64,000 bases of DNA from Candidatus Fraserbacteria bacterium. Its GTDB lineage: Bacteria > Bipolaricaulota > Bipolaricaulia > RBG-16-55-9. Shown here piece after piece: positions 1-64,000 of the stretch. Where the stretch lies: positions 1,368 through 65,367 of the forward strand of contig JBBIPG010000001.1 of NCBI GenBank assembly GCA_037442925.1, written 5' to 3'. How positions within the stretch are numbered: position 1 is the first letter of the stretch; each line of letters begins with the position of its first letter. Under the pieces are notes generated by a model that ran no database searches, was not told the DNA's origin, and saw nothing but the letters and a program-made list of their open reading frames with translations. The position numbers and the translations under genes are program-made.

Positions 1-106
1 GATCAAGAGTTGCATCCTGTTGCACAGCAGCTCCAATGCTGAGCGAGCTGCCCAGGAGCACCAGGGTCACAGCCAGACCGACCAACTTGAGGTTCTTCTG
101 CAACAT
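1..106 (-). CDS. Secreted hypothetical protein, paralog of the 1364..1954 product (C-terminus cut by window edge)
   Basis: Reverse-complement of 1..106 starts ATG and translates MLQKNLKLVGLAVTLVLLGSSLSIGAAVQQDATLD, a signal peptide near-identical to the 1364..1954 product. AGGAGG SD 8 nt upstream. Confidence 0.5.
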   Translation of the reverse strand, partial: MLQKNLKLVGLAVTLVLLGSSLSIGAAVQQDATLD

Positions 107-168
107 TGTCTATCTCCTCCTTTAGGAGTTTGGGTTTAGAGAGGAGCGCTCGACTCTCCTGCCCTCAC
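78..168. repeat. 91-bp near-identical segment (copy 1) covering start codon, SD and 5' leader of the secreted-protein gene
   Basis: Matches 1926..2016 with about one mismatch, read by eye. Confidence 0.7.
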
Positions 169-193
169 GGTAGTTCCAATGGAAGGCTTTGGA

Positions 194-257
194 CCATCAA
201 AAACTCGATAGAAATAGCATCGTATTTGCGACGGATAGAGCATCAAAGATTTGATGG
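194..257. promoter_or_regulatory. Divergent promoter region with operator-like palindromes (copy 1)
   Basis: Three elements: a degenerate site near 194-211, CATCGTA-tt-TGCGACG near 218-233, and GCATCAA-AGAT-TTGATGG at 240-257. They are homologous to the array at 2042..2105. Confidence 0.4.
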
Positions 258-325
258 ACGACGAGAACGTATGACTATATGATCGGGTTGATCTCTGTAG
301 TGAATTGAATGGAAGGGAGGGAACT

Positions 326-1291
326 ATGCTCAAGATTCTAGTGTTGGTGATTGCCGCCCTGACCCTGCTCATCTGGCAAGTGTGGCCTATGATCTATCAG
401 GCAAGTGTAACCTCCATGTGGAGCATTGGAGAGGGGACGACTCAACAGATCTCTCTTTCTGACATGAAGAAAATCGAAACTTCAGAGGGCATCATCTACT
501 ATGAGGCGGGACAGGAGCAAGTTGCCCAAGACATAGCTGAAATACTCTTCAGGAGCCGCCGATTGATTCGACAACATCTGGGAATCGATCCTCATCTGCC
601 ATCGATCGTGCTCGTCCCTCAGCAGCCTGGGGTCGGTAGTGTAATCCTCAAGGGGATTATCGCCATTCCGCTTATGGTCCCCCCCGACATGAAAAGCCTC
701 AGGGATGCTGACGCGATAACAGATCTTTTTGTTTATTGGGTGGTACCTCATGAAAGTGTAGAATTAGTAATCGCACCGATACTCTATCACGACCGTTCCA
801 GTCGCTGGATAGGAGATGGATTAGCGCAGTACGCGGGCTATCTTGTCGCTCAGGAACTCTTCCCACAAGGGCTGGAGCGGTTCATGCGTGGCGAGTATCA
901 GCGAGTGGAGGCTCTTCTCGCGCAGGGGAACAGCGTTTACGACTTGACGAGGGAATTCTTGGTCCGAAGAGCTGAATCGGAGAACTTGCTGTCGCCACGT
1001 AACCCAGAGGAGTGGGCAGGCTATGCGGTTTCCTTGGCCCTCTGGCTCGACATCGCTAGGCGCTATGGTGAGGAAGTGATTCGAGAGCTTTGGCATAGGG
1101 TGAGCCAGCTCTCTCGCTGTGTTCTATACGTCATTTGCTTGAGCCGTCCTACAGCTAAAGATGCGGCCCGCATCCTCAGCGAGTTGACCGGAGAAGATAT
1201 TTGGCATCGCATCCAAAGCATGGATCTTCAGAAGGTTCTCGAAATCCTAAAGGCAGCTGACTCTCGAAGCTTTCCCAGCGAGGCTCCCTGA
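326..1291 (+). CDS. Membrane-anchored hypothetical protein (N-terminal TM helix, about 300-aa extracytoplasmic domain)
   Basis: ORF 305..1291. Likely ATG at 326 after AAGGGAGGG SD. Hydrophobic N-terminus LKILVLVIAALTLLIW. No family recognised; an HESVE motif was noted. Confidence 0.55.
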   Translation: MLKILVLVIAALTLLIWQVWPMIYQASVTSMWSIGEGTTQQISLSDMKKIETSEGIIYYEAGQEQVAQDIAEILFRSRRLIRQHLGIDPHLPSIVLVPQQPGVGSVILKGIIAIPLMVPPDMKSLRDADAITDLFVYWVVPHESVELVIAPILYHDRSSRWIGDGLAQYAGYLVAQELFPQGLERFMRGEYQRVEALLAQGNSVYDLTREFLVRRAESENLLSPRNPEEWAGYAVSLALWLDIARRYGEEVIRELWHRVSQLSRCVLYVICLSRPTAKDAARILSELTGEDIWHRIQSMDLQKVLEILKAADSRSFPSEAP

Positions 1292-1324
1292 GTTGCTGGC
1301 TTTGGCATGACAGAAATGTGAAGA

Positions 1325-1351
1325 GGGCCAGCCGGATTCCCAAGCTGGCCC
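1325..1351. terminator. Terminator-like hairpin between convergent genes
   Basis: GGGCCAGC-N11-GCTGGCCC 8-bp stem. No clear U-tract on either side. Confidence 0.3.
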
Positions 1352-1363
1352 TCGACCGTCGAA

Positions 1364-1954
1364 CTAGAAGATTGTACCTCCGACGCAGACCTCAACGAAG
1401 AAGGGGGGAATCTCCACCTTAATGCAAACTCTGCCACTTACTATGACGCCACCTCCTCCGGCAAAGTCTCCTCCCAGACCGACTCTTACCAGAAGCTGGC
1501 CATCGCTGGGTGATCCTTTCTTAGGACCTTCTGTATCAGCTGCTGTCGAGTTTGCGGCGAACACAGGGTAGAGGCCTTTGGAGTAGATCTGGCCGTTTAT
1601 CTCCGTTGTCTGGCGCACGTAGAGTAGACCCATGAGCAGGAGGCCACGCTCGTTCTGGGTGAAGTCTTGGATCTGCTCTTTGACTTCGTCCGTCAACTTC
1701 ACGGGCACGAAGATCGCTCGTCCAAGGGGATCGATCACGGCTTTGGGAAAGTCAAACGCCCGCGGATCGTAGCCCGATGCGATCATCTGCGACAGCAATT
1801 CAGCAACTAACGCCTGTCCAGCTGCTTCGTCCGTGTTGAGCGTACCCGGATCAAGAGTCACGCCCTCTTGGGCCTGAACTGGCCAACCGCTTGAGATTCC
1901 CACAATCGCCAACGCGACTGCTAAGCCGACCAACTTGAGGTTCTGCTGCAACAT
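1364..1954 (-). CDS. Secreted hypothetical protein with Gly-rich C-terminus
   Basis: 196-aa ORF. Signal peptide MLQQNLKLVGLAVALAIVGISSGWPVQAQEG. C-terminus GLGGDFAGGGGVIVSG. AGGAGG SD. No family recognised. Confidence 0.6.
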   Translation of the reverse strand: MLQQNLKLVGLAVALAIVGISSGWPVQAQEGVTLDPGTLNTDEAAGQALVAELLSQMIASGYDPRAFDFPKAVIDPLGRAIFVPVKLTDEVKEQIQDFTQNERGLLLMGLLYVRQTTEINGQIYSKGLYPVFAANSTAADTEGPKKGSPSDGQLLVRVGLGGDFAGGGGVIVSGRVCIKVEIPPFFVEVCVGGTIF

Positions 1955-2016
1955 TGTCTATCTCCTCCTTTAGGAGTTTGGGTTTAGAGAGGAGCGCTCG
2001 ACTCTCCTGCCCTCAC
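1926..2016. repeat. 91-bp near-identical segment (copy 2)
   Basis: Matches 78..168. Confidence 0.7.
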
Positions 2017-2041
2017 AATAAGCGCAGCCAGAGTTTCCACA

Positions 2042-2105
2042 CCATCAAGTGTTTGATGGAAGAAGCATCGCACTTGCGATGGGAGAACCATCAAAGATTT
2101 GATGG
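2042..2105. promoter_or_regulatory. Array of three palindromic operator-like sites in a divergent promoter
   Basis: CCATCAA-GTGT-TTGATGG at 2042-2059, CATCGCA-CT-TGCGATG at 2066-2081, CCATCAA-AGAT-TTGATGG at 2088-2105. The two 18-bp sites are perfect inverted repeats about 46 bp apart. Confidence 0.5.
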
Positions 2106-2180
2106 ACAAGGTGTAACTATGTGTATATGATGGATACACGTCCTCTACGGAATTGAATCGAAAGGAACTAAAGGGAGGTG

Positions 2181-2381
2181 ATGAGAGTGCAACGTTCTCA
2201 AGCCAAGAACGACTGGCAGCTCACAGTCTATATTCCCAAGACGCTGCGTGGCGAAGATCCCATCATGCAGTTGAAGCATTTGGCTCTGAGTAAGCGGCGG
2301 TCGGTCAACTTCCTGGTCGTCGAAGCCATCCGTAAGTATGTGCAAGAAATGCAACATCAGAACCCACTTGAGCAGGGATGA
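2181..2381 (+). CDS. Ribbon-helix-helix (CopG/Arc/MetJ-like) DNA-binding protein
   Basis: 67-aa ORF. QLTVYIPKTLRGE (beta strand) followed by two helices (MQLKHLALSKRRS, VNFLVVEAIRKYV) fits an RHH fold. GGGAGG SD. Confidence 0.5.
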   Translation: MRVQRSQAKNDWQLTVYIPKTLRGEDPIMQLKHLALSKRRSVNFLVVEAIRKYVQEMQHQNPLEQG

Positions 2382-2573
2382 TTACTCGACTCTCACGATG
2401 CCGTGGGCAGTAGAAGTCTGAAACTGACTAACGAGACGCTCGCAGCCATGGTGGGCACAAGCCCTCAGACGGTTTCGAGTTGTTTGGGGAGACTCCAGCG
2501 CAGGGGAATCATCGCTCGTGAGCGGGGTTGGATCAGAATTCTCGAGCCAGATGGAATGGGCGCTTTTACATAA
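2382..2573 (+). pseudogene. Crp/Fnr-family HTH C-terminal remnant (no N-terminal cNMP domain, no start codon)
   Basis: Frame opens right after a TGA and reads ...LKLTNETLAAMVGTSPQTVSSCLGRLQRRGIIARERGWIRILEPDGM*, a typical Crp/Fnr C-terminal helix-turn-helix. Only about 60 codons, and no room for the sensor domain. Confidence 0.5.
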
Positions 2574-2598
2574 ATGGCAGACCAGGACAAAGCTACTT

Positions 2599-3435
2599 CT
2601 ACGATGCGCTACCCTTGAGATACCGATGGATCTCATCGCCTATGCGTTGAGCCTCTCGGCGAGCCGCTTGCGCGAAGTCTTTTTCGTTGGAAGCATAGAG
2701 GATGCCTCGCGAGATATTGATGATAACCCGCTCGCCCTGTGAGTTTACAGCCGCGCGAACGGCCTTTTCTAAATCCCCCTTCTGGGCACCGACACCGGGC
2801 ACGAGGATGAACATCTCTTCTCCCACGATCTCCCGCACGATTCGCAGCTCATCCGGGTAGGTCGCTCCGACGACCAGGCCAATCTCCCTGCCACTTTGAG
2901 TCTGCCAGTCCTTTGCCTTCCTTGCTACGATCTCAAAGAGCTTCTGATGCCCGCATGTGAGATCCTGCAAGTCGCGCGCTCCGGGGTTGGAGGTGCGACA
3001 GAGTAGAAAGACACCGCCGTTGCGATAAGCGAGGAACGGCTCAATCGAATCAAACCCTAGATAGGGATTGACCGTGACGGCGTCGCACCCGTAGACATCG
3101 AATGCCGCTTGCGCGTATTTGCGGGCCGTGTTGGCGATATCTCCCCGCTTAGCATCCAGAATCACGGGGATCTCTGCGGGAATGTGCTCTCTCGTCTCTT
3201 TTAGGATCTCAAGACCCTGCGGTCCCAAGGCTTCATAGAAGGCGCTATTGAGCTTATACGCACACACGAGGTCATGCGTGGCGTCAATGATCTGGCCATT
3301 GAACTCAAGGATTGCCTTCGGCCCACGATGTTCTTTGAGGGAGGGAGGTATTTGATCGAGATCCGGATCGAGTCCGACACAGAGCCAACTGCGCTGTTGG
3401 CGGGCGATGCGAAGAAGTTTCTCAGAAAAACTCAT
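2599..3435 (-). CDS. pyrF: Orotidine 5'-phosphate decarboxylase (type 2)
   Basis: LCVGLDPD and DAKRGDI motifs. ORF 2599..3549 trimmed to the MSFSEKLL start. Confidence 0.85.
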   Translation of the reverse strand: MSFSEKLLRIARQQRSWLCVGLDPDLDQIPPSLKEHRGPKAILEFNGQIIDATHDLVCAYKLNSAFYEALGPQGLEILKETREHIPAEIPVILDAKRGDIANTARKYAQAAFDVYGCDAVTVNPYLGFDSIEPFLAYRNGGVFLLCRTSNPGARDLQDLTCGHQKLFEIVARKAKDWQTQSGREIGLVVGATYPDELRIVREIVGEEMFILVPGVGAQKGDLEKAVRAAVNSQGERVIINISRGILYASNEKDFAQAARREAQRIGDEIHRYLKGSAS

Positions 3436-3492
3436 TCTAGCCATCCAGCATACCGGAACGTGCGAGCCGTTGTCAAAGCGGCAAGAAGGACA

Positions 3493-3522
3493 TTGACGTG
3501 TCCCTCGGTCTGGTCTTACAAT
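3493..3522 (+). promoter_or_regulatory. Putative sigma-70-type promoter for trkA
   Basis: TTGACG - about 18 nt - TACAAT immediately upstream of trkA. Confidence 0.4.
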
Positions 3523-3538
3523 AGCGCATTCACGTAGC

Positions 3539-4858
3539 GTGATCCCCATGCTTGTAGTAGTGATTGGAGCGGGTCAGGTCGGACAGAGCATCGCACAGGC
3601 GCTGCAGCATGACCACAATGTCATCGTCATCGAGCGCGATAAGGACAACCTGGAAGCCCTCGCCGAATACGACGTGATGACCGTCGAGGGAAACGGCGCC
3701 AGCTTGAAGGTGCTGCAGGAGGCGGGTGCAGACAAGGCCGATCTTGTGATCGCGTGCACGAACATCGATGAAGCCAACATTGTGGCGTGCTCCGGCAGTA
3801 AACAGCTGGGTGCAGCGTTCACCATCGCCCGTGTTCACGATACGGAGTATCTCGACACGTGGGAGCGTGGACGGTTGGGTGTCGATTTCATGGTCTGCAG
3901 CGAAGTGCTCACGTCAGAACTCATCGCTCAGATCATCGGCGTCCCGGCGGCACGCGAAGTCCACGCTTTCGCAGAGGGCCGTATCCTCTTAGCAGAGCTT
4001 CTGATCGAAGCAGGATCTCCGCTGGTGGCACAGCCGCTCCGAGCATTGGAGTTGCCGCAAGGAACGATGATCGCCAGCATCATCCGCGACGGCAGGGTCA
4101 TCATCCCCAAAGGGGACGATGTGATCAAGATTGGGGATCTCATGGTCAGCGTCGGGATTCCCGAGGCCGTCGGTCAGCTCAATCGACAGGCCACCGGACA
4201 ATCGACGCCGCAGAACATTGTCATCATTGGCGGAGGTCGGATCGGATTCCGACTGGCCGCCACCTTGGAAAGGCAGGGACTCCGACCGAAACTCATCGAA
4301 GCAGAAAGCGAACGAAGCCGCTGGCTGGCGGAGCAACTCCCACGAAGCCAGGTCTTTCAGAGCAGTGGCACGGACCTCGAGTTCTTGGAAGCCGAGCGGA
4401 TCGGCGAGTGCGAAGCCGGGGTGTGTGTCATGGATCGAGATGAGAAGAACCTCCTCTCGGCGTTGCTCCTCAAGAGCCTGGGTGTCAAGAAAGTCATTGC
4501 AGGAGTGGTGGATACGCACTTCATCAAGGTCTTCGAGCGCGTCGGGATCGACGTGGCAGTAAGCGCTCGCAAGGTGATCGCCGAAGAGATCATCCGCTTC
4601 ACCCAGAGCCGCATCACCGGGGTATCCGTCTTGGAGGGGGATCGAGCGGAAGTGGTCGAAATGACCGTCTCCCGCAAGAGCCCGCTGGTCGGGGTTCCTC
4701 TCAAAGAATCGTGTCTTCCCAGAGAAGCGATCGTCGGTGCCATCGTGAGGAAGAAACAGGTGATCATCCCTCGGGGCGATGACGCCGTACAATCCGGGGA
4801 TCGCGTGATCATCTTCAGCAAAAAGGAAGCGGCCTCTGAGGTCGAGCGACTGCTATGA
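3539..4858 (+). CDS. trkA: Trk potassium uptake protein TrkA (two RCK_N plus RCK_C)
   Basis: VVIGAGQVGQ and IVIIGGGRIG Rossmann motifs; 439 aa. Confidence 0.9.
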   Translation: MIPMLVVVIGAGQVGQSIAQALQHDHNVIVIERDKDNLEALAEYDVMTVEGNGASLKVLQEAGADKADLVIACTNIDEANIVACSGSKQLGAAFTIARVHDTEYLDTWERGRLGVDFMVCSEVLTSELIAQIIGVPAAREVHAFAEGRILLAELLIEAGSPLVAQPLRALELPQGTMIASIIRDGRVIIPKGDDVIKIGDLMVSVGIPEAVGQLNRQATGQSTPQNIVIIGGGRIGFRLAATLERQGLRPKLIEAESERSRWLAEQLPRSQVFQSSGTDLEFLEAERIGECEAGVCVMDRDEKNLLSALLLKSLGVKKVIAGVVDTHFIKVFERVGIDVAVSARKVIAEEIIRFTQSRITGVSVLEGDRAEVVEMTVSRKSPLVGVPLKESCLPREAIVGAIVRKKQVIIPRGDDAVQSGDRVIIFSKKEAASEVERLL

Positions 4859-6321
4859 AGTTGGTCGTTGACGTCCGATCTTCTGTCCATGTCATCGCCA
4901 TTCTCCTTCAGTGGTTTGCTTTGGCTTTCCTCTTGCCTCTGGCAGTTGCGTTCTTTTATGGCGAGATTCTCTGGCCTTGGCTGCTGTCTCTGGGGGTAGC
5001 GTTGCTGCTGGGCACGGGTCTGCGGGTGCTCACGCGCACGAGCAGAGAAATAAGAGCCCGCGAGGCGTTTCTAGTCGTCGGGTTGGGATGGCTCCTGGTT
5101 GCCCTGGTTGGATGCCTGCCTTATGTATGGCTAGGGGTACTCTCGCCGATCGACGCGCTGTTCGAGTCCATGAGCGGATTTACTACGACTGGTGCCACTG
5201 TGATCGCTGACATAGAGTCCCAGTCCCGATCTCTCTTGTTCTGGCGCGCTCTCAGTCAATGGCTGGGGGGAATGGGCATCATCGTGTTGGCCATTGCGGT
5301 CTTGCCCAGGCTTGCCGTGGGGGGACGACAGCTGGTGGAAGCGGAAGTCCCCGGCCTGGAGATGGAACGACTGGCTCCCCATATCCGCGACACGATCCGA
5401 ACGATCGGCAAAGTGTATCTCAGCTTGAGCTTGGCCGAAGTGCTGGTCCTGCTTGTTACGGGTGTTTCTCTATACGAAGCAGTGGCACACACGTTTACGA
5501 CGCTGGCCACAGGAGGCTTTGGCACACGGAGCCGAAGTATAGAGCCCTTCTCACCTCTCACGCAATGGGTCATCACGTTTTTCATGGTGGTGGGGGGCAC
5601 GAACTTCGCACTCTTCTATCGAGGGTATCGGGCCAAGCTGGGCTTTGGCTCCATCTTCGTTCGAGATGAGGAATTTCGCTTCTACATGGCGACCCTTCTT
5701 CTTGCCAGTCTATTGCTGTTCGTGAGTTTGCTGCGCCTGTATCCGGGAGTAGAAGAGGCACTTCGGTATAGCACGTTTCAAGTTGTATCCATTATGACTA
5801 CGACGGGCTATGCCAGTACAGATTTCAACGAATGGGGCTCGACTGCCAAGTTGATATTACTGGCACTCATGTTCTTGGGTGGGAGCGCCGGTAGCACGGC
5901 GGGCTCGATCAAGCTCGTCCGGACGCTGCTCATCTTCAAGCTGATATGGCGCGAGATCCGGCAGCTCCTGCACCCGCAAGCGGTCATACCCATCCGATTG
6001 GGGTCACGTGTGATCAGCGAGGAGGCTCTCAAAGGCGTGATGATCTTTGCCATCGTCTATGTGACGATTTTCGCCTTGGGAAGCATTCTGCTCATGTTGG
6101 ATCTAGAGCGCGTGGGTGGAGTTCAAGTGCTGGACGCGGTGAGCGCCGTTGCTTCCGCCCTGGGAAACGTGGGACCCGGCTTCGGGATTGTGGGACCGAT
6201 GGCCAACTACGCGACTCTGCCGGAGACGTCAAAACTTCTTCTGACAGCGCTCATGTGGATTGGGCGTCTGGAAATCTTCCCGGTGATTGTGCTCCTGACG
6301 AGAAGCTACTGGCGGGGATGA
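4855..6321 (+). CDS. trkH: Potassium transporter TrkH/KtrB family
   Basis: Multi-TM protein with GGFGTRS and TTTGYA-like selectivity motifs. ATGA overlap with trkA. Confidence 0.9.
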   Translation: MKLVVDVRSSVHVIAILLQWFALAFLLPLAVAFFYGEILWPWLLSLGVALLLGTGLRVLTRTSREIRAREAFLVVGLGWLLVALVGCLPYVWLGVLSPIDALFESMSGFTTTGATVIADIESQSRSLLFWRALSQWLGGMGIIVLAIAVLPRLAVGGRQLVEAEVPGLEMERLAPHIRDTIRTIGKVYLSLSLAEVLVLLVTGVSLYEAVAHTFTTLATGGFGTRSRSIEPFSPLTQWVITFFMVVGGTNFALFYRGYRAKLGFGSIFVRDEEFRFYMATLLLASLLLFVSLLRLYPGVEEALRYSTFQVVSIMTTTGYASTDFNEWGSTAKLILLALMFLGGSAGSTAGSIKLVRTLLIFKLIWREIRQLLHPQAVIPIRLGSRVISEEALKGVMIFAIVYVTIFALGSILLMLDLERVGGVQVLDAVSAVASALGNVGPGFGIVGPMANYATLPETSKLLLTALMWIGRLEIFPVIVLLTRSYWRG

Positions 6322-6325
6322 GCAA

Positions 6326-6934
6326 ATGGCTCAAGCCCGACGTACCTTCGTCATCTTGGGCCATACGGCTGCGATCACGCCTCACTTCACTCTCAATGAC
6401 CTGCCCGGAAGCGCCGGAAGACTCGACATTCTTTGTCGCTGCGTGACGGCTGCTTTCTGTCTCTCGCACGGCATTCGCACTGCTGTCCAGGTCTATCTGG
6501 TCTTGAGGGATCAAGTGGCCGTGCGCTTGGAGGGTTCCCGGCTAAAACGCTTGAACCCTGACGAGCACAGCACGGGTGCCCTGATCAAACGAGCGTTGGA
6601 GGCTTTACCCAACGTACGCCCCGGTGAGCAATGCGAGAGCACGCCGGGCGTCTTCGTCTCCCTCGGCGGATTGCAGACTGTTCTAGACAAACTCCAAGCA
6701 GAAGGAATCGCACTCTATCTGCTCCATGAGCACGGCAAGGACCTTCGCAGCGTAGAGATCAAGGAGCCAGTCGCCTTCGTCTTGAGCGATCACCAGGATT
6801 TCCACTCTTCCGAAGAAGCTCTTATGGCCGGCTACCCACGATTGAGTTTAGGCCCGGTAATTCTTCACGCCGATCACTGCATTGCGATTGTCCATAACGA
6901 GTTGGATCGCAGAGTAAGCCAGATGCTAAAATGA
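6326..6934 (+). CDS. trmY: tRNA (pseudouridine54-N1)-methyltransferase TrmY-like (SPOUT, DUF358/COG1901)
   Basis: LNDLPGSAGRLDILCRCVTAAFCLSHGIR and LHADHCIAIVHNELDRR match archaeal TrmY signatures, as recalled from memory. Confidence 0.65.
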   Translation: MAQARRTFVILGHTAAITPHFTLNDLPGSAGRLDILCRCVTAAFCLSHGIRTAVQVYLVLRDQVAVRLEGSRLKRLNPDEHSTGALIKRALEALPNVRPGEQCESTPGVFVSLGGLQTVLDKLQAEGIALYLLHEHGKDLRSVEIKEPVAFVLSDHQDFHSSEEALMAGYPRLSLGPVILHADHCIAIVHNELDRRVSQMLK

Positions 6935-6958
6935 ACCACTACAACTACTATTATTACT

Positions 6959-7438
6959 ATGGAAGGCAAACCCGTCCGTGAATCGCTCGTGGAGATGGTC
7001 CAGGTAGTGCGCCCGGGCGATGCCAATCCTCTCGGCATTGCATTCGGGGGCACGGTGGTGGCTTGGATGGACATGGCTGCAGGAGTGGCTGCAGTCCGCC
7101 ATGCGAGAAGACCGGTTGTGACAGCATCCATTGATAATCTCAGTTTCCTCTCGCCGATTCACATCGGTGAGTGGGTGGTCATCCGGGCGGCGGTCAACTA
7201 CACCCACCGAACGTCCATGGAGGTCGGTGTCTGGATCGAATCGGAGAATCCCTTGACCGGAGAGCGCAAACCCACAACCCACGGCTATCTCACCTTTGTG
7301 GCCCTGGATGATTCTGGTCAACCTACACCTGTGCCTCCTGTCTTGCCGGAAACGTATGAGGAGAAGCAGCGCTACGAGGAGGCCAAGCGACGACGGGAAT
7401 ACAAGCTCAAGATGCGCGACGAAGAGCCGAAGTCTTAA
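6959..7438 (+). CDS. Acyl-CoA thioesterase (hotdog fold, YciA-like)
   Basis: VRPGDANPLGIAFGGTVVAWMD motif. Confidence 0.75.
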   Translation: MEGKPVRESLVEMVQVVRPGDANPLGIAFGGTVVAWMDMAAGVAAVRHARRPVVTASIDNLSFLSPIHIGEWVVIRAAVNYTHRTSMEVGVWIESENPLTGERKPTTHGYLTFVALDDSGQPTPVPPVLPETYEEKQRYEEAKRRREYKLKMRDEEPKS

Positions 7439-7488
7439 GTGACTCCTCTGTTGATTGACGCTTCACTTTGAATTAGAATAGTGACAGG

Positions 7489-8187
7489 ATGAATTTCGAT
7501 CGGCAGGGGGCGGAGGAGTCGTTTAGCGGTTCGCCTCAAAAAGACCGCCAGCTCATGGTCGAACGGTTGCGCGCTCAAGGCGTCCGGGATGAGCGTGTGC
7601 TTGAGGTCATAAGCCGCATTCCCCGACACTGCTTCGTCGGTGAAGAGTATTGGGACCAAGCCTATGCGAATCACCCCCTACCCATTGAAGATGGTCAGAC
7701 GATCTCCCAACCCTATATTGTGGCACTGATGACGGAGCTACTGGCACCCAAACAGAGCGACAGAGTCTTGGAGATCGGGACCGGCTCCGGCTATCAGACG
7801 GCCATTCTTGCAGAGCTGACAGCGGACGTTTACACTATAGAGCGGTCTCGCGTGCTTTTGGAGAAGGCGCGAGCGCGATTGAAGGCTGCAGGATATCAGA
7901 ATGTGCACTTTCGTCTGGGCGATGGTACGGTGGGTTGGGAAGAATACTCACCGTACAGTGCGATCATTGCTACCGGTGCGGTCCCTAAGGTGCCGCCGTC
8001 GTTGATCCAGCAGCTGGCCGAGGGCGGCCGGTTGGTTCTTCCCGTGGGAGATCGACAAGTGCAAAGACTCTGGCTGATTGAACGTCACGAAGCAGAACTG
8101 GATAAGAGAGAACTCTGTTTCTGCAGCTTTCTGCCTCTGGTGGGAAAGGAGGGATGGCCTGAGGAGGAACGAACTCGCCATCATTGA
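7489..8187 (+). CDS. pcm: Protein-L-isoaspartate O-methyltransferase
   Basis: TISQPYIVALMTELL and VLEIGTGSGYQTAILAEL. Confidence 0.9.
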   Translation: MNFDRQGAEESFSGSPQKDRQLMVERLRAQGVRDERVLEVISRIPRHCFVGEEYWDQAYANHPLPIEDGQTISQPYIVALMTELLAPKQSDRVLEIGTGSGYQTAILAELTADVYTIERSRVLLEKARARLKAAGYQNVHFRLGDGTVGWEEYSPYSAIIATGAVPKVPPSLIQQLAEGGRLVLPVGDRQVQRLWLIERHEAELDKRELCFCSFLPLVGKEGWPEEERTRHH

Positions 8188-8274
8188 CATAGCGTGCGTT
8201 ATCGCATCGACGTGCAAGCTCATCCAACATCGCAATCGTAATCGTCCACTAACAAAGGGGAGGGGACACTACAT

Positions 8275-9315
8275 ATGCGAAAGCTATGCGTACTGGTTGG
8301 AGTTTTAACTCTCGTCGGATTCATCTTGGCAGGCTGTGGACCGGGCAATCAAGCGCCCACAGTGAGCGTGACCAGCCCACAGGTAACTCAGGGTAAAGCG
8401 ACATCTAACAGCAAAGCCGTCTCCTTTGAAGTCAAAGGAGAAGACAAAGATCTACCTCAGGGCCAAAAGCTAACATACTCCTGGGATTTCGGTGACAACA
8501 AACCCACCAGCAAGAAGGACACGCAGGACGCCAAGATCACCTACACCTATGATAAGGCGGGGACCTACACCGTGAAGGTCGTGGCCACCGATGACAAGAA
8601 GGCCAAGAGCAAGGAAGTCAGCATCCAACTGGAAGTAAAGAACGCTCCACCCACAGCGGACGCCAAGGCCACACCCACGAGCGGTCAAGCCCCGCTGACT
8701 GTGCAGTTCGATGCCAGCGGTTCCAAGGATGCCGATGGCACGATCGCCAGCTACGAGTGGGACTTCGGCGATGGCCAGAAAGGCTCAGGCCAGAAAGTCA
8801 ATCACGACTATGTTGAACCCAAGACCTACACCGTCACGTTGACCGTGACCGACTCTGACGGAGCCAAGGCAACCAAGACTCTTACCATCACCGTGGAGGC
8901 GGCTTCCCAGGGAAAAGTCTGGGAAGTCCAGATGGAGCTTGAGGGCGGGAAGTTCTACTTCGAGCCCGCCGTGCTCAAGATCAATGTCGGTGATACCGTG
9001 CGCTGGGTCTGCAAGAGCGGCTGTCCTCATAGCGCAACGGCCTACACGAAGACGAACGGCAAAGCGGATGGACTGCCCGCGGGCGCGGCCTCATGGGATT
9101 CCAAGCTGGTGAACCAGGATGGTACGTTCGCGTTCACGTTCAGCGGACCGGAAGGGAGCTACCCCTACTTCTGCATCCCGCACGTTGCCTTGGGACAAGT
9201 GGGGCTCATCATCGTGGGCAAGTACACAGACTTGAGCGCCGACTTCCTGAGTAGCTTGCAGGGTGCGGAAAAGACGGAGATGCAAAAACTCATCGATCAG
9301 GCGAAGACGCTTTGA
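8275..9315 (+). CDS. Lipoprotein with two PKD domains and a C-terminal plastocyanin-like cupredoxin domain
   Basis: LAGC lipobox. Two WDFGD...YT PKD signatures. C-terminal CPHS ... YFCIPHVALGQ copper site (His, Cys, His, Gln). Confidence 0.7.
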   Translation: MRKLCVLVGVLTLVGFILAGCGPGNQAPTVSVTSPQVTQGKATSNSKAVSFEVKGEDKDLPQGQKLTYSWDFGDNKPTSKKDTQDAKITYTYDKAGTYTVKVVATDDKKAKSKEVSIQLEVKNAPPTADAKATPTSGQAPLTVQFDASGSKDADGTIASYEWDFGDGQKGSGQKVNHDYVEPKTYTVTLTVTDSDGAKATKTLTITVEAASQGKVWEVQMELEGGKFYFEPAVLKINVGDTVRWVCKSGCPHSATAYTKTNGKADGLPAGAASWDSKLVNQDGTFAFTFSGPEGSYPYFCIPHVALGQVGLIIVGKYTDLSADFLSSLQGAEKTEMQKLIDQAKTL

Positions 9316-10175
9316 CATTCTCTATCGTCGCTTGCGATCTCAAATCTGAGGAGTGGGGCGTCGCGGTTCAGTCGAAGTTCTTCGCGGTGGGCTCCGTCGT
9401 GCCGTGGGCTCAGGCCAATGTAGGCGCCGTCGCAACCCAAGCCTATGCGAACACGAGCTATGGCCCCCGAGGGCTTCGATTGCTGAGTTCGGGTCTTACT
9501 GCCAAAGAAGCGCTGGACCGACTTCTCTCCGACGATGAGGGTCGCGAACATCGACAGGTAGCACTGATAGACTCCCAGGGTCGTTCGGCAGCCTTCACCG
9601 GCAAGGAGTGTTATCCCTGGGCGGGCCATACAGAGAAACCGGGCTATGCCTGTCAGGGGAATATCCTAGCGGGGGAGGCTGTCGTACACGCCATGGCGGA
9701 AGCCTTCGAGGGAACCCGCGGTTCACTCGCGGAGCGTCTCATCGCTTCCCTTCGGGCCGGTCAGCAGGCAGGAGGGGATAAACGCGGTCAGCAATCGGCG
9801 GCGCTTCTCCTCGTGAGGGAGAAGGGTGGGTATGGAGGGTTCACCGATCGCCTGATGGATTTGCGGGTGGACGATCACCCTCAGCCCATCGAGGAGCTGG
9901 CACGCTTGCTGCGACTCCATCAGCTCTACTTCGGAAAGACGGCGGAGAAGATCCAGCTGGGCAAGAGTGAAGTCAAATCGATCCAGAAGATGCTTCGCGC
10001 CCTCGGCTATTACCGGGGTGCGATCCATAGCACCCTGGACGAGTTGACCCTTCAGGCCCTTGAGGATTTCCACAACGTGGAGAATCTGGAGATGCGGCGA
10101 CTTCAGACGCCCGACGTCTTAGATGTCGAAGTCTATCGATTCATGGAGGAGAAGTATCGAGCTCTTGGCCATTGA
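9312..10175 (+). CDS. DUF1028 (Ntn-hydrolase-like) protein with C-terminal peptidoglycan-binding domain
   Basis: MTFSIVACD N-terminus (Thr2). C-terminal LRALGYYRG...LDELTLQAL resembles PG_binding_1. Confidence 0.65.
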   Translation: MTFSIVACDLKSEEWGVAVQSKFFAVGSVVPWAQANVGAVATQAYANTSYGPRGLRLLSSGLTAKEALDRLLSDDEGREHRQVALIDSQGRSAAFTGKECYPWAGHTEKPGYACQGNILAGEAVVHAMAEAFEGTRGSLAERLIASLRAGQQAGGDKRGQQSAALLLVREKGGYGGFTDRLMDLRVDDHPQPIEELARLLRLHQLYFGKTAEKIQLGKSEVKSIQKMLRALGYYRGAIHSTLDELTLQALEDFHNVENLEMRRLQTPDVLDVEVYRFMEEKYRALGH

Positions 10176-10196
10176 GGACAATAAATGAAAGAGAAA

Positions 10197-10217
10197 GCCC
10201 CCGCCTGTGGCGGGGGC
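10197..10217. terminator. Stem-loop terminator after the DUF1028 gene
   Basis: GCCCCCGCC-tgt-GGCGGGGGC perfect 9-bp stem. A-rich upstream, weak T-run downstream. Confidence 0.45.
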
Positions 10218-10340
10218 TTCGTCCTCCACTTGCGGTGGTGAGAGGAAATTAGAGTAGAGGGACATCAGAAATTATAGCTCCTTCGGCTTCCCGCGTCGGT
10301 GATCTCGATTACATTAGGTGTGTTCGATCTTCCCAAGACA

Positions 10341-10369
10341 TTGAATGCGGAAGATCCGCAAGCTATCAT
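10341..10369 (+). promoter_or_regulatory. Putative promoter for the 10389 operon
   Basis: TTGAAT - 17 nt - TATCAT. Spacer contains GCGG-aagat-CCGC inverted repeat. Confidence 0.4.
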
Positions 10370-10388
10370 ACGCTTCGGGTGATCTCGT

Positions 10389-11045
10389 ATGCGAAGGGTG
10401 CTTCGTGTCTTCTTGCAGGCCACTTTCTGGAGTGTTATGGGTGTGGGGTTCTGGGTGTTGGCACAGACTGGTGACTACTTCCAGGATTATCCAGGTGGCT
10501 TCACTCAGGCTACCTATGAGATTACCACAAATGAGTTGGAGAACCCGATCACGTTGAGTTTTGAGATCGAGCCGGCATCCGCAGATCTCTTCACCGTCAC
10601 CAGCACCAACCGAGTGACGGCTCGACGGGAAGACTTAGCGATGGGCGTCACCAGTGGAGTCGCGCAAGCGCAGCTGCTCATTCAGGATGAAGCGGTGCGA
10701 GCCCTTCTCGAGAACCGCAAGAATCTTCGGCCACAGACTTCGTTCATACTGCCGAGTGGAGCGCGGTTCGCCAGCGCGGAACGTGAAACGATAGCCGGTG
10801 TGTCGGTCCTCTGTGGCATGCTGACCCAGCCTGACAGACCCACTCAACGCATCTTCCTGGCGATCACGGAAGATCCAACCTTGCCCTTTCCTCCGTGGAT
10901 TGAGCAGCAAGAAGAGCGTAGCTCAGGTGAGACGGTGGGTTCATTCGATGTCTGTGCCTCGCTTCTTCCACTGGCTCAGCAGTCGGGTCGGTTGTATGCC
11001 AAGGTCTTTGAGTTAAAGTTGACCCAGTTTGAGCATCGTGAGTGA
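10389..11045 (+). CDS. Secreted hypothetical protein
   Basis: 218 aa, N-terminal signal/TM. Overlaps downstream permease by 17 nt (operon). Confidence 0.5.
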   Translation: MRRVLRVFLQATFWSVMGVGFWVLAQTGDYFQDYPGGFTQATYEITTNELENPITLSFEIEPASADLFTVTSTNRVTARREDLAMGVTSGVAQAQLLIQDEAVRALLENRKNLRPQTSFILPSGARFASAERETIAGVSVLCGMLTQPDRPTQRIFLAITEDPTLPFPPWIEQQEERSSGETVGSFDVCASLLPLAQQSGRLYAKVFELKLTQFEHRE

Positions 11046-12237
11046 ACCATCGCGGTTTCGCCTCAGTCTGGATCTACTGCACTTGGCATGGGGGAACCTG
11101 CTGCGCCGTCCGATGAGATCCGTGTTGACAGTTGTGGGAATCGGGATCGGGATGACAGCGGTGGTGGGGCTTCTTGGGCTCACCGGTGGCCTGCAGCGAG
11201 TGTTGGAGGCGCAGTTTCAGCGGCTGGGACACGACCTTGTGCTCATCCTGCCGGGGGTAAGTCGTGGGCTTTCACCCTCGGAATCGATGGAGTTCGCATG
11301 GCAGAGTCTTCGCTCAGTACCTGGAGTCGCTCAATTGGGAGCCATGCTTCGCCAGACGCTCCCCGTCTCCACGGAGAACGCTCAGGGTTTTCTGATCGTT
11401 CTGGGGCTCTCTCCAGAGACTATGAACAACGCCGATCGCTTCTTTGCTCGCTTTGAGCTGGCAGAAGGGAGACTGCCAACTGCTGGAAGCCAGGAAGTCT
11501 TGCTGACTCAGAGAGCGGCACGTGATTTGAATCTACACGTAGGTGAAATCATTCGCGTATCCGATCGGGAATTTTGGACCAGCGGCGTGCTTCGTCCCAC
11601 AGGGGACTCACAGATGGAGGGAGCGATCGTTGTCCCGTTATCAGAGATGTGGGAGCTGACCGGGCGAGTCAACTCTGCGTCACTCGTCTGGGTTCAGGCA
11701 CAATCCGGCTATGACGTGGAAGTGCTGGCGACTTCCCTGGAAGCAGAGCTGCGTTCGAGTTCCATGGCAGGAAGCTTTACCGTGCAGACTTCCCAGCGTC
11801 TCGCCGACATCGTTCAGATCGTGCTGGGGGTGCTGCGGGCTGCTCTTACGGGCATTGCCGCCGTGGCCCTTCTGGTCGGAGGGATTGGGCTCATGAACAC
11901 CATGTATATGGCCGTCTTGGAGCGAACCCGAGAGATCGGCGTCCTGGTTTCGTTAGGTGCTCGTCAGAGCCAAATCCTGACGCTCTTCTTGATGGAAGCG
12001 GGATTCTTGGGGCTTCTTGGGGGAATAGTGGGAGTCCTTTTGGGAATGGGGCTGGCGACGACCATGGCTACCCTGATAGCGCAGGCAGCTCGTGCGCCGG
12101 GATTCGCGCCGGAGGCGAGCGCGTCGCTCATTGGGCTCTCTCTGCTATTCTCGATGGGCTTGGCGATGCTTGCGGGTGCGCTGCCTGCGCGTCGCGCAGC
12201 TTCATTGCACCCGGTGGATGCGCTACGCTATGAGTAA
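11029..12237 (+). CDS. ABC transporter permease, MacB/FtsX-like
   Basis: MacB-type periplasmic domain plus C-terminal FtsX 4-TM region. 402 aa. Confidence 0.8.
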   Translation: MSIVSEPSRFRLSLDLLHLAWGNLLRRPMRSVLTVVGIGIGMTAVVGLLGLTGGLQRVLEAQFQRLGHDLVLILPGVSRGLSPSESMEFAWQSLRSVPGVAQLGAMLRQTLPVSTENAQGFLIVLGLSPETMNNADRFFARFELAEGRLPTAGSQEVLLTQRAARDLNLHVGEIIRVSDREFWTSGVLRPTGDSQMEGAIVVPLSEMWELTGRVNSASLVWVQAQSGYDVEVLATSLEAELRSSSMAGSFTVQTSQRLADIVQIVLGVLRAALTGIAAVALLVGGIGLMNTMYMAVLERTREIGVLVSLGARQSQILTLFLMEAGFLGLLGGIVGVLLGMGLATTMATLIAQAARAPGFAPEASASLIGLSLLFSMGLAMLAGALPARRAASLHPVDALRYE

Positions 12238-12252
12238 AGTGCGAAGCAGCAG

Positions 12253-12282
12253 TTGACGCATCTTGCAATGTTTCGTTATGCT
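12253..12282 (+). promoter_or_regulatory. Putative promoter for prs
   Basis: TTGACG - 17/18 nt - TATGCT. Confidence 0.35.
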
Positions 12283-12308
12283 GAAGAACCCGGAAGAGGA
12301 GGAACTAC

Positions 12309-13253
12309 ATGGGGGGCGAGCTCAAACTTGTTGCGGGGAATTCCAATCTTGCTCTGGCTGAGGAGATCAGTGCTTGTCTAGGGGTTCCGCTCTGTGATGC
12401 GGAAGTTGGGCGCTTCCCCGATGGTGAAATCAATGTTCACATCAAGGAGACCGTACGCGGTGCGGACGTGTTTGTGATTCAATCGACTTCGCCTCCGGTC
12501 AATGAGCACTTGGTGGAGCTGCTCTTGATTCTCGATGCGTTGCGGCGCGCCTCTGCTGGGCGGATCACGGCCGTCATCCCGTACTATGGCTACGCCCGCC
12601 AAGACCGAAAGCACATCGGGCGTGTGCCCATCAGCGCCAAGCTCGTGGCCAATCTCATTGAGACTGCCCGAGCCGACCGTGTTCTCACACTCGATCTGCC
12701 TGCTGGCCAACTTCAGGGCTTTTTCGATATCCCAGTGGACAACCTGAGAATCGATCCCATCTTCGCCGACTATTTCTCACGCGAGGGCCTGGATCAAGGC
12801 TCCGTGATCGTGGCTCCCGATGTGGGTGCCGCTCGCAGAGCCAGTGGTGTGGCGGAACGCCTCGGTCTGCCTTACGCCATCGTAGAAAAGGTACGGCTCA
12901 GTGACAAGACCGGTCAAGTGCAAGCGCGCCACGTGATCGGCGAGGTAGAGGGCCAGCGAGCCATTCTCGTCGATGACATCATCTCGACCGGTGGGACCGT
13001 ACTGGCCGCCACAGATCTGCTATTGGCAAGTGGAGCACGGGAAGTCCATGCTGCGTTCTCGCACGGGGTCTTTGCCGGCGATGCCATGCAACGGATCGAG
13101 AACTCACGGCTTCAGAGTGTCATCGTAACCAATACCATTCCCCCGCCGATCAGCCCCAAGCTAACCCACATCTCCGTGGGCAAGCTCTTCGCGGATATCA
13201 TTGAACGCATTCACGAGGAGCAGTCCGTCAGCAAGCTCTTCCCCCACTACTGA
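12309..13253 (+). CDS. prs: Ribose-phosphate pyrophosphokinase
   Basis: VVAPDVGAARRA and DDIISTGGT PRPP-binding motifs. Confidence 0.92.
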   Translation: MGGELKLVAGNSNLALAEEISACLGVPLCDAEVGRFPDGEINVHIKETVRGADVFVIQSTSPPVNEHLVELLLILDALRRASAGRITAVIPYYGYARQDRKHIGRVPISAKLVANLIETARADRVLTLDLPAGQLQGFFDIPVDNLRIDPIFADYFSREGLDQGSVIVAPDVGAARRASGVAERLGLPYAIVEKVRLSDKTGQVQARHVIGEVEGQRAILVDDIISTGGTVLAATDLLLASGAREVHAAFSHGVFAGDAMQRIENSRLQSVIVTNTIPPPISPKLTHISVGKLFADIIERIHEEQSVSKLFPHY

Positions 13254-13310
13254 GGTTCATTGGCGTTTCCGCACGAAATTCGCTATGATAAAAGACCGTG
13301 CGGAGGGGTC

Positions 13311-14015
13311 ATGCAGATGGCTTATGAACTGAGTGCTGAGATTCGTACGCAGAAGAACCCAAGAGAGTTGAGGCGCCAAGGGCACGTCCCAGGCGTGATC
13401 TACGGTCCAGAGATACATCATTTGGTCTCGTTCGCCCAGAAAGAGCTGGAGGCTCTTTTGGGAAGGATCACCCGCAGCTCGCGCATCTCGCTCAAACTCG
13501 ATGGTGAAAAGTACGATACATTCATCAAGGAAATCCAATACGATCTTCTGACGGATCAAGTGATCCATCTCGACTTGTATCGGCCTCCTACCACGCGACC
13601 CATCACGGTGGAGGTACCCATCCGGCTTCGTGGTGAGTCCAAAGGGCGCAAGAGCGGAGGCGTCGTTGACCAGGCTCGTAGCGTCGTTCAAGTGCGTGGA
13701 GTGAGCGCTCTCATTCCTGAACTGATCGAGTTGGATGTCACGGAGCTGGATATTGGCCAAGCTCTCCACGCCAGCGATGTGAAGCTAGCAGAAGGAGTCA
13801 AGCTCGTTACCGCTGCGGAGACAGTGCTCGTCACCATCCTTGCGCCGCGCAAGGAAGAGGTGGTGGCACCCGTGGCTGTAGCTGTGGAGGAGGGTGCTGT
13901 GCCCGCTGCCGAGGGTGCGGAAGGAGCTGCCGCTCCTGGCGAGGGGAAAGAGGAAGCTATCCAAGGCGCGCCTGCCAAGGCGGCTAAGCAAGAGCCTGAG
14001 GGCAAGAAGAAGTAA
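13311..14015 (+). CDS. rplY: 50S ribosomal protein L25 / general stress protein Ctc, with A/E/K-rich C-terminal tail
   Basis: ORF 13260..14015 trimmed to ATG after GGAGGGG. prs-ctc-pth conserved order. Confidence 0.8.
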   Translation: MQMAYELSAEIRTQKNPRELRRQGHVPGVIYGPEIHHLVSFAQKELEALLGRITRSSRISLKLDGEKYDTFIKEIQYDLLTDQVIHLDLYRPPTTRPITVEVPIRLRGESKGRKSGGVVDQARSVVQVRGVSALIPELIELDVTELDIGQALHASDVKLAEGVKLVTAAETVLVTILAPRKEEVVAPVAVAVEEGAVPAAEGAEGAAAPGEGKEEAIQGAPAKAAKQEPEGKKK

Positions 14016-14054
14016 TCTCAAGAAGCTCTTTGGGCTTACTGAGAGCTTTACTTC

Positions 14055-14621
14055 ATGCCTGCGCGAATCCGCAAGGTGGCTATTGGCTTAGGCAATCCCG
14101 GCCCTCAGTACGAGCGCACGCGCCATAATCTGGGGTTCCTGGTGATTGATCGTTGGGTGGATCGCTTGCAGAGAAAACCCGAACGCATCGAATCGCAGAC
14201 GGCCATCCTCTACCAACATAGCGGGGTTCTGCTGGCCAAACCCACGACCTACATGAATCGGAGTGGCCTGGCCGTCCGCACGATCTGCGAAAGATTCCAG
14301 TTGACCCCGGAGCAGTGCCTCATCATCTATGACGATTATGCTCTACCCTTTGGCGTTCTTCGAGCCCGAGAGCGTGGCGGACCTGGAGGACATCACGGCA
14401 TGGAGTCCATCATAGAAGAGCTCGGAACCGAGGAGATTCCTCGCTTGCGAATGGGGATCGGAGCAGCTTCCGCTCACGAAGACCTCACAGACTATGTACT
14501 AGGAGAATTCACGCCGGAAGAAGAGAAGCGGTTGGACGAGTACCTCTCTCGCGCGGCGGATGCGATGGATTGTTTCTTTCAGCACGACGTTGAGGCCGTG
14601 ATGAATCGCTTCAACGGGTGA
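14055..14621 (+). CDS. pth: Peptidyl-tRNA hydrolase
   Basis: GLGNPG...RHN motif at N-terminus. Confidence 0.92.
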   Translation: MPARIRKVAIGLGNPGPQYERTRHNLGFLVIDRWVDRLQRKPERIESQTAILYQHSGVLLAKPTTYMNRSGLAVRTICERFQLTPEQCLIIYDDYALPFGVLRARERGGPGGHHGMESIIEELGTEEIPRLRMGIGAASAHEDLTDYVLGEFTPEEEKRLDEYLSRAADAMDCFFQHDVEAVMNRFNG

Positions 14622-14624
14622 TTG

Positions 14625-15353
14625 TTACGGGTGATCGTTGCCCAAATACGCTTGCTGCACAATGGGGTTCTTTATGATGTCCTCTGGAGGGCCCTCGGCG
14701 ATCAGTTCACCAAAGCTCATCACGAGAACGCGATCGACCAGGCGCATCACGCTTCGCACGTTGTGATCCACAATTACAACCGTCATCCCTTGCGCCCGAA
14801 GCTCTTGGATCGTCTGTGAGAGTTCATCCGCTTCGCTTGGGGTGAGGCCGGCAAAGGGTTCATCGAGCAGAAGAAGCTCCGGTTCCGTAGTAATGGCTCG
14901 GGCGATCTCCAAGCGCCTCAGGCCGGCGTAGGGCAGCATGGCTGGCAGCCTGTCGAGTTCGGGCAGGAGCCCGAGTCGCTCTGCCACGTGTATGATGTGA
15001 GCTCGGTCATGGAGCATCTGTGGGAAAAGATGGTTGGATAGAGCACAGAGTTCGAGGTTCTCCCAGACCGTCATGCCTGGACAGCACTGGACGCTCTGAA
15101 AGGCTCGTGCGATCCCCAGTTCGACGATCTGATGCGCCTTTCGGTGAGTGATGTCGTGCCCTTTAAAGTGAATTCTCCCGCGATCGGGCTTGAGCGTTCC
15201 CATGATCAAGTGGAAGACTGTCGTTTTGCCAGCTCCATTCGGCCCAATCAGCCCCATGATCGTGCCCTGCTCCACCTTAAGATCGAGCTGGTGGACGGCC
15301 TGCAACCCACCAAAGGCTTTGCTGATCTTGTGGGTTTCCAGGATGGCGCTCAC
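14625..15353 (-). CDS. livG: Branched-chain amino acid ABC transporter ATP-binding protein (LivG-like)
   Basis: Walker A GPNGAGKTT, signature, Walker B. ORF 14625..15491 trimmed to a GTG start at the livM stop. Confidence 0.85.
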   Translation of the reverse strand: MSAILETHKISKAFGGLQAVHQLDLKVEQGTIMGLIGPNGAGKTTVFHLIMGTLKPDRGRIHFKGHDITHRKAHQIVELGIARAFQSVQCCPGMTVWENLELCALSNHLFPQMLHDRAHIIHVAERLGLLPELDRLPAMLPYAGLRRLEIARAITTEPELLLLDEPFAGLTPSEADELSQTIQELRAQGMTVVIVDHNVRSVMRLVDRVLVMSFGELIAEGPPEDIIKNPIVQQAYLGNDHP

Positions 15354-16411
15354 TGCTGGCTCCTCCCTGTGTGGATCTGGATCTCGTCTACCGGCCTGCA
15401 GAGAAGATCTCCCATGAGCAGGGGAAGAAGACCCTTCCGGGCAAAGAGAACGAGGAATACGAGCAGGATCCAAAAGAGCAGCGAAATCCATCCCTGTCCC
15501 TCGAGAATGTGAAGCGCCTCCACTTGGGAAGGCAGTGCGCTTAGGTATTGCTGGCCAAGTTTTGTGATATACGCTCCGATCAGCGGCCCGATGATCGTTC
15601 CCAAGCCACCCGCGACACTGGCCACAATGATCGAGAGCGATAGATCGAGGCTCAGGACACCATCAAGACCTGCAGGCTGCAGAGCCGCCAGTACCGGAAG
15701 ATGCACGTAGGCGGCCCCGGCCAGGCCCGCTGCCGACGCGCTCACCATGAACGCCACCACTTTGAATTTGGCTGGACTCAGCCCTGAGGCTTCCACGGCG
15801 GCTTCATTGTCACGAATCGCCCTAAAGATCGCGCCCCATCTTGAGTGAGCAATCACCAACAATCCAGCACCAATCAATGCCATAAGACCCAGCGAATAAT
15901 AGTACGTCACGAGCTTGACTCTCTCCAGCGGGACATCGTACCCCAAGGGGGGGAAGAAGTTCTTCGGTGTGAAACTCATCCCGGAGATCCCTTCTGTCAC
16001 ATCGGAGTAGATGAGAACCAGCTTGTAGACAGCGATCAGTGCGAGGAGCGTGACCAACGCCAAATAGGGCCCTCGCAGACGGATGGCAGGGATCCCAATC
16101 AGGGCTCCCACGATGACAGATGTGCCCATACCGAGTGGGATCGTCACCCAGGGCGGCCACTCAAGGTGGGTGCCTGCCAGACCGCTGGTATAGGCAGCTA
16201 CGCCGATGAAGAGCGCATGGCCCAGATTCATCTGACCTGCATAACCGGCAAGAAGATCCCAGCTCATGGCAAAGATGGCAAAGAAGTTGGCGAAGATGAG
16301 AGGTGCATACCACTCCTTGGGCACGAGGTTGAAAGCTGGCAGCAAGGCGAGCGTGCCCACAACGCTAGCAAAGACAAGATACGAAGCACGCGATTGCCTC
16401 CTGCGGTTCAT
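15350..16411 (-). CDS. livM: Branched-chain amino acid ABC transporter permease (LivM-like)
   Basis: Multi-TM, 353 aa, overlaps livH. Confidence 0.85.
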   Translation of the reverse strand: MNRRRQSRASYLVFASVVGTLALLPAFNLVPKEWYAPLIFANFFAIFAMSWDLLAGYAGQMNLGHALFIGVAAYTSGLAGTHLEWPPWVTIPLGMGTSVIVGALIGIPAIRLRGPYLALVTLLALIAVYKLVLIYSDVTEGISGMSFTPKNFFPPLGYDVPLERVKLVTYYYSLGLMALIGAGLLVIAHSRWGAIFRAIRDNEAAVEASGLSPAKFKVVAFMVSASAAGLAGAAYVHLPVLAALQPAGLDGVLSLDLSLSIIVASVAGGLGTIIGPLIGAYITKLGQQYLSALPSQVEALHILEGQGWISLLFWILLVFLVLFARKGLLPLLMGDLLCRPVDEIQIHTGRSQQ

Positions 16412-17277
16412 GGTGCGGACCTCCCCAGCAGCCCTTGAGGGCGGAAGAGGAGGATGAGCACGGTGAGCAGCAGTGAAGGGACGCCCACCCAGGGAGCACC
16501 GAGCGGGATGTGGACTTGTGGCGCGTAGTAGGTGAAGGTCTCAGCGAACCCAACGAGATGGGCAGCAAGGAGCGAACCCGGTAAGCTTCCCAGCCCTCCT
16601 AAGATGACGATCGCAAACGAGATGATCAGGGGATCCATCCACATGCGTGGGTCTATCCCTCCCGGATAGGAAAAGAATATCCCCGCCAGCCCAGCCAGAG
16701 CTCCGGAGAGGGCCCACGTTGCTGTGTACGTGCGCTCGATGTCGATGCCCACCAGCGCCGCTCCTTTGCCGCTCATCGCCATGGCTCGGATGGCCTTGCC
16801 GGAGCGCGTGCGCTCCATGAAGAGCCAGCATCCTCCCAAAGCCAGCCAAGAGACGACGAACGCGAGGATCTGCACGTTCTCTACCCTCACTACCGCGACC
16901 GTGCTCACTCCACCCAAAGGAGGCGGGAGGCTCTTAGCTCCCAAGCCAAAGGCCATGGCAACCACCTCTTGCAGCACCAGGGCAATGGCCAAGGTCACCA
17001 CCAGCGTCAGGATGGACGAATGCTGGACACGACAGATGACACTTCGATAAAGTCCCGCGGCTACGAGCGATGTGGCCAACACTCCTAGTATCACGGCCAG
17101 GACAAGAGGAAGCCCCAGGATGGTGAACGCTGTAAATGCAACATAGGCCGAGATCATCAGTAGAGCTCCGTGAGCTAGGTTCAGTACCCCTGCAACCCCG
17201 AAGAGGAGTGTAAAGCCTAGAGCCAGCAACGCGTAGACCGCACTGCGAAGCCCGGCCAATAGCAGGATTTGCTCCAT
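16408..17277 (-). CDS. livH: Branched-chain amino acid ABC transporter permease (LivH-like)
   Basis: Multi-TM, 289 aa. Confidence 0.85.
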   Translation of the reverse strand: MEQILLLAGLRSAVYALLALGFTLLFGVAGVLNLAHGALLMISAYVAFTAFTILGLPLVLAVILGVLATSLVAAGLYRSVICRVQHSSILTLVVTLAIALVLQEVVAMAFGLGAKSLPPPLGGVSTVAVVRVENVQILAFVVSWLALGGCWLFMERTRSGKAIRAMAMSGKGAALVGIDIERTYTATWALSGALAGLAGIFFSYPGGIDPRMWMDPLIISFAIVILGGLGSLPGSLLAAHLVGFAETFTYYAPQVHIPLGAPWVGVPSLLLTVLILLFRPQGLLGRSAP

Positions 17278-17335
17278 AGTCTCACTGAGCTAGCATGGGT
17301 TGTAGAGTGTGCGCCCTCTACTGTGCTCAGCTCGT

Positions 17336-18682
17336 TCAGGCCGCTGGCGGCAGCAGGAAACTCGAGTTCTTAAACTCCGGTGGCCAGACAACCCGGCGAT
17401 CGGGTCTTCCGGCGGCATCTTTTTGCCACTGGACCCACTTGGGCACGACCAAGACCTCTCCCGAGGCGGGATCTCGGGTGAAGGGATCATGGGGTCGAGG
17501 ATCGTCTTTGCCTTGAAAGCGAATGCGCCCGACCGTTCCCACGAGATCTGTCTCTTCGAGAGCCGTAATCAGCTCTTCACGGTAGTTGCTATAGGCGCTC
17601 GCATTCGTGGGGTCCGGGGGAGGCTCACCGATACGCTCGACCGCTTGCTGGAAGACGAAGAGTGCATCATAGGTCGTATAGGCCATGTAGAGCGGTTGTG
17701 CCGGAGCGGTCTTGAACTCTTCCACATACTTTTGGAAGAAGGGTAGAGTTCGGTCGGTGATCGCCGTGGCTCCCGTGGCGGCATCGGCATAGACGTGGGA
17801 AATGACTCTGCCCTCCGTGTTGGCCCAGTATTCGAATGCCTGACCGGAGACGTTGATCCCCAAGACCGGCAGACGAGGCCCCAAGTTATACCACTGACGG
17901 ACGAACCCAAAGCCGTTATCCCGAATGAACGACACGATGAATGCCTCTGATCCCGACTGCGAGGCTTGAGAGAGACCGGCGCTAAAATCGAAATTCCTCT
18001 CGCCCGGAAAGCGGAAGGCCGAGACGATGCTCAAGCCTGCGCCGGGAAGTTGCTCCTGCAAAAAGCCCTGGTAGTCTCGACCGAAGAGATCATCCTCGAT
18101 CACGAGGCTCACTCTCTTCAGCTTCAACTCGTCCACCAGCAAGCCCTTGGCGGCACGGACGGTATCTTGAGTGAGCAAATCAGAGTCGATCATCAAGCGG
18201 AAGTAGTACTTGAAGTTGTTGTAATCTTCTATGACTTTGTCCGTCGTCTTCGGCGTGGAGGTGCCGGTATTCAAAAACGGCGTCTTCAGGCGGGGTAACA
18301 TGTTATTCACCAGGGGTATGACGGTCTCATCCAGAAACCCTCCGACGATGATGATGCATTGCTGAGTGGTGGCCAGCTCTTCGAAGCGCTGGGAAGCGAT
18401 CCGTGGATCGAGTTGATCATCCCGAATGATGAGCTGAATCTGCCGCCCCAGGATACCTCCGCTTTCGTTGATCTCTTGCTCGGCGATCTGGGCTCCTCGC
18501 TGAGCGGATACACCCAGCGGGAGATTGAAGACGAGAGGCAAGAGAAGCCCAATCTTAATGGGAAGAGCCGAACTTTGAGCCGCGGCGAAGTGTGGTGCCA
18601 GAGCGAGCGTGCCCAATGTGGCACTTACAGTTTTGAGGAACGCACGTCGGCTGATGCCCCCCTCGGAGTCTTTTGCTTGCAT
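17336..18682 (-). CDS. ABC transporter substrate-binding protein (type 1 PBP, Liv family) with Tat signal
   Basis: SRRAFLK twin-arginine motif, 448 aa. Confidence 0.85.
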   Translation of the reverse strand: MQAKDSEGGISRRAFLKTVSATLGTLALAPHFAAAQSSALPIKIGLLLPLVFNLPLGVSAQRGAQIAEQEINESGGILGRQIQLIIRDDQLDPRIASQRFEELATTQQCIIIVGGFLDETVIPLVNNMLPRLKTPFLNTGTSTPKTTDKVIEDYNNFKYYFRLMIDSDLLTQDTVRAAKGLLVDELKLKRVSLVIEDDLFGRDYQGFLQEQLPGAGLSIVSAFRFPGERNFDFSAGLSQASQSGSEAFIVSFIRDNGFGFVRQWYNLGPRLPVLGINVSGQAFEYWANTEGRVISHVYADAATGATAITDRTLPFFQKYVEEFKTAPAQPLYMAYTTYDALFVFQQAVERIGEPPPDPTNASAYSNYREELITALEETDLVGTVGRIRFQGKDDPRPHDPFTRDPASGEVLVVPKWVQWQKDAAGRPDRRVVWPPEFKNSSFLLPPAA

Positions 18683-18839
18683 ATGGACCTCCTCAATTTT
18701 GTGTGAAGATTGACACTATCATGACAACTTTCGGCAACCAGATCAATGGGTCTACTCTGCCACGGGTGTGCCGTCAAGTCTTATGGACAAGGCACTTGAC
18801 TTCGTCGCAGGAGCAGGACTAGAGTGAAGATGGCAGGAG

Positions 18840-20120
18840 GTGGTCCCCATGCAGGTGTGCCTGCGTAGCTTAACCGCTAGAGCATGGGTTGGGGTGCTCC
18901 TGGGTCTGCTCACGGGATTCGATCCCACCTGGGCCCAGCAAGGAGGGGGAGGAAGCCCTCTCGCTCCAGAGGTGCTCTTCATCGATTTCCCCCAGCAGAT
19001 CCCCTCGGATGGGAGCAAGGTCTTCGGTCGGGTGAGTTTTCGGGATACGGACGCCAACATCACGCTCGCCAAGTTCGAGGTGGTGGAAGCCACAGATTTT
19101 GCGTCGTTCAGCTTCGATCCTAAAGTCGAGGGTAAGAAGGAAGGGGTCTTCGAGTTTTTCGTCTTCTCCAAGATTGCCCAGCGGGTCACCCTCAAGGTCA
19201 CGTTGGCCGATGGCGCTGGGAACACGAGCTTCCCCAAAGAGTTCACGTTCGAGGCCGTTTCGCTGATCGAGTTTGTCACGCAGTGGGGAAGCTTGGGCAG
19301 CGGCAATGAGCAGTTCAAAGATCTAGGGGGACTCGCTCTGGATCGTCAGGGGAACATCTACGTCACGGACTTCGACAATAGCAGAGTGCAGAAGTTCTCG
19401 TCGGATGGAACCCTGATCGCAATCTGGGGAGGTCGCGGCAGTGCGCCGGGTCGACTGGATGGTCCTCTGGGCATTGCCGTGGACAGTCAGGGGAACGTCT
19501 ATGTGGCGGAGGCAGGAAACCGGCGGGTTCAGAAATTCAGTTCCGAGGGGAGGTATCTACTCCATTGGGGGAGCTTCGGCAACGATCCCGGACAATTCAA
19601 TTCCCCAACAGGGGTCGCTGTAGATCGCAACGGGAACGTTTATGTAGCGGATCAAACGACTGGGGTCATTCAAGCCTTCACCCCCACGGGAGCCTTTCTG
19701 CGACGCTGGGGCACCCAGGGGAGTGGCGAAGGTCAGCTGCGCAACACCATGGACTTAGTTGTTGACCAAAACGATACTATCTATGTGGCCGATACGGGCA
19801 ACCGCCGCATTGTGACCTTCAGCACTGATGGCGCCTTCTTGGGACAGTGGGGCACCGAAGGCTCGCGCGACGGTCAGTTTCTTGAACCCCGAGGAGTCAC
19901 AGTGGATCTGGAAGGCAACGTCTATGTGGCCGATAAAGGGAACCATCGCATTGCCAAGTTCTCGCGTGAAGGCAGGCTACTGGCTCAATGGGGCAGTGCG
20001 GGCAGTGGCCAAGGAGAATTCTCGGAGCCTGTGGATCTTGCGGTCGACTCGAACTGGGTGATCTACATTGCGGATGAGGGCAACCACCGCATACAAGCCC
20101 TCAAGTTCAAGATGCCGTAA
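18840..20120 (+). CDS. Secreted NHL-repeat beta-propeller protein
   Basis: Six repeats of G..G.F..P.G.AVD..GN.YV.D..N.R.Q.F. N-terminal signal. Confidence 0.7.
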   Translation: MVPMQVCLRSLTARAWVGVLLGLLTGFDPTWAQQGGGGSPLAPEVLFIDFPQQIPSDGSKVFGRVSFRDTDANITLAKFEVVEATDFASFSFDPKVEGKKEGVFEFFVFSKIAQRVTLKVTLADGAGNTSFPKEFTFEAVSLIEFVTQWGSLGSGNEQFKDLGGLALDRQGNIYVTDFDNSRVQKFSSDGTLIAIWGGRGSAPGRLDGPLGIAVDSQGNVYVAEAGNRRVQKFSSEGRYLLHWGSFGNDPGQFNSPTGVAVDRNGNVYVADQTTGVIQAFTPTGAFLRRWGTQGSGEGQLRNTMDLVVDQNDTIYVADTGNRRIVTFSTDGAFLGQWGTEGSRDGQFLEPRGVTVDLEGNVYVADKGNHRIAKFSREGRLLAQWGSAGSGQGEFSEPVDLAVDSNWVIYIADEGNHRIQALKFKMP

Positions 20121-20550
20121 GGTTGCTTCTAGACATGGATCTTCGACGGCGATCCAGAAAGCCCTGTAAGATCAAAACTGCAGCCAGTTGATCCCGGATT
20201 CCTTTGCGCTTCCGGCGACTGAGATCGGCTTCGAGTAAGACACGCTCTGCTTCGACGGTGGTGAGCCGCTCGTCGAACAGTTCGACGGGAAGCTTCAGCG
20301 CTTCTCGCAGTTGGCTCTGAAACTGCAAAGTCTCTTCGGCCTTGGGTCCGGGTGACCCATTCATATTGACCGGTAGCCCAACGACGATCAACTCCACGCC
20401 TTCGCTCTGAACGACGCCCTTGAGATACTCAAGATCACTCTGCCATGAGCGGCGCGTATAGACAGCAAGTCCGCGGGCAACGGTGTGCGTCTCATCGCTG
20501 ATGGCCAGTCCGATGCGCTTTTCGCCCAGATCTAGCGCGAGAATCTTCAT
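20107..20550 (-). CDS. ruvX: Putative pre-16S rRNA nuclease / Holliday junction resolvase RuvX (YqgF)
   Basis: MKILALDLGEKRIGLAISD N-terminus. Confidence 0.85.
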   Translation of the reverse strand: MKILALDLGEKRIGLAISDETHTVARGLAVYTRRSWQSDLEYLKGVVQSEGVELIVVGLPVNMNGSPGPKAEETLQFQSQLREALKLPVELFDERLTTVEAERVLLEADLSRRKRKGIRDQLAAVLILQGFLDRRRRSMSRSNLTAS

Positions 20551-20615
20551 CCCCTTACATTAACGGCGCGCGACTGGTTCGTCAAACACGGTATAATGGC
20601 GCAAGAGAGGAGACC

Positions 20616-21872
20616 ATGTCAGAACTGCTCGCGAAGGCCCAGGAGATCCTGCGACAGGAGGTGATCTGCAACCGCTGTCTCGGGCGTTGCTTTGCCAAGT
20701 CGGGCACGGGGTTAACGAACGAAGAGCGCGGGAAGGCTCTGCGAGTTCTTGCTGCAATGCACAAGCGCCAGCCATTCGTGGCCTCACAAGAGTGCTCGAT
20801 CTGTCAGAGTATTTTCACAACCGTGGATCGTTGGGTGGAGCAAGCTCTGCAGCGAATAGAAGGCTACGAGTTTCAGACATATCTCATGGGAACCCGCATT
20901 CCCTTGGAGATCGAGGCCGCGGAGCGATCGCTTTGGGAGAAGTATCACATTGGCGTTCAGTGTACGGAACCCATCAAGCAAGAGTTCAATCGCGAGGTGG
21001 GAAAGCGCTTTGGGATCATCATGTCCGCTCGTGGTCAACCCATTCTGGTGGATTTTCGAGAGCCGGAAGTTGTCTTTTTGATGGATCTAGAGCGCAATCA
21101 ACTGAAAGTGCGAGTCCACTCGCTCTTCCTCTATGGCCGGTATCGTAAGCTCGTACGAGGCATTCCGCAGACGAAGTGGCCCTGCCGTACGTGTCGTGGG
21201 CGAGGATGTGAGGAGTGCGATTACACGGGAAAGACGTATCCAGAGAGCGTAGAAGAGCTTATTGCTGAACCCGTACTAAGGGCAGCAAAAGGGAAGGCAC
21301 ATGCGCTTCATGCGGCGGGACGGGAGGATGTAGACGCTCGCATGTTGGGTAGCGGGCGGCCTTTCGTTCTGGAAATCACATCGCCTCGAAAACGAAGTCT
21401 GGACTTGGAACTGTTGACGAGAGAGATCAACAGACTGGCACAGGGCAAAGTGGAGGTGGGTGCGCTTCGCTTCGTCAAGAGCAAGGTTGTCGAGCACATC
21501 AAAGAGCTGGAAGCTCAGAAATCGTATCGTGCGGATGTCGCATTGGGTCGTGAAATTCATGAAGAAGAACTGCAACATGCTTTGCATCAGCTGATTGGCG
21601 ATATTGAGCAGCGGACTCCTCGCCGAGTGCGCCATCGGCGGGCCGATCTTGTGAGAACCCGAAGAGTTCTTGCTATCGACGGAAGACTCACAGGACCGTG
21701 CGCGGCCCTCATCGAGATTGTCTGCGATGGCGGACTCTACGTGAAAGAGCTCATTTCCGGAGATGAGGCTCGCACGCGCCCGAGTCTTTCAGGGTTATTG
21801 GGCACACGTGCACAAGTGGTAGAACTCGATGTTCTGGATGTTCTGGGCGGAATCAATCTGCCCGAAACTTGA
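20616..21872 (+). CDS. pus10: tRNA pseudouridine synthase Pus10 (archaeal/eukaryal type)
   Basis: N-terminal CNRCLGRCFAKSGTGLTNEERGKALRV zinc-ribbon region. Catalytic HAAGREDVDARMLGSGRPFVLE motif. 418 aa. Confidence 0.8.
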   Translation: MSELLAKAQEILRQEVICNRCLGRCFAKSGTGLTNEERGKALRVLAAMHKRQPFVASQECSICQSIFTTVDRWVEQALQRIEGYEFQTYLMGTRIPLEIEAAERSLWEKYHIGVQCTEPIKQEFNREVGKRFGIIMSARGQPILVDFREPEVVFLMDLERNQLKVRVHSLFLYGRYRKLVRGIPQTKWPCRTCRGRGCEECDYTGKTYPESVEELIAEPVLRAAKGKAHALHAAGREDVDARMLGSGRPFVLEITSPRKRSLDLELLTREINRLAQGKVEVGALRFVKSKVVEHIKELEAQKSYRADVALGREIHEEELQHALHQLIGDIEQRTPRRVRHRRADLVRTRRVLAIDGRLTGPCAALIEIVCDGGLYVKELISGDEARTRPSLSGLLGTRAQVVELDVLDVLGGINLPET

Positions 21873-22953
21873 AGACTTGGGCCGCGACAAAAAACGTGAT
21901 AGCCAGCCAGAGCCCAATATAGAGTAACTCCGGTCCTAGGGACGTAAGCGGCGCGTCATTGATCGAAATTGCGCGTAGGGCTTTCAGCAACGGCGTCAAC
22001 GGCAGAAATTGCACTAAAGAGTGCACTGCTGTAGGCAGATTGTCCGTCGAGAAGAACGCCCCCGATAGGAACAGCATGGGCATCCCGATCACTTGAGCCA
22101 GGCCGCTCGCTCCGCTGGCCGTCCGACTCAGCCCAGCGACAATGAAGCCGAGATTGAGAAAGATCAGTGTGCCCACAAGCGTCAATGCATACAGATTCAC
22201 GAGGTTTCCGTGGATGGTCGCGCCAAAAAGGCTTGTCCCCACAACCAGAATCAACGACGCTTGAAGGAAGACGAGCACGAGGTACGCCAGCACTTGGCTA
22301 ATAATAAAGGTGCGGGGCGGAAGCGGTGTACTGCGAATTCTCTTCAAGATGCGCTGCTCGCGGTAGCGCGTCATATCCACGGCAATCAAGATGATCCCGT
22401 TGAACATAAGACCCATGCCCATGATCCCCGGCAGGAGGAAATCCATGTATTTCACGGTGCGCGCTTCGAGCGATTCTTCTTTGAGAGCAAAGAGCCTGGG
22501 CACTCCAATCAACTTCAAGTTCAACTCGTTCACTAGCTGATTGAGTGCACTGCGCACCAACTCATACTCAATGAGGTTCGCTTTGTCATAGTATACGGTG
22601 AACTCAATCGTTTCTGAAAGTGTGCCGTCTGAACCCAGAGCACGGAACGACTCAGGGATGATGATCGCGGCTTCGATCTTCCCGTCCTTGAGCGCCCTCT
22701 TTGCAGCAGCTTCGCTTGTGATGTCGTCATGGAGCTGGAAGTACTTGATCTGGCGCATCGCAGCGATGAGTTGCTTCGATACATCCGTGCCGGCTTGATC
22801 GATGATTGCCAGCCGAGCTGTGCCTCCACCTTCGAAGTTGAAGAGCCCAAAGATGACGATGAACATGACCGGAAAGGCCAAACCCCAAAAGAGCGTGAGC
22901 CGGTCTCGGAATATGATCTTGAGCGAAGCGATAAACAGCTTGAGGTAAGTCAA
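21853..22953 (-). CDS. ABC-2 family transporter permease
   Basis: 366 aa, large N-terminal extracytoplasmic loop plus 5 C-terminal TM helices. Operon with ATPase. Confidence 0.75.
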   Translation of the reverse strand: MTYLKLFIASLKIIFRDRLTLFWGLAFPVMFIVIFGLFNFEGGGTARLAIIDQAGTDVSKQLIAAMRQIKYFQLHDDITSEAAAKRALKDGKIEAAIIIPESFRALGSDGTLSETIEFTVYYDKANLIEYELVRSALNQLVNELNLKLIGVPRLFALKEESLEARTVKYMDFLLPGIMGMGLMFNGIILIAVDMTRYREQRILKRIRSTPLPPRTFIISQVLAYLVLVFLQASLILVVGTSLFGATIHGNLVNLYALTLVGTLIFLNLGFIVAGLSRTASGASGLAQVIGMPMLFLSGAFFSTDNLPTAVHSLVQFLPLTPLLKALRAISINDAPLTSLGPELLYIGLWLAITFFVAAQVFKFRAD

Positions 22954-23873
22954 TCTCTCAGCTCCTTGCCGGTCAGTTCCAGAAAGACGTCTTCCAGATT
23001 GGCGGGCAAGACTTCGATGTCTTCGAGTGGAATCTTCTCGGCCTCGATCACCTTGAGTAGCGACGGCAGACTGTCCAAAGCTTTGGTGACCCGCAGCTGA
23101 TATTTCGGGGCATGATCGCGGATCTCTTGGACGCTCAGCACGCCTTCAACAGCTTGGAACGCGCTTGCTGGCAATTGCTTTTCCGTGATCACGTTGATGC
23201 GGTAGCTCGACTTTAAACCATGAACAAGATTGGTCGGCGTGTCGAGCGCCACGATCACGCCAAGATCAATAATTGCGACGCGATCGCAGAGCAGTTGGGC
23301 CTCTTCCATGTAGTGCGTCGTCAGAATGACCGTCTTGCCCTTCGCATTGATCTCCCTGATAAAATCCCAAAGGTGCCGACGGGCCTGAGGATCAAGCCCG
23401 GTCGTGGGCTCATCCAGAAAGACGACCTCGGGATCATTGACGAGACTGGCAACGATAGAGAATCGCTGCTTCTGGCCGCCGGAAAGATGCTTGACCAGAG
23501 AGTTCTTCTTTTCGAGTAAACCGACGATGGAAAGCAGTTGATCGACATCCACTTTCGTTCGGTAGAAGCTGGCAAAGAGATCGAGGATTTCCGCCAGCGT
23601 CAAGAAGTCAAAGTACGCTGAGGCTTGAAGCTGGATGCCGATCTTCTGCTTGACCTTCTTGCTTTCCCTGTGTGAGTCGCATCCCAAGACCCACGTGCGC
23701 CCGGAGGTGGGCTCTTGCAATCCTTCGATGACCTCGAGAGTTGTGGTCTTACCAGCGCCATTGGGGCCGAGCATCCCGAAGATCTCACCTTGCTCGACTT
23801 CAAACGAAATATCATCGATGGCAACGAGAGTGCCAAAGCGCTTGGTCAGATGCTCAACGCGGATGACCGCCAT
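22950..23873 (-). CDS. ABC transporter ATP-binding protein (DrrA-like)
   Basis: GPNGAGKTT, LSGGQKQR, Walker B. Confidence 0.9.
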   Translation of the reverse strand: MAVIRVEHLTKRFGTLVAIDDISFEVEQGEIFGMLGPNGAGKTTTLEVIEGLQEPTSGRTWVLGCDSHRESKKVKQKIGIQLQASAYFDFLTLAEILDLFASFYRTKVDVDQLLSIVGLLEKKNSLVKHLSGGQKQRFSIVASLVNDPEVVFLDEPTTGLDPQARRHLWDFIREINAKGKTVILTTHYMEEAQLLCDRVAIIDLGVIVALDTPTNLVHGLKSSYRINVITEKQLPASAFQAVEGVLSVQEIRDHAPKYQLRVTKALDSLPSLLKVIEAEKIPLEDIEVLPANLEDVFLELTGKELRD

Positions 23874-23875
23874 GT

Positions 23876-24298
23876 TTACGCTTTTGGATTGATGTGATAC
23901 TCGTAGGAGATCTCGGCTCGCCCTTTAAGCGTGTTGGACACGGTGCAGTATTTCTCAAGCGATAGCTCGATCGCTTGCTTGAACGCTTCTTCCGAGATGT
24001 TCTGGCCCCAGATCTTGTAGGTCAGGTGAATCTTCTTGATGTACTTCGGTAGTTCGGTGGCTCGTTCCTCATTCACTTCGATCTCAAAATCGTTGAAATC
24101 GATGCGCTTCTTCTTCAAGATCGAGACCACGTCCATGCCGGTGCAACCTGCCGCGGCGATGAGCACGAGTTCCACTGGGCTGGGCCCGGCGTTGAAGCCA
24201 CCTACATCGGCAGACGTATCCACCACAACTGCATGATTGCTACCGGATGATCCCACAAACTGCAGTCCCCGGTTCCAGACGATCTTGGCCGTGGCCAT
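23876..24298 (-). CDS. OsmC/Ohr family protein
   Basis: 140 aa with paired Cys (CTGMD) typical of OsmC. Confidence 0.75.
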   Translation of the reverse strand: MATAKIVWNRGLQFVGSSGSNHAVVVDTSADVGGFNAGPSPVELVLIAAAGCTGMDVVSILKKKRIDFNDFEIEVNEERATELPKYIKKIHLTYKIWGQNISEEAFKQAIELSLEKYCTVSNTLKGRAEISYEYHINPKA

Positions 24299-24405
24299 AG
24301 GTTCCTCCTTGGACGAGATTTTAGTAAGTGGACGACGCCAAGGTCTACGAGATCAAGAATGATCTGTGGGATCTGACTTTGAGCTTCATGGTCTTCACTC
24401 CTTGA

Positions 24406-24921
24406 TTAAGCCTTCTCAAACACCAGATCGCCGTGCTTCTTGATGTACTCGATAATGCCACCCTCGTTTAAGATCTGCATCATCACCGGTGGGATGCGCC
24501 CGGCCTGAAGCTGCGTCCCCTTCGTCTTGTTGTGAATCATGCCTTGCGAGAGATCGATCTCAAGCTCATCTCCTTGGGCAATCTGATCGGTGTCCACCAC
24601 AAGAGCGGGCATTCCGATGTTGAAGCAGTTGCGATAGAAGATGCGAGCGAAGGACTTTGCCAAGACGATGGGCACGCCAGACAATTTGATCAGCCTCGCT
24701 GCATGTTCCCGAGAAGATCCCTGACCAAAATTGCGCCCACCTACAACGATATACTTCTCTTTGCTCTCAAGAGCAGCCGGAGCGAACTTGGGATCGGCGT
24801 CTTCCAAGACGTGTTTGACGAATTCATCCATCTTGTCCCGGAGATTGGCATAGCGTCCCGGTGCGATGAGATCTGTAGAAACATAGTCTCCAAACTTCCA
24901 GGCTTTGCCTCGGATGATCAT
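24406..24921 (-). CDS. leuD: 3-isopropylmalate/homoaconitate dehydratase small subunit (archaeal-type short LeuD)
   Basis: 171 aa, GDYVSTDLIAPGRY. Confidence 0.85.
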   Translation of the reverse strand: MIIRGKAWKFGDYVSTDLIAPGRYANLRDKMDEFVKHVLEDADPKFAPAALESKEKYIVVGGRNFGQGSSREHAARLIKLSGVPIVLAKSFARIFYRNCFNIGMPALVVDTDQIAQGDELEIDLSQGMIHNKTKGTQLQAGRIPPVMMQILNEGGIIEYIKKHGDLVFEKA

Positions 24922-26229
24922 GGCGTGTACGCCTCCTCTAGAGTCTGGACTTCACTCTGCCCGGTTTTCAGATAGGGCCTGGGATCAGCAATCATGCCCT
25001 CGATGGCGGTCGCTGCCGCTGTCGCAGGCGAAGCGAGATAGACGAATGAGTTGGGATTGCCCAAGCGTCCCTTGAAGTTGCGGTTCTGAGTTGCGACACA
25101 GACTTCACCATCTGACAAGAGCCCAAACTGCATGCCCGGACACGGCCCGCAAGCCGCATGGGCTACTATAGCTCCTGCCTCTTCCAACGCCTTGATGTAT
25201 CCCTTCTTGAGAGCTTGGTGATAGACCCAGCGCGAGCCAGGGTACACCAGAAAGCGCGTGCCCTTGGGTACCTGATGTCCCTTCACGATCTCTGCTGCGA
25301 CGGCAAGGTCCTCCAGTCTGCCATTCGTGCACGTTCCCAAGAAGACTTGATGGACTTTTACTCTCTTCTTAGCCACTTCGCATATGGACACCACATTGCC
25401 GGGAGTGTGCGGCTCCGAAACCATGGGTTCCAGCTTCGAGACATCAATCTCATAGATCTTCTCGTATCTGGCGCTGCGGTCCGGCTTGATCGGCTTCCAT
25501 TGGGCTTCGCGTCCATGAAGCTTCATCCAACGCTTCGTCTGCTGATCCGAAGGGAAGAGTCCGAGCTTGGCTCCACATTCTTGTGCCATGCTGGTGATTG
25601 TGAAGCGTGCATCCATAGAGAGCTTTTTCACCAAGTCCCCGCCGTATTCCATGGCTTTATAGGCAGCTCCATCTTCCCCAATGAGTTTGATAATGTGAAG
25701 AATGATGTCTTTTGCATAGACCCCGTGGGGAAGATCACCGTTCAGTTCAAAGCGAAGCGTCTCCGGCACGCGGAACCATTGCTTGCCCAACGCCATAGCT
25801 ACAGCCGTATCGGTCGAGCCCATTCCGGTGGCAAAGGCGCACATGCCAGCCGATGTGCTTGTGTGTGAATCGGCTCCCACGACTACATCTCCCGGCTTGA
25901 CGTAGCGCTCCGTGAGCAGGATGTGGCTGATCCCCTCACCCATCTCTGCCAGAATGCATCCCGTGTCTTCTGCAAACTTCCTCAGGCGGCCGTGCATATT
26001 GGCGTATTCGGGCCGTCCCGGTGGCCCCAGGTGATCGAGCACGATCATCGCGCGCTCCGGATGCTTCAAGTAATCGCGGCCCATGAGTTGTCGGATCACG
26101 TCGAAGGTGAGCGTGCCGGTGCCATCTTGCACGATGGCCATATCCACTTCACAAAGTGCAATATCACCAGCCTTCACCTCATGCCCCAATTTCATCGAAA
26201 GAATCTGCTCTGCCAGTGTGAGTCCCACA
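24918..26229 (-). CDS. leuC: 3-isopropylmalate/homoaconitate dehydratase large subunit
   Basis: Aconitase-family Cys ligands. ORF 24918..26270 trimmed to GTG (VGLTLAEQIL). Confidence 0.85.
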
Positions 26230-26370
26230 GTTGGAATCCTCCCTCTTGGTGATCGCGCTGAGTATAGCATAGAAGTACAGAATGTGCGAGTGCCTCACGC
26301 AGAGCGATGTTGCGGCCTGGAAGGCTTATCGCTATGCTGGAGTTTACCTTTCGTAGAGAGGGATGAGCAC

Positions 26371-27879
26371 ATGGAAGAGAAACTCCGCAAACTCAAAGAA
26401 TTATTGGCAAGAGTCAGTGATCTGGAATCTGCTGCGGCCGTCTTAAGTTGGGACCAAGAGACGTACATGCCTTCGGGCGGAGCAAGAGCACGAGCCGAAC
26501 AGATCGCAACTCTGGGTAAACTCGCTCACGAGTTCTTCACTTCCACTGAGATCGGGGAGCTGCTCACAGCCCTTGCTCCCTACGCCCGCCAGCTCGACTA
26601 TGATTCTGATGAGGCCAGCCTCATACGCGTTACCCAACGCGACTACGATAAGGCCGTGAAGATCCCCGCGGAGCTTGTGGCGGAGATTGCCCGCACGGGA
26701 GCGCTGGCCCGCCAAGCATGGAAGGAAGCTAAAGAGACCTCGAACTTCGCCCTCTTTCGTCCCCATCTGGAGAAGGTCGTCGATCTTTGCATTCAAAAGG
26801 CAGAAGCCCTGGGGTACGAAGATCGCATCTACGATGCGCTGCTCGATGAGTACGAGCCCGGCATGAAGACGGCGCATGTCGAGAGGATCTTCACTGACCT
26901 TAGGGCTGAACTGGTCCCGATCGTTCAGGCGATTGCCGCATGCGAAAAACCCGATGACTCGTTCCTCCACCAAGAATACGGCGAACAAGCCCAGTGGGAC
27001 TTCGGGATCGAAGTGATCAAGGATTTCGGCTTCCATTTGGAGAACGGCCGACAAGATCTATCCGCTCATCCGTTCACGACGGCGTTTTCCCTCAAAGATG
27101 TGCGGCTGACGACCCGCATCCACAAAGACTATCTGCCTTCGGGTCTCTTCAGCACGCTCCACGAGTGCGGTCATGGACTCTACAACCAGGGAATCGCGCC
27201 GGAATTGGAACGCACACCTCTGGCCGGTGGGACATCGCTTGGGGTGCACGAATCTCAGTCGCGACTATGGGAGAACCTCATCGGGCGTAGCCGTCTCTTC
27301 TGGAGTCACTACTACCCGCGCCTGACGAAGCTCTTTCCGGCTCAGCTCAAGAACGTGAGCCTGGAGCGTTTCTATCAGGCAATCAATCGCGTGGAACCTT
27401 CGTTCATCCGCGTTGAGGCCGATGAAGTTACTTACAATCTTCACGTCATGCTCCGCTTTGAGCTGGAGAATGCCCTGCTGGAAGGCCGGGTCAAAGTCAA
27501 AGATCTCCCGAAAGTCTGGAACGCGAAAATGGAGGAGTATCTGGGTATTGTGCCGCCCAATGATGCTCAGGGTGTCCTCCAAGACATCCACTGGTCTCAG
27601 GCATATCTGGGCTACTTCCCCACCTACTCGCTGGGAAACCTGATGTCGGCCCAGCTCTTTAAGCAAGCAACGCAGGACATTCCCACTCTGGCTCGGCAGA
27701 TCGAGTCGGGCCAGTTTGGTGAGCTATTGAGCTGGTTGCGCACGAACGTGCATCGTCACGGACGAAAATTCACTTCGACGGAACTGCTCGAGAGAATCAC
27801 CCAAAAGCCACTCGAAGCCCAGAGTTATCTAGAATATATCCGTGAGAAATACTCGGACATCTACGGTGAGCTGAACTAG
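26371..27879 (+). CDS. Carboxypeptidase Taq (M32) family metallopeptidase
   Basis: HECGHGLY HEXXH site and SAHPF motif. ORF 26083..27879 trimmed to MEEKLRKL. Confidence 0.9.
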   Translation: MEEKLRKLKELLARVSDLESAAAVLSWDQETYMPSGGARARAEQIATLGKLAHEFFTSTEIGELLTALAPYARQLDYDSDEASLIRVTQRDYDKAVKIPAELVAEIARTGALARQAWKEAKETSNFALFRPHLEKVVDLCIQKAEALGYEDRIYDALLDEYEPGMKTAHVERIFTDLRAELVPIVQAIAACEKPDDSFLHQEYGEQAQWDFGIEVIKDFGFHLENGRQDLSAHPFTTAFSLKDVRLTTRIHKDYLPSGLFSTLHECGHGLYNQGIAPELERTPLAGGTSLGVHESQSRLWENLIGRSRLFWSHYYPRLTKLFPAQLKNVSLERFYQAINRVEPSFIRVEADEVTYNLHVMLRFELENALLEGRVKVKDLPKVWNAKMEEYLGIVPPNDAQGVLQDIHWSQAYLGYFPTYSLGNLMSAQLFKQATQDIPTLARQIESGQFGELLSWLRTNVHRHGRKFTSTELLERITQKPLEAQSYLEYIREKYSDIYGELN

Positions 27880-27914
27880 AGAACGACAAGGCGGAAGCAC
27901 GCGCACAAAAGCAC

Positions 27915-28028
27915 CTAGACCCGGCCAATCTTTCGCGCCAAGCGACTGCGATGGCGACGCCGGGCAGCCAGCTTCCTCTTGCGTTTGCGCATCCACTTTG
28001 GCATGTATTGCCGCTTCATCTTCGACAT
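27915..28028 (-). CDS. 37-aa Arg/Lys-rich small protein, possibly ribosomal bS22-like
   Basis: Reverse-complement reads AAGGAG-N8-ATG then MSKMKRQYMPKWMRKRKRKLAARRRHRSRLARKIGRV*. Composition resembles actinobacterial bS22. Below the ORF-track length cutoff. Confidence 0.45.
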   Translation of the reverse strand: MSKMKRQYMPKWMRKRKRKLAARRRHRSRLARKIGRV

Positions 28029-28117
28029 GTCGATTTCTCCTTCTGTCAGGATTGTGCCCGTGTATCAAGACGAAACACTATTATATTATACATCGGGAGA
28101 TTCCGTGTTGCCGCTGT

Positions 28118-28146
28118 TTGACAAGATCGGCAGCAGTTGGTAGTCT
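28118..28146 (+). promoter_or_regulatory. Putative promoter for infB
   Basis: TTGACA - 17 nt - TAGTCT. Confidence 0.45.
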
Positions 28147-28195
28147 GTGACGGGCTTCTACCCACATCGAAATTCGTTTCGCGAAAGGGAGAATA

Positions 28196-30046
28196 GTGAG
28201 GAAGCAGGTCTTTAGGATTGCAAAAGAGTTGGGGATTTCGAGTAAGCAGCTATTGGCAGATCTCAAAGAGCTGGGCATAGAGAAAGCGAACAACTTCAGT
28301 GCCCTTGAGGAAGACGAGTACGAGAGAGTCCAAGCATTCTACAAGAAAGGCCAAGCGGCTGCTGGAACTCCTCGAGCCGCCGTCGGGGTGATTGAGGCAG
28401 AGCCCCCGCCTGGCAAAGAGAAAGAAAAAGCCGCACAGGAAGCAGCGGTTGCCGTAGAAGAAGCAGTCGAGCCGGAGATTACACCCGAAGAGCCCAAGGT
28501 AGTTCCGCCACCGCCCAAGCCCAAAGTAAAACCCACAGGACAACCTCGCCCGCCGGTCGTGGCAGTACTGGGCCATGTCGATCACGGGAAGACCACGTTG
28601 CTCGACCAGATCCGCAAGACCCACGTGGCTGAGGGGGAAGCAGGCGGCATCACACAGTCCATTGGTGCTTACCAAGTTGAGTTTCAAGGGCAGAAGATCA
28701 CGTTCATCGACACACCCGGCCATCGGGCCTTCGCGGGCATGCGCGCCCGAGGCGCTCAAGTGACCGATATTGCCCTGCTGGTCGTCGCAGCGGATGACGG
28801 CGTCATGGAACAGACCCGCGAGGCTCTTGCCCATGCCCGCCACGCTCAAGTCCCAATCATCGTGGTCATCAACAAGATCGACAAGACCGGAGTGGATCTT
28901 AATCGCGTTAAGAAGCAGCTCCATGAAGAGGGGCTCACACCGGAAGACTGGGGCGGAAATACCATCACCGTTCCCGTCTCGGCACTCTCGGGCCAAGGGA
29001 TCGACGAACTGCTGGAAATGATTCTGCTCGTCGCTGAGCTCGAAGAACTGCGAGCGGATCCCAAGCGGCCCGCCCAAGGTACGATCATCGAGAGCTATCT
29101 GGACCCTACGCGCGGTCCGGTGGCTACGGCCATCATCAAGGATGGTACGCTGCGAGAGCGGGAGACGGTGATTGCCGGGACAGCATCAGGTCGTATCCGT
29201 GCTCTCCTGGATGATCGAGGAAGGCGCATTCAGGAAGCGCTCCCAAGCTCACCCGTGCAGATCTTAGGACTTTCGGAAGTACCCGCAGTAGGCATTCCCC
29301 TGGAGGTAGTCGAACACCCATCCCATGCAAGGCAGCTAGTACAAGCACGCAAGGAAGAGGAGCGGAAGGCGCGCCTCCAGCGTACGCACCGCACCTGGGA
29401 AGATGTGCTGGCTCAAGCTGCTGCACAGCAAGGACTGCTCAAGCTCATCCTCAAAGCCGACACGATCGGGTCGCTCGAGGCCGTTCAGAGTGAACTGCAG
29501 GGCATGGTGATTGACGGTGCGAAGCTGGAGTTCATCTACGCAAGCGTCGGCCACGTCAACGAGAGCGATGTGCTGCTGGCGGCGTCTTCGGAAGGGGAAA
29601 TCGGTGTGTTGGGCTTCCGCGTGGATGTCGATCCCAAGGCCAAGGAACTGGCAGACCAAGAGCACGTCACGATCCGCACCTATGAGATCATCTATCAGCT
29701 CACAGACGATGTGCGCCGCGCGCTCAAGGGCCTGATCGAACCGGAGTATGAAGAAGTCACGCTCGGTGAGATCGAAGTGCGCAACGTCTTCAAGATCCCC
29801 AAGGTGGGTGTGGTCGCCGGTTGTTATGTGAAGGAAGGGCAAGTCACGCACAGTGCCCAGATCCGGGTGCTTCGAAACAAAGCGGTCGTCTTCCAAGGGC
29901 GGATCCAGAGCCTCAAACGCTTCGATCAGGACGTGCGCGATGTCTCCAAAGACAAAGAGTGCGGCATCAAGATCAAGGGCTTTGATGAGATCAAGATCGG
30001 TGATCGAATCGAAGCCTTCACGCTCCGCCTGAAAGAGTCCTTGTAG
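28196..30046 (+). CDS. infB: Translation initiation factor IF-2 (short form)
   Basis: GHVDHGKTTLLD, DTPGH, NKID G-domain motifs. 616 aa. Confidence 0.92.
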   Translation: MRKQVFRIAKELGISSKQLLADLKELGIEKANNFSALEEDEYERVQAFYKKGQAAAGTPRAAVGVIEAEPPPGKEKEKAAQEAAVAVEEAVEPEITPEEPKVVPPPPKPKVKPTGQPRPPVVAVLGHVDHGKTTLLDQIRKTHVAEGEAGGITQSIGAYQVEFQGQKITFIDTPGHRAFAGMRARGAQVTDIALLVVAADDGVMEQTREALAHARHAQVPIIVVINKIDKTGVDLNRVKKQLHEEGLTPEDWGGNTITVPVSALSGQGIDELLEMILLVAELEELRADPKRPAQGTIIESYLDPTRGPVATAIIKDGTLRERETVIAGTASGRIRALLDDRGRRIQEALPSSPVQILGLSEVPAVGIPLEVVEHPSHARQLVQARKEEERKARLQRTHRTWEDVLAQAAAQQGLLKLILKADTIGSLEAVQSELQGMVIDGAKLEFIYASVGHVNESDVLLAASSEGEIGVLGFRVDVDPKAKELADQEHVTIRTYEIIYQLTDDVRRALKGLIEPEYEEVTLGEIEVRNVFKIPKVGVVAGCYVKEGQVTHSAQIRVLRNKAVVFQGRIQSLKRFDQDVRDVSKDKECGIKIKGFDEIKIGDRIEAFTLRLKESL

Positions 30047-30085
30047 GCGGGAGACTTTCCATCCGCGGGGTGTGGGTGAGAGTAT

Positions 30086-30367
30086 ATGCGCGTTGGAATT
30101 GCGCGGATGACGCTGCGCTTGCCACAGACTTCCTCCCTCAAAGACAAACGGCGCGTTCTTAAGAGTCTTATCGCCAAAGTCAAACAGGAGTTCAACGTCT
30201 CGATTGCAGAGGTGGACGAATTGGATAACAGGCGCGTGGCCGTCCTCGGTGTGGCCTTCGTCTCCAACGACGGACGTCTCAACCAACGTGTGATCCAGCA
30301 TCTTGTCTCCCTCATCAGCCACAATCCCCAAGTGTTCGTAGAAGACTGCCAGAGCGAGATCCTTTAG
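30086..30367 (+). CDS. DUF503 (YlxP-like) protein
   Basis: 93 aa between infB and rbfA, as in Bacillus ylxP. Confidence 0.7.
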   Translation: MRVGIARMTLRLPQTSSLKDKRRVLKSLIAKVKQEFNVSIAEVDELDNRRVAVLGVAFVSNDGRLNQRVIQHLVSLISHNPQVFVEDCQSEIL

Positions 30368-30369
30368 TC

Positions 30370-30720
30370 ATGAGCCGGAAGTGGCTGGAAAGAGTCCGTG
30401 AGGAGATCAAGCGCCGTCTCAGCGAGATATTACAATATGAAGCACGCGATCCTCGGCTGCAGCTGGTCACCGTGATGGATGTTCGCGTCTCGAGCGATCT
30501 GCACTATGCGACGATCTACGTGAGTGCCACGGGGAGAGAAGCTTCCTCTGAAGAAGAAGTGGTCAAAATACTAAACGGGCATCGGGGCTTCTTTCGCTCT
30601 GAGCTTGCCAAGCAGCTTCGGCTACGCCACACGCCCGAGTTGCGCTTTGAGCTTGATCTGGTAGAAAGGCGCGCCAGACGAATTGAAGAAGTGCTCAAAG
30701 AAGAAAACCGCAAGCTCTAG
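30370..30720 (+). CDS. rbfA: Ribosome-binding factor A
   Basis: 116 aa, RVSSDLHYATIYVS typical. Confidence 0.85.
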   Translation: MSRKWLERVREEIKRRLSEILQYEARDPRLQLVTVMDVRVSSDLHYATIYVSATGREASSEEEVVKILNGHRGFFRSELAKQLRLRHTPELRFELDLVERRARRIEEVLKEENRKL

Positions 30721-31254
30721 CTATTCACGGTTGTTGGTTGCACACTCCACCAGCGCGTAGTGTTCATCGAGCCACTGCCCGATCACGTTCTCTCTCGCTC
30801 GGTGATGGGCATAGTGCATGTGAAGACACTTCACTTGGCTCCAATCTCGTAATCCTCCGATCCCGCGCTTCAAGAAGACAGAAGCCAAGCCCTTGGCTTC
30901 TATCCAGCGGCGATCACGTTCTGTCAGTTCCGCCCAGCGTTCCCGGATATAGGCCTGATGATTCTCGTGGTAACGGGCACGCAAGGATGCGTCGTCTTGG
31001 ATGAGCTTTTCGATGACTCGGATCAGACCCTGATATTCCAGCTGAGAGATCTGCTGGATCAAAGCTGGGCAACTGAGCCAGAAGAGCGTCGGGAACGGCC
31101 TCTCATCGAGGAGCGGGTAGACGCGGATCACTTGAGGATGTCTCGCCGGACAGTATCTCTCAATGGTGCGCACGCCCCTTGGGAAACGCCCAAGCTGTCC
31201 TGTCAAGATCTCAATCTCGCGTCCCGTGACCATAGCCGAAGTGAGAATAGACAA
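30721..31254 (-). CDS. Conserved hypothetical protein (possibly DUF501-like)
   Basis: 177 aa, no confident family. Abuts rbfA stop. Confidence 0.45.
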   Translation of the reverse strand: MSILTSAMVTGREIEILTGQLGRFPRGVRTIERYCPARHPQVIRVYPLLDERPFPTLFWLSCPALIQQISQLEYQGLIRVIEKLIQDDASLRARYHENHQAYIRERWAELTERDRRWIEAKGLASVFLKRGIGGLRDWSQVKCLHMHYAHHRARENVIGQWLDEHYALVECATNNRE

Positions 31255-31441
31255 TGATCCTCGCTATTGCAACTCAAAGAATCGCTATAGCCAAGACACC
31301 TGATGGGATGAGTGTGGCTAAAGAGTGTCAGAATCTTCCTCTTCCCTCGTAGAATGATGAATGCTCGTGTAGCGAGTAACCCGTAGGGACAGGAACGGCT
31401 CTTCTCTGCCTCCGGAAGAGCACTGCCCTCCACCATATCCT

Positions 31442-31472
31442 CGGCGGCCCTCCCCCCAGGGCCGCCGTTTTT
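31442..31472 (+). terminator. Intrinsic terminator on + strand with no annotated + gene upstream
   Basis: CGGCGGCCCT-cccccc-AGGGCCGCCG then TTTTT. Confidence 0.5.
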
Positions 31473-33121
31473 CATGGCAAGACATGGATCTGCCAGGGTC
31501 CAGTGACCACGATCTCCGGCCCGTTGTACTCTTCGAGTTCTCCGGTCACCTCAACCATCTGGTCCTGAAGTCCAAAGAGATCGAGGCCACTTCCCGTGAA
31601 TCTCTCCAGTGCACAGGCAGGGATGAAGGCCGTGAAGTCCGTCTTGTAGTCCTCCCCTGCGTTGAGATAGACATGGCCTTGGCGCCCTGTAGGCTCTGGC
31701 TTGTTGACGACCTGGAAACGCACAGTGACCGTTTTGCCCTCATAGAGTCGGAGATCTTCTCCAGCTTGTTCAGGGCCGAGCGAAGGAATATTGTCTGGTA
31801 CCCATGTGCGATAGACATTCGAATAGTCCGTCCACTGATCTGCAGTCTGACTCCGAACTTGATAGGCATATTCGCGGCCCGGCGTGACTTCCCGATCAAT
31901 AAAATACCAAGCCCAACCCGGAGCTTCATACTTCTGCTCACAGGCCGAGGCTGTCGAATCGCTTAGGCGGCATATCTCATAGCGGTCAATCACCCCCAGG
32001 GCATAGGGGTGCCATTGAATGAGAGATCCATCTCGCACCACGTCGAAGTGACGGACTTCCACACGGGGAGGTTGATGACTGTCCCGTTCATACGTTCGTG
32101 TATCTTCCACGAGTTGTTCGAAACTCTCTCGATATTGCTGTGCGATCTCCTCACTGTGAATGACAAGTATGTTCTCATCATTGTTCTCCATGCCACTCTG
32201 GGACCAGTTAGCGGAGCCGGTAATCACAATGCGATCATCGATGACGGCGAATTTGTGATGGAGAAGTCCCGGGTTGGCTTCCGAGACACCAATGCCGGCT
32301 TTCTCCAAATCATCGGCTTTCGAGAACTGACAGTCTGCCAGATTGAGAAAATCCCAGAGGGCTTCGATGCGTACGCCTTTTCGATAGGCTGCCAACAACT
32401 CGTCATACAGGGCAGAATCCGTGAAGGCGTAGACAGCGATCTGTATAGACTCCTGTGCGCGGCGGATCAGCTCGAGCAGGCGTTGACGCGGTTGGTCACT
32501 CGGAGAGAAATACACCTCCAGGGCGATGCCATCCACTGTGAAACGCTCGTCGTTTGTATCCCGTTTGGAGGAGCCGTAGCGGCCGGCAGAGTACATCTCT
32601 TCAAATTCGGCCTCGTAGGCTCGCGCCACGGCCTGACTCTGGATCACCACCGAGTTATTCGCATCGAAGTAGAAGCCCGATTCCGTCCAGTTGGTGGAAC
32701 CCGTCCAGACGGTGCGTTGATCGACGACCATGAATTTGTGGTGCATCAGGCGCTCATTCTCATCGAGTTTGAGTTGGACACAGCTGGCAAGTCTTGGAGG
32801 GCGGGATTGCCCGGCTTCGAGAACGAGGCGGATCGTCACGCGGCGAGTGCAGGCACGCTCAAGAGCGTCCAGAAGAGCGTGCATCGTCAGATGATACATC
32901 GCGATGTCCAGCGACGAGTCGGCGGAATCGATGAGATCGATGAGAACTTGATCGAGGCCGTTGGCTTGAGTGGACAGATGAGTCATGTCTGGAAGTCCTG
33001 CAAGTGGATTATTGAAGTAAACGATGATGCTTTCTGACGCGGACTGCGCGGCCTGGCGAGAGGCTGTGGCTCCGCACCCTGTAAGTCCGATGAGGAGAAG
33101 CAGAATCCAAAGTTTTCGCAT
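31472..33121 (-). CDS. Phospholipase D-family lipoprotein (two HKD motifs) with extra C-terminal domain
   Basis: HHKFMVVD...GSTNWT and HHKFAVID...GSANWS. LTGC lipobox. Confidence 0.8.
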   Translation of the reverse strand: MRKLWILLLLIGLTGCGATASRQAAQSASESIIVYFNNPLAGLPDMTHLSTQANGLDQVLIDLIDSADSSLDIAMYHLTMHALLDALERACTRRVTIRLVLEAGQSRPPRLASCVQLKLDENERLMHHKFMVVDQRTVWTGSTNWTESGFYFDANNSVVIQSQAVARAYEAEFEEMYSAGRYGSSKRDTNDERFTVDGIALEVYFSPSDQPRQRLLELIRRAQESIQIAVYAFTDSALYDELLAAYRKGVRIEALWDFLNLADCQFSKADDLEKAGIGVSEANPGLLHHKFAVIDDRIVITGSANWSQSGMENNDENILVIHSEEIAQQYRESFEQLVEDTRTYERDSHQPPRVEVRHFDVVRDGSLIQWHPYALGVIDRYEICRLSDSTASACEQKYEAPGWAWYFIDREVTPGREYAYQVRSQTADQWTDYSNVYRTWVPDNIPSLGPEQAGEDLRLYEGKTVTVRFQVVNKPEPTGRQGHVYLNAGEDYKTDFTAFIPACALERFTGSGLDLFGLQDQMVEVTGELEEYNGPEIVVTGPWQIHVLP

Positions 33122-33174
33122 GGCTTTTCAATTATAGCTCTGTCGTCCAACTCGAAGTCAAGGCGCTAAGACGT

Positions 33175-33203
33175 TTGAATTGCTCGGAACACAATACTAT
33201 ACT
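33175..33203 (+). promoter_or_regulatory. Putative promoter for sucD
   Basis: TTGAAT - 17 nt - TATACT. Confidence 0.4.
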
Positions 33204-33227
33204 CAAGGCGTACGAAGGGGGCGTTTG

Positions 33228-34103
33228 ATGAGCATTCTCATCGACGAACATACACGAGTGTTGGTGCAGGGAATCACGGGGAAAGAAGGGTCTTTTCACA
33301 CCCAGCGCATGGTCGAATACGGCACGAAAGTCGTCGCCGGCGTCACCCCCGGCAAGGGGGGCAGCTCGTTTGACGGAATCCCCATTTACAACAGCGTCGC
33401 GGAAGCCATGGGAAGACACGGGATCGATGCGGCGGCCATCTTCGTCCCGGCGCGCTTTGCGAGCGATGCCATCATCGAAGAGGTGGATGCCGGTATCCCG
33501 CTCATCGTGTGCATCACCGAAGGCATTCCCCTGCACCAGATGCTCAGAACCTATGAGATTGTGAGAATCCGCGGTGCCCGCCTCATTGGACCGAATTGCC
33601 CCGGTCTCCTCTCGGCGGGCAAATCCAAGATTGGAATCATCCCGGGGCAGATCTTCACGAAAGGACCCGTCGGCGTCGTATCACGCAGTGGCACGCTGAC
33701 GTACGAGATCGTTGATCAGCTCACAAGAGCAGGCATAGGGCAGACGACAGCTGTGGGCATCGGCGGTGATCCTGTGATTGGCAGCTCCTTCATCGATATG
33801 TTGGAGCTCTTCGAGAAAGACCCAGAAACGGAGCTGGTCGTGCTCGTGGGCGAGATCGGTGGCAGCGACGAGGAACAGGCAGCAGAATTCATCTGGGGTC
33901 AAATGAGCAAGCCCGTTGTCGCATATATCGCAGGATTCGCGGCCCCGGCGGGTAAGCGCATGGGACATGCCGGAGCGATCATCACGGGCTCCTTGGGAAC
34001 GGCAGAAGCGAAGGCGAAGGCCCTGGAAGCCAAGGGCATTCCGGTAGCACGCACCCCTGGTCAGATCGTCGAACTGGTGAAACAGAAGCTGCACAAAACA
34101 TAG
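33228..34103 (+). CDS. sucD: Succinyl-CoA synthetase alpha subunit (CoA-binding)
   Basis: [26 protein letters not shown] motifs. ATG after GAAGGGGG. Confidence 0.88.
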
Positions 34104-34106
34104 AAC

Positions 34107-35192
34107 ATGGGCTTTACGTGTGGGCTGGTCGGACTTCCCAATGCCGGAAAGTCGACGCTGTTTAACGCCCTCACGTCCGCCGGCGCCAAAGTCGCGAGTT
34201 TCCCCTTTAGTACCATGGAACCGCAAGTGGGCATCGTTCCTGTTCCGGATGAGCAGTTGGAGCGTCTGGCGAAACTGTTTCCGGAGAAGCGCAAAGTCCC
34301 TACAACGCTTGAGTTCATCGATATTGCAGGTCTTGTAAAGGGAGCCCATCGAGGCGAGGGTCTGGGCAATCAGTTTCTAGCGGAGATCCGCAACGTGGAT
34401 GTGATGGTGCATGTGGTGCGATGCTTTGAGGACCCCAACGTCGTCCATCCGGAGGGCACTCTCGATCCGAGGCGCGACATCGAACTCGTGGAGACAGAGC
34501 TTTTGTTGAAAGACCTTGAGACGTTGGAGAAAAAACTAAAAACTGTCGAATCCCAGGCGCGCGTGGGTGACAAGACCGCTCGCGCAGAGATCCCCTTTTA
34601 TCAGAGACTCATAGACGCGGTGGGGCGTGGCCAGGCCCTTCGGCAATTGGAGCTTCACCCCGAAGAGAAAGTGAAACTCAAAGAGATCAGCCCACTCACG
34701 CTCAAGCCGGTTCTCTATGCCGCCAATGTGGGAGAAGAGCGAAAGTATATCGAAGTCGTCGAGAAAGTGGCTGCTGAACGAGGTGGAGCTGCAGTTGTCA
34801 TCTTTGGGAAGCTCGAAATGGAGGTGGGTGAGACAACGGAAGTCCCAACGGAGCGCGAGGCGTATCTGAAAGAGTGGGGTATTGGTGAATCGGGGCTGAA
34901 AAAGCTCGTACGCGCCGGGTATAAGCTTCTTCACTTGGTGACATTCTACACGGTGGATGGCCCAGAAGTGCGCGCGTGGACGGTGCCACAAGGAATGGGG
35001 GCGCGGCAGGCCGCAGGAAAGATCCACAGCGACTTTGAGAAGCATTTCATCCACGCGGATGTGGTGCGCGTGGACGATCTCGTACAGCACGGTTCTCTGG
35101 CAAAGCTTCGTGAGCTGGGAAAATTCCATCGGCAGGGTGAAAAATACCCGGTTCAGGATGGTGACGTGATCCACTTCGTCGTGGCTGGATGA
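34107..35192 (+). CDS. ychF: Ribosome-binding ATPase YchF
   Basis: GLVGLPNAGKSTLFNALT and TGS domain. Confidence 0.92.
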   Translation: MGFTCGLVGLPNAGKSTLFNALTSAGAKVASFPFSTMEPQVGIVPVPDEQLERLAKLFPEKRKVPTTLEFIDIAGLVKGAHRGEGLGNQFLAEIRNVDVMVHVVRCFEDPNVVHPEGTLDPRRDIELVETELLLKDLETLEKKLKTVESQARVGDKTARAEIPFYQRLIDAVGRGQALRQLELHPEEKVKLKEISPLTLKPVLYAANVGEERKYIEVVEKVAAERGGAAVVIFGKLEMEVGETTEVPTEREAYLKEWGIGESGLKKLVRAGYKLLHLVTFYTVDGPEVRAWTVPQGMGARQAAGKIHSDFEKHFIHADVVRVDDLVQHGSLAKLRELGKFHRQGEKYPVQDGDVIHFVVAG

Positions 35193-35198
35193 TCTTCC

Positions 35199-35840
35199 AT
35201 GTCAGCGGGCATTCTTCATCTGCGTGCCGAGCAGGGTCTTGCTGTATCAGAACAAGAACAAGAACAGATACGCGAAGTCGTGCACGGCGGGAAGATTCTC
35301 ATCTTCCCTACAGACACCATTTACGGGTTAGGGTGCGATGCCTTCAATGACAGAGCCGTTGAGCGAGTTTATAGAATCAAAGGGCGCGCTCCGGAGCGAC
35401 CGTTCTCTGTGCACGTGGCGAGCGTTTCGGTTATCGAGCAGTATGTAGCCCCACTTACGGGACGTCAGCGTGATTTGCTAGAAAGGCTTCTGCCCGGTCC
35501 CTACACAGTGGTGATGAGAGCTTCCCCTATGGCTCCACCCATGTGTGTAAGCCATGAAGGCAAGATCGGTCTACGAGTGCCCGCGAGTCGTTCCTTCCGG
35601 CTCGTGTATGAAGCTCCCGGACGTCCGCTCGTGGGCACGAGCGCCAACCGCTCTGGCGAGCCGCCGCTACCTTCCATAGACGAGATCATCGAGCGATTCT
35701 CACATGCTGTGGACCTCATCGTTGCCACCGATGAGCCCATGACTCAAGTGAGTTCGAGTGTAATTGACATTACCGTCGATCCCCCACGGGTGTTGAGGGG
35801 AAGACTGCCCGAAGGCATTGTATGGCGGGAGGATCACTGA
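35199..35840 (+). CDS. tsaC: L-threonylcarbamoyladenylate synthase (YrdC/TsaC short form)
   Basis: ILIFPTDTIYGLGCDA motif. Confidence 0.8.
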   Translation: MSAGILHLRAEQGLAVSEQEQEQIREVVHGGKILIFPTDTIYGLGCDAFNDRAVERVYRIKGRAPERPFSVHVASVSVIEQYVAPLTGRQRDLLERLLPGPYTVVMRASPMAPPMCVSHEGKIGLRVPASRSFRLVYEAPGRPLVGTSANRSGEPPLPSIDEIIERFSHAVDLIVATDEPMTQVSSSVIDITVDPPRVLRGRLPEGIVWREDH

Positions 35841-37093
35841 TGGAGCTAGCGGCACTTGTGATCTTTCTCATCACGTACATCATCATCGCTATTCAGAAGC
35901 TGCCTTTTATTCACATCAGTCGAGCCGCGGGTGCGTTGGTCGGTGCTGTGGCCATGTGCCTCTTTGGGGTGCTCACTCCGGAGCAGGCTTATGCGGCGAT
36001 TGACCTGGACACACTCGTATTCCTTTTGGGGATGATGATCCTGGTAGCACATCTCGAGATCGCCGGTTTCTTTGAAGTTCTCGAACTATGGATTCTGCGT
36101 CGGGCGCGCAGTCGCCGGGGGTTGCTGGGCCTGGTCGTGGCTTCCAGTGGCCTGCTTTCGTCTCTTTTCATGAACGACACGATTAGCTTGATGTTCACGC
36201 CCGTTCTACTGCGTCTCACGCAACGGTTCCAGCTGAATCCACTGCCGTATCTTTTGGGGTTAGTGATGGCAGCCAATGCGGGTAGCGTCGCCACACTCAT
36301 CGGGAATCCCCAACACATGCTGATCAGCCTACGGGGTCAGCTGGGGTTCCTGGAGTTTACCGCTGCCTTGGGACCGGTGGCTCTGGTGAATCTTGTCATC
36401 ATCTTCGCTGGGCTCTGCCTCCTCTTTCGGCGTGAACTTGGGGGACCCATCTCCTTGTGGGAGGAAGGTCTTCCAGAGTATCACGACCTTGTGCGGCAGC
36501 GTGGGCTTCTGTTCGTAGGGCTCGTCGTGATGGGGCTCTTTCTCGCGTTGCTCCTGGCAGGAACTCCTCCCCAGTGGGCGGCCATCCTCTGCGCCGCTCT
36601 GCTTCTTGTGTTGAGCAGCAACCGTCCCCGCCGGGCCCTTCAGCAGGTGGATTGGACCCTCTTGCTGCTCTTTGCTGGGCTTTTCATTGTCATGCGCGGT
36701 CTGGAGGAGGTGAACTGGGTTGAGAAGCTTATGGCGTGGGTTCAGCCTTGGTTTTCTGCGGAGAGTTCTGGATTCGGCTCACTGATGCCGCTCGCAGGGA
36801 TTACCGTCTTAGCCAGCAATCTTGTGAGTAACGTGCCTGCTGTGCTGCTTTTGGCGCCGCTTCTAGAGCATACCGGGGTTGGCTCAGATTCCTGGCTGAC
36901 TCTCGCGATGTCCTCGACTCTCGCGGGCAACCTCACGATCATTGGCTCGGCAGCGAACTTGATCGTCCTGGAGATCGCTGCAACTCGCGGTGTTCATATC
37001 GGCTTCTGGAGCTATTTCCGCGTGGGACTGCCTCTGACACTGCTTACTGTTGTCATCGGTGCTCTCTGGCTGATGTTTCGTGCTCTACTATAG
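35822..37093 (+). CDS. ArsB/NhaD-superfamily anion permease
   Basis: 423 aa, about 10-12 TM. Overlaps tsaC by 19 nt. Confidence 0.6.
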   Translation: MAGGSLMELAALVIFLITYIIIAIQKLPFIHISRAAGALVGAVAMCLFGVLTPEQAYAAIDLDTLVFLLGMMILVAHLEIAGFFEVLELWILRRARSRRGLLGLVVASSGLLSSLFMNDTISLMFTPVLLRLTQRFQLNPLPYLLGLVMAANAGSVATLIGNPQHMLISLRGQLGFLEFTAALGPVALVNLVIIFAGLCLLFRRELGGPISLWEEGLPEYHDLVRQRGLLFVGLVVMGLFLALLLAGTPPQWAAILCAALLLVLSSNRPRRALQQVDWTLLLLFAGLFIVMRGLEEVNWVEKLMAWVQPWFSAESSGFGSLMPLAGITVLASNLVSNVPAVLLLAPLLEHTGVGSDSWLTLAMSSTLAGNLTIIGSAANLIVLEIAATRGVHIGFWSYFRVGLPLTLLTVVIGALWLMFRALL

Positions 37094-37115
37094 AAATCAG
37101 GCTTTGCAGGGCAAC

Positions 37116-38279
37116 TCATATGGATCGGGGATAGCGTTTGTAGCGGGCTTCGATCTCCGCAATCGAGTCGCCACCCAGCTTCTCGAGAAAGGCATCTGCG
37201 AGCGTGAGCGCAAGAACGTTCTCGGCGATCACGGAGGCGGCGGGCACGGCACAGACATCCGAACGTTCTATGTGCGCCTCCTGCCGCTCTTTGCTGATGA
37301 TATCAACAGAGTCGAGGGGACGGCTCAAGGTAGAGAGTGGCTTCATGGCCACTCTGATAATAATGGGCTCCCCTGTGCTGATGCCCCCTTCTATGCCGCC
37401 CGCCCGCGAGGTCTTGCGATAGAAGCCGGCCTCTCGTTCGTAGTAGATCGCATCGTGAGCTTCTGAGCCCCACGTGGAGGCCACCTCGAAGCTGAGTCCC
37501 ACGCCCACGGCTTTGATGGCTTGAATGCTCATCATGGCTTGAGCGATTTGGGCATCAAGTTTGCGATCCCAGTGGACGTGGCTGCCCAAGCCGGGAGGCG
37601 CACCCCGTGCGATCACTTCGAAGGCCCCGCCGACGGTGTTCTTGTCGGCCATGGCTTGTTGAATGCGGGCGATCATGGCTTTCTCCGCGCTGGGATCGAG
37701 GCAACGAACGGGTGAGGCATCGGCTTTCTCGTTCAGCATGTCTAGATCGTCATATTGGCTGTGGCTGACATCGCTCTGCGCGTTGTGGATCTGTGTGACG
37801 TGACTGGCAATTGTGATGTTGAAGTGTTCTAGGAGCTGGCGCGCGATGGCACCGAGGGCCACGCGCATGGCCGTCTCACGCGCGCTGGCTCGCTCAAGAA
37901 CATTGCGAATGTCTCGGTGCTGATATTTGATGGCACCGGCCAGATCTGCATGGCCCGGACGGGGCACAGTCACGGGTTTATAATCTGGAGGCTCCTGCCA
38001 AGGGTCCATTCGCTCTTTCCAGTTCTCCCAATCGCGATTCCAGATCACAAGGGCAATGGGACTCCCGAGCGTTCTGCCAAAGCGAATTCCCGCAAGAACT
38101 TCGACTTGATCGTTCTCGATGAGCATGCGCCCGCCGCGGCCATAACCCTGCTGCCGACGGCAAAGTTGTTTGTTGATGGCTTCTCGATTGATAGGAAGGC
38201 CTGCGGGCATTCCCTCGAGGATACCCACAAGCGCCCGTCCGTGAGATTCGCCGGCTGTCAGATATCGCAATCGGTGCAT
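37116..38279 (-). CDS. aroC: Chorismate synthase
   Basis: MHRLRYLTAGESHGRALVGILEG N-terminus. Confidence 0.92.
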   Translation of the reverse strand: MHRLRYLTAGESHGRALVGILEGMPAGLPINREAINKQLCRRQQGYGRGGRMLIENDQVEVLAGIRFGRTLGSPIALVIWNRDWENWKERMDPWQEPPDYKPVTVPRPGHADLAGAIKYQHRDIRNVLERASARETAMRVALGAIARQLLEHFNITIASHVTQIHNAQSDVSHSQYDDLDMLNEKADASPVRCLDPSAEKAMIARIQQAMADKNTVGGAFEVIARGAPPGLGSHVHWDRKLDAQIAQAMMSIQAIKAVGVGLSFEVASTWGSEAHDAIYYEREAGFYRKTSRAGGIEGGISTGEPIIIRVAMKPLSTLSRPLDSVDIISKERQEAHIERSDVCAVPAASVIAENVLALTLADAFLEKLGGDSIAEIEARYKRYPRSI

Positions 38280-38330
38280 GGCCTTCCACTATGGACGAGA
38301 GCAGTAGAGCTTGTCAACTGAAAAGAGAAG

Positions 38331-38379
38331 GGTGACAGGGGCTCATCTCGTTTGTCATGTGAGATGACTCTGTCACCCT
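38331..38379 (-). terminator. Long hairpin terminator downstream of the 38414..39265 gene
   Basis: GGGTGACAGGGGCTCATCTC-loop-GAGATGA..CTGTCACCC. Followed on the minus strand by TTCTCTTTTC. Confidence 0.5.
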
Positions 38380-38413
38380 CCGTGTCCATCGGGATGGGTC
38401 ACATTAAAGCAGC

Positions 38414-39265
38414 TCATGGCGAAACACGAATGTCCATGTCTTGTTCCACTTGGATCTGGATCCACGCAAGACCGTTGCGCTGGTCATAGCTTACTCCCAG
38501 CACCATCCCGGCATAGGGCGCACGAAGATAGAGCTTCTGCATGGCGTCTGTAAGAGCTGCCAGTCGCTCTTCGAACTGTCGCTCACCGAAGAAGAGAGCG
38601 TTCAACTTGCCCGTGAACGAAGCTCGTTCTAGTTGCAAGTCGTTGATCTGCTTCTGGATCTGCGCTAGAGTTGCAGGATCTTTCACGCAAAGCGGTTCGT
38701 CTTGCGCCACGAGCTGGTAGGGCTGAACCAGAGGCTCGCCTGCACAAGAGAGCTCTTTGAGCACGAGGTGCGAGTTGGGAACAGCTTGATTTCCACTGTC
38801 CTTCCACTCCCAATCGATGCGAGCTGCCTCCACACGCTGAGTGACCGGCCGGCCCAGCTGACGCACGATCCAGTAGGCCTCCCGGACCTCATGCAGGGGA
38901 GTTGCCCCACAAAGCTCGATTCGAAGTGCGGTGGCCATCTGTAGAGTTCGGGCGGCATAGCGAACCTGGAGCATGCCATCCTCCGCATCGTAGTCCAACT
39001 CCTCAATGCCTGGGTTAAAGCGCAGCATCGAAGGGTCCACAGAAGGCGCGATGCGTACTCGAAGCGCGCTGATCCGCGCGCGATCCTGTTCGTTCAACGT
39101 CAAGCGAAAGATCTTACTCGGTTGGATGCAAACTGCATTCACCGCATCCTCACTCCCGCCCACTCGCGAAGGGAAGTTCGCCGTCTGCGAAGCTCCCAAG
39201 ATGAGCAGCACTCCTAAAGGCACCGCTATGACCAAGAGCTTCAACGTTCCAAGCCGAGTCATCAT
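38414..39265 (-). CDS. Secreted hypothetical protein
   Basis: 283 aa, signal peptide, no family recognised. Confidence 0.5.
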   Translation of the reverse strand: MMTRLGTLKLLVIAVPLGVLLILGASQTANFPSRVGGSEDAVNAVCIQPSKIFRLTLNEQDRARISALRVRIAPSVDPSMLRFNPGIEELDYDAEDGMLQVRYAARTLQMATALRIELCGATPLHEVREAYWIVRQLGRPVTQRVEAARIDWEWKDSGNQAVPNSHLVLKELSCAGEPLVQPYQLVAQDEPLCVKDPATLAQIQKQINDLQLERASFTGKLNALFFGERQFEERLAALTDAMQKLYLRAPYAGMVLGVSYDQRNGLAWIQIQVEQDMDIRVSP

Positions 39266-39389
39266 CGTATGTCACCCCTTTCGATGGGTCGATCCATGTA
39301 CATCTACTCTTTTGGCGTTACAGAGTTTCATTTGTTTCATGGCTCGTGTTTCTGTTTCGCTTCCTTGCGGGATGCTATAATGAGTTGCT

Positions 39390-41078
39390 ATGCACGTTGA
39401 GGGGATCACGCTGGCAGCGGTGGTCAACGAACTTCGCCAGAGCATCCAGGGCGGTTTCATCCAACAGATCTATCAACCACTTGCGGATCTTCTCGTTCTC
39501 AAGCTCTACACCAGAGAGAAGCATTCATTACTCATCGCGGCTTCTCAGGACGCGCGCCTGCATCTCACGGAGCAGAAGTACGAGAATCCGTCGGTGCCTT
39601 CGCCGTTCTGCATGTTGCTGCGCAAGCATCTAAAAGGTGGGAGGATTGAGGAGATTCACCAGCCAAACTGGGAACGCATCGTGGATTTTAGTGTCGTCTG
39701 CCACCAGGGTGTCTACGTGCTGCGCGCGGAATTGATGGGATCTCATAGCAACGTGATTCTTCTAAAAGACGACGCCGTCGTGGGAGCGCTCAAAGTCACG
39801 AGCGGCCAACGCAAACTCGTTCCTCATGCCCACTATGCGCCACCATCGCCTCAAGACAAGCTGAATCTGCGTATGGCCACGAAAGAGGAACTATTTCAGG
39901 CTCTCCAGGCTCACGCAGACAAGAGTGTCAAGCAAGGTCTTCTGGGCACCATCGATGGCATTGGACCCCGCAGCGCGAGCGAGATCGTCTTGAGGGCCCG
40001 GCTACAGCCCGAAGAGACTATCGCCTCGCTGAGCAAAGAAGAGTTGGGTGCCCTCTGGGAAGTTATTGATGAATTCTTCTCCCGAATCGTTCGGGGCAAC
40101 CTGGAGCCCTGCGTCTATCTCAAAGCGGGAGAACCCTTTGACTGCACGCCGTTTCCCTTTGTGAGTTATTCCCGGCTCGAAGTGAGAAGATTCGAGAGCA
40201 TGTCTCAGGCGTTGGACGCCTGCCATCGGGAACGCCATCAAGAGCCATTCGAGCGACTCACTCGCGTCCTCGCGCAGCAGCTCAAGCACCGCCTCAACAA
40301 GACAGAGAAAGCTCTCAGCCAACTGATGAAGGATCTGGCAGATGCCGAGAGATTCCAAGAGTACAAAGAGCGTGGAGATCTTCTGATCACTCATCTTCGG
40401 CAGATTAAGAAAGGCCAGCGGCAGATCGAGGTGGAGGATCTTGCGAGGGGAGGCAAGCGGGTCATTTCGCTCGATCCGACCCTTGATCCGGCTGCCAATG
40501 CCCAGCGTTACTATGAACGCTACAAGAAGCTCAAGCGCGGAGTTGAAAAGCTCACGGAGCGACGGCACGAACTGGAAATGGAGATCAGCTATCTTCAGAA
40601 CGTGGGAGTGCAACTGGAGCAGGCGGAGAATCTCGAGGAGTTAAGAGAGCTTCAAGCCGAGCTAGAACTGGAGGGTTCTCTATCTCGATCTAGTAAGAAA
40701 AGATCTCAACCGGTATCCTCAGGTCCTCGGCGCTACCCAATAGATGGTTTCTTGGTGCTGGTCGGACGGAATGGCCGCCAGAACGACGCGCTCATCCGGC
40801 AGGCGAATCGAGAAGAGTACTGGTTGCACGCCAAAGATCGTCCGGGAGCCCATGTCGTGATTATGAGCGATCAGCGCGGTGCTGTGCCTCCAGAACGGGT
40901 CTTGTTGCGCGCAGCTCAGTTGGCTGCGTATTATTCCCGTGGGCGCGGCTCCACGAAGGTGCCTGTCACATACACGCGAGTGAAATACTTGAGGAAACCG
41001 AAGGGGGCAAGACCGGGGCTGGTCACGGTTACTCGCGAAGAAGGCACGCTCATCGTCTCCCCCAAGGAGGAGGAATGA
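39390..41078 (+). CDS. rqcH: Ribosome quality control protein RqcH (NFACT family)
   Basis: N-terminal ...ENPSVPSPFCMLLRKHLKGGRIEEI matches Bacillus RqcH. C-terminal NFACT-R/DUF814 (GRNGRQND...HAKDRPGAHVVI). Confidence 0.85.
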   Translation: MHVEGITLAAVVNELRQSIQGGFIQQIYQPLADLLVLKLYTREKHSLLIAASQDARLHLTEQKYENPSVPSPFCMLLRKHLKGGRIEEIHQPNWERIVDFSVVCHQGVYVLRAELMGSHSNVILLKDDAVVGALKVTSGQRKLVPHAHYAPPSPQDKLNLRMATKEELFQALQAHADKSVKQGLLGTIDGIGPRSASEIVLRARLQPEETIASLSKEELGALWEVIDEFFSRIVRGNLEPCVYLKAGEPFDCTPFPFVSYSRLEVRRFESMSQALDACHRERHQEPFERLTRVLAQQLKHRLNKTEKALSQLMKDLADAERFQEYKERGDLLITHLRQIKKGQRQIEVEDLARGGKRVISLDPTLDPAANAQRYYERYKKLKRGVEKLTERRHELEMEISYLQNVGVQLEQAENLEELRELQAELELEGSLSRSSKKRSQPVSSGPRRYPIDGFLVLVGRNGRQNDALIRQANREEYWLHAKDRPGAHVVIMSDQRGAVPPERVLLRAAQLAAYYSRGRGSTKVPVTYTRVKYLRKPKGARPGLVTVTREEGTLIVSPKEEE

Positions 41079-41746
41079 ACCGCTTCCGCTCGACATTTGC
41101 TTTGGCCAGCGCCACTCAGTATATCGTCTTGGCCGTCATCATCGTCTATGCCATCCAGATCATCCAGCAGCCCAAGGGGGGCTCCGGGTTCTTTGACCTC
41201 TTCGACATTTCACGCATCACTCCATTTGAACTGACCTTTGGGTTGATCACGCCTCCCGAGATCCCCGATGTCTTCTGGCAACTGGTTACGTACATGTTCT
41301 TGCATGGCAGCCTGTGGCACATACTGTTTAACATGTGGGCTCTTTGGTTGTTCGGCCATGCGCTCGAGGCGGTCTGGGGGATGCAGCGGTTTTTGGTCTA
41401 TTACTTCTTTACGGGCATAGGGGCGGGGCTGACTGTGGTGGTGATCGCCCTCTGGACCGGCCAGCCCGGCATGAACATCACGATTGGTGCTTCAGGGGCG
41501 GTCTACGGGTTGCTGCTGGCATTTGGAATGCTCTTCCCCAATCAGGCATTATACTTGTTCTTCATCCCGGTCCCGATCCCAGCCAAGTACGCGGTGCTCC
41601 TCTTGGGCGGGTTCGCCTTTGTGGCCTCGATCACCGGCATCCAGCCTGGCATAAGCAACATCGGGCATCTGGGTGGATTGCTGTTCGGATTCATCTACCT
41701 CAAAGGCCGCCGTTGGTGGGTCAGGCTTCGCGATCTTGAACGCTGA
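41075..41746 (+). CDS. Rhomboid family intramembrane serine protease
   Basis: GASGAVYGLL (GxSG) and downstream His in TM helix. Confidence 0.8.
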   Translation: MNRFRSTFALASATQYIVLAVIIVYAIQIIQQPKGGSGFFDLFDISRITPFELTFGLITPPEIPDVFWQLVTYMFLHGSLWHILFNMWALWLFGHALEAVWGMQRFLVYYFFTGIGAGLTVVVIALWTGQPGMNITIGASGAVYGLLLAFGMLFPNQALYLFFIPVPIPAKYAVLLLGGFAFVASITGIQPGISNIGHLGGLLFGFIYLKGRRWWVRLRDLER

Positions 41747-41788
41747 GCGGGAGGATTTGAGAAGGCAAGAGCCGCCTGATACAATGTC

Positions 41789-42034
41789 TTGAAAGCGAGG
41801 TCGAGCGGAATGCGAACGTTTCTTCTGGTGCTCTTTGTGCTGGATGCGCTGGTGCTGATCGGCTTGATTCTCATGCAGATGAGCCGACACGCCGGCTTGG
41901 GCGGAGCCTTCGGAGGAGGAGGAAGCCACACGGTATTCGGACGCGAAGAGCAGAGCGATCCCAAGCGCACCGCCACAGCTTGGTTGGCAGCTCTCTTTAT
42001 GGTCTTGGGACTGGCTCTCTCTTTGGTGTCGTAA
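41789..42034 (+). CDS. secG: Preprotein translocase subunit SecG
   Basis: 81 aa, two TM helices, Gly-rich loop GLGGAFGGGGS. Confidence 0.8.
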   Translation: MKARSSGMRTFLLVLFVLDALVLIGLILMQMSRHAGLGGAFGGGGSHTVFGREEQSDPKRTATAWLAALFMVLGLALSLVS

Positions 42035-43030
42035 GTGGGGGCATCCATGGCCGCTGATACGCTCATCGAGGTACGAGACCTAAAGACGTACTTTTACACC
42101 GAAGATGGCGTCGTACGCGCAGTAGATGGCGTTTCGTTCTCCCTGGAACGCCAGGGTACTATAGGAGTCGTGGGGGAGTCGGGTTGCGGTAAAAGCCAGA
42201 CGGCGCTTTCCATTATGGGACTTGTGCCCATGCCTCCGGGCAAGATCGTCGGAGGCCAGATCATCTACCACCGCAACGGAACCCCCACGGATCTCACCAA
42301 GCTCGATGCCAAGGGCCGCGAGTATCGCTCGATCCGCGGCAACGAGATCGCCATGATCTTCCAGGAGCCGATGACCTCGCTCAACCCGGTCTACACCATC
42401 GGCAACCAGATCATGGAGGCGATCATGCTCCACCAGAAGAAGACCAAGCGGGACGCTCGAGAACTGGCCATCGCCATGCTCCGCCAAGTGGGGATTCCCC
42501 TGCCGGAGCAGCGCGTGGATGAGTATCCTCACCAACTCTCCGGTGGCATGCGACAGCGTGCCATGATCGCCATGGCGCTTTCTTGCAATCCCAATCTGCT
42601 CATCGCCGATGAGCCCACGACAGCTCTGGATGTGACCATTCAGGCCCAGATTCTCGAGCTCATCAAGACGCTGCAAGATCAGTATCACATGTCGCTCATG
42701 ATGATCACCCACAACTTAGGGGTGATCGCGGAAACGGCCGACGATGTGGTCGTCATGTACATGGGAAAGGTCGTCGAGCACGCTCCTGTAGATGCAGTCT
42801 TCCACAATCCAAAGCACCCCTACACCCAGGGGTTGATGGAGTCCATTCCGGCGCTCACGAAGAAGAAGGAGCGGCTCAAGCCCATCAAAGGGGTGGTGCC
42901 CGATCCCTACAACATACCCAAGGGGTGCCCCTTCCAGACCAGGTGTCCATACGTGATGGAGACCTGCAAGGAGATGCCTCCGTTGGAGGAGGTGGAGCCG
43001 GGTCACAAAGTCGCCTGCTGGCTATATTAG
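42035..43030 (+). CDS. oppD: Oligopeptide/dipeptide ABC transporter ATP-binding protein (OppD/DppD)
   Basis: Walker [18 protein letters not shown]-terminal oligopeptide ABC extension. Confidence 0.88.
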
Positions 43031-43054
43031 TGAGTACTGTGCGTGAAGGAGTGA

Positions 43055-44116
43055 ATGGAAGTGGCGAATGAGGAATTGCTTCTGGAAGTCAAGAAACTGA
43101 AGAAGTACTTTCCTGTGAAGCGTGGGATCTTTCGGCGGACGGTTGCCCATGTCAAGGCGGTTGATGGGATCGATTTCTTCATCAAGAAGGGAGAAACGCT
43201 GGGGTTGGTGGGCGAGTCGGGCTGTGGCAAGACGACGGCAGGTCGCACCATTCTGCGACTCATCGAACCCGATCCAGGCAGCCAGATCCTCTTCCACACG
43301 AATGGCCAGATGATCGATATTGCCAAACTGCGCCCCAGACAGCTCAAGCCCCTGCGCCGCCAGATGCAGATCATCTTCCAAGATCCTTACTCCAGCTTGA
43401 ACCCGCGTATGACCATTGGCGACATTGTGGGTGAACCTCTTGTGGTTCACGGCGTGGCCCGCGGCCGGGAGCGCGAAGCGCGCGTGCGCGAGTTGCTGGA
43501 AGCCGTCGGTCTCAACCCGGCCTACATGAAGCGCTACCCCCATGAGTTCAGTGGCGGTCAGCGGCAGAGAATCGGTATCGCCCGTGCGTTGGCTCTCGAC
43601 CCTCAGCTCATCATCTGTGACGAGCCGGTTTCGGCCTTGGACGTTTCAATTCAAGCCCAAGTGCTCAACTTGTTGGAAGACCTTCAGAAAGAGTTTGGAT
43701 TGACGTATCTGTTCATCGCTCACGACTTAAGCGTGGTGCGCCACATCAGTAGCCGGATCGCCGTGATGTACTTGGGCAAGATCGTGGAGATGGCCGAAAC
43801 GGAAGAGCTGTTCAAGTCACCCAAGCATCCCTATACGGAGGCGTTGCTGTCGGCAGTTCCGGTGCCCGACCCTGCGATCAAGATGGACCGCATCATTCTC
43901 GAAGGGGACGTGCCTAGCCCTGTGAATCCGCCCTCGGGATGCGTCTTCCATCCCCGATGTCCTTACTACGCCAAGAACAAATGGGAGCCCTGCAAGAACG
44001 ATGTGCCTCCTCTTGTGGATGTGACCGGGAATGGCCACTACTCCAGCTGCCACTTCGCCCGGGAGCTCCAGCTTCATGGCGTAGAGGAGATCGTGGAGCG
44101 ACGGTCGCGCTCATAA
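43055..44116 (+). CDS. oppF: Oligopeptide/dipeptide ABC transporter ATP-binding protein (OppF/DppF)
   Basis: [17 protein letters not shown]. Confidence 0.88.
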
Positions 44117-44120
44117 GTCA

Positions 44121-44714
44121 GTGAAGCTGCTGCTCGGGACAAAAAACGACAAGAAATTCCCGGAATTTTTCCAGATTCTCGCGAATCTCCCCGTGGAATG
44201 GCTGACGTATCATGAGTGCCCCTTCCGTGACGTAAGAGAAGACGGTCGCACGTTTAAAGAAAATGCACTCAAAAAGGCTCGCCAGATCAGTCAGGCGACA
44301 GGGCTGGCCGTCTTGGCTGAGGATGCCGGCTTGGAGGTGGAGGCATTAGGAGGCAAGCCAGGTGTGTACTCGGCTCGCTTTGCAGGAGTTGCTGGTCGAA
44401 GGGCGACGGACCAGCAGAACATCGAAAAGCTTCTCAAGTTGCTGAAGGGTGTGGAAGATAGGAGGGCCCACTTTGTTTGCGTGGCTGTACTGCATTTCCC
44501 AGACGGGAAAGAGCTGATTTCTGAAGGAGAACTCAAGGGGCACATCGCTCAGGAGGCCCGAGGAACGCACGGCTTCGGCTACGACCCCGTGTTTATTCCT
44601 GAGGGCTATGAGAAGACGCTGGCAGAGCTGGGACCGTCTGTGAAAGACGAGATCAGTCATCGCAAGAAAGCGCTGGAACGACTCAAAAAAGAGCTTCAAG
44701 CTAAGGTTATTTGA
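44121..44714 (+). CDS. rdgB: dITP/XTP pyrophosphatase (Ham1/RdgB)
   Basis: GTKNDKK..., FGYDPVF motifs. Confidence 0.9.
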   Translation: MKLLLGTKNDKKFPEFFQILANLPVEWLTYHECPFRDVREDGRTFKENALKKARQISQATGLAVLAEDAGLEVEALGGKPGVYSARFAGVAGRRATDQQNIEKLLKLLKGVEDRRAHFVCVAVLHFPDGKELISEGELKGHIAQEARGTHGFGYDPVFIPEGYEKTLAELGPSVKDEISHRKKALERLKKELQAKVI

Positions 44715-44770
44715 CAGCCTCCCGAAAGTAAGCTATTCTTGATCTGGTAATACTATTATGAAACGGTAAG

Positions 44771-45022
44771 GTGATGGCCATGATCGGTAGCAAGCTGACC
44801 TCCAAAGGCCAGACGACGATTCCTAAAGAGATTCGAGACTTTCTCGGCCTGCGAGCTGGAGATCGGGTGGTCTTCCTTCGCCGGGAGGGGGAAGTCATCC
44901 TACAAGCTGTGAAGCAGACGCTTTTGGACCTGCGTGGGAGCATCCAGATTCGTAGACAGCCGGAGGACTTCGATCAGATCCGCCGACAAGTCAAGCGCCG
45001 AATGACCCGCAAGGGCGCATGA
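44771..45022 (+). CDS. vapB: AbrB/MazE-fold antitoxin (VapB-like)
   Basis: KLTSKGQTTIPKEIRD swapped-hairpin motif. Stop immediately followed by the PIN gene's ATG (TGAATG). Confidence 0.7.
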   Translation: MMAMIGSKLTSKGQTTIPKEIRDFLGLRAGDRVVFLRREGEVILQAVKQTLLDLRGSIQIRRQPEDFDQIRRQVKRRMTRKGA

Positions 45023-45451
45023 ATGACTCCGTGCTTTGTCGATACCAACATCTTCTTGCGCTTTCTCACTAGTGATGTCCCTGCTCAGGCCGAGGCGGTT
45101 GCGCAGCTACTGCGGCGAGCAGCAGACGGGAAAGTCTCCCTAAAAACGAGCGCGCTTGTGATCGCAGAGCTTGTCTGGACGTTGGAATCCTATTATGAGC
45201 TGGATCGCGAGGAGATCAAGGCCAAAGTGTTGGCGATCTTGAATACGCCGGGGTTGGAGGTGGAGGATGGCGAGCTCATTGGAGAAACCATTCTGTTCTA
45301 TGCAGAGAAGAATGTGGATTTCATTGATGCGTACCACGCTTATTGGATGAAGAGCCATGGACTCTCTCGGGTGTATACCTTCGATACGAAACACTTTACG
45401 CGGGCTGAGGGGATCATACCTCTGGTGCCGGGAGCCAAGGAGCAGGCGTAA
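45023..45451 (+). CDS. vapC: PIN-domain toxin VapC
   Basis: FVDTNIFLRFL N-terminus with acidic PIN residues. Confidence 0.8.
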   Translation: MTPCFVDTNIFLRFLTSDVPAQAEAVAQLLRRAADGKVSLKTSALVIAELVWTLESYYELDREEIKAKVLAILNTPGLEVEDGELIGETILFYAEKNVDFIDAYHAYWMKSHGLSRVYTFDTKHFTRAEGIIPLVPGAKEQA

Positions 45452-45497
45452 CACAGAGATCTTCAAGCCAAGCTTTCCTAGGACCCCATCTACACTC

Positions 45498-45525
45498 TTG
45501 CCAGATATTAAGAGCGTGTTATCAT
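45498..45525 (+). promoter_or_regulatory. Putative promoter for the protease-WD40 gene
   Basis: TTGCCA - 16 nt - TATCAT. Followed by a 6-bp hairpin in the leader. Confidence 0.35.
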
Positions 45526-45589
45526 ATGGGAGTAGGCCCGGATGTGGGTTTGAAAGAGTTCACATCTAGGCCAGAAAAGGAGGGCGCCC

Positions 45590-47064
45590 ATGCTCAAGCG
45601 TGGTCTCAGGCTTGCAGCGATACTCGGTTTCTTGTCGGTGTTGATTCTATCGGGGAGTTTTCCTGGAGTGGGGGTAATCGCAAGCGCGCAGCAAGATATT
45701 TCAGCGATCGTCGAGCGTGTCAGGCCGGCGGTCGTCGAAATCGTGACGGATAAGGGGCAAGGGAGCGGATTTATCATCACATCGGATGGGGCAGTTCTCA
45801 CTGCTTACCACGTCGTGCGGGGAGCCAGCAGCATCGAAGCTCGGTTGCCGAATGGCTCAAGCTACAGAGCAACTGTAGGAAGTATGATGAGACGTATGAC
45901 CGTGGGGGCAGCGATCTGGCCTTGCTGAGGGTAAGCGCCAGCGGCCTTCCCACAGTGAGCTTAGGCGACTCGGATACCATCAGGATTGGGCACTCCATCA
46001 TCGTCATGGGCTATCCCTTGGGTATGGGTTTTCTTGTTGGCACCGGAAACATTAGTGGCAGTGTGGATTTTGGCGGTGGGCGCACAGTCTTTGTAATTGA
46101 TGCTGCCGTCAACCCAGGCAACAGCGGCGGACCGCTCCTCAATGATGAAGGTGATGTTATTGGAGTCGTCTTCGGCAGGGCCGATGTCCCCGGGATCAGG
46201 GTGGAGGGAATCAACTTCGCTACCCCAATAAACACTGCCAAGCGTGAGTTGAGACTAAACGTACCCACTGTGCACACCCTCACCCTCGGCCACAACAGCA
46301 CAGTCCTGTCAGTAGTGTTCAGCCCCGACGGACGGCTGCTCGCCTCCGGCTCCGTGTTCTGGGACAGTAGCACGTGGAGAGGAGAGATCAAGCTGTGGGA
46401 TGTAGCCACGGGTCAGGAGATCCGCACCATCAGCCCCAGCGGTAGCTGCACTATCGAGTGGGGGATCGCGTTCAGCCCTAACGGACAATTTCTCGCCTCC
46501 GGCTCCGGGGAAGGAGTGGTCTATTTGTGGGAGGTGGCCACGGGCCGGGAGGTCCGCACCTTAACTACTGGCAACACCTTCTCAGTCTGTTGGGTGGCCT
46601 TCAGCCCGGACGGGCGGTTACTCGCCGCCGCCACCGCCACTGACGACATCAAACTGTGGGAGGTGGCCACGGGTCAGGAGATCCGCACTCTCACTGGCCA
46701 CACCTACGGTGTCCATCAAGTAGCCTTCAGTCCTGACGGAAAGTTCCTCGCTTCCGGTGCTGGTGACTATACTATCAAGCTGTGGGAGGTGACCACGGGC
46801 AAAGAGGTGCACACACTCTCCGGTCACACTGGGTCGGTGTACTCCGTAGCCTTCAGCCCAGATGGGAAGCAGCTCGCCTCAGGTTCCTGGGACGAGACAA
46901 TCAAGCTGTGGGCTGTGGCCACAGGACAAGAAGTTTGCACCCTCACAGGGCACACCGACCAGGTCAATTCGGTAGCCTACAGTCCCGATGGGAGGCTCCT
47001 TGCCTCCGCTGGCTATATGGACCATACGATTAAGCTCTGGAACATCACTGCACTGTCAGGGTGA
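45590..47064 (+). pseudogene. Secreted trypsin-like (S1/HtrA-type) serine protease fused to WD40 repeats, interrupted by a -1 frameshift near 45880
   Basis: ORF 45590..45928 carries signal peptide and the catalytic His (LTAYHVV). The next frame (45922..47064) continues with DLALLRV (Asp) and GNSGGPL (Ser), then 6-7 WD repeats. The two frames join at ...RATVG|KYDETYD. Confidence 0.7.
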
Positions 47065-47115
47065 ATGATCGGGATGATTGCGGGCAACAACACCTCAGGC
47101 AATCAGAACGGTATG

Positions 47116-47240
47116 GGCAACCCCTGCAATCACCCCTGGAACCGACCCGACGTGCCTGATGGGCAAGTGTGTCTGCCATAGATGCAAGGAAGCAACTGGC
47201 GGTCAGCAATCCGCTGTCAGCAGAGACGAAAGACTCAAAG
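47116..47240. repeat. Copy A of about 125-bp direct repeat flanking the DUF433/DUF5615 pair
   Basis: About 80% identical to 47938..48062, read by eye. Core: GTGTGTCTGCCATAGATGCAAGGAAGCAACTGGCGGTCAGCAATC. Confidence 0.6.
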
Positions 47241-47280
47241 CTGATGGCTGAAAGCTGACTGCCAATTCGCTACAATCAAC

Positions 47281-47547
47281 ATGGTGATACCCATGAAGAT
47301 CGCAGAACGCATTGAAGTCGACCATAACATCTGCCACGGCAAGCCCCGCATCGCCGGCACCCGCATCATGGTCGAACAGGTGCTGGATCTCCTAGCCGCT
47401 GGTATCCCCATTGAGCAGATCACTTCCGAGGAATACTTCCCGGATCTCACCAAAGAGGACGTACTGGCCTGCGTGGGCTTCGCCAATGCGTTCCTTAAGG
47501 GCGAAGAGTTCCATATCTACGAACCGGAGACCCCAAGCCCAGCGTGA
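47281..47547 (+). CDS. DUF433 protein (putative antitoxin)
   Basis: 88 aa, ...HGKPRIAGTRIMVEQVLDLLAAG typical of DUF433. Confidence 0.65.
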   Translation: MVIPMKIAERIEVDHNICHGKPRIAGTRIMVEQVLDLLAAGIPIEQITSEEYFPDLTKEDVLACVGFANAFLKGEEFHIYEPETPSPA

Positions 47548-47900
47548 AGATTCTGGCTGATCACTGCGTCTATGGCAAGACCGTTCAACTTCTTCGAGCA
47601 CAAGGCCATGAGGCCATCACGCTCCAGGAGTTGGGGCAGGCCAAGGTCGCTGACCATCAAGTGCTGATGCTGGCTCAGTCACTGGATGCCGTGCTGGTCA
47701 CAAACGACAAGGGATTTGGCAATATCCTGACCTATCCCCCGGAGCGCTATGGAGGCATCCTTGTACTGCGGGTGACCGCCACGAGCCAGCAACGAGTTCA
47801 TCAGATTCTATTGGATTTCTTAAAGTCACATGATCGGGAGTCGTTGCGCAAAGCGCTTGTGGTCATTGATGCCCGGACCTATCGGATCAGAAGAAGCTAG
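47544..47900 (+). CDS. DUF5615 (PIN-like) putative toxin
   Basis: 118 aa, MKILADHCV...LVTNDKGFG. 4-nt overlap with DUF433 gene. Confidence 0.6.
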   Translation: MKILADHCVYGKTVQLLRAQGHEAITLQELGQAKVADHQVLMLAQSLDAVLVTNDKGFGNILTYPPERYGGILVLRVTATSQQRVHQILLDFLKSHDRESLRKALVVIDARTYRIRRS

Positions 47901-47937
47901 CTGGCCAACGATTCCCCGTGGCTCGAAGAATCTTATG

Positions 47938-48062
47938 GACAACCTTGGCAATCACCCCGGAACCGGCCCAGCGTGCTCGATGGGTAGGTGTGTTTGCCAT
48001 AGACGCAAGGAAGCAACTAGCGGTCAGCAATCAGCTCTCAGCTAAAGGCAAGAGCTGAAGGC
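47938..48062. repeat. Copy B of about 125-bp direct repeat
   Basis: See copy A. Confidence 0.6.
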
Positions 48063-48156
48063 CACTCCCAACATTCAGGCAGATTAAATCGGGCGGTCTA
48101 GTTGCCTGAGTACCGGCCTACTGTCTAAGATGTAAAAATCGACAAATGGAGCGGTC

Positions 48157-48429
48157 ATGGCCGATGGCGATGTGGACCTTCTGGAGCGAATGCGCCGCAC
48201 ACGCAGCGGCTGGGGCGAGGATGACTTGGACAGACTTTATCGTAGCTTCAGCTTCCGCGAGATCACACGCCCCAGGGCCCCTCACCGTGTCTACGTCCAC
48301 CCTGCTCACCCTGACCTACGAGCTACTGTCGCGCGCAAAAAATCTCTGCCCAAGGGCTATCCGACCACGGCCGTACGCATCATTGATCAACTCTTGGAGA
48401 GACAGAAAGCGAAAGGGGGAAGCCCATGA
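48157..48429 (+). CDS. hicA: HicA-like mRNA interferase toxin
   Basis: 90 aa. SGWGEDDLDRLYRSFSF...HRVYVHPAHPDLRATVARKK fits HicA dsRBD-like pattern. Confidence 0.55.
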   Translation: MADGDVDLLERMRRTRSGWGEDDLDRLYRSFSFREITRPRAPHRVYVHPAHPDLRATVARKKSLPKGYPTTAVRIIDQLLERQKAKGGSP

Positions 48430-48665
48430 AGAAAGACGTAGATTATTATGACCGATTGCCTTGGAGGGTGCAGATCGAACCCGAGCGTCAAGACGACGGG
48501 ACGATCGTTTACATTGCCTCGCATCCGGAGTTTGAGGGCGTGCTGGGCAGTGGAACCACACCCGAAGAGGCGTTGGTCGATTTGCGCAAAGCACGCCGCG
48601 CGATGATCGAGGCATTGCTGTCGGAGGGTTACTCCGTGCCAGAACCAGCAGCCGTAGTGGTTTAG
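48426..48665 (+). CDS. hicB: HicB-like antitoxin (UPF0150)
   Basis: 79 aa. DGTIVYIASHPEFEGVLGSGTTPEEALVDLRKA. 4-nt overlap with hicA. Confidence 0.55.
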   Translation: MKKDVDYYDRLPWRVQIEPERQDDGTIVYIASHPEFEGVLGSGTTPEEALVDLRKARRAMIEALLSEGYSVPEPAAVVV

Positions 48666-48703
48666 CTTGGCTCTTCCTTGCTTGTGCCTGACAGCGTTGT
48701 GGA

Positions 48704-48964
48704 GTGCCAGGGAATGCGGATGAAGAACGACGCAACGAGGGGCTCAGCATCGCAGAGGTCGAACAAGCTTTGCTCAATGGACGCATTCTGGAGGATTATC
48801 CTCAAGATCCTCGCGGACCTTCGTGCCTGGTTTATGGGGATGCCGGAGGGCAGCCCATTCACGTGGTCTGCGGACGTAACCGCTCAGGATGGCTCGTGCT
48901 GATCATTGTGTATGTTCCGACAATGCCGAAATGGAAAAGCCAGACAGAAAGGAGTCAGCCATGA
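48704..48964 (+). CDS. DUF4258 putative toxin
   Basis: About 86 aa. ...ILEDYPQDPRGPSCLVYG...PIHVVCG...LIIVYVPT pattern. Start uncertain. Confidence 0.5.
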   Translation: MPGNADEERRNEGLSIAEVEQALLNGRILEDYPQDPRGPSCLVYGDAGGQPIHVVCGRNRSGWLVLIIVYVPTMPKWKSQTERSQP

Positions 48965-49107
48965 AGCCTTATGATGACTGCATCCATTGCGGCGGCCGGG
49001 TGGACGAACGCCTGGAGTGCATCGACTATCGCTACCACGGACAGCTCTTCATCCTGGGGCCGCGCCTCTCCAAGCTCGGGCTTTACATGCTGAGCGATCT
49101 GTTCTAG
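48961..49107 (+). CDS. YgiT/MqsA-type zinc-finger antitoxin-like protein
   Basis: 48 aa. MKPYDDCIHCGG...ECIDYRY. Overlaps DUF4258 stop (ATGA). Confidence 0.45.
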   Translation: MKPYDDCIHCGGRVDERLECIDYRYHGQLFILGPRLSKLGLYMLSDLF

Positions 49108-49152
49108 AATGTGCAAGGTATCCAAGAAGACAGCTAAGCTCAGGATTGGCGT

Positions 49153-49500
49153 ATGCTTCGCGAAGGAGGCGAGTGGATGATTTCTTTTGACGATTTTCTC
49201 AAGCTGGACATTCGCATGGCAGAGATCGCGGCAGCAGAGCGCGTCCCCGGCACTGACAAACTCCTTAAGTTGACGGTGAATTTGGGAAGCGAAACCCGGC
49301 AACTTGTGGCAGGTATTGCGAAATCTTACGCACCGGAGAGTCTTGTTGGAAAGAAAATACCCATCGTGACCAATCTCGAACCTAAGACCATTCGAGGCAT
49401 CGAAAGCCAAGGGATGATCCTCTGCCCTTCCACGTCCGAGGGAAAGCCGGTCTTGCTCCTGCCCGACCGGGATGTGCCACTGGGAGCCAAAGTGAAGTAA
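49153..49500 (+). CDS. csaA: tRNA-binding protein CsaA (EMAP/MetRS C-terminal-like)
   Basis: 115 aa, LDIRMAEIAAAERVPGTDKLLKLTV. Confidence 0.8.
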   Translation: MLREGGEWMISFDDFLKLDIRMAEIAAAERVPGTDKLLKLTVNLGSETRQLVAGIAKSYAPESLVGKKIPIVTNLEPKTIRGIESQGMILCPSTSEGKPVLLLPDRDVPLGAKVK

Positions 49501-49506
49501 TTGCGT

Positions 49507-51618
49507 TCACGGAGCTTGGCCTGCCTCGATCGATTCGGCAACGAGTTCGGCAATGTCCTTGTCTTGTAGGGGGAGACTCTTGTTCTTGATGCCATCCTCG
49601 AGCATGATCATACAAAAGGGGCAGGCCGTTGCCACGATCTCCGGCTTGACTTCCATCGCTTGCATGAGCCGTCGGTCGTTCACCCGTTTTTCGGGCTCCT
49701 CCTCTACCCACATGAGTCCTCCGCCCGCACCGCAACACATACCCTTCTCACGGGAGCGTTTCATCTCTACTCGCCGGGTGCCTGGAATGGCATCCAACGT
49801 CGCTCGCGGTGCATCATAGACCTTGTTGTAGCGACCCAAGTAGCAAGAATCGTGGTACGTGATCGTCTGTCGTACCTCTTTTGTGAGTCTGACTCTGCCC
49901 TCTTTGACAAGCTGGGCAATGAGCTGTGAATGATGTACAACTTCGTAATGACCGCCGAAATCTGGATATTCGTTCTGGAAGGTGTTGTAGCAATGTGGAC
50001 AGACGGTCAAGATCTTCTTGACGCCGTAGGTGTTGAATCTCTCGATGTTCTGTTGCGCCTGCATCTGGAAGAGATACTCATGACCGATGCGCCGCGCCGG
50101 ATCGCCGGTACAGGTCTCTTCTTCACCCAGAATCGCGAAGGTGATACCCGCGGCGCGCAAGATTTGAACAAGGCTTCGGGCGATCTTGTGGTTCCTCGGC
50201 TCAAAGGCCGTTGCGCATCCCACCCAGAAGAGATACTCCACTTCCGTGGCCGGATTCGCGCCTGTCGGCTGTAGCTGGCTCATGACCGGGACATTGAGCC
50301 CCTTTGCCCACTCCAGTCGCACCTCGGCGGTCATGTTCCAGGGATTGCCTCGCCCATCGAAACCCTTGAAAACATCCGTGAAGTGCGACGGGTATTTGTC
50401 CTTGATCATGACTTCGTTTCGTCGCATGGCCAAAATCTTATCCAGCTGATTGATCTGAATGGGACAGGCAGCCACACAAGCCATGCAGGTCGTGCAAGCC
50501 CAAATCTCTTCCGGTTTCACAGCCAGTGGCACGACGTCTTGCGGCTCCTTGGCTTTGCCAAAGAGCGGGACTTCTTCATAGGCGTGATCCCTCAGTTCGA
50601 GGATGATCTCCTTGGGCGAGAGGACTTTGCCGGAGATGTGTGCGGGACACTCCGCTTCGCAACGCCCACACTCCGTGCAGCTGTAGAGATCGAGGATGTC
50701 CCGCCAACTGAGGTCTTTGATCGTTTGAAGACCCAATACTTCGTTGCGCTCGAACGCACCTTCCACATCCAGCTTCGTCATGCGCCCCTGGGGAGCTGTC
50801 TTGTAGAAGATCACGTTAGGCAAGCTTGTGATGATATGAAAGTGCTTCGAGATAGGAAGATAATTCAAGAAGACGAGGATCAAGAAGAGATGGAACCACC
50901 AAGAGGCAAAATGCAGGGAGCTGAGCGCCGCTTCGTTCAGCCCAACTTGGGTGAGAAGCCATGCAGCCGTACCGCTGGCAAACGCCCAAGCACCTCGTGG
51001 ATTGCCTTCCAACGCAAAGAGCGCTCCATCGAGCAGCAGATCTGTGACCATCAGCATGAAAATCAGCAACAGAATGAAGATGGCTCCTCCGGAGAGCGTA
51101 AGTCGCGCCTTTTTCGCGATCAGCCTCTGATAGAGCCAATAGAGGCACCCCAGCATCACGAGCAGAGAGAAAGCGTCTTTCGCAAAGAAGTAGAGATTGC
51201 CCCATACGTTCACGGGAATATCGAGGCTTGGAGCGAAACCGGAAATGAATAGACTGACCGTACGCACGGCGTAGATGAGAAATCCCCAGAAGATGAAGGC
51301 GTGCATCAAGCCTGCGAATAGATCCTTGAAGAGACCTCGTTGCGCGAAGAAGTAGAGGAATGTGTTGACAAGGCGCTTGCCCCATTCGTGAAAGCGATCC
51401 TCTGGGCCTCCCCGGGCAAGCAGTTGCCATCGCCTCCACATGACGTAGGAGAAGAGTGCAAGGCTCACAAACAGCATCGCTGCCAGCCAAATACGACCGC
51501 TCAATCCAAGAAAGTCGAAATCTGTTGGGTGCATGAGTGGACTCCCCTCTACAACACTCTGACAATAGCCGAAGCGAAAGATCTCTGTCAAATGGAAGCG
51601 GGATAAAGCAGTTGACAA
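49507..51618 (-). CDS. Fe-S oxidoreductase: NarI-like cytochrome-b membrane domain fused to HdrD-like domain (2x4Fe-4S plus two CCG motifs)
   Basis: N-terminal about 6 TM. CTECGRCEAECP and CTTCMACVAACP ferredoxin motifs. CPHC.../CCGAGGG.../CPFC Cys-rich CCG domains. Confidence 0.75.
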   Translation of the reverse strand: MSTALSRFHLTEIFRFGYCQSVVEGSPLMHPTDFDFLGLSGRIWLAAMLFVSLALFSYVMWRRWQLLARGGPEDRFHEWGKRLVNTFLYFFAQRGLFKDLFAGLMHAFIFWGFLIYAVRTVSLFISGFAPSLDIPVNVWGNLYFFAKDAFSLLVMLGCLYWLYQRLIAKKARLTLSGGAIFILLLIFMLMVTDLLLDGALFALEGNPRGAWAFASGTAAWLLTQVGLNEAALSSLHFASWWFHLFLILVFLNYLPISKHFHIITSLPNVIFYKTAPQGRMTKLDVEGAFERNEVLGLQTIKDLSWRDILDLYSCTECGRCEAECPAHISGKVLSPKEIILELRDHAYEEVPLFGKAKEPQDVVPLAVKPEEIWACTTCMACVAACPIQINQLDKILAMRRNEVMIKDKYPSHFTDVFKGFDGRGNPWNMTAEVRLEWAKGLNVPVMSQLQPTGANPATEVEYLFWVGCATAFEPRNHKIARSLVQILRAAGITFAILGEEETCTGDPARRIGHEYLFQMQAQQNIERFNTYGVKKILTVCPHCYNTFQNEYPDFGGHYEVVHHSQLIAQLVKEGRVRLTKEVRQTITYHDSCYLGRYNKVYDAPRATLDAIPGTRRVEMKRSREKGMCCGAGGGLMWVEEEPEKRVNDRRLMQAMEVKPEIVATACPFCMIMLEDGIKNKSLPLQDKDIAELVAESIEAGQAP

Positions 51619-51661
51619 CTCTCACGAGAGTCCGCTATGATCTCTGAGAGGTTAGAGGGAT

Positions 51662-52312
51662 ATGCCTAGAGCAACCGTTGACTCTCATCATATCCGAGTC
51701 CTCTACGATCAGTTGGCTTCGGGCTACGATCGCCGTACTGCACTGAGCGATTTCTTATTCTTGAAGCGTTTTCGCCGACAGCTTCTGGCCTCGGCTCATG
51801 GGCGAGTTCTGGAGATCGGCATCGGAACGGGCCGAAATCTCCCCTATTATCCACGCGATTGTGACATCACGGGCGTGGATATCTCTCCCAAAATGCTTGA
51901 AGCAGCAGCACATCGAGCAGCCCAGATGGGTCTTAAGGTGAAGCTCTTGCAGATGGATGGCCATGAACTCAGCTTCCCCAGTTCTAGTTTCGACACGGTA
52001 GTGAGCAGCTTGTCGCTCTGCACCGTGATCGATCCGGTCAAAGCCCTGGCAGAGATGTCTCGGGTGAGCGTTCCCAATGGACGCATCTTGCTGCTCGAGC
52101 ACGGTCGAAGCCGATACCGCTGGGTCTGCCGCCTTCTGGATTTATTGGCGCCCCACCAGATTGGCAAGTACGGCTGCCATCCGAATCGGAATATCTTGGC
52201 GCTGGTACAAGCCGCAGATCTCGTGGTATTACAGATCGAGCGCCACTTTCTGGGTGGCATCCTGCAAGTGATCCGTGCGCGACCTCCGCGCTCTGGCACG
52301 ATCTCCAAATGA
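51662..52312 (+). CDS. Class I SAM-dependent methyltransferase
   Basis: VLEIGIGTGRNL motif I. Confidence 0.75.
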   Translation: MPRATVDSHHIRVLYDQLASGYDRRTALSDFLFLKRFRRQLLASAHGRVLEIGIGTGRNLPYYPRDCDITGVDISPKMLEAAAHRAAQMGLKVKLLQMDGHELSFPSSSFDTVVSSLSLCTVIDPVKALAEMSRVSVPNGRILLLEHGRSRYRWVCRLLDLLAPHQIGKYGCHPNRNILALVQAADLVVLQIERHFLGGILQVIRARPPRSGTISK

Positions 52313-52339
52313 GACCCCAGTGCGCAGAATGGTCTTGAG

Positions 52340-55063
52340 CTAGCTTGTCGTTGAGAAGCGCGGCTCGAGCATAAGATAGACCTGAGGCTGTGCTGTGCCG
52401 ATGCCGTAAGCAAAACCCACTCGAAGCGAGCCAGTCATGAGCCCGTATCCCAGCACGACCTGGAGTTGGAGTTCTGCTCCCAAAGCGACCCGACTTTGAT
52501 CGAGTTCTAGAGTCGATCCGACCGTTCCGGCATCCACAAATAGGCTGCCGCGAAGATCGTCAAGAAATAGGGGTGAAATGGAGTCCCCGCAGCACGCCCA
52601 CTCGATGGCCCATACAGGGAATCGATATTCTGCGGTCATCGAAACAAGCTCGGATCCTACGGAGATGTTCGCAAAGCCGCGCAGCGGATACTTCCCGCTG
52701 ACACCTCCCAGACGGAACTCCTCGCGATCGCTCCAGGCGGCACCGGCTCGGAAGAGAAACTCGTGTGGGCCGACGGGATTCTCAAACGGAAGCTGAAACT
52801 CTTCACGCCATTCCAGAGTCAACCGACGCGCCAGTCCCTGCAAGGGCCATGTCAGACTGCCCTGGATCGCCAGTGAGGAGCGGCGCTGGAACAGGTCGAA
52901 CCCTTGCGCATCCATGAGTCGTTCCGTGAGAGATACCTCGGCCGCGCCGCGCTCTTGCCCTAGAGCCAGTGTCAAGACACGCTCACGGTTCAAGCTCTCT
53001 CCCCAGGGGAATTCCAGTGCGAACTCCTGACGCTCTTGTACAGGGCTCCCCTGCACACGGAAGTGAAGGGCGGGAAAGAACTGGTTATTGATGTAGCCAA
53101 ACTCGTAGAAAAACTCGAACGTGTCGGTACTCAATCCCACGTTGAGGTCGTAGCGATGTCGATGAAGCGGATCTTCGTTTTGCGTGAAGAACCCCACTTC
53201 CGTCATTCCGACAAAGGGCACCCAGAAGGTCGGGATCAGTGCAGGCACTGGATCGTAGATCACCGGTCGCAGCTTTTGAACTTCCTTAGCAGAGAGTGCA
53301 CTGGCCATCTGAGGCGTCTTCACGCTGGCTGAGTTGCTCGAAGGCGGCTTGAGACTCCAACGGGCGGGGTCATACTCCGCACGCTGTAGGCTGAATCCGT
53401 TTTCCGTGTAGCCTACGATGAGGAGGTGCTGTCCATCGGACGAGACGGCAGGGTCAAAACTGCCGCTGAGGGAACGGGTGACACGGAAGAGCTGGCGATC
53501 TCCCAGGCGAAGAGCGTAGACATCAAAAATGCCCTCACGGTTGGACGAGAAGAGAATGAAACGGCCATCGGGTGAGAAGACGGGATCGAAGTCGAGAGCT
53601 GGGTCTTGGGTCAGAGGAATCGGTTCCCCTCCTTGGCTATTCATGAGATATATATCTTGCCCCTGCTCACTCTTCCAGAGGGAGAGCGCGATGAGTTTTC
53701 CATCCGGAGAGATGCTCATGGAGTGGACGCGTTGGTCCCTATCGAATTCCGTGAGTACTTGACGGCTCTTAGTAAGAAGATCGAAGACGACCAACGCACT
53801 TGTTCCTGCGGTGCCGTTGCGAGCGAAGAGCAAACGGCGGCCATCTAAGAAGGATTCTACCTGGTAGACTCTCTCGCCATACGTGAGACGCGCCTCGCGC
53901 CGACTTTCAAGATCATACAGGTAGAGATCATAGACGCGAGAGCCATGGGTGATGCCGAGCTTAGGATAAGTCAGTGTGATCGCATCCAGCCAGGCTGGCG
54001 GACCACATTCGCAAGCCAGCAGTGGCTGATCGTCTGTCCCGTTGGGCCGGATCCAGCGTAAGCCGGAGCTACGCTGTGGATCTTGGTGATAGTAGGCAAT
54101 GGCATCACCCAACGGGGATTCCGCGGGCCAGACACTCCAGAAATCCAGGGAGCCTAGAGGGGTTCGCGCGGTTACCCCGCCTTGGCTCTGGATCTCGTCT
54201 TGAAGCCGGGCCGAGCGCTCCTCTGCCCAGAACCGAAAGTCCTGATAGGTTTTTTCAGAGGACTGACCCGTCGCGATACTCAATGGACCTGAGAGGAAAG
54301 AACCCAGGAGATTGGTCGCATAGGCTCGGCTGATCTCTTGAATCGCTTCATGACCGTATGTTTCATCCAGATACGCCAGCAGCACGGACCCAACGAAGTA
54401 GGCTTGTACGTCAGCGGAAGGCCAAACCTTCTTCGTGTACGGGGAACTCAATTGCGCCAGAGTAGGCAAGCGCTCTGATTCAGCCATGGCCCGGAGGCTC
54501 ATCTCGGCAAGACCCGGATCGCGATGAGTCCGGTAGATGAGACCCTCTCGCCACCAGAGCGGCTTCACGAGACCGGGGGCAACGAGACTCCCGAAGATCG
54601 CCCGCAGATCCGCGGTGATTCCTTCCACTCGCGTCGCGTCAACGATACGTCCGTATTCAGAAAAGATGATCTCCTCAAGCCACGATTCCCTCGGGGAGCT
54701 CCACAGTTCAGTGGACCACCCATACGGGTGATCGATCACCATGACGTTGTGGGGAAAGATGCTCCGGACGACTGTTGTGACATCGCTACGATCCGTCAGC
54801 ACGATATAGGTCTTTGCCGGCTCGGAATACTGGAGCTTCTGAGCCCAGTACTCATGAGCTCTTTCCGCAAGGAGAGCGGCTTCCTTCGCTAATTCGAAGA
54901 GATCATCCGGGAAGAGGATCTCAAAGTGCTCGGTCTTAAGAGCCTGCCAGTTGCGAGCCGAAGCCTGCGTTCCCCAGGGCAAAGGAGTAGGTGCTCCGTC
55001 GAGAGTGATGAACCATATTGCGACAGCTGCGAGTACCCAGATCAACCACGACCTCACGTACAC
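52340..55063 (-). CDS. Large envelope protein: N-terminal domain, TolB-like PD40 beta-propeller repeats, C-terminal Omp85-family beta-barrel
   Basis: 907 aa. N-terminal signal/TM. PD40-type repeats (SPDGKLIAL..., FSPDGRFILFSS...). C-terminal YPLRGF ... LFVDAGTVG motifs typical of Omp85/BamA barrels. Confidence 0.55.
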   Translation of the reverse strand: MYVRSWLIWVLAAVAIWFITLDGAPTPLPWGTQASARNWQALKTEHFEILFPDDLFELAKEAALLAERAHEYWAQKLQYSEPAKTYIVLTDRSDVTTVVRSIFPHNVMVIDHPYGWSTELWSSPRESWLEEIIFSEYGRIVDATRVEGITADLRAIFGSLVAPGLVKPLWWREGLIYRTHRDPGLAEMSLRAMAESERLPTLAQLSSPYTKKVWPSADVQAYFVGSVLLAYLDETYGHEAIQEISRAYATNLLGSFLSGPLSIATGQSSEKTYQDFRFWAEERSARLQDEIQSQGGVTARTPLGSLDFWSVWPAESPLGDAIAYYHQDPQRSSGLRWIRPNGTDDQPLLACECGPPAWLDAITLTYPKLGITHGSRVYDLYLYDLESRREARLTYGERVYQVESFLDGRRLLFARNGTAGTSALVVFDLLTKSRQVLTEFDRDQRVHSMSISPDGKLIALSLWKSEQGQDIYLMNSQGGEPIPLTQDPALDFDPVFSPDGRFILFSSNREGIFDVYALRLGDRQLFRVTRSLSGSFDPAVSSDGQHLLIVGYTENGFSLQRAEYDPARWSLKPPSSNSASVKTPQMASALSAKEVQKLRPVIYDPVPALIPTFWVPFVGMTEVGFFTQNEDPLHRHRYDLNVGLSTDTFEFFYEFGYINNQFFPALHFRVQGSPVQERQEFALEFPWGESLNRERVLTLALGQERGAAEVSLTERLMDAQGFDLFQRRSSLAIQGSLTWPLQGLARRLTLEWREEFQLPFENPVGPHEFLFRAGAAWSDREEFRLGGVSGKYPLRGFANISVGSELVSMTAEYRFPVWAIEWACCGDSISPLFLDDLRGSLFVDAGTVGSTLELDQSRVALGAELQLQVVLGYGLMTGSLRVGFAYGIGTAQPQVYLMLEPRFSTTS

Positions 55064-55094
55064 GTACGTTCCTCTCTCCTTAAGGTTCGGATCT

Positions 55095-56144
55095 TCAGGG
55101 AAGCACCCCAGCCTCCACGGTCAATACGGGAACGCCGTCGCGGGTGACGGCCAGACTGATATTCACATTTAGGTCCGGGAAGCTAAGCGAAGTCCCCCAG
55201 CCGAAGAGCACTTCGTTCGACTCTTCTCCATCGCCCAATACCATGCCACCCTCGAAGAAGACCGACGAGAGCAGGCGGAGTCGCACGGGAATCCATCCGA
55301 GCCTCTCTCCCAGAATGTCCCTGAGATCCAACTGGAAGATCTGAGCTGAAAGCACTTCAAAGCCCTGTTCGAGCGAGAACAAGAAGAATCGATGGCCCGC
55401 AAACGAAGCGGGATAGCTGCGAAGCCCCAGATTGAAGCGAAAGCCTGGCAGGTCGGCGGGGTTATCTAACTCTCCCAGGCGAAACTCCAACGTGGTCTCA
55501 TCGACCCACAATCTGGTCGAGCTAAAGAAAGTCTGAAAGGAGCTTTCGAGGTCGGTCAGAGGCTGACCGAACAGAAACTCTCCGCGAGTCTCCAGAGTGA
55601 TGCCGAGCGGCAGTGGCCAGTGAAGGAAACCGCTCAGGTGAAAGTATCGCACATCCGGACCTTCCATCTCGCCTTCCCCTGGCCAGAGGCGCCCCAAGAA
55701 TCCCGTTCCTTGGAGCTGGCTTTGCTGGAGAACTGCGCCAAGAAGTCCCTCTCCTTCACTCCCCAGCAGTCGATTGAGTGCCAGCAGGTCCAGCGACGCA
55801 TGAATACCCTGTTCGCCTTGACGACCGAATACCAAGCTGCTCGGCCAGTCTCCATAGGAGATCCTCAGAGCGTTCTGGTATTGCAGGCCCGTTCGGAAGC
55901 GTCCCATCTGGCTCAACACGCCATAGGCTCCGCCTGCTTCCAGTTCCAACCCCAAGCCTTCCAGAGTTAATGCAAAATCCAGTCCCAGCAGCAGGCCGTC
56001 GCGATGGCTCTCCGCGATCACAGGGCGCAGATGGGGAATCGCACCGATGGGTTGCTGCTCCTGGGACCAACCACTAAACCCGCTCAAAGCGACGAGCCCC
56101 AGAGTGAGCCATGCCCAACTGTATCTCCATCCTCGATCACTCAT
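55095..56144 (-). CDS. Secreted hypothetical protein, possibly outer-membrane beta-barrel
   Basis: 349 aa, signal peptide, alternating hydrophobic pattern. Start overlaps ABC-F stop. Confidence 0.45.
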   Translation of the reverse strand: MSDRGWRYSWAWLTLGLVALSGFSGWSQEQQPIGAIPHLRPVIAESHRDGLLLGLDFALTLEGLGLELEAGGAYGVLSQMGRFRTGLQYQNALRISYGDWPSSLVFGRQGEQGIHASLDLLALNRLLGSEGEGLLGAVLQQSQLQGTGFLGRLWPGEGEMEGPDVRYFHLSGFLHWPLPLGITLETRGEFLFGQPLTDLESSFQTFFSSTRLWVDETTLEFRLGELDNPADLPGFRFNLGLRSYPASFAGHRFFLFSLEQGFEVLSAQIFQLDLRDILGERLGWIPVRLRLLSSVFFEGGMVLGDGEESNEVLFGWGTSLSFPDLNVNISLAVTRDGVPVLTVEAGVLP

Positions 56145-58095
56145 GTTGTGATGATGGAATCTGCCTCTGGAGTTCTTCCATAATAGCCGTCCATTCTCGA
56201 TACATCACATCCAAGCGCGTTTTCGCCTCTTGATACTGCTTGTTGAGCTCACGCAGGCGTTCGTGATCTTGCGCGTAGCTAGCCTCTTGCAGTGCCTCTT
56301 CGATCCGAGCGATCGTGCCTTCCCATTCCGTCACGGCGTGAGACAGTCCCGCTTCTTGTGTCTCCAGCTTCTTGCGTTCCCTTTGTCTTACTTTCTCATC
56401 GTGGCCTGCCTTTGGTGTTTGAGCCTGACGTCTTGGAGCTTTCTCTTGTTGTTTGTGCTCTTGCGCTCCTCGTTTCGTCCCCTCACCGGTACGTCTGCGG
56501 AGGTAATCTTCGTACCTTCCGCGATAGATGTAGCACTCTCCGTCACGGATCTCCCAGACTTGGGTGGCGAATCTCTGAATGAGGTACCGATCGTGGGATA
56601 CAAACAGAACCGTTCCTTCGTAGTTATGCAGTGCCTGTTCCAGCACTTCTCGTGAACTTATGTCCAAGTGGTTGGTCGGCTCATCCAGCACGAGAAAATT
56701 CCCGTCCAATTGCGCCAAGCGAGCCAGCGCGAGGCGACTGCGCTCACCGCCCGACAACTCCCCAATACGCTTATACACGTCGTCTTCGGAGAAGAGGAAA
56801 CGCCCGAGGAAGTCGCGCGCTTCACTGATGGTCTGATGCTTCCCGGCCATGAGCGCATCCAAGACCGTCTGATCACGAGCGAGCTCTTCCCACTGGCTTT
56901 GGCGGAAGTACGAAAGAATGGCGTTATGTCCCATTTGGAGTCTGCCTGCCAAAGGCGTAAGTTCTCCGACCAATGCTTTCAGGAAACTGGTCTTGCCACA
57001 ACCGTTGGGCCCGATGAGAGCCACGCGCTCGCCCCGCTCCAGTATCGCTTGTGGGATGCGAAAGAGCACCTGGGGCTGGCCATTCGCACCCGGATAACCA
57101 ATGAGGAGATCTTCTACTTCGAGAATGCGCTGACCACTGGGTTCTCCTAACGGAATGGAGAAATGAATGGATTTCGTGACCGGTGGAGCCTCTACGAGCT
57201 CTAGTCGTTCGAGTTGCTTGCGCCGCGCTTTGGCTTGCGCCTCTCGGAACCGTCCACCGGCAATGTTCTTCCGGATGAATTCCTCTGATTTCTTGATGAA
57301 TTCCTGTTGTTGATCGTAGCGTTTCTGCTGATGCCCTACCCGCTCGGTCTTGATCGCGCGATATTTTGAGTAATTGCCTGGATATTCTGTAAGTCGACCC
57401 ACTTCCAGCTCCCAGATTCGATCGGCCAGTTTGTCGATCATGAATCGATCGTGGGAGGAGAGTATGAAGCCGCCCTTCCAGTTTGCGAGATGCTCCTCGA
57501 GCCATTCGAGGGCGTCGAAATCCAGGTGATTCGTGGGCTCATCCAAGAGCAGGATTTCCGGTTCCTCGAGTAAGAGTTTGGCGAGCGCCGCACGAGCTCG
57601 CTCCCCTCCACTCAAATGGGCAACGGGCTTGTTCTCATCTTCTAGAGAAAAGCCCAGTCCCGCCAGCACTTGATGAACCTCACTCTCGTACTCATAGCCT
57701 CCTGCAAGGCGGTACGATTCCAAGAGCTCATCATATCGGTGCAGCAGTTCTTCGCTGTCCGACTCTGCTGCCAGTTTCGCCTCTAACGTTCGAAGTTCGT
57801 GCTCTTTTCGGAGCAGCTCTTGCTTCGCGGCCCGTACGGCTTCATAGAGTGTGTCGGCCCCATGCAACTGGGGCTCCTGAGCGAGATAACCGATCTTTAC
57901 GGAGCTGGCCCTTTTCACCCGACCGTCGTTCGGCTCCTCGATCCCGGTGAGCACCTTGAGCAGAGTTGATTTCCCAGAACCGTTGGGACCAATGAGTGCA
58001 ATGCGGTCGCCTCGGGCCACTTGCAGCGTGACACCCTTAAGAACGGTCTCCGCTCCAAACCGCTTTGTCAGTCCTTCCGCGCTGATGGCTGCCAT
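56137..58095 (-). CDS. ABC-F family ATPase (two tandem ABC domains, no TM)
   Basis: 652 aa. Two Walker A (GPNGSGKST, GPNGCGKTS), two signature motifs, charged linker. Confidence 0.88.
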   Translation of the reverse strand: MAAISAEGLTKRFGAETVLKGVTLQVARGDRIALIGPNGSGKSTLLKVLTGIEEPNDGRVKRASSVKIGYLAQEPQLHGADTLYEAVRAAKQELLRKEHELRTLEAKLAAESDSEELLHRYDELLESYRLAGGYEYESEVHQVLAGLGFSLEDENKPVAHLSGGERARAALAKLLLEEPEILLLDEPTNHLDFDALEWLEEHLANWKGGFILSSHDRFMIDKLADRIWELEVGRLTEYPGNYSKYRAIKTERVGHQQKRYDQQQEFIKKSEEFIRKNIAGGRFREAQAKARRKQLERLELVEAPPVTKSIHFSIPLGEPSGQRILEVEDLLIGYPGANGQPQVLFRIPQAILERGERVALIGPNGCGKTSFLKALVGELTPLAGRLQMGHNAILSYFRQSQWEELARDQTVLDALMAGKHQTISEARDFLGRFLFSEDDVYKRIGELSGGERSRLALARLAQLDGNFLVLDEPTNHLDISSREVLEQALHNYEGTVLFVSHDRYLIQRFATQVWEIRDGECYIYRGRYEDYLRRRTGEGTKRGAQEHKQQEKAPRRQAQTPKAGHDEKVRQRERKKLETQEAGLSHAVTEWEGTIARIEEALQEASYAQDHERLRELNKQYQEAKTRLDVMYREWTAIMEELQRQIPSSQHE

Positions 58096-58256
58096 GATGA
58101 ATCATTTCACAGATGAGCTGGGACTAGCTGCAACCGGATTGTATGGGAATTTTGACGGATCGGCAACAGCGTTACCCTTCCGGGAGCGATGTCCACCCTG
58201 AGAAAGCCCGTCGGACTTGCCGCGGAATTGAGCCGCACCCTATACTGAGATTACCC

Positions 58257-58319
58257 ATGAAGATCACTCACATTCATGCGCGCGAGATTCTCGATTCTCG
58301 AGGGGAAGATCCGCGATGA
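58257..58319 (+). other. 20-codon upstream ORF identical in sequence to an enolase N-terminus (eno remnant), stop overlapping the ftsB ATG
   Basis: atg aag atc act cac att cat gcg cgc gag att ctc gat tct cga ggg ... tga translates MKITHIHAREILDSRGEDPR*. Enolase N-termini read ..I.AREILDSRGNPTVEV. ATGA overlap with the ftsB start. Confidence 0.5.
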
Positions 58320-58588
58320 ATCTTCGGATCGTGCCCATCGCCATTCTCATTGGGGTCGTGGCCCTCGGTGTGCTCTTCTTCCTGCGAGGACAGGCGATTG
58401 TGAGTCTCCAAAGAGAACTTCACAAGCTTCAAATCCAACAAGAGGAACTGATTGAGGAGAATGGGTACTTGAGGGGACTCCTCGCTCGCAAGGACGATCT
58501 GGGCTATCTCGAGTATCTGGCTCGTCGTGAGCTGGGGTTGATCAAGCCGGGCGAAGAGAAGTATATTCTCATCGAAGGTGGGCCATGA
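58316..58588 (+). CDS. ftsB: Septum formation initiator (FtsB/DivIC family)
   Basis: 90 aa. N-terminal TM plus coiled coil (LQRELHKLQIQQEELIEENGYLRGLL). Confidence 0.7.
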   Translation: MNLRIVPIAILIGVVALGVLFFLRGQAIVSLQRELHKLQIQQEELIEENGYLRGLLARKDDLGYLEYLARRELGLIKPGEEKYILIEGGP

Positions 58589-61500
58589 GTTTCGTCCACT
58601 TGCACGTGCACTCAGAGTATAGCTTGCTGGATGCTACCTGCCGAATTGATCAGCTGTTGGACCGAGCTGTAGAGTTCCAGATGCCTGCGATAGCCCTTAC
58701 GGATCATGGCGTGCTCTGCGGGGCGATCGAGTTTTATCTTAAGGCCCGCGAAAGAGGCATTCAGCCGATCATCGGCTGCGAGCTCTATGTGGCTCCCGGC
58801 AGCCGCTTCGAGAAGCGGCAGACAGAAAAGTATTATCATCTCACCGTGCTCGCTCGCAACGCCACAGGGTATAGAAACCTCTTGAAGCTGACGAGTCTCG
58901 GCTACTTGGAAGGCTTCTACTATCGCCCGCGCGTGGACAAAGAGCTGCTGCGCCAATACAGCGACGGCCTGCTGGCACTTTCCGGGTGTCTTAAGAGCGA
59001 GATCAACACGCTTCTTCTTCGGGGGGATTTAGAGGCTGCTCGTGCTGCGGCGCGGGAGTTTCAAGAGATCTTTGGGCATGAATATTTCTTCATGGAACTC
59101 CAAGACCATGGTTTGGAGGACCAACGGCGGCTCAGACCCCAACTGATGGAACTGGCTCGACGAATCGGTGCTCGCCTCGTCGCCAGCAACGACGTGCATT
59201 TCCTTACCCGTGCGGATCACGAAGCTCATGAAGTCTTCATCAATATTGGCTCCAGCAAGTCCAACGAGCGGCGCAGCTATGGTCACGAATGCTATCTCAA
59301 GTCCCCCGAAGAGATGGCTCAGATCTTCCCAGACATGCCGGAGGCCCTTGAAACTACGCTGTACATTGCTGAACTATGCCAGCTCGAACTCGATCTCAGT
59401 CATCGGCATCTGCCCTACTTTGAGCTGCCCCCTTCGGAGACGAGCGCGGATCGCTACCTCGAGAAGCTGGCGTGGGAAGGTGTCCAGCAACGTTACCCGG
59501 AACTCACGGCGGAGATCGAAGAACGGCTGCGTCATGAGCTTGAGATCATCGAGCACATGGGCTTTGCCTCGTATTTCTTGATCGTTCAAGATTTCATTCG
59601 CTTTGCCAAGTCTCGCGGGATTTCGGTGGGACCGGGAAGAGGCTCTGCAGCAGGGAGCCTGGTCTGCTATGCGTTGGGCATCACCGATGTAGATCCACTT
59701 CGGTATGGACTGATCTTCGAGCGCTTTTTGAACCCCGATCGCATTGAGCTTCCGGATATCGACATCGATTTCTGCATGCGCCGCCGCGACGAAGTGATCC
59801 GATATGTAGAAGAGAAGTACGGCACGGATCACGTGGCCCAGATTGTCACATTCGATACGATGGCAGCGCGAAGCGCCGTACGCGATGTGGCGCGGGCTAT
59901 GGGCATCTCGCATGCGGATGCCGACAGAATTGCCAAACTCATCCCCTTCGGGGCTACCCTCGAACAAGCCTTGTCGGCCTCGAGAGAACTTAGGGAGCTC
60001 GGCGAGCGCGATGAGAGGATTCAGCGCTTGTTGGAAGTGGCGGGTAGACTCGAAGGGCTCGTCCGCAACCCCGCCACTCATGCCGCGGGCGTGGTCATCG
60101 CACCCAACGAGATCACGCAATATACAGCACTCATGCGTTTGAGCGATGGCGCTGTTGTCACTCAGTACGACATGATCTCTGTAGGTGCCATCGGCATGCT
60201 CAAGATGGACTTCCTGGGCTTACGGAATCTCACCGTGCTCGAAGATACGCTCAAGTTCATTCGCCAACACATGGGCCAGAAGCTGGAGCTCCGCGATATT
60301 CCGCTGGAAGACCCCAAGACCTATAGCCTGCTGCAACAGGGCCGCACCGCAGGAGTGTTCCAGCTGGAGAGCAGCGGCATTCGCGAGATGCTCAAGCGTC
60401 TGGAACCCACAGAGTTCAAAGACGTGATCGCCACGCTCGCGCTCTATCGCCCTGGGCCTTTAGAGAGCGGTATGGCCAACGACTACATCGAGCGCAAGCA
60501 CGGGCGCGAGAAGATCTCCTACCCTCACCCGAAACTCGAAGGAATTCTTCGGGACACGTATGGGTTGCCCATCTATCAGGATCAAGTGCTGATGATGGCT
60601 CGCGTGATGGCGGGCTTTTCCCTGGCTGAGGCAGACACGCTGCGGAAGGCCATCGGCAAGAAGAACAGGGCACTCATGGAAAAGATGAGGCAGAAGTTCA
60701 TTGAGGGATGCGTGAAGAACGAGATCGCCGCCCAGAAGGCCGAATCCCTCTTTACAGATATTGAGAAATTCGCGCGCTACGGCTTTGTGAAAGCCCACTC
60801 CACAGCGTATGCTCTCATCTCATACTGGACGGCCTATCTCAAAGCGAACTACCCCACATTCTACCTGGCAGCACTCTTGACGAGTGTGGCGGGCAACTCG
60901 GCCCGTGTGCGAGAGTACATCAACGAATGCCGCGAGCTGGGCATTCAGCTGCTCCCACCGGATATCAATGAGAGCCAGGCGGATTTCACACCGCGGGAGG
61001 GCAAGACCGGCAACGCCATTCGCTTTGGACTGGGCGCAATCAAGAACGTTGGACACGGCCCCATCGAGGCGATATTGAAGGCCCGTCAAGCGCGTCCGTT
61101 TGAGTCTTTCTTCGACTTCTGCCGGCGTGTCGAGGCCGATAAGCTCAACCGCGAGGTGCTCGAAAGCCTCGTCAAGGCGGGAGCCTTCTGCCAAATGGGT
61201 ACGCGCAAATATCTCTTGGAGCTTATTCCGATGGGTATGGAATTGGCCGGACGCGCCCACCGAGAGCGCCGCAGTGGCCAAGCAGCACTCTTTGGTGTGG
61301 GCGAGATCTCTCCTCTAGGAAACGCCGCCCCACGAGCGACGGTGAATGAAGAATTCTCCAAGTGGGAACTGCTCAGTTTCGAGAAGGAACTCTTGGGACT
61401 CTATGTGAGCGGGCATCCCTTAGAGGATTATGAGGACCGATTGGCTCTCTATCGCACGTGCGCGCTCAGTGCCATGGCAGAAGCTACAGAAGGTCAGGAG

Positions 61501-62034
61501 CTACAGCTGGGTGGCCGCGTGGAGAACGTGAAGATCATTCATACACAAGGCGGCAAGGATATGGCCTTTGTCACGTTGGAGGATGTCAGCGGAGAAGCGG
61601 AAGCCGTCGTATTCCCTGCGCAATATGAGCGATATCGTTCCCTGCTCAAGCGAGATCACCTGCTCTTCATCCAAGGACAACTGGGAAGTCGCAATGGGCG
61701 ACGGAGCCTGATTGCTGAGGAGATCCTGTCTTTGGAGGAACTCGACAAGAAGAGTGAACTTCACGTGTTGCTGCCTGTTGCGGCCGTGGAAGAACCCACT
61801 TTGGAAAGACTCCGCGAGACGTTGAGGAAACACGCAGGCCAATCGAAGGTTTATCTTCATATCATCGAAGGCGAGGCTCATGAGACAGTCGAAGCCGGAG
61901 GGAATCTGCATGTTCAACTCTCCCGTTCGCTTCTGGAAGAGTTGCGAACGATGCTGGGCTCAGATCGGGTCAAGATCCAGATCCGGATGCATGGCCCCGC
62001 GATGAAAGACGCACAGATGGCATGGGCAACGTGA
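58585..62034 (+). CDS. dnaE: DNA polymerase III alpha subunit
   Basis: 1149 aa. PHP domain HLHVHSEYSLLD. Pol III alpha fingers/palm motifs. Confidence 0.95.
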   Translation: MSFVHLHVHSEYSLLDATCRIDQLLDRAVEFQMPAIALTDHGVLCGAIEFYLKARERGIQPIIGCELYVAPGSRFEKRQTEKYYHLTVLARNATGYRNLLKLTSLGYLEGFYYRPRVDKELLRQYSDGLLALSGCLKSEINTLLLRGDLEAARAAAREFQEIFGHEYFFMELQDHGLEDQRRLRPQLMELARRIGARLVASNDVHFLTRADHEAHEVFINIGSSKSNERRSYGHECYLKSPEEMAQIFPDMPEALETTLYIAELCQLELDLSHRHLPYFELPPSETSADRYLEKLAWEGVQQRYPELTAEIEERLRHELEIIEHMGFASYFLIVQDFIRFAKSRGISVGPGRGSAAGSLVCYALGITDVDPLRYGLIFERFLNPDRIELPDIDIDFCMRRRDEVIRYVEEKYGTDHVAQIVTFDTMAARSAVRDVARAMGISHADADRIAKLIPFGATLEQALSASRELRELGERDERIQRLLEVAGRLEGLVRNPATHAAGVVIAPNEITQYTALMRLSDGAVVTQYDMISVGAIGMLKMDFLGLRNLTVLEDTLKFIRQHMGQKLELRDIPLEDPKTYSLLQQGRTAGVFQLESSGIREMLKRLEPTEFKDVIATLALYRPGPLESGMANDYIERKHGREKISYPHPKLEGILRDTYGLPIYQDQVLMMARVMAGFSLAEADTLRKAIGKKNRALMEKMRQKFIEGCVKNEIAAQKAESLFTDIEKFARYGFVKAHSTAYALISYWTAYLKANYPTFYLAALLTSVAGNSARVREYINECRELGIQLLPPDINESQADFTPREGKTGNAIRFGLGAIKNVGHGPIEAILKARQARPFESFFDFCRRVEADKLNREVLESLVKAGAFCQMGTRKYLLELIPMGMELAGRAHRERRSGQAALFGVGEISPLGNAAPRATVNEEFSKWELLSFEKELLGLYVSGHPLEDYEDRLALYRTCALSAMAEATEGQELQLGGRVENVKIIHTQGGKDMAFVTLEDVSGEAEAVVFPAQYERYRSLLKRDHLLFIQGQLGSRNGRRSLIAEEILSLEELDKKSELHVLLPVAAVEEPTLERLRETLRKHAGQSKVYLHIIEGEAHETVEAGGNLHVQLSRSLLEELRTMLGSDRVKIQIRMHGPAMKDAQMAWAT

Positions 62035-63350
62035 ACAGGCGTGTGCTGCGGCAAGTGGCCAAATGGCTCTACCCCGGCATGGGTGTGAAGCGCTGGGCAC
62101 TGGTCATTGGACTCTCGGCGCTCTTGCTGATCGTGGGTCTGATAGGACTGATCGGCAGGGAGAATCTGCGGATGATTTCTGGACTCTTCTCCGGCTCCGG
62201 CCTGGCGCTCTATGCTCTCATTGCCGGATTAAGCATCGTCGGTCTGGGTGGAGTCATCTTGGGAGTCAATCAACTCGTGCGCTCGATCATACGGGGCATC
62301 TCGCCGGAGTTTGAAGGAAGAGCCTCGGAAGTGATCTACAGCAAGCGGCTGTTGAGTCGAGGTCCTCACATTGTAGCCGTCGGCGGAGGCACGGGCCTCT
62401 CGACCTTGCTCCGTGGCGTAAAGCACTTGACGTCAAATATCACGGCGATCGTCACGGTCATGGATGACGGAGGGAGTTCGGGAAGACTCAGGCGGGAGAT
62501 GAACATCCTGCCCCCAGGCGACATACGTAACTGCCTGATCGCACTGGCGGAAGACGAATCGAAGATGGCCCAGCTCTTTCAGCATCGCTTTCGCACAGGC
62601 GGGGGAAGCGCTCTCAACGGCCACTCTCTGGGGAACTTGGTGTTGGCTGGCCTACAGGAGATGACAGGCTCCTTCGATCGTGCCATCGAAGAACTCAGCT
62701 CACTGCTTAACGTGCGTGGACAAGTGCTGCCAGCCACCCTGGAAGACGTTCAACTCGTGGCGGAGCTGGCCGATGGTTCGCTGGCCCGAGGAGAGTTCGA
62801 CATAGTCCAAACGAAGAAGGGCATCGTTCGGATGTCGCTGTCACAACCCCGAGTTCGCCCTTACCCCAAGGTGCTTGCAGCGATCCGTTCGGCCGATCTC
62901 ATCATTCTGGGTCCAGGGAGCCTGTTTACGAGCCTCATCCCCAATTTGCTTGTGGATGAGGTCGCCCGCGAGATCGAGTTGTCTCGAGCCATCAAATTCC
63001 ATATCGCGAATCTCATGACCCAGCCCGGCGAGACCGAGGGGTTCACATTGAAGGACCATTTGCGGGTCCTCAACGACTACATCGACCTGACCACGTTCGA
63101 CTGTGTGGTGGTGAATCGAGAAGCGATTCCCCAAGACTTGCAAGAGCGCTATCGCCTGGAGAAAGCCTCGCCTGTATGGAACGATCTGGATGCTGTAAAC
63201 GAGTATGCCCTTGAGGTCGTCGAGAGCGACTTGCTGGATATTGTAGAGCTTGAGGGAAAGCTCACCGTGAAGCACCACCCTCAGAAGTTGTCGCAAGTCA
63301 TTGCGCGCTGTGCTAAGCAGGCATTCGCGGAGCGGCTAAGAAGATTCTAA
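62022..63350 (+). CDS. yvcK: Gluconeogenesis factor YvcK/UPF0052 (CofD-like) with predicted N-terminal membrane extension
   Basis: IVAVGGGTGLSTLLRGVK...VMDDGGSSGRLRRE core. First about 100 residues hydrophobic. True start may be internal. Confidence 0.75.
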   Translation: MGNVNRRVLRQVAKWLYPGMGVKRWALVIGLSALLLIVGLIGLIGRENLRMISGLFSGSGLALYALIAGLSIVGLGGVILGVNQLVRSIIRGISPEFEGRASEVIYSKRLLSRGPHIVAVGGGTGLSTLLRGVKHLTSNITAIVTVMDDGGSSGRLRREMNILPPGDIRNCLIALAEDESKMAQLFQHRFRTGGGSALNGHSLGNLVLAGLQEMTGSFDRAIEELSSLLNVRGQVLPATLEDVQLVAELADGSLARGEFDIVQTKKGIVRMSLSQPRVRPYPKVLAAIRSADLIILGPGSLFTSLIPNLLVDEVAREIELSRAIKFHIANLMTQPGETEGFTLKDHLRVLNDYIDLTTFDCVVVNREAIPQDLQERYRLEKASPVWNDLDAVNEYALEVVESDLLDIVELEGKLTVKHHPQKLSQVIARCAKQAFAERLRRF

Positions 63351-63365
63351 GAAGAGGAGGCACCG

Positions 63366-64000
63366 TGAAACGCTACAAGCTGATGATTCCTGGCCCGATT
63401 GAACTGGAGCCCGAGATATTGGCGGAGATGGGCAAGCCTCTGGTTGCTCACTACGGCGAGGAATGGACCGACTTTTTTAACCAGACCGTTGAGCTGATGA
63501 AGAGAGTCATGCTGGCACAACGCGCGGATCTCTATCTCATCGTTGGACCAGGGAGTGCTGCCCTGGATACAGCCATCGGCAACACGATTGCCGATGGCAA
63601 GAGTATTCTGATCGCGGCGAACGGTCATTTCGGCAAGAGACTGCACGAGATCGCAACCTCGTATACGTCTCCGGAGCGGGTACATCTCGTCGAGGCTCCA
63701 CTTGGGCAGGCCATCGATCCGCCGCGCATCGAAGACGCATTGAGGAAAGCAAGAGATGTGAGGGTTGCCGCGATCGTCCACAGTGAGACGTCGACAGGTG
63801 TGCTCAACCCCCTGCGCGAGATCGCCGAGATCTGCAATAGATACGACGTAATTCTGATCGTGGATACCATCTCCTCACTGGGCGGAGTCGAATTCCGCTT
63901 CGACGAGTGGAATATTGGCATCTGTGTCAGTTCCACCCAAAAGTGCCTCGAGGTACCTCCTGGATTGGCTCCCATCGCGATCAGCCCGCAGGCCTGGGAA
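63366..64000 (+). CDS. Class-V aminotransferase (alanine-glyoxylate/serine-pyruvate type), 3' end beyond window
   Basis: GTG start after GAGGAGG. LMIPGPIELEPEIL N-terminus typical of AGXT family. Open to window end. Confidence 0.7.

What the first reader, a model, noticed from the sequence alone, without database searches (positions are those of the whole stretch)
20616..21872. Pus10-type pseudouridine synthase in a bacterial genome
The N-terminal zinc-ribbon region (CNRCLGRCFAKSGTGLTNEERGKALRV) and catalytic GREDVDARMLGSGRPF motif match Pus10, the archaeal/eukaryal tRNA Psi54/55 synthase. Bacteria normally use TruB.

Together with trmY, 14 kb upstream, this completes a Pus10-TrmY pathway. 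It is an apparent inter-domain transfer of a tRNA-modification module.
Basis: partly seen in the sequence, partly recalled or inferred. Interest (0 to 1): 0.55.

Follow-up and report, generated by a model that had tools for sequence, protein, structure and literature searches.

The report
Archaeal-type Pus10 in a Fraserbacteria genome
This bacterial genome really does encode the archaeal-style tRNA enzymes Pus10 and TrmY; they are old, stable residents of one deep-branching bacterial lineage (Fraserbacteria/Bipolaricaulota), although reviews up to 2025 still say bacteria lack Pus10.

Summary
Both the observation and most of the interpretation hold.

- **Pus10:** ORF 20616-21872 (+, 418 aa) is a full-length Pus10. 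It scores 510 bits on TIGR01213 (cutoff 200) and has both Pus10 Pfam domains. Its AlphaFold model (pLDDT 94) matches human PUS10 over both domains. Every catalytic and psi54-determining residue is present.
- **TrmY:** ORF 6326-6934 passes the curated TrmY model (222 bits, cutoff 183).
- **Host:** The window is bacterial (RuvX, Pth, L25, RbfA, bacterial IF-2, DnaE) and collinear with two Candidatus Fraserbacteria MAGs.
- **Age:** Neither gene is a recent arrival. GC and codon usage are ordinary. The ruvX-pus10 pairing and the 13-15 kb trmY-pus10 spacing recur on other contigs of the lineage.
- **Origin:** Both genes are annotated across Bipolaricaulota/Acetothermia/Fraserbacteria. A rough NJ tree nests the bacterial clade inside euryarchaeal Pus10, consistent with one ancient archaea-to-bacteria transfer. 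trmY and pus10 are adjacent in several archaea.
- **truB:** No truB, trmA or trmFO lies in the window, and none follows infB-rbfA. Genome-wide absence could not be tested.

This is an ordinary enzyme in an unusual host. Databases already annotate it, but I found no paper that discusses it.

The parts
20616..21872 (+). pus10 coding sequence (418 aa plus stop): tRNA pseudouridine(54/55) synthase Pus10
   Evidence: ORF. TIGR01213 at 510 bits, full length. PF22023 and PF21238. AlphaFold pLDDT 94.2. Foldseek top hit human PUS10 2V9K at E = 2.9e-32, TMq 0.77.
20667..20804 (+). N-terminal Cys pairs C18/C21 (CNRC) and C60/C63 (CSIC), a putative zinc-binding element of the accessory domain
   Evidence: All four Cys are invariant in 28 bacterial and 20 archaeal Pus10 and in the 50-sequence alignment A1. 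N-terminal cysteines are reported as important for psi54 activity of M. jannaschii Pus10 (PMC9957541). Metal binding is inferred.
20832..21086 (+). THUMP-like domain (residues 73-157)
   Evidence: PF22023 Pus10_THUMP_arc at E = 3e-23, covering 1-78 of 78 model positions.
21126..21842 (+). Catalytic pseudouridine synthase domain (residues 171-409)
   Evidence: PF21238 Pus10_C at E = 1.1e-66. Aligned to the human PUS10 catalytic domain, residues 288-519.
21183..21218 (+). Forefinger loop CxxC-x4-CxxC (C190, C193, C198, C201), full-length 27-residue form
   Evidence: Invariant Cys. The segment has the same length as in methanogen, Archaeoglobi and TACK Pus10; Halobacteria carry an extra 6-11 residues. 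Forefinger integrity is required for psi54 but not psi55 activity in MjPus10 (PMC3753934).
21309..21335 (+). Active-site segment H232-A-A-G-R236-E-D238-V-D240: His at -6, Arg at -2, catalytic Asp, second Asp
   Evidence: Invariant in the alignment. Corresponds to MjPus10 R273, D275 and D277. His(-6) is typical of dual psi54/psi55 enzymes, whereas Thermococcales have Lys (PMC3753934).
21633..21638 (+). Thumb-loop His340-Arg341 'hook'
   Evidence: Invariant. Equivalent to MjPus10 H376/R377, which are replaced by Asn-Ser in the psi55-only P. furiosus enzyme.
20592..20612 (+). TATAAT hexamer (20592-20597) and purine-rich Shine-Dalgarno-like AGGAG (20608-20612) upstream of the ATG
   Evidence: Read directly from the sequence. 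The two-hexamer scanner found no full + strand promoter here, so this is weak evidence.
6326..6934 (+). trmY coding sequence (202 aa): tRNA (pseudouridine54-N1)-methyltransferase. It starts 4 nt after the trkH stop and is followed by a 4HBT thioesterase gene and pcm.
   Evidence: PF04013 at 7.9e-51. NF002560 equivalog at 222 bits against a cutoff of 183. 140 bits to the characterised MJ1640 (3AIA), against 56 bits to Vibrio VC_A1059.
20107..20550 (-). ruvX (YqgF), the divergent neighbour of pus10. Context only: a conserved bacterial partner that shows pus10 is a resident gene.
   Evidence: PF03652 and TIGR00250. ruvX-pus10 adjacency recurs in L001, L002, L085 and L087.
28196..30720 (+). infB-DUF503-rbfA string with no truB after it; the next gene is on the other strand. 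Context for the TruB question.
   Evidence: The same truB-less arrangement appears in L002, L081, L082 and L083. The Firmicutes control L084 has infB-rbfA-nrnA-truB-ribF-rpsO-pnp.

Best explanation
The ORF encodes a functional stand-alone tRNA pseudouridine synthase of the Pus10 family, in a bacterium of the Fraserbacteria/Bipolaricaulota lineage.

Mechanism, inferred from archaeal Pus10:
- The N-terminal Zn-ribbon/THUMP accessory domain docks the acceptor/CCA end of the tRNA.
- The thumb and forefinger loops pinch the T-loop.
- Asp238 isomerises U55 to psi55. Because all known psi54 determinants are intact, it also isomerises U54 to psi54.
- The SPOUT methyltransferase TrmY, 13.7 kb upstream, then methylates N1 of psi54 to give m1-psi54, an isostere of ribothymidine.

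Both genes were most likely acquired together from a euryarchaeon of Halobacteriota type, near the base of this bacterial lineage. They have been inherited vertically since.

Shown here: family membership, fold, residue conservation, bacterial context, synteny, co-occurrence, and nesting among archaeal sequences.

Inferred: enzymatic activity, substrates, co-transfer, and any replacement of TruB/TrmA.
For: - Family and fold.
- Invariant catalytic residues and psi54 determinants (H232, R236, D238, D240, Y304, H340, R341, V376, K377, L404, eight Cys, full-length forefinger): interpreted with PMC3753934.
- TrmY membership. TrmY acts only on psi54 made by Pus10 (PMC9508554; PMC7912444), so keeping it implies that psi54 is formed.
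- Bacterial context.
- Collinearity with two Fraserbacteria MAGs over about 20 kb, plus ordinary composition (pus10 GC z = -0.9, GC3 z = -2.0, codon distance rank 12 of 48).
- Pus10 and TrmY on the same contig, 13.0 and 15.2 kb apart, with the same neighbours in two other assemblies.
- Both proteins are named across Bipolaricaulota, Acetothermia and Fraserbacteria.
- NJ tree: a clade of 27 bacterial sequences (bootstrap 54) lies inside Halobacteriota-type Pus10, with TACK archaea as outgroup (enclosing nodes 64 and 94).
- trmY is adjacent to pus10 (53-174 bp) in 5 archaeal loci and within 5 kb in 12 more.
- tRNAs in related loci carry the normal G53-U54-U55-C56-R57-A58 substrate.
Against: - There are no biochemical or modification data for any member of this lineage.
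- The trees are distance-based, with modest support (54-64 at the key nodes), and the archaeal sample is biased toward the closest hits. The TrmY tree is unresolved.
- The bacterial forefinger lacks the haloarchaeal insertion. The NJ sister relation to Halobacteria may therefore be an artefact, and the donor is not pinned down.
- One divergent Acetothermia sequence (L056) falls outside the main bacterial clade.
- pus10 and trmY are not co-transcribed here.
- The presence or absence of TruB, TrmA and TrmFO elsewhere in the genome is unknown. If they are present, Pus10/TrmY might act on only a subset of tRNAs.
Confidence: 0.75

Rival explanations
1. Pus10 here makes only psi55, as a TruB replacement or backup like Thermococcales Pus10. 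The PF04013 protein methylates something other than psi54.
For: Pus10 specificity varies among archaea; P. furiosus Pus10 makes only psi55 (PMC7912444). Some bacterial COG1901 proteins, such as Vibrio VC_A1059, occur without a known Pus10 context (PMC1829167).
Against: All features lost in psi55-only Pus10 are retained here: His rather than Lys at -6, the thumb His-Arg rather than Asn-Ser, and a full-length forefinger. The window's TrmY passes the TrmY equivalog cutoff. It is far closer to the characterised MJ1640 (140 bits) than to the Vibrio protein (56 bits, 25% identity). The two genes co-occur across the lineage.
Confidence: 0.1
2. As in mammals, Pus10/TrmY coexist with a conventional TruB plus TrmA or TrmFO and modify only a subset of tRNAs. 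Nothing has been replaced.
For: Genome-wide absence of truB, trmA and trmFO was not testable. The classical nusA-infB-rbfA-truB operon is fragmented in this phylum (nusA is also missing upstream of infB), so an empty slot after rbfA says little. Human cells carry both TRUB1 and PUS10 (PMC7749629 abstract).
Against: No TruB-, TrmA- or TrmFO-type domain was found among about 55 window ORFs. No TruB-like sequence was found in about 350 kb of Bipolaricaulota/Fraserbacteria DNA held. This is a small sample of each genome, so the evidence is weak.
Confidence: 0.4
3. The gene is an archaeal contaminant, the product of a chimeric assembly, or a very recent transfer into this one genome.
For: Pus10 is otherwise an archaeal and eukaryal family according to reviews. 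pus10 GC3 is about 2 SD below the window mean.
Against: The same ruvX-pus10-(abc2/osmC)-M32-infB arrangement occurs in independent assemblies from NCBI, JGI and Logan (L001, L002, L082, L085, L087). Both flanks carry bacteria-specific genes. Overall GC and codon usage are typical. Within-lineage Pus10 identities (50-80%) track those of the flanking proteins.
Confidence: 0.02
4. Pus10 and TrmY were inherited vertically from the last universal common ancestor and lost in all other bacteria, or were transferred from this bacterial lineage to Archaea.
For: Bipolaricaulota are often described as deep-branching. In the unresolved TrmY tree, haloarchaeal sequences sit among the bacterial ones.
Against: Pus10 is broadly distributed in Archaea. 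Among the 80 best genome hits, the bacterial ones all trace to a single lineage once mislabelled contigs are accounted for. With a TACK outgroup the bacterial clade is nested within euryarchaeal sequences. Vertical inheritance would need many independent losses across Bacteria.
Confidence: 0.05

Closest known systems
Archaeal Pus10 with dual psi54/psi55 activity (Methanocaldococcus jannaschii, Haloferax volcanii; TIGR01213)
   Same: Same length class and architecture: N-terminal Cys pairs, a THUMP domain and a catalytic domain. It has the GREDXD motif, His(-6), Tyr, V/I-Lys, Leu, the thumb His-Arg and a CxxC-CxxC forefinger of full length. It shows 46-51% identity to Halobacteriota and Archaeoglobi Pus10. 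It is paired with TrmY in the genome.
   Different: The host is a bacterium. The gene is flanked by ruvX and ABC-2 transporter genes and has a bacterial-style TATAAT and Shine-Dalgarno-like sequence. It lacks the 6-11-residue forefinger insertion of Halobacteria. It would act on bacterial tRNAs, which have an unmodified C56 and an encoded CCA. Activity has not been tested.
Human PUS10 (PDB 2V9K)
   Same: It is the only solved Pus10. The model superposes over both domains (TMq 0.77, E = 2.9e-32). The catalytic domain aligns at E = 3.6e-31 with the core residues conserved.
   Different: Identity is only 22%. The human accessory domain is much larger, and it lacks the Cys-rich forefinger insertion. 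Human PUS10 coexists with TRUB1/2 and modifies selected tRNAs.
Bacterial TruB (psi55 synthase), with TrmA or TrmFO (m5U54)
   Same: Same target loop and the same general pseudouridine synthase catalytic fold. The end product is functionally convergent, because m1-psi54/psi55 is isosteric with T54/psi55 (PMC7912444).
   Different: It is a different family. There is no TruB_N or PUA domain, only weak partial Cbf5 similarity (24 bits). TMq is 0.3 and limited to the catalytic core. TruB has no forefinger loop and cannot make psi54.
TrmY / COG1901 (MJ1640, HVO_1989; PDB 3AI9, 3AIA, 2QMM) and the bacterial outlier Vibrio VC_A1059 (2QWV)
   Same: The window protein passes the TrmY equivalog model and aligns end to end with MJ1640.
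   Different: Unlike the Vibrio homologue, previously noted as a rare bacterial COG1901 member (PMC1829167), it is of archaeal type: 38-51% identity to archaeal TrmY against 25% to Vibrio. It also co-occurs with Pus10.

Membership tests
Pus10 (TIGR01213; PF21238 + PF22023) | Full-length match to the curated equivalog model above its cutoff | tested here: met
   510.3 bits against a cutoff of 200, E = 3.3e-153, model positions 2-401 of 402.
Pus10 (TIGR01213; PF21238 + PF22023) | Two-part architecture: an N-terminal accessory domain (Zn-ribbon-like Cys pairs plus THUMP) and a C-terminal catalytic domain | tested here: met
   PF22023 covers residues 73-157 and PF21238 covers 171-409. C18, C21, C60 and C63 are invariant. 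The model has pTM 0.87.
Pus10 (TIGR01213; PF21238 + PF22023) | GREDXD active-site motif with the catalytic Asp, plus the conserved Tyr, hydrophobic-Lys pair and Leu of the core | tested here: met
   G235-R-E-D238-V-D240, Y304, V376-K377 and L404. All are invariant or conservative in 48 sequences. Residue roles come from PMC3753934.
Pus10 (TIGR01213; PF21238 + PF22023) | Fold matches a solved Pus10 better than any other pseudouridine synthase family | tested here: met
   2V9K at E = 2.9e-32, TMq 0.77. The next hit is TruA 1DJ0 at E = 1.8e-10, TMq 0.37.
Pus10, dual-specificity (psi54 + psi55) subtype | Sequence determinants of psi54 activity: full-length forefinger (ffl1/ffl2), Arg at -2, His rather than Lys at -6, thumb His-Arg, Tyr | tested here: met
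   27-residue forefinger with CxxC-x4-CxxC, R236, H232, H340-R341 and Y304, against the criteria in PMC3753934. This is a sequence-level test only.
Pus10 (any subtype) | Converts U55, and U54, of tRNA to pseudouridine | not testable with these tools
   This needs an enzyme assay or modification mapping.
TrmY (NF002560; PF04013/COG1901) | Match to the curated TrmY equivalog above its cutoff, and end-to-end similarity to the characterised MJ1640 | tested here: met
   222.4 bits against a cutoff of 183. PF04013 at 7.9e-51. 3AIA at 139.8 bits over residues 5-196.
TrmY (NF002560; PF04013/COG1901) | SAM-dependent N1-methylation of psi54 in tRNA | not testable with these tools
   Inferred from orthology and from co-occurrence with Pus10.
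   No Pfam hit to those families. Only 22-24-bit partial Cbf5 matches, far below cutoffs of about 240. Structural matches are limited to the shared catalytic core.
Archaeal-type T-loop system that has replaced TruB + TrmA/TrmFO | Absence of truB, trmA and trmFO from the genome | not testable with these tools
   None is in the 64-kb window. None follows infB-rbfA in four related contigs. tblastn with a control TruB finds nothing in the DNA held. Whole genomes could not be searched.

The most novel reading that the evidence does not exclude
The Fraserbacteria/Bipolaricaulota lineage has completely swapped the bacterial T-loop machinery (TruB plus TrmA or TrmFO) for the archaeal pair Pus10 + TrmY. 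Its tRNAs would then carry m1-psi54/psi55. That would make it the first bacterial lineage with an archaeal-type tRNA elbow, fixed since an ancient inter-domain co-transfer of an adjacent trmY-pus10 cassette.
Probability: 0.4. Interest if true: 0.65.

Novelty: new member of a known kind. Interest (0 to 1): 0.45.

Why it matters
Reviews from 2017 to 2025 state that Pus10 is absent from Bacteria (PMC5682645, PMC7912444, PMC9957541, PMC12710931). A whole bacterial lineage that has stably kept Pus10 together with TrmY corrects that statement.

It also offers a natural experiment: an archaeal T-loop modification pathway working on bacterial tRNAs and ribosomes. If TruB and TrmA/TrmFO prove to be missing, this would be a clean case of non-orthologous displacement of a near-universal bacterial tRNA modification enzyme by inter-domain transfer.

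A cultured member with a complete genome now exists (strain J31; bioRxiv 10.1101/2025.11.21.689855). Its Pus10 was hit P0117, so the prediction can be tested directly.

In practical terms the enzymes themselves are ordinary, and annotation pipelines already name them correctly.

Tried and rejected
- **Wrong guess about a truB operon.** I guessed that the minus-strand ORFs at 49.5-58 kb were a nusA-infB-truB-pnp operon. They are an ABC-F ATPase, a PD40/Omp85-like protein and a CCG/4Fe-4S protein. The real infB is at 28196.
- **Could not extend the contig.** Exact look-ups of window proteins, meant to extend the contig and name its record, found nothing on record.
- **truB absence unresolved.** I tried supplementary tables of four Bipolaricaulota/Acetothermia papers. 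They gave nothing usable, only community-level KO abundances.
- **Papers not held.** The Pus10 evolution paper (Fitzek 2018) and the TrmY discovery paper (Chatterjee 2012) are not held.
- **TrmY tree unresolved.** With 188 columns its internal supports were 4-28%. I use it only to show closeness to Halobacteria and distance from the Vibrio homologue.
- **No promoter support.** The promoter/terminator scan around pus10 and trmY was at chance level.
- **No RNA features.** The window has no tRNA genes and no Rfam matches.
- **T-loops do not discriminate.** T-loops of tRNAs in related loci are standard and do not separate Pus10 from TruB/TrmA use.
- **Apparent wider bacterial spread rejected.** Contigs labelled Caldisericota, Neomarinimicrobiota, Thermotoga and Thermotogaceae seemed to widen the bacterial distribution. 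Four of the five (L004, L008, L016, L069) have flanking genes that match Acetothermia MAGs. L006 is less clear.
- **Apparent truncation rejected.** The short pus10 in L001 is a run of N in the scaffold.
Full report
**1. The observation**

The window contains an ORF at exactly 20616-21872 on the + strand (ATG start, 418 aa).

Profile searches leave no doubt about the family:
- NCBIfam TIGR01213 (tRNA pseudouridine(54/55) synthase Pus10, an equivalog model) scores 510 bits against a cutoff of 200. The E-value is 3.3e-153, and the match covers model positions 2-401 of 402.
- Pfam finds Pus10_THUMP_arc (3e-23, residues 73-157) and Pus10_C (1.1e-66, residues 171-409).
- The only other pseudouridine synthase signals are 22-24-bit partial matches to Cbf5 models whose cutoffs are about 240.

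An AlphaFold2 model built from a 50-sequence alignment is confident (mean pLDDT 94.2, pTM 0.87). Its best match among solved structures is human PUS10 (2V9K), at E = 2.9e-32 and TM 0.77 across both domains. The next hit, E. coli TruA, reaches TM 0.37 on the shared catalytic core only.

**2. Functional residues**

Mutagenesis of M. jannaschii Pus10 (PMC3753934) defined the key positions:
- the GREDXD core (R273, D275, D277);
- Y339, I412/K413 and L440;
- the thumb-loop H376/R377;
- the forefinger segments ffl1 and ffl2;
- a His six residues before the catalytic Asp, which is Lys in the psi55-only Thermococcales enzymes.

The window protein has H232, R236, D238, D240, Y304, H340, R341, V376, K377 and L404. 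It also has a full-length 27-residue forefinger with CxxC-x4-CxxC, and two N-terminal Cys pairs (C18/C21, C60/C63). All of these are invariant, or V/I, in 28 bacterial and 20 archaeal homologues.

At the sequence level this is a dual-specificity (psi54 + psi55) Pus10, not the psi55-only type. Activity itself is inferred.

**3. TrmY**

ORF 6326-6934 (+, 202 aa) hits PF04013 at 7.9e-51. It scores 222 bits on the TrmY equivalog NF002560, whose cutoff is 183. It aligns end to end with the characterised MJ1640 (3AIA, 140 bits) and with AF_1056 (117 bits). The bacterial outlier Vibrio VC_A1059 scores only 56 bits.

The gene starts 4 nt after trkH and is followed by a thioesterase gene and pcm. It is therefore embedded in its own same-strand gene string, 13.7 kb upstream of pus10, and is not co-transcribed with it.

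**4. The host is bacterial and the genes are residents**

Bacteria-specific genes surround both loci:
- prs, L25/Ctc and pth;
- ruvX, divergent from pus10 across a 65-bp spacer;
- MacB/FtsX and peptidoglycan-binding domains;
- bacterial IF-2 (TIGR00487), followed by DUF503 and RbfA;
- DnaE.

The nearest genome representatives are two Candidatus Fraserbacteria MAGs, with Pus10 identities of 73% and 65%. NCBI places them in the phylum Candidatus Fraseribacteriota. Both are collinear with the window across about 20 kb, from macB-prs-L25-pth-liv-NHL-ruvX-pus10 through to infB-DUF503-rbfA.

pus10 and trmY have ordinary GC content and codon usage. For pus10, GC z = -0.9, GC3 z = -2.0, and codon distance ranks 12 of 48. 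trmY is typical.

On an NCBI Acetothermia contig (488 kb) trmY lies 13.0 kb upstream of pus10, and on a JGI contig (90.7 kb) it lies 15.2 kb upstream. Strand and neighbours match the window in both. Contamination, chimerism and recent transfer are therefore excluded.

**5. Distribution and origin**

Homologues at 50-80% identity are abundant. Where they carry names, they come from Candidatus Bipolaricaulota/Acetothermia and Fraserbacteria, and NCBI and JGI already call them Pus10. The same holds for TrmY.

Contigs labelled Caldisericota, Neomarinimicrobiota, Thermotoga sp. and one labelled Thermotogaceae have flanking genes that are 60-98% identical to, or collinear with, Acetothermia MAGs. 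These labels are probably binning or naming errors. Among the best hits, bacterial Pus10 looks confined to one lineage.

Archaeal Pus10 from Halobacteria, Methanocellales, Methanosarcinales and Archaeoglobi are 46-51% identical.

I built a neighbour-joining tree (405 columns, 100 bootstraps, TACK outgroup):
- It recovers 27 bacterial sequences as a clade (bootstrap 54), next to Halobacteria (60).
- The enclosing nodes within Halobacteriota-type Pus10 have supports of 64 and 94.
- The window groups with Fraserbacteria RBG_16_55_9 and a JGI sequence (100).

This tree is crude and the sampling is biased toward close hits. The bacterial forefinger also lacks the insertion specific to Halobacteria. 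I therefore conclude only that the bacterial clade is nested among euryarchaeal sequences. The donor order is not identified.

TrmY shows the same nearest neighbours: 40-51% identity to Halobacteria, 38-40% to MJ1640 and AF_1056, and 25% to Vibrio. Its tree is unresolved.

In archaeal loci trmY is directly adjacent to pus10 (53-174 bp) in 5 cases and within 5 kb in 12 more. Co-transfer as a cassette is therefore plausible but not shown.

**6. The TruB question**

No TruB, TrmA or TrmFO domain occurs among about 55 window ORFs.

The usual position of truB, downstream of infB-rbfA, is empty. After infB (28196-30046), DUF503 and rbfA (30370-30720), the strand flips. The same holds in L002 and in three further Bipolaricaulota contigs. 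A Firmicutes control shows nusA-infB-rbfA-nrnA-truB-ribF-rpsO-pnp.

The whole operon is fragmented in this phylum, since nusA is missing too, so this evidence is weak. A tblastn search with the control TruB found nothing in the DNA held, but that covers only a small part of any genome.

Genome-wide absence could not be tested with the tools and caps available.

**7. Comparison with the literature**

[quoted passage not shown] For COG1901/TrmY, only a few bacterial members, such as a Vibrio ORF, were noted as probable transfers from Archaea (PMC1829167).

No paper in the searchable library mentions Pus10 together with Bipolaricaulota, Acetothermia, Fraserbacteria or Caldiserica. The library is incomplete, so this is not proof of novelty.

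A preprint describes the first cultured Bipolaricaulota isolate, strain J31, with a 1,887,171-bp genome. Its Pus10 homologue is hit P0117, which makes experimental tests feasible.

**8. Verdict**

The enzyme is an orthodox Pus10 and the methyltransferase an orthodox TrmY. What is unusual is the host.

The pair is an ancient, vertically maintained acquisition of the Fraserbacteria/Bipolaricaulota lineage, not a peculiarity of this genome.

The most interesting open point is whether the pair has displaced TruB and TrmA/TrmFO and gives bacterial tRNAs an archaeal m1-psi54/psi55 elbow. I put that at about 0.4.

Noticed in passing
window 20616-30720; L001, L002, L082, L085: pus10 lies 6-7 kb upstream of the infB-DUF503-rbfA string in the window and in several related contigs. 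The intervening genes vary (osmC, ABC-2, aconitase-family subunits, M32 peptidase). A psi55 synthase gene thus sits near the operon that hosts truB in other bacteria. This may be coincidence.
   Followed up: partly
L004, L008, L016, L069 (also L035): Contigs labelled Caldisericota, Neomarinimicrobiota, Thermotoga sp. and Thermotogaceae carry flanking genes 60-98% identical to, or collinear with, Acetothermia-labelled MAGs. A 'Bathyarchaeia' contig has a Pus10 nearly identical to Methanomicrobia MAGs. These are probably mis-binned or mislabelled records in public genomes. The second 'Thermotogaceae' contig, L006, is less clear.
   Followed up: yes
L006 9633-9709; L056 3926-4019: In two Bipolaricaulota-type loci a tRNA gene (tRNA-Pro, tRNA-Ser) lies 66-84 bp directly upstream of pus10 on the same side. 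The window has no tRNA gene at all.
   Followed up: no
window 27879-30720; L081, L082, L083: infB has no nusA, rimP or ylxR upstream and no truB, ribF, rpsO or pnp downstream. The classical translation-factor operon is fragmented across this phylum, and a DUF503 gene is always inserted between infB and rbfA.
   Followed up: partly
L048, L057, L073, L078, L080: In several archaea (four Halobacteria and one Nitrososphaerota contig) trmY and pus10 are immediate neighbours, 53-174 bp apart. They are divergent in the haloarchaea and co-directional in L073. This is a ready-made two-gene cassette.
   Followed up: partly
window 45023-45451 and 45922-47064: A PIN-domain (VapC-like) ORF is followed by a protein that combines a trypsin-like peptidase fragment with six or more WD40 repeats.
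   Followed up: no
window 8275-9315 and 18840-20120: There are two secreted-looking repeat proteins: one combines PKD domains with a plastocyanin/azurin-type copper-binding domain, and the other is an NHL-repeat beta-propeller with a signal-peptide-like N-terminus. Both are conserved in the Fraserbacteria loci.
   Followed up: no
window 24918-26270 (-) and 26083-27879 (+); 14625-15491 and 15350-16411 (-): Mechanical ORF calls overlap by 140-190 bp. The M32 carboxypeptidase Pfam match begins only at residue 104, so its true start is probably well downstream of 26083. The livM start is probably also downstream of the one listed.
   Followed up: no
L001 about 11005-11080: The Fraserbacteria RBG_16_55_9 pus10 appears truncated only because of a run of N (scaffold gap or masked stretch) inside the gene.
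   Followed up: yes
window 62022-63350: The CofD-family ORF is the YvcK type (TIGR01826, 364 bits), not the F420 biosynthesis enzyme CofD. It is therefore not another archaeal-type trait.
   Followed up: yes

Follow-up and report, generated by a model that had tools for sequence, protein, structure and literature searches.

Between rdgB and csaA, on the + strand of the 64-kb stretch of DNA analysed here (the window), eight small genes form four adjacent pairs (44771-49107; Table 1). Given the comparison with syntenic relatives, we hold it to be very probable that small two-gene type II toxin-antitoxin (TA) modules accumulated, in this lineage specifically, at two positions within a conserved backbone. 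The locus is an ordinary strain-specific cluster of them: three look intact, one has decayed, and the TA families are already known. An earlier sequence-only reading of the window had described four type II pairs with 1- or 4-nt overlaps. Its ORF limits and strand for all eight TA-family genes matched ours exactly and its flanking genes, rdgB and csaA, were confirmed by Pfam; the cluster of four adjacent pairs stands, with the qualification that one of them, DUF4258/zinc-finger, survives as a decayed remnant. Three pairs do overlap by 4 nt (GTGA or ATGA), but vapB and vapC simply abut (TGA then ATG). None of 18 other small and mid-sized ORFs scanned within the window matched a TA family.

Table 1. 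Features of the rdgB-csaA interval (window positions)
Feature	Position	Strand	Evidence
rdgB, Ham1-family NTP pyrophosphatase; left backbone gene	44121..44714	+	Pfam Ham1p_like 6.6e-63
Left copy of rdgB 3'-end duplication (last 25 nt of rdgB)	44690-44714	+	Junction sequences compared
vapB antitoxin, AbrB/SpoVT/MazE-type N-terminal DNA-binding domain	44771..45022	+	Pfam MazE_antitoxin 5.1e-10, profile 3-45 of 48
vapC PIN-domain toxin	45023..45451	+	Pfam PIN 2.5e-14, profile 2-117 of 120
Right copy of rdgB 3'-end duplication, relic of original rdgB end (RDLQAKLS, then stop)	45455..45481	+	L161 collinearity restarts here
Secreted S1C (HtrA-like) protease-WD40 propeller fusion, pseudogene	45590..47064	+	Trypsin_2 split over two frames; WD40 8.8e-64
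Conserved 3' coding tail of protease gene (…NNTSGNQNGMGNPCNHPWNRPDVPDGQVCLP, then stop)	47065..47181	+	In frame directly behind TGA 47062-47064
Repeat copy 1: protease-gene tail plus 45-nt extension; left flank of DUF433-DUF5615	47083..47221	+	Repeat search, alignment
DUF433 (COG2442) antitoxin	47281..47547	+	Pfam DUF433 7.3e-21, profile 1-56 of 56
DUF5615 (COG4634, Mut7-C-like PIN) toxin	47544..47900	+	Pfam DUF5615 3.6e-22, profile 1-108 of 110
Repeat copy 2: decayed protease-tail duplicate plus same 45-nt extension; right flank of DUF433-DUF5615	47905..48042	+	Repeat search, alignment
Candidate divergent HicA-type toxin, 90 aa, extra N-terminal helix, invariant His43	48157..48429	+	Family analysis; AlphaFold model/Foldseek
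HicB antitoxin, 79 aa, N-terminal domain only	48426..48665	+	HicB_lk_antitox 1.2e-3 alone, below Pfam threshold
DUF4258 (BECR-fold) toxin gene, probably inactivated	48704..48964	+	Pfam DUF4258 1.6e-18
Truncated MqsA/YgiT-type zinc-finger antitoxin, 48 aa	48961..49107	+	Homology only for residues 1-32, to about 49056-49060
csaA, tRNA-binding domain protein; right backbone gene	49177..49500	+	Pfam tRNA_bind 1.6e-27

The toxin-antitoxin modules

Two pairs could be placed by profile search. Both members of vapBC, proposed earlier as an AbrB-fold plus PIN pair, passed Pfam thresholds over nearly the full profile, and vapB also matched the NCBIfam AbrB domain (8e-13); the vapC start codon lies immediately 3' of the vapB stop codon and a promoter scan placed a promoter-like site at 44711-44739, near vapB. 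The VapC translation carries acidic residues D7, E49, D102 and D121, which are likely to be the catalytic positions. The identity of the DUF433-DUF5615 pair was likewise borne out by near full-length matches above threshold, the DUF5615 protein additionally matching PIN_10 (1.2e-6); the two ORFs overlap by GTGA and a promoter-like site precedes DUF433 at 47248-47276. There is precedent for this pair type, which has been predicted and partly validated (PMC2701414, PMC3834315, PMC5499597). The PIN-COG2442 pair vapBC10 is a demonstrated working TA system (PMC3834315), and COG4634 and PIN_10 are predicted toxins and DUF433 partners (PMC5499597, PMC2701414); toxicity of a member of the DUF5615/COG4634/PIN_10 branch is not demonstrated in these three papers.

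The hicA-hicB pair could not be verified by the TA profile searches that had been suggested for it: the hicA ORF matched nothing in Pfam or NCBIfam, hicB on its own fell below threshold, and it took structure prediction and family analysis to place the hicA ORF. The 90-aa protein is one member of a conserved family (at least 98 clusters), and the top Foldseek matches of its AlphaFold model (pLDDT 86.8) were the HicA proteins 1whz, 6g26_F and 5yrz_B (E-value 0.03, which is weak; probability 1.00; rmsd 1.6 A over 60 columns). This structural match, together with weak matches to Pfam HicA_toxin in 4 of 26 family members, suggests that the ORF encodes a divergent HicA-type toxin. For the partner, 31 of 42 homologues matched HicB_lk_antitox, and the family profile matched the PDB HicB chains 6g1c, 6g26, 6hpb and 6u0i. 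The two genes overlap by ATGA. They also occur together, as one unit, in four further genomic contexts, which are unrelated and in which nucleotide homology was limited to the two ORFs (48155-48655).

The fourth pair, read earlier as DUF4258 plus a YgiT-type protein, is right as to families (the DUF4258 match is strong and MqsA/YgiT homology is retained at the start of the partner) but both genes are damaged. Alignment with five homologues showed that the DUF4258 protein lacks the first 8-20 residues at the N-terminus and that, in the HA..RM.ERGIS helix, Asn replaces a conserved His which all five retain; a stop codon (48689-48691) lies just 5' of the ORF. Fusions to MqsA have been reported for DUF4258, a family of BECR-fold toxins (PMC11980606), and colicin-like BECR toxins have their active site on the pre-alpha helix, with a conserved His (bioRxiv 10.64898/2026.08.28.747851). 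By analogy with this general statement on the colicin-like group, rather than from a mapped DUF4258 active site, and from the five homologues, the toxin is probably inactivated. The zinc-finger ORF overlaps DUF4258 by 4 nt. Of about 78 residues it keeps 32, a deletion having taken the C-terminus together with the second CxxC, and it runs out into the native DNA upstream of csaA, which resumes at 49080. We therefore take the module to be a dead or dying remnant and not a working pair. A promoter-like site (49082-49110) precedes csaA, which was called at 107 aa on the Logan contig.

With regard to mode of action, what is known of the families suggests that in each of the three intact-looking modules toxin and antitoxin would be made from one translationally coupled operon, a labile antitoxin binding and neutralising a stable nuclease toxin, and that loss or degradation of the antitoxin would free the toxin and stop growth. 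VapC would act as a PIN-domain RNase, the DUF5615 protein as a Mut7-C-like PIN nuclease and HicA as a His-dependent mRNA interferase. Autoregulation is probable for the operons of VapB, which is of AbrB type, and of DUF433; for hicAB, whose HicB has no DNA-binding domain, it would work in another way, if at all.

A resident protease pseudogene

The frameshifted secreted S1 protease-WD40 gene noticed earlier amid the pairs is real. It is broken into two frames by the loss of 1 nt at about 45878-45879: the signal peptide and the catalytic His fall in 45590-45928 (Trypsin_2 profile 1-45), whereas Asp, Ser and the six WD40 repeats fall in 45922-47064 (profile 57-144). Intact homologues (72-85% identity) read YRA[NTR]VE[KR]YDETYD uninterrupted across the break. 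From the same sample, an independent Logan contig was 100% identical; the frameshift is seen in two assemblies, of which the one of known origin represents a single sample. Beyond the WD40 domain, an in-frame TGA (47062-47064) further cuts off a conserved tail, which is 84-86% identical to the corresponding segments of two syntenic relatives, L161 (11269-11362) and L160 (3805-3906), with substitutions favouring third codon positions (5/1/11 and 4/3/10, respectively, at positions 1/2/3). What did not hold is that this gene is part of the islet: it is a resident, syntenic gene turned pseudogene, with modules inserted at both its flanks, and lies outside any TA or defence system.

Probable insertion of the modules at two sites

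The conserved order of the backbone is oppD-oppF-rdgB-protease-csaA-CCG/Fe-S oxidoreductase. L161, an unbinned metagenome contig and the one close syntenic relative found, is 88-92% identical to the window in nucleotide sequence over about 20 kb and has oppDF-rdgB-protease-csaA with zero TA pairs; the collinear segments are 81-93% identical. L161 up to 9836 aligns with the window up to 44697, L161 9827-10612 with 45455-46242, and L161 from 11373 onwards with the window from 49080. Since L161 has the same gene order without the pairs, the window stretches that it lacks, 44698-45454 and 47178-49079, are best explained as insertions. L160, the second syntenic relative, is collinear to 44697 and likewise passes from rdgB to the protease gene without vapBC. 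We propose that vapBC inserted within the last codons of rdgB, whose 3' end now flanks it in two copies, and that a 1.9-kb block (DUF433-DUF5615, hicAB and DUF4258-mqsA-like) entered where the protease gene ends. Within that block, DUF433-DUF5615 lies between two copies of a repeat of about 140 nt (blastn 84.5% over 110 nt). Their 45-nt extensions are about 89% identical; in copy 2 the tail part carries an internal stop and has lost 1 nt, and its identity to copy 1, L161 and L160 is about 72%. As hicAB and the DUF4258 plus YgiT/MqsA-type pair (the latter on four plasmids and in another locus, L010) recur elsewhere, the modules appear to be mobile units.

It is conceivable, though unlikely, that all modules arrived together in one larger mobile element, an integrative island or integron-like cassette array of which the locus is an eroded remnant. 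The co-oriented, short, cassette-like units, the repeat between cassettes and the duplicated gene ends, which resemble att-site duplications, would fit such an origin. However, (i) the window contains no integrase, transposase or tRNA gene; (ii) GC content in the islet (0.53-0.61) is the same as in the flanks; (iii) the modules occupy two separate sites with a resident gene in between; (iv) the repeat copies the resident protease tail and is not an attC-like palindrome (fold z-scores between -1.0 and +0.8) and (v) no other copy of it was found in a metagenome scan or in related loci.

Slightly less probable still is that the locus carried the modules ancestrally, L161 and L160 having lost them by deletion. 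Just two syntenic relatives are available and TA loci are often lost, but the two rdgB 3' ends and two protease tails of the window are insertion footprints of a kind that deletion does not leave, and at each L161 junction the sequence passes cleanly and without interruption into the downstream copy of the repeat. Because the gene ends are duplicated, we favor insertion in the window's lineage.

The term accessory/defence islet thus fits in its first half, given L161, and not in its second, as no PADLOC match for any of the eight TA-family proteins, integrase, tRNA gene or compositional shift accompanies the genes and no known defence system was found at the locus. The least credible reading, a most improbable one, is an anti-phage defence island of four working TA pairs in which the protease-WD40 protein serves as sensor or effector: the TA modules are closely clustered, some defence proteins do have trypsin-like and WD40 domains and there were weak PADLOC matches to Avs1b, RT-Protease_XI and HEAT-ARM_XIII, but the protease and WD40 matches are generic domain matches, the protease has a signal peptide and a frameshift and is syntenic in relatives without TA modules, there with other C-terminal domains, and one pair is truncated in both genes.

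Comparison with known systems

Intact DUF4258 (BECR/Ntox49-like) plus YgiT/MqsA pairs, as on the four plasmids and in L010, share gene order and the 4-nt overlap with the window's pair, whose toxin has lost N-terminal residues and the His and whose antitoxin has lost 46 residues. With type II VapBC systems (AbrB/SpoVT-type VapB plus PIN VapC) the window's vapBC shares the antitoxin-then-toxin order, abutting ORFs, full-length Pfam MazE/AbrB and PIN matches and acidic residues at the expected PIN active site; it differs in that VapC scores 13.8 bits against TIGR00028, the NCBIfam VapC subfamily, under its cut-off of 73.6. A search by sequence found no PDB relative of this VapBC.

Type II HicAB systems (B. 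pseudomallei HicAB, 6g26; T. thermophilus TTHA1913, 1whz) have in common with the window's pair the toxin-then-antitoxin order, the 4-nt overlap, a predicted HicA fold with conserved His and the HicB N-terminal domain in the partner. The window's HicA, in contrast, has the extra helix and escapes Pfam and NCBIfam, and its HicB lacks a C-terminal DNA-binding domain, whether RHH or HTH, such as most homologues (100-125 aa) have. Relative to the PIN-COG2442 systems (Synechocystis VapBC10 and M. tuberculosis VapBC45, Rv2018/Rv2019), the DUF5615 toxin belongs to a reduced Mut7-C-like branch (DUF5615/COG4634/PIN_10), the likeness to VapC10 being one of pair type; shared are a DUF433 antitoxin upstream of a PIN-like toxin and a 4-nt overlap between them.

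A cluster of TA-family pairs in a conserved backbone

All credible genes at 44121-49500 lie on the + strand, and they include the four toxin-antitoxin (TA) pairs that the sequence-only reading had described between rdgB and csaA. The coordinates given for these pairs are exact. Their clustering is real, because none of 18 other small or mid-sized ORFs scanned across the 64-kb window gave a TA-family match. The overlaps of 1 or 4 nt described for every pair held for three of them, each with 4 nt shared; vapB and vapC instead abut. An Rfam scan of the whole window at gathering threshold returned nothing.

Features at and around the TA islet (window positions)
Feature	Position	Strand	Profile match
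rdgB	44121-44714	+	Ham1p_like 6.6e-63
AbrB/MazE-type ORF	44771-45022	+	Pfam 5.1e-10; NCBIfam AbrB 8e-13
PIN ORF	45023-45451	+	PF01850 2.5e-14, profile 2-117 of 120
Trypsin_2 N-terminal fragment	45590-45928	+	Trypsin_2 profile positions 1-45
Trypsin_2 C-terminal part + WD40	45922-47064	+	WD40 8.8e-64, six stretches; Trypsin_2 57-144
DUF433	47281-47547	+	7.3e-21, profile 1-56 of 56
DUF5615 / PIN_10	47544-47900	+	DUF5615 3.6e-22, profile 1-108 of 110; PIN_10 1.2e-6
90-aa ORF (HicA-like)	48157-48429	+	no Pfam or NCBIfam match
79-aa ORF (HicB-like)	48426-48665	+	HicB_lk_antitox 1.2e-3, under threshold
DUF4258	48704-48964	+	PF14076 1.6e-18, profile 6-70 of 71
48-aa ORF	48961-49107	+	no profile match
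csaA	49177-49500	+	tRNA_bind 1.6e-27

An RdgB-based search of genome representatives and JGI metagenomes found nothing closer than 67% protein identity; this match, a Candidatus Bipolaricaulota MAG, has oppDF-rdgB in common with the window and differs downstream. Closer syntenic contigs were reached through homologues of the protease. One of them, the unbinned metagenome contig L161 (ERR15087765), is collinear with window positions 33556-57247 at 81-93% identity and carries oppD-oppF-rdgB-protease-csaA-CCG oxidoreductase in that order, without window segments 44698-45454 (vapBC) and 47178-49079 (the three other modules). The second contig, L160 (ERZ21828391), reads oppF-rdgB-protease with vapBC absent. 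The modules were therefore inserted into a backbone that is conserved in these relatives and to which the protease gene belongs as a resident; the proposal that the islet is accessory is borne out. The context of P0110 proved not to be syntenic.

The two backbones differ at other places as well. A CitMHS/ArsB-type transporter gene (window 35822-37093) is missing from L161, and the LemA and peptidase M48 genes of L161 (14630-16107) are missing from the window at 52310/52321. Near the start of the window there is a ~260-nt repeat (60-320 and 1908-2170, 86% identical) that appears to span the upstream region and first codons of a minus-strand gene at 1364-1954 and the same part of a second gene, which would extend beyond the start of the window. 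The repeat points to duplication of a gene locally.

Footprints of module insertion

No conventional mobile element was apparent: we found no tRNA gene, the ORFs scanned contained no integrase, transposase or recombinase domain, and the islet resembles its flanks in GC content. What the islet junctions do contain is short direct duplications of gene ends. On each side of the vapBC module lies a version of the final eight rdgB codons, namely …KELQAKVI* at 44690-44714, which is the rdgB end now in use, and …RDLQAKLS* at 45455-45481, which is collinear with …RQLRPKLS* in L161. The DUF433-DUF5615 module is bracketed by a ~140-nt repeat (copy 1, 47083-47221; copy 2, 47905-48042). Copy 1 holds the conserved protease 3' coding tail, NNTSGNQNxMGNPxxHPxNRPxVxDGQVxL, which follows the TGA at 47062-47064 in frame. 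This tail shows 84-86% identity to those of L161 and L160, and the substitutions fall preferentially at third codon positions. Copy 2, a duplicate at ~72% identity, has decayed through a 1-nt deletion and contains an internal stop. Both tails are followed by a 45-nt non-coding extension (ATAGAYGCAAGGAAGCAACTRGCGGTCAGCAATC…; 47178-47221 and 47999-48042), which is ~89% identical between the copies as against ~72% for the tail. Neither L160 nor L161 has the extension, and the metagenome scan did not show it either; the 26-nt repeat core had zero matches in that scan, and blastn against all loci retrieved found no copies of the repeat outside this organism. The idea that the repeat is a structured RNA or an attC-like hairpin was discarded, as fold z-scores were -1.0 to +0.8 for both copies on both strands and the repeat is not in Rfam.

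The two insertion sites have the following in common: (i) the 3' end of the upstream gene is duplicated, over 25-27 nt for rdgB and over ~95 nt of protease tail plus the 45 nt for the second site, and (ii) the functional copy of the gene end lies upstream of the module and the decaying copy downstream. Two candidate routes would be expected to duplicate gene ends in this way. One could be illegitimate recombination that is facilitated by homology and has its anchor in the upstream gene; the other could be Campbell-type integration of a small circle bearing a copy of the gene end. A broader reading, which we consider improbable, is that the shared footprint marks recurrent, recombinase-free entry of naked two-gene TA modules into the chromosome and that the locus is perhaps a hot spot; the hot-spot idea comes from the protease gene, whose middle domain differs among three relatives.

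VapBC and DUF433-DUF5615

Both of these pairs passed Pfam thresholds, with near full-length coverage. Promoters are predicted ahead of both, at 44711-44739 and 47248-47276. With a score of 54.3 bits the PIN domain of VapC exceeds the cut-off of 23.6, and it spans the whole PF01850 profile. In the translation the acidic residues D7, E49, D102 and D121, candidates for the four conserved active-site positions, fall at the expected spacing; no solved VapC was found for alignment. VapB is encoded upstream, its stop codon directly abutting the vapC start, and bears an AbrB/MazE DNA-binding domain. In the second pair, the DUF433 gene directly precedes the DUF5615/PIN_10 gene, and the same pairing is seen at another locus compared (L087). 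There is precedent for such an arrangement. A TA role was predicted for PIN-COG2442 pairs (PMC2701414), one of which, VapBC10, has been validated and is the only related pair with published toxicity data (PMC3834315), and COG4634 and PIN_10 proteins of the Mut7-C-like PIN group were predicted to be toxins with DUF433 partners (PMC5499597). PDB sequence searches with VapC and DUF5615 gave nothing meaningful.

A divergent HicAB module

The pair called hicA-hicB proved harder to place. The 90-aa protein did not match PF07927 (HicA) even at E <= 10, nor did it match anything in the profile libraries that we used, and PDB sequence searches gave nothing meaningful. Its closely knit family comprises at least 98 clusters, none with a precomputed Pfam domain, and four of 26 members matched HicA_toxin weakly (best 1.9e-3). 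Twelve columns are invariant in the 26 members, among them His43 in the motif A-P-H-R-V-Y-x-H-P; judging from the motif G-x-x-H-R-V-Y, we infer that His43 may be the counterpart of the HicA catalytic His. HicA proteins have a dsRBD-like alpha-beta-beta-beta-alpha fold. An AlphaFold model of the 90-aa protein built from the family alignment (pLDDT 86.8, pTM 0.77) runs helix, helix, strands, helix, and its top Foldseek matches in the PDB were HicA proteins: 1whz (probability 1.00, rmsd 1.6 A over 60 columns, TM-target 0.69), 6g26_F (TM-target 0.73) and 5yrz_B (TM-target 0.66).

Relatives of the 79-aa partner number 873 at E <= 1e-3 and are mostly 100-125 aa long; 31 of 42 that were sampled matched HicB_lk_antitox (PF15919; best 3.2e-11). 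Its family profile also matches solved HicB structures (6g1c, 1.6e-5; 6g1n/6g26, 3e-5; 6hpb, 1.4e-3; also 6u0i). The window protein stops just after the N-domain and is devoid of a DNA-binding domain that could serve autoregulation. The two genes co-occur in four unrelated contexts, across which nucleotide homology is limited to 48155-48655. We conclude that the two genes form a divergent type of HicAB module, from a subfamily of its own, whose HicA has an extra N-terminal helix and whose HicB has no DNA-binding domain; the hicA-hicB call stands on the HicA fold and the HicB N-domain partner, while the profile check against PF07927 was failed by the HicA protein. In two 128-aa proteins from JGI contigs (P0097 and P0098), HicA residues 1-39 run on in frame into HicB, so that the His-bearing HicA core is deleted and the antitoxin part kept, which is the pattern expected on toxin loss with antitoxin retention.

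Decay of the fourth pair

The DUF4258 and MqsA/YgiT-type genes had been read as a full TA pair. This is not upheld: the pair is a remnant, missing both the His of the toxin's N-terminal helix and the second C-x-x-C of the antitoxin. The window DUF4258 ORF was aligned with five homologues, one from L010 and four from plasmids; in every case a YgiT/MqsA-type gene comes next. The window ORF starts three codons before the conserved H-A-x-x-R-M-x-E-R-G-I-S helix, directly behind a stop codon, and has Asn where five of five homologues have His and Glu where four of five have Arg. DUF4258 is listed among the TA toxins with a BECR fold, and 17 fusions of DUF4258 to MqsA are given (Gerdes 2025; PMC11980606). 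A 2026 preprint assigns it to the colicin-like BECR group, whose active site is located on this same pre-alpha helix and on strand beta4 and usually has a catalytic His (bioRxiv 10.64898/2026.08.28.747851). A PDB sequence search with DUF4258 gave nothing meaningful and an IMG/VR scan for its relatives gave none.

On the antitoxin side, the 48-aa ORF is 72-88% identical to MqsA/YgiT-type proteins of 77-79 aa, mostly over residues 1-32 only, and by tblastn the missing 46 residues are encoded in no frame. The first CxxC is kept and the second, present in nine of nine comparison proteins, is absent. Nucleotide homology of the antitoxin gene stops at ~49060 and native csaA-upstream DNA restarts at 49080.

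Related loci show other states of this module. At L088 (4545-4824) an intact 78-aa MqsA/YgiT-type antitoxin gene is kept, and of the DUF4258 gene ahead of it no more than the final 43 nt remain, a decay state reciprocal to that in the window. At 9071-10450 in L010, a Thermodesulfobacteriota MAG, rdgB is followed by an intact pair that encodes DUF4258 (104 aa) and YgiT (81 aa) with a 4-nt overlap. A module of this type thus lies behind the same housekeeping gene in a distant lineage too. On the Logan contig L091, a wrong-frame 62-aa ORF was called across the DUF4258 gene (2292-2480; window 48714-48902), which fits with DUF4258 lacking its normal start region.

The broken protease gene

The secreted S1 protease-WD40 gene had been described as frameshifted, and this was confirmed: the Trypsin_2 match is split over two frames. 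When repaired, the protease sequence matches intact homologues at 72-85% identity, and these are continuous over the break (YRA[NTR]VE[KR]YDETYDRGGSDLALL). The window reads GTA GG AAG versus the expected GTA GAR AAG, a 1-nt deletion at ~45878 that leaves the catalytic His in one frame and the Asp and Ser in another. The same sample also yielded a Logan contig of identical sequence. Programmed -1 frameshifting was dismissed, as ACT GTA GGA AGT contains no slippery heptamer and homologues have a plain Glu codon. Judged by its sequence, the N-terminus (MLKRGLRLAAILGFLSVLILSG…ASA|QQ) resembles a Sec signal peptide.

In three relatives (window 46243-47181, L161 10613-11372 and L160 2758-3956) the gene combines a conserved S1 domain and a conserved ~32-aa C-terminal tail with a middle domain that is WD40 in the window, beta-helix in L161 (a weak pectate-lyase-like match) and FGE-sulfatase in L160. 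The reading frame is apparently interrupted ahead of the tail in all three.

Comparison with known TA clusters

A defence role, also raised for the islet, found no backing from PADLOC, which matched none of the eight TA proteins and gave weak generic domain matches only for the protease and WD40 parts. Three of the modules are plausibly functional and one is a remnant. The islet provides a clean case, resolved to the base, of how TA modules entered a conserved backbone, and a relative still has the empty site. It also captures decay in progress: toxin and antitoxin are both eroding in the window, a second genome has the reciprocal orphan antitoxin, and a third has lost the HicA core. Of modest interest are the base-level footprints, the protease middle domain that differs in three relatives, and the HicA subfamily. 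The last of these is missed by Pfam and NCBIfam profiles, and therefore profile-based TA surveys would undercount it. Type II TA clusters on chromosomes are common and all four families have already been described, so that little here is new; the islet is an ordinary accessory cluster, made up of TA families already known and lying next to a resident protease gene that has become a pseudogene.

What the first reader, a model, noticed from the sequence alone, without database searches (positions are those of the whole stretch)
45590..47064. S1/HtrA-like protease-WD40 fusion split by a -1 frameshift between catalytic His and Asp
The signal peptide and catalytic His (LTAYHVV) are in frame A. The Asp (DLALLRV), the Ser (GNSGGPL) and seven WD repeats are in the -1 frame. 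The frames join cleanly at ...YRATVG|KYDETYD around nt 45878-45882 (GGAAGT, possibly a lost A from GGAAAG).

This is either a sequencing error in a short A run, a recent pseudogenisation, or a programmed -1 frameshift. The protease-WD40 architecture itself is uncommon and typical of large multicellular-like bacterial lineages.
Basis: seen in the sequence. Interest (0 to 1): 0.5.

Follow-up and report, generated by a model that had tools for sequence, protein, structure and literature searches.

The report
Frameshift-broken accessory protease-WD40 gene
A secreted HtrA-like protease gene fused to a WD40 propeller has lost one base between its catalytic His and Asp; this is most likely a very recent knock-out of a dispensable gene, because relatives read straight through the site and a same-species genome lacks the gene altogether.

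Summary
A single Trypsin_2 (HtrA-like, S1C) protease domain is split between frame A (45590-45928: signal peptide, His74) and the -1 frame (to 47064: Asp109, Ser179, WD40).

The cause is one missing A (GTA GAG AAG to GTAG-GAAG, between 45878 and 45879). It is not in a homopolymer. All four DNA-level relatives and three further database proteins read V-E-K/R-Y in frame at this site.

There is no slippery heptamer, no stimulatory structure and no conservation of the shift, so programmed frameshifting is not supported. An independent Logan assembly (SRR11582170) reproduces the deletion at 100% identity. About 19 kb of coding DNA compared with a conspecific genome shows no other frameshifting indel, so an assembler artefact is unlikely.

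dN/dS is 0.05-0.11 on both sides of the break, so the break is recent. That conspecific genome (98.8% nt identity) lacks the whole 4.4-kb island packed with toxin-antitoxin (TA) genes that carries this gene, so the gene is dispensable.

The WD40 part has six repeats, not seven, and models as an open 6-of-7 propeller. Syntenic relatives carry other C-terminal domains (FGE-sulfatase, beta-helix), each also broken.

Verdict: an ordinary nascent pseudogene of an already catalogued architecture, in a Candidatus Acetothermia-like MAG. Low interest.

The parts
44698..49129 (.). Variable 4.4-kb island between the Ham1/RdgB gene (44121-44714) and the tRNA_bind gene (49153-49500). It carries the protease-WD40 gene and several toxin-antitoxin pairs.
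   Evidence: A conspecific genome, L024 (GCA_037444325.1), is 98.8-98.9% identical across 34116-44697 and 49130-59055. It has only about 92 nt in place of this island. L002 has a shorter version of the island.
44771..45451 (+). MazE/PrlF-type antitoxin (44771-45022) and PIN toxin (45023-45451), inserted between Ham1 and the protease gene.
   Evidence: Pfam: MazE_antitoxin E 5e-10, PIN E 2.5e-14. Absent at this position in L001 and L002.
45498..45525 (+). Promoter-like site TTGCCA-16-TG-TATCAT, 65 nt upstream of the start codon.
   Evidence: Consensus scan, 10 of 12 matches. This is a consensus match only. The region 45455-45589 is conserved with L002.
45577..45583 (+). Shine-Dalgarno AAGGAGG, 6 nt before the ATG at 45590.
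   Evidence: Read from the sequence.
45590..45878 (+). 5' part of the protease gene in its original frame: signal peptide (45590-45688, ...ASA|QQ) and the catalytic His74 codon 45809-45811.
   Evidence: 85% and 81% nt identity to L001 and L002.
45878..45879 (+). Site of the 1-nt deletion: window GTAG-GAAG, L001 GTGGAGAAG, L002 GTAGAGAGA. The A of the Glu codon GAG is lost.
   Evidence: DNA alignment and blastn gap list. Relatives read VE[KR]YDET. The identical sequence is in the independent Logan contig L023.
45879..45928 (+). Out-of-frame tail of ORF A (..GSMMRRMTVGAAIWPC) ending at TGA 45926-45928.
45880..46242 (+). 3' part of the protease domain in the -1 frame: Asp109 codon 45913-45915, Ser179 codon 46123-46125, ending ...INFATPINTAK.
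   Evidence: Best solved relative is T. maritima HtrA 1L1J, E 5e-25. dN/dS is 0.05-0.06 against L001 and L002.
46243..46266 (+). Linker (RELRLNVP). This is the last stretch with homology to relatives before the tails diverge.
   Evidence: Protein alignment. tblastn with the L004 protein extends to 46266.
46267..47064 (+). WD40 tail with six repeats, followed by stop TGA 47062-47064.
   Evidence: Pfam WD40 6 stretches, E 4.5e-63. Repeat families D1 and D2. AF2 model pLDDT 92.2, pTM 0.89 superposes on 6 of 7 blades of 7-bladed propellers at 1.3-2.1 A. The seventh repeat of P0127 and P0205 has no counterpart. No homologous DNA in L001-L004.
47075..47221 (+). Conserved 3' element, copy A. Positions 47077-47178 read GNNTSGNQNGMGNPCNHPWNRPDVPDGQVCLP*, a relic of the C-terminal end of the beta-helix tail seen in L002.
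   Evidence: blastn to L001, L002, L003 and L004. tblastn 82% identity over 34 aa, E 3.5e-13. Alignment of six copies.
47281..47900 (+). DUF433 (47281-47547) and DUF5615/PIN-like (47544-47900) pair, flanked by the two copies of the element.
   Evidence: Pfam E 7e-21 and 3.6e-22. Repeat families D3 and D5.
47927..48042 (+). Conserved 3' element, copy B (85% identical to copy A).

Best explanation
This is a nascent pseudogene. The gene once encoded a Sec-exported HtrA-like (S1C, Trypsin_2) serine protease. Its usual PDZ domain is replaced by a C-terminal WD40 propeller, presumably a substrate- or partner-binding module.

A genuine single-base deletion (the A of Glu codon GAG, between 45878 and 45879) now shifts the frame 23 codons after the catalytic His. 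Translation from the intact promoter-like site, SD and ATG would therefore end at 45928. The product would be a 112-aa signal-peptide-bearing fragment with no Asp, no Ser and no WD40.

The downstream 1.18 kb is still an open frame only because the mutation is very young. The gene lies in a dispensable, TA-rich variable island, so its loss is tolerated.

Shown: the deletion, its absence in relatives, its reproduction in a second assembly, past purifying selection, and absence of the island in a conspecific.

Inferred: that the deletion is biological rather than a read-level error, that no recoding rescues it, and the protein's former function.
For: - One Trypsin_2 domain is split across two frames.
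- There is a single uncompensated 1-nt gap against syntenic L001 and L002. L003, L004 and P0001-P0004 and P0006 all read VEK/VER-YDET in frame.
- The deleted base is not in a homopolymer.
- The exact frameshifted 112-aa product is on record from both NCBI and Logan. Logan contig SRR11582170_137312 matches window 44271-46411 at 100%.
- No frameshifting indel occurs in about 19 kb of coding DNA against conspecific L024, nor elsewhere against L002 and L001.
- dN/dS is 0.05-0.11 on both sides of the break. The window branch has 25 synonymous and 8 nonsynonymous changes, like L001 (24/7) and L002 (24/7).
- L024 is 98.8% identical in the flanks and lacks the whole island.
- No intact near-identical protease-WD40 protein exists among 5.8 billion proteins; the top hit is only the truncated gene call P0005.
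- The WD40 tail is one blade short. The tail domains in L001 and L002 are themselves frameshifted. This suggests weak constraint on this locus's C-terminal part in the clade.
Against: No reads were available. The Logan assembly may use the same read set as the MAG, so a systematic read error or a minority or majority allele mix cannot be excluded.

Several features are equally what an intact gene carrying one consensus error would look like:
- the catalytic residues are all present;
- the promoter-like site and SD are intact;
- 380 codons stay open downstream of the shift;
- the protease module shows no excess of nonsynonymous change.
Confidence: 0.75

Rival explanations
1. Sequencing or consensus error: the organism's gene is intact (GTA GAG AAG), and the assembly dropped one base.
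For: The downstream frame is perfectly open for 1.18 kb. The triad, signal peptide, SD and promoter-like site are intact. The protease module shows no relaxation of selection. MAG consensus sequences do occasionally carry indels.
Against: - The base is not in a homopolymer.
- An independent k-mer-based Logan assembly gives the identical 2,141 bp.
- There are zero frameshifting indels in about 19 kb of coding DNA against a 98.8%-identical genome, and none elsewhere against L002 or L001.
- No intact allele is on record.
Confidence: 0.15
2. Programmed -1 ribosomal frameshift or transcriptional slippage restores a full-length protease-WD40 protein at some frequency.
For: The frames overlap over 45754-45925, so a -1 shift anywhere in that stretch would give a continuous product.
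Against: - There is no X_XXY_YYZ heptamer in the zero frame within the overlap, and no run longer than 5 nt.
- The 120 nt downstream fold no better than shuffles: -36.8 kcal/mol, z +0.41.
- There is no Rfam match.
- Every relative encodes the same peptide in a single frame, so the shift is not a conserved feature.
Confidence: 0.02
3. Two functional products: a short secreted N-terminal fragment, and an independently translated C-terminal protein (half a protease plus WD40).
For: Gene callers emitted both pieces: the 112-aa P0240 and the 352-aa P0005 starting at MGYPLG.
Against: - The catalytic triad is divided, so neither piece can be an S1 protease.
- The C-terminal piece has no signal peptide.
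- Its candidate starts (TTG 45922, ATG 46006) have no Shine-Dalgarno sequence upstream.
- No relative is organised as two genes.
Confidence: 0.05

Closest known systems
HtrA/DegP/DegQ/DegS family (MEROPS S1C); nearest solved structure is Thermotoga maritima HtrA, PDB 1L1J
   Same: Trypsin_2 fold with the His-Asp-Ser order, a GNSGGP serine motif and an N-terminal export signal. phmmer E 5e-25 to 1L1J over query residues 24-188 of the signal-peptide-less protease module. NCBIfam HhoA_HhoB_HtrA E 2.8e-36 over the protease part.
   Different: There is no PDZ domain, so every full-length HtrA-type NCBIfam model falls far below its cut-off (125 bits against 450). A WD40 propeller occupies the C-terminus. 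There is a family-specific 5-residue insert (DRGGS) before the catalytic Asp. The reading frame is broken.
Cyanobacterial trypsin-like peptidase-WD40 proteins (P0127 Sphaerospermopsis sp. LEGE 00249, 535 aa; P0205 Dolichospermum sp. UHCC 0352, 548 aa)
   Same: Same domain order (N-terminal Trypsin_2, C-terminal WD40). They are colinear over 90-95% of the rejoined protein at 43% and 38% identity.
   Different: They are intact and have seven WD repeats, against six here. Their protease modules are only distantly related to this one. They are not positional orthologues.
Candidatus Acetothermia protease family with other tails (L004 JANLFV010000005, 516 aa protease + FGE-sulfatase; L001/P0001; L002/P0002 protease + beta-helix-like; L003/P0003/P0004 protease + short repeat tail)
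   Same: The protease module is 72-89% identical at the protein level with the same linker (..INFATPINTA[KR]..LGL). L001 and L002 have the same position downstream of Ham1. All share the ~50-100-nt element 3' of the gene.
   Different: C-terminal domains are unrelated to WD40. All read through the window's frameshift site in frame. L001 and L002 carry their own frameshifts, but in the tail domain.
Programmed -1 frameshift genes (e.g. dnaX, IS3-family transposases)
   Same: Two overlapping frames in -1 relation jointly encode one protein.
   Different: There is no slippery site, no stimulatory structure and no conservation of the shift.
Prokaryotic seven-bladed WD40 propellers (Thermomonospora curvata WD40 domain, PDB 5YZV)
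   Same: The AF2 model of the tail superposes at 2.0-2.1 A with 46-48% identity over about 255 columns.
   Different: Only six of the seven blades are encoded.

Membership tests
S1C (HtrA-like) serine protease | Trypsin_2/chymotrypsin fold domain above Pfam gathering score | tested here: met
   The rejoined protein scores 108.6 bits against a 27.6 cut-off, covering profile 1-144/144. This holds only after repairing the frame. ORF A alone scores 30.2 bits over profile 1-45, and ORF B 58.4 bits over profile 57-144.
S1C (HtrA-like) serine protease | Catalytic triad His-Asp-Ser in that order with a GNSGGP-type serine motif | tested here: met
   His74 (LTAYHVV), Asp109 (SDLALL) and Ser179 (GNSGGP) align with T. 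maritima HtrA. They are not in one reading frame.
S1C (HtrA-like) serine protease | One or two C-terminal PDZ domains (canonical HtrA/DegP/DegS) | tested here: not met
   No PDZ family is among the 25 best Pfam hits shown (of 59) or the NCBIfam hits. The C-terminus is filled by WD40 repeats. HtrA equivalog models score 61-125 bits against cut-offs of 408-800.
S1C (HtrA-like) serine protease | Uninterrupted open reading frame (functional gene) | tested here: not met
   A 1-nt deletion lies at 45878/45879, and ORF A stops at 45926-45928.
Programmed -1 ribosomal frameshift | Slippery heptamer X_XXY_YYZ in the zero frame within the overlap | tested here: not met
   None in 45590-45925.
Programmed -1 ribosomal frameshift | Stimulatory hairpin or pseudoknot a few nt downstream | tested here: not met
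   45870-45990 folds at -36.8 kcal/mol against a shuffle mean of -38.2, z +0.41. Pseudoknots were not modelled.
Programmed -1 ribosomal frameshift | Frameshift conserved in orthologues | tested here: not met
   L001, L002, L003, L004 and P0001-P0004 and P0006 are all in frame at this site.
Transcriptional slippage recoding | Long A or T homopolymer at the shift site | tested here: not met
   The longest run in 45590-45930 is 5 G. The site reads GTAGGAAG.
Seven-bladed WD40 propeller | Seven WD repeats closing the ring | tested here: not met
   There are six repeats. The model matches 6 of 7 blades of 7-bladed structures with TM 0.83-0.86. Ring closure was not measured directly on coordinates.
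Recent pseudogene | Disabling lesion relative to intact close relatives | tested here: met
Recent pseudogene | Gene dispensable in the species | tested here: met
   Conspecific L024 (98.8% nt identity) lacks the whole island.
Recent pseudogene | Relaxed selection after the lesion | tested here: not met
   The window branch has the same N/S ratio as its sisters (8/25 against 7/24 and 7/24), and omega is 0.05-0.06 downstream of the break. This fits a very young lesion or an error.
Recent pseudogene | Lesion present in the sequencing reads | not testable with these tools
   Only indirect support: an independent Logan assembly of SRR11582170 is identical.

The most novel reading that the evidence does not exclude
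The frameshift is incidental. The notable feature is the locus: a conserved secreted protease scaffold whose C-terminal binding domain is exchanged cassette-wise at a fixed linker.

- Four tail types occur after ..INFATPINTA[KR]..LGL in relatives whose protease modules are 72-89% identical: WD40, FGE-sulfatase, beta-helix and a short repeat tail.
- Displaced tail relics remain downstream.
- A conserved ~50-nt 3' element could serve as the distal recombination or insertion site. In the window it is duplicated around a TA pair.

This would be a polymorphic, Rhs/CdiA-like 'C-terminal displacement' system for a protease rather than a toxin.
Probability: 0.1. Interest if true: 0.55.

Novelty: new member of a known kind. 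Interest (0 to 1): 0.17.

Why it matters
Mostly for annotation hygiene. The two called products (112 aa and 352 aa) are fragments of one disrupted gene. They should not be counted as a protease or as a stand-alone WD40 protein. The case should not be listed as recoding.

It also gives a dated example of gene decay inside a TA-rich variable island of an uncultivated Acetothermia-like lineage. It hints that secreted HtrA-like proteases in this clade swap their C-terminal recognition domains. If that swapping is systematic, it would be of moderate interest for how protease specificity evolves.

Tried and rejected
- Exact look-ups of the 380-aa ORF B and of P0005 found no contig. The 112-aa ORF A did.
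- The full-length homology search was swamped by WD40 proteins. It showed that no intact near-identical allele is on record and that the same architecture exists in cyanobacteria.
- The metagenome-contig scan with the protease module returned nothing closer than 36% identity.
- The genome-contig scan returned only two close loci, both Candidatus Acetothermia.
- An Rfam scan of 44000-49500 at E<=1 found nothing.
- Folding the 3' element gave a weak signal, z -1.8. I did not pursue a covariance model.
- Literature searches for SRR11582170, GCA_037444325 and the related WGS prefixes found no paper. A search for prokaryotic WD40-trypsin architectures gave nothing relevant.
- I looked for a second WD40 gene or protease paralogue in the window as a donor for the tail and found none.
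- Single-base gaps elsewhere in the L002 and L001 alignments looked at first like other frameshifts. All are compensated pairs within a few bases in divergent stretches, or are intergenic.

Full report
**What is there**

ORF A (45590..45928, 112 aa) begins 6 nt after a strong Shine-Dalgarno sequence (AAGGAGG, 45577-45583). It encodes a Sec-type signal peptide (...VIASA|QQD) and the His of an S1 protease (LTAYHVV, codon 45809-45811). It runs into a TGA at 45926.

The -1 frame is open from 45754 to the stop at 47062-47064. It encodes the Asp (SDLALLRV, 45913-45915), the Ser (GNSGGP, 46123-46125) and a WD40 array.

Pfam shows this is one domain cut in two:
- The rejoined protein gives a single Trypsin_2 match over the whole profile (1-144/144, E 5.7e-31).
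- ORF A alone matches profile positions 1-45.
- ORF B alone matches positions 57-144.

**The lesion**

Two contigs from other assemblies carry the positional orthologue directly downstream of the same Ham1/RdgB gene and ABC-transporter genes:
- L001 is ENA ERZ21828391 contig-100_942.
- L002 is Logan ERR15087765.

The window is collinear with L002 at 88-92% nt identity over 33556-57247. Aligned at the DNA level, the window lacks exactly one base:
- window: ACTGTAG-GAAGTATGAT
- L001: AACGTGGAGAAGTATGAT
- L002: ACTGTAGAGAGATACGAT

The ancestral reading is Val-Glu-Lys/Arg-Tyr (GTA GAG AAG), and the A of GAG is gone. The base is not part of a homopolymer; the longest run in the region is 5 G, located elsewhere.

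Two Candidatus Acetothermia MAG loci, L003 and L004, have protease modules 79-81% identical at the protein level. They and the database proteins P0001-P0004 and P0006 all read VEK/VER-YDET in one frame.

**Programmed recoding?**

A -1 switch would have to occur within 45754-45925. The evidence is negative:
- That stretch has no X_XXY_YYZ heptamer in the zero frame and no long homopolymer.
- The 120 nt downstream of the site fold no better than shuffled sequence (z +0.41).
- Rfam finds nothing in 44000-49500.
- The shift is absent from every relative.

I regard programmed frameshifting and transcriptional slippage as refuted for practical purposes.

**Error or mutation?**

Reads were not available, but three results bear on this question.
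- The exact frameshifted 112-aa product is on record from both NCBI and Logan. The Logan contig from run SRR11582170 (L023, 2,141 bp) is 100% identical to window 44271-46411, including the deletion. It ends inside the WD repeats, as a short-k-mer assembly of accurate reads would. So the deletion is not an artefact of one assembler or polishing step.
- L024 (GCA_037444325.1, JBBIMR010000004.1) is 98.8-98.9% identical over 20.5 kb of flanks. Against it there are only three indels: one in-frame 6-mer and two intergenic single bases. That is no frameshifting indel in about 19 kb of coding DNA.
- Against L002 and L001, every other single-base gap is one of a compensated pair in a divergent stretch or is intergenic.

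A random consensus indel falling in this gene is therefore unlikely, though not excluded. I give that rival 0.15.

**Age of the lesion**

Pairwise dN/dS of the protease module is 0.05-0.11 for all window-L001-L002 comparisons, both upstream (codons 30-97) and downstream (98-221) of the break. Codon changes unique to the window branch are 25 synonymous to 8 nonsynonymous. That matches L001 (24/7) and L002 (24/7).

The catalytic residues, signal peptide, SD and a promoter-like site (45498-45525) are intact. The 380 codons after the shift contain no stop. The gene was under purifying selection for essentially all of its branch, so the break is very recent, or artefactual.

**Dispensability and context**

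In L024, which belongs to the same species by nucleotide identity, Ham1 is followed after about 92 nt by the tRNA_bind gene. The whole 4.4-kb segment 44698-49129 is missing.

In the window that segment contains:
- a MazE/PIN pair (44771-45451);
- the protease-WD40 gene;
- a DUF433/DUF5615 pair (47281-47900);
- two further small gene pairs (48157-48665 and 48704-49107). These had no Pfam hit or were not scanned (48157-48665 gave no hit; 48704-49107 was not scanned). By eye they look like HicAB-like and DUF4258/zinc-finger antitoxin-like modules.

The gene is thus an accessory gene in a TA-rich variable island. Loss is evidently tolerated there.

**The WD40 tail**

There are six repeats, not seven:
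- Pfam finds six stretches.
- The FSPDG unit occurs six times at a 126-153-nt spacing.
- In an alignment with the same-order cyanobacterial proteins P0127 and P0205, their seventh repeat has no counterpart. The window protein ends ...IKLWNITALSG*.

An AF2 model of the tail is confident (pLDDT 92.2, pTM 0.89). It superposes on about 252-258 columns of seven-bladed propellers (WDR61, T. curvata 5YZV, WRAP-T designs) at 1.3-2.1 A. I read this as seven-fold geometry with one blade missing. I did not measure ring closure on the coordinates.

Homology to L001 and L002 ends at 46242, and to L004 at 46266, in the linker. No WD40-like DNA exists in L001-L004 or elsewhere in the window.

Twelve nucleotides after the WD40 stop, 47077-47178 reads GNNTSGNQNGMGNPCNHPWNRPDVPDGQVCLP*. 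This is 82% identical to the last 34 residues of the beta-helix-like tail of L002. So the WD40 segment replaced most of an earlier tail and left its 3' end behind.

**Relatives' tails**

| Locus | Tail | State |
|---|---|---|
| L004 | FGE-sulfatase | Intact 516-aa protein |
| L001 | FGE-sulfatase, plus a 60-codon beta-helix relic downstream | Frameshifted by an extra G at about 3194 (GACGGAGGGCGGAG against GACGGA-GGCGGAG) |
| L002 | Beta-helix-like | Called gene stops at 10996, but the repeats continue in another frame to 11372 |

For L002, a hand-joined tail sequence gives one sub-threshold Beta_helix match across the junction (22.2 bits against a 25.9 cut-off). I call this second break probable, not proven.

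All three syntenic copies are therefore damaged, each at a different place. Only the window's lesion hits the protease domain. This fits weak constraint on the C-terminal part of the locus in this clade. The protease module itself was conserved until recently.

**Comparison with known families**

- The protease module is HtrA-like. The best solved match is T. maritima HtrA 1L1J (E 5e-25). NCBIfam HtrA-type models match only over the protease part and fall far below their full-length cut-offs, because there is no PDZ domain.
- Trypsin_2 + WD40 in the same order is already present in public annotation (P0127 Sphaerospermopsis, P0205 Dolichospermum). The reverse order also occurs (P0121, P0122, P0145, P0152, P0209).
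- The nearest named genomes are Candidatus Acetothermia MAGs. The window's own record name was not recovered.

**Verdict**

This is an ordinary, young frameshift lesion in a dispensable accessory gene of a catalogued architecture. Confidence is 0.75 for a real mutation, 0.15 for a consensus error and at most 0.05 for anything functional.

The only mildly unusual aspect is the apparent exchange of C-terminal domains on a conserved protease scaffold, together with a conserved 3' element. I record this as an unproven lead (probability 0.1).

Noticed in passing
window 47134-47180 and 47955-48001; L001 ~3860-3906; L002 ~11315-11362; L004 8440-8482; L003 6804-6850: A ~50-nt core (CCCCTGGAACCGGCC-N4-GTGC-N2-GATGGGCAGGTGTG-N2-TGCC) is conserved 3' of the protease gene in every relative, even where the surrounding DNA is unrelated. 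In the window it occurs exactly twice, flanking the DUF433/DUF5615 pair. It has no Rfam hit and only a weak fold signal (z -1.8). It could be a coding relic of a beta-helix tail or a functional site (recombination or insertion site, or 3' UTR).
   Followed up: partly
L001 3190-3200 (ENA ERZ21828391 contig-100_942): The syntenic protease + FGE-sulfatase gene is itself frameshifted by an extra G (GACGGAGGGCGGAG against L004 GACGGA-GGCGGAG). The called 383-aa product, P0001, is therefore truncated. The FGE domain continues in the next frame to about 3640.
   Followed up: yes
L002 10970-11372 (Logan ERR15087765): The called 331-aa protease + beta-helix-like gene stops at 10996. Beta-helix-like repeats continue in another frame, possibly through two shifts, to 11372. 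Support is a sub-threshold Pfam match only.
   Followed up: partly
window 44698-49129 vs L024 10578-10669: A conspecific genome (GCA_037444325.1, 98.8% nt identity) lacks the whole 4.4-kb island. Its 92-nt filler retains a 30-nt match to window 47247-47276, the promoter-like CTGAAA-17-TACAAT just upstream of the DUF433 gene.
   Followed up: partly
window 48157-48665 and 48704-49107: Two more overlapping small gene pairs sit in the island. 48157-48665 gave no Pfam hit at E<=1e-3; 48704-49107 was not scanned. By eye they resemble a HicA/HicB-like pair and a DUF4258-like toxin with a YgiT/MqsA-type zinc-finger antitoxin. That would make four TA-like pairs in 4.4 kb.
   Followed up: partly
window 35822-37121; L002 14608-16085: There are other presence/absence differences between close relatives. 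An ArsB/CitMHS-type transporter gene is present in the window and L024 but absent in L002. A LemA + M48 peptidase pair is present in L002 but absent in the window and L024.
   Followed up: no
window 45898-45912: The protease family has a 5-residue insert (DRGGS; DNGGS/N or TSGGS in relatives) immediately before the catalytic Asp. It is absent from T. maritima HtrA and other solved HtrA proteins.
   Followed up: no
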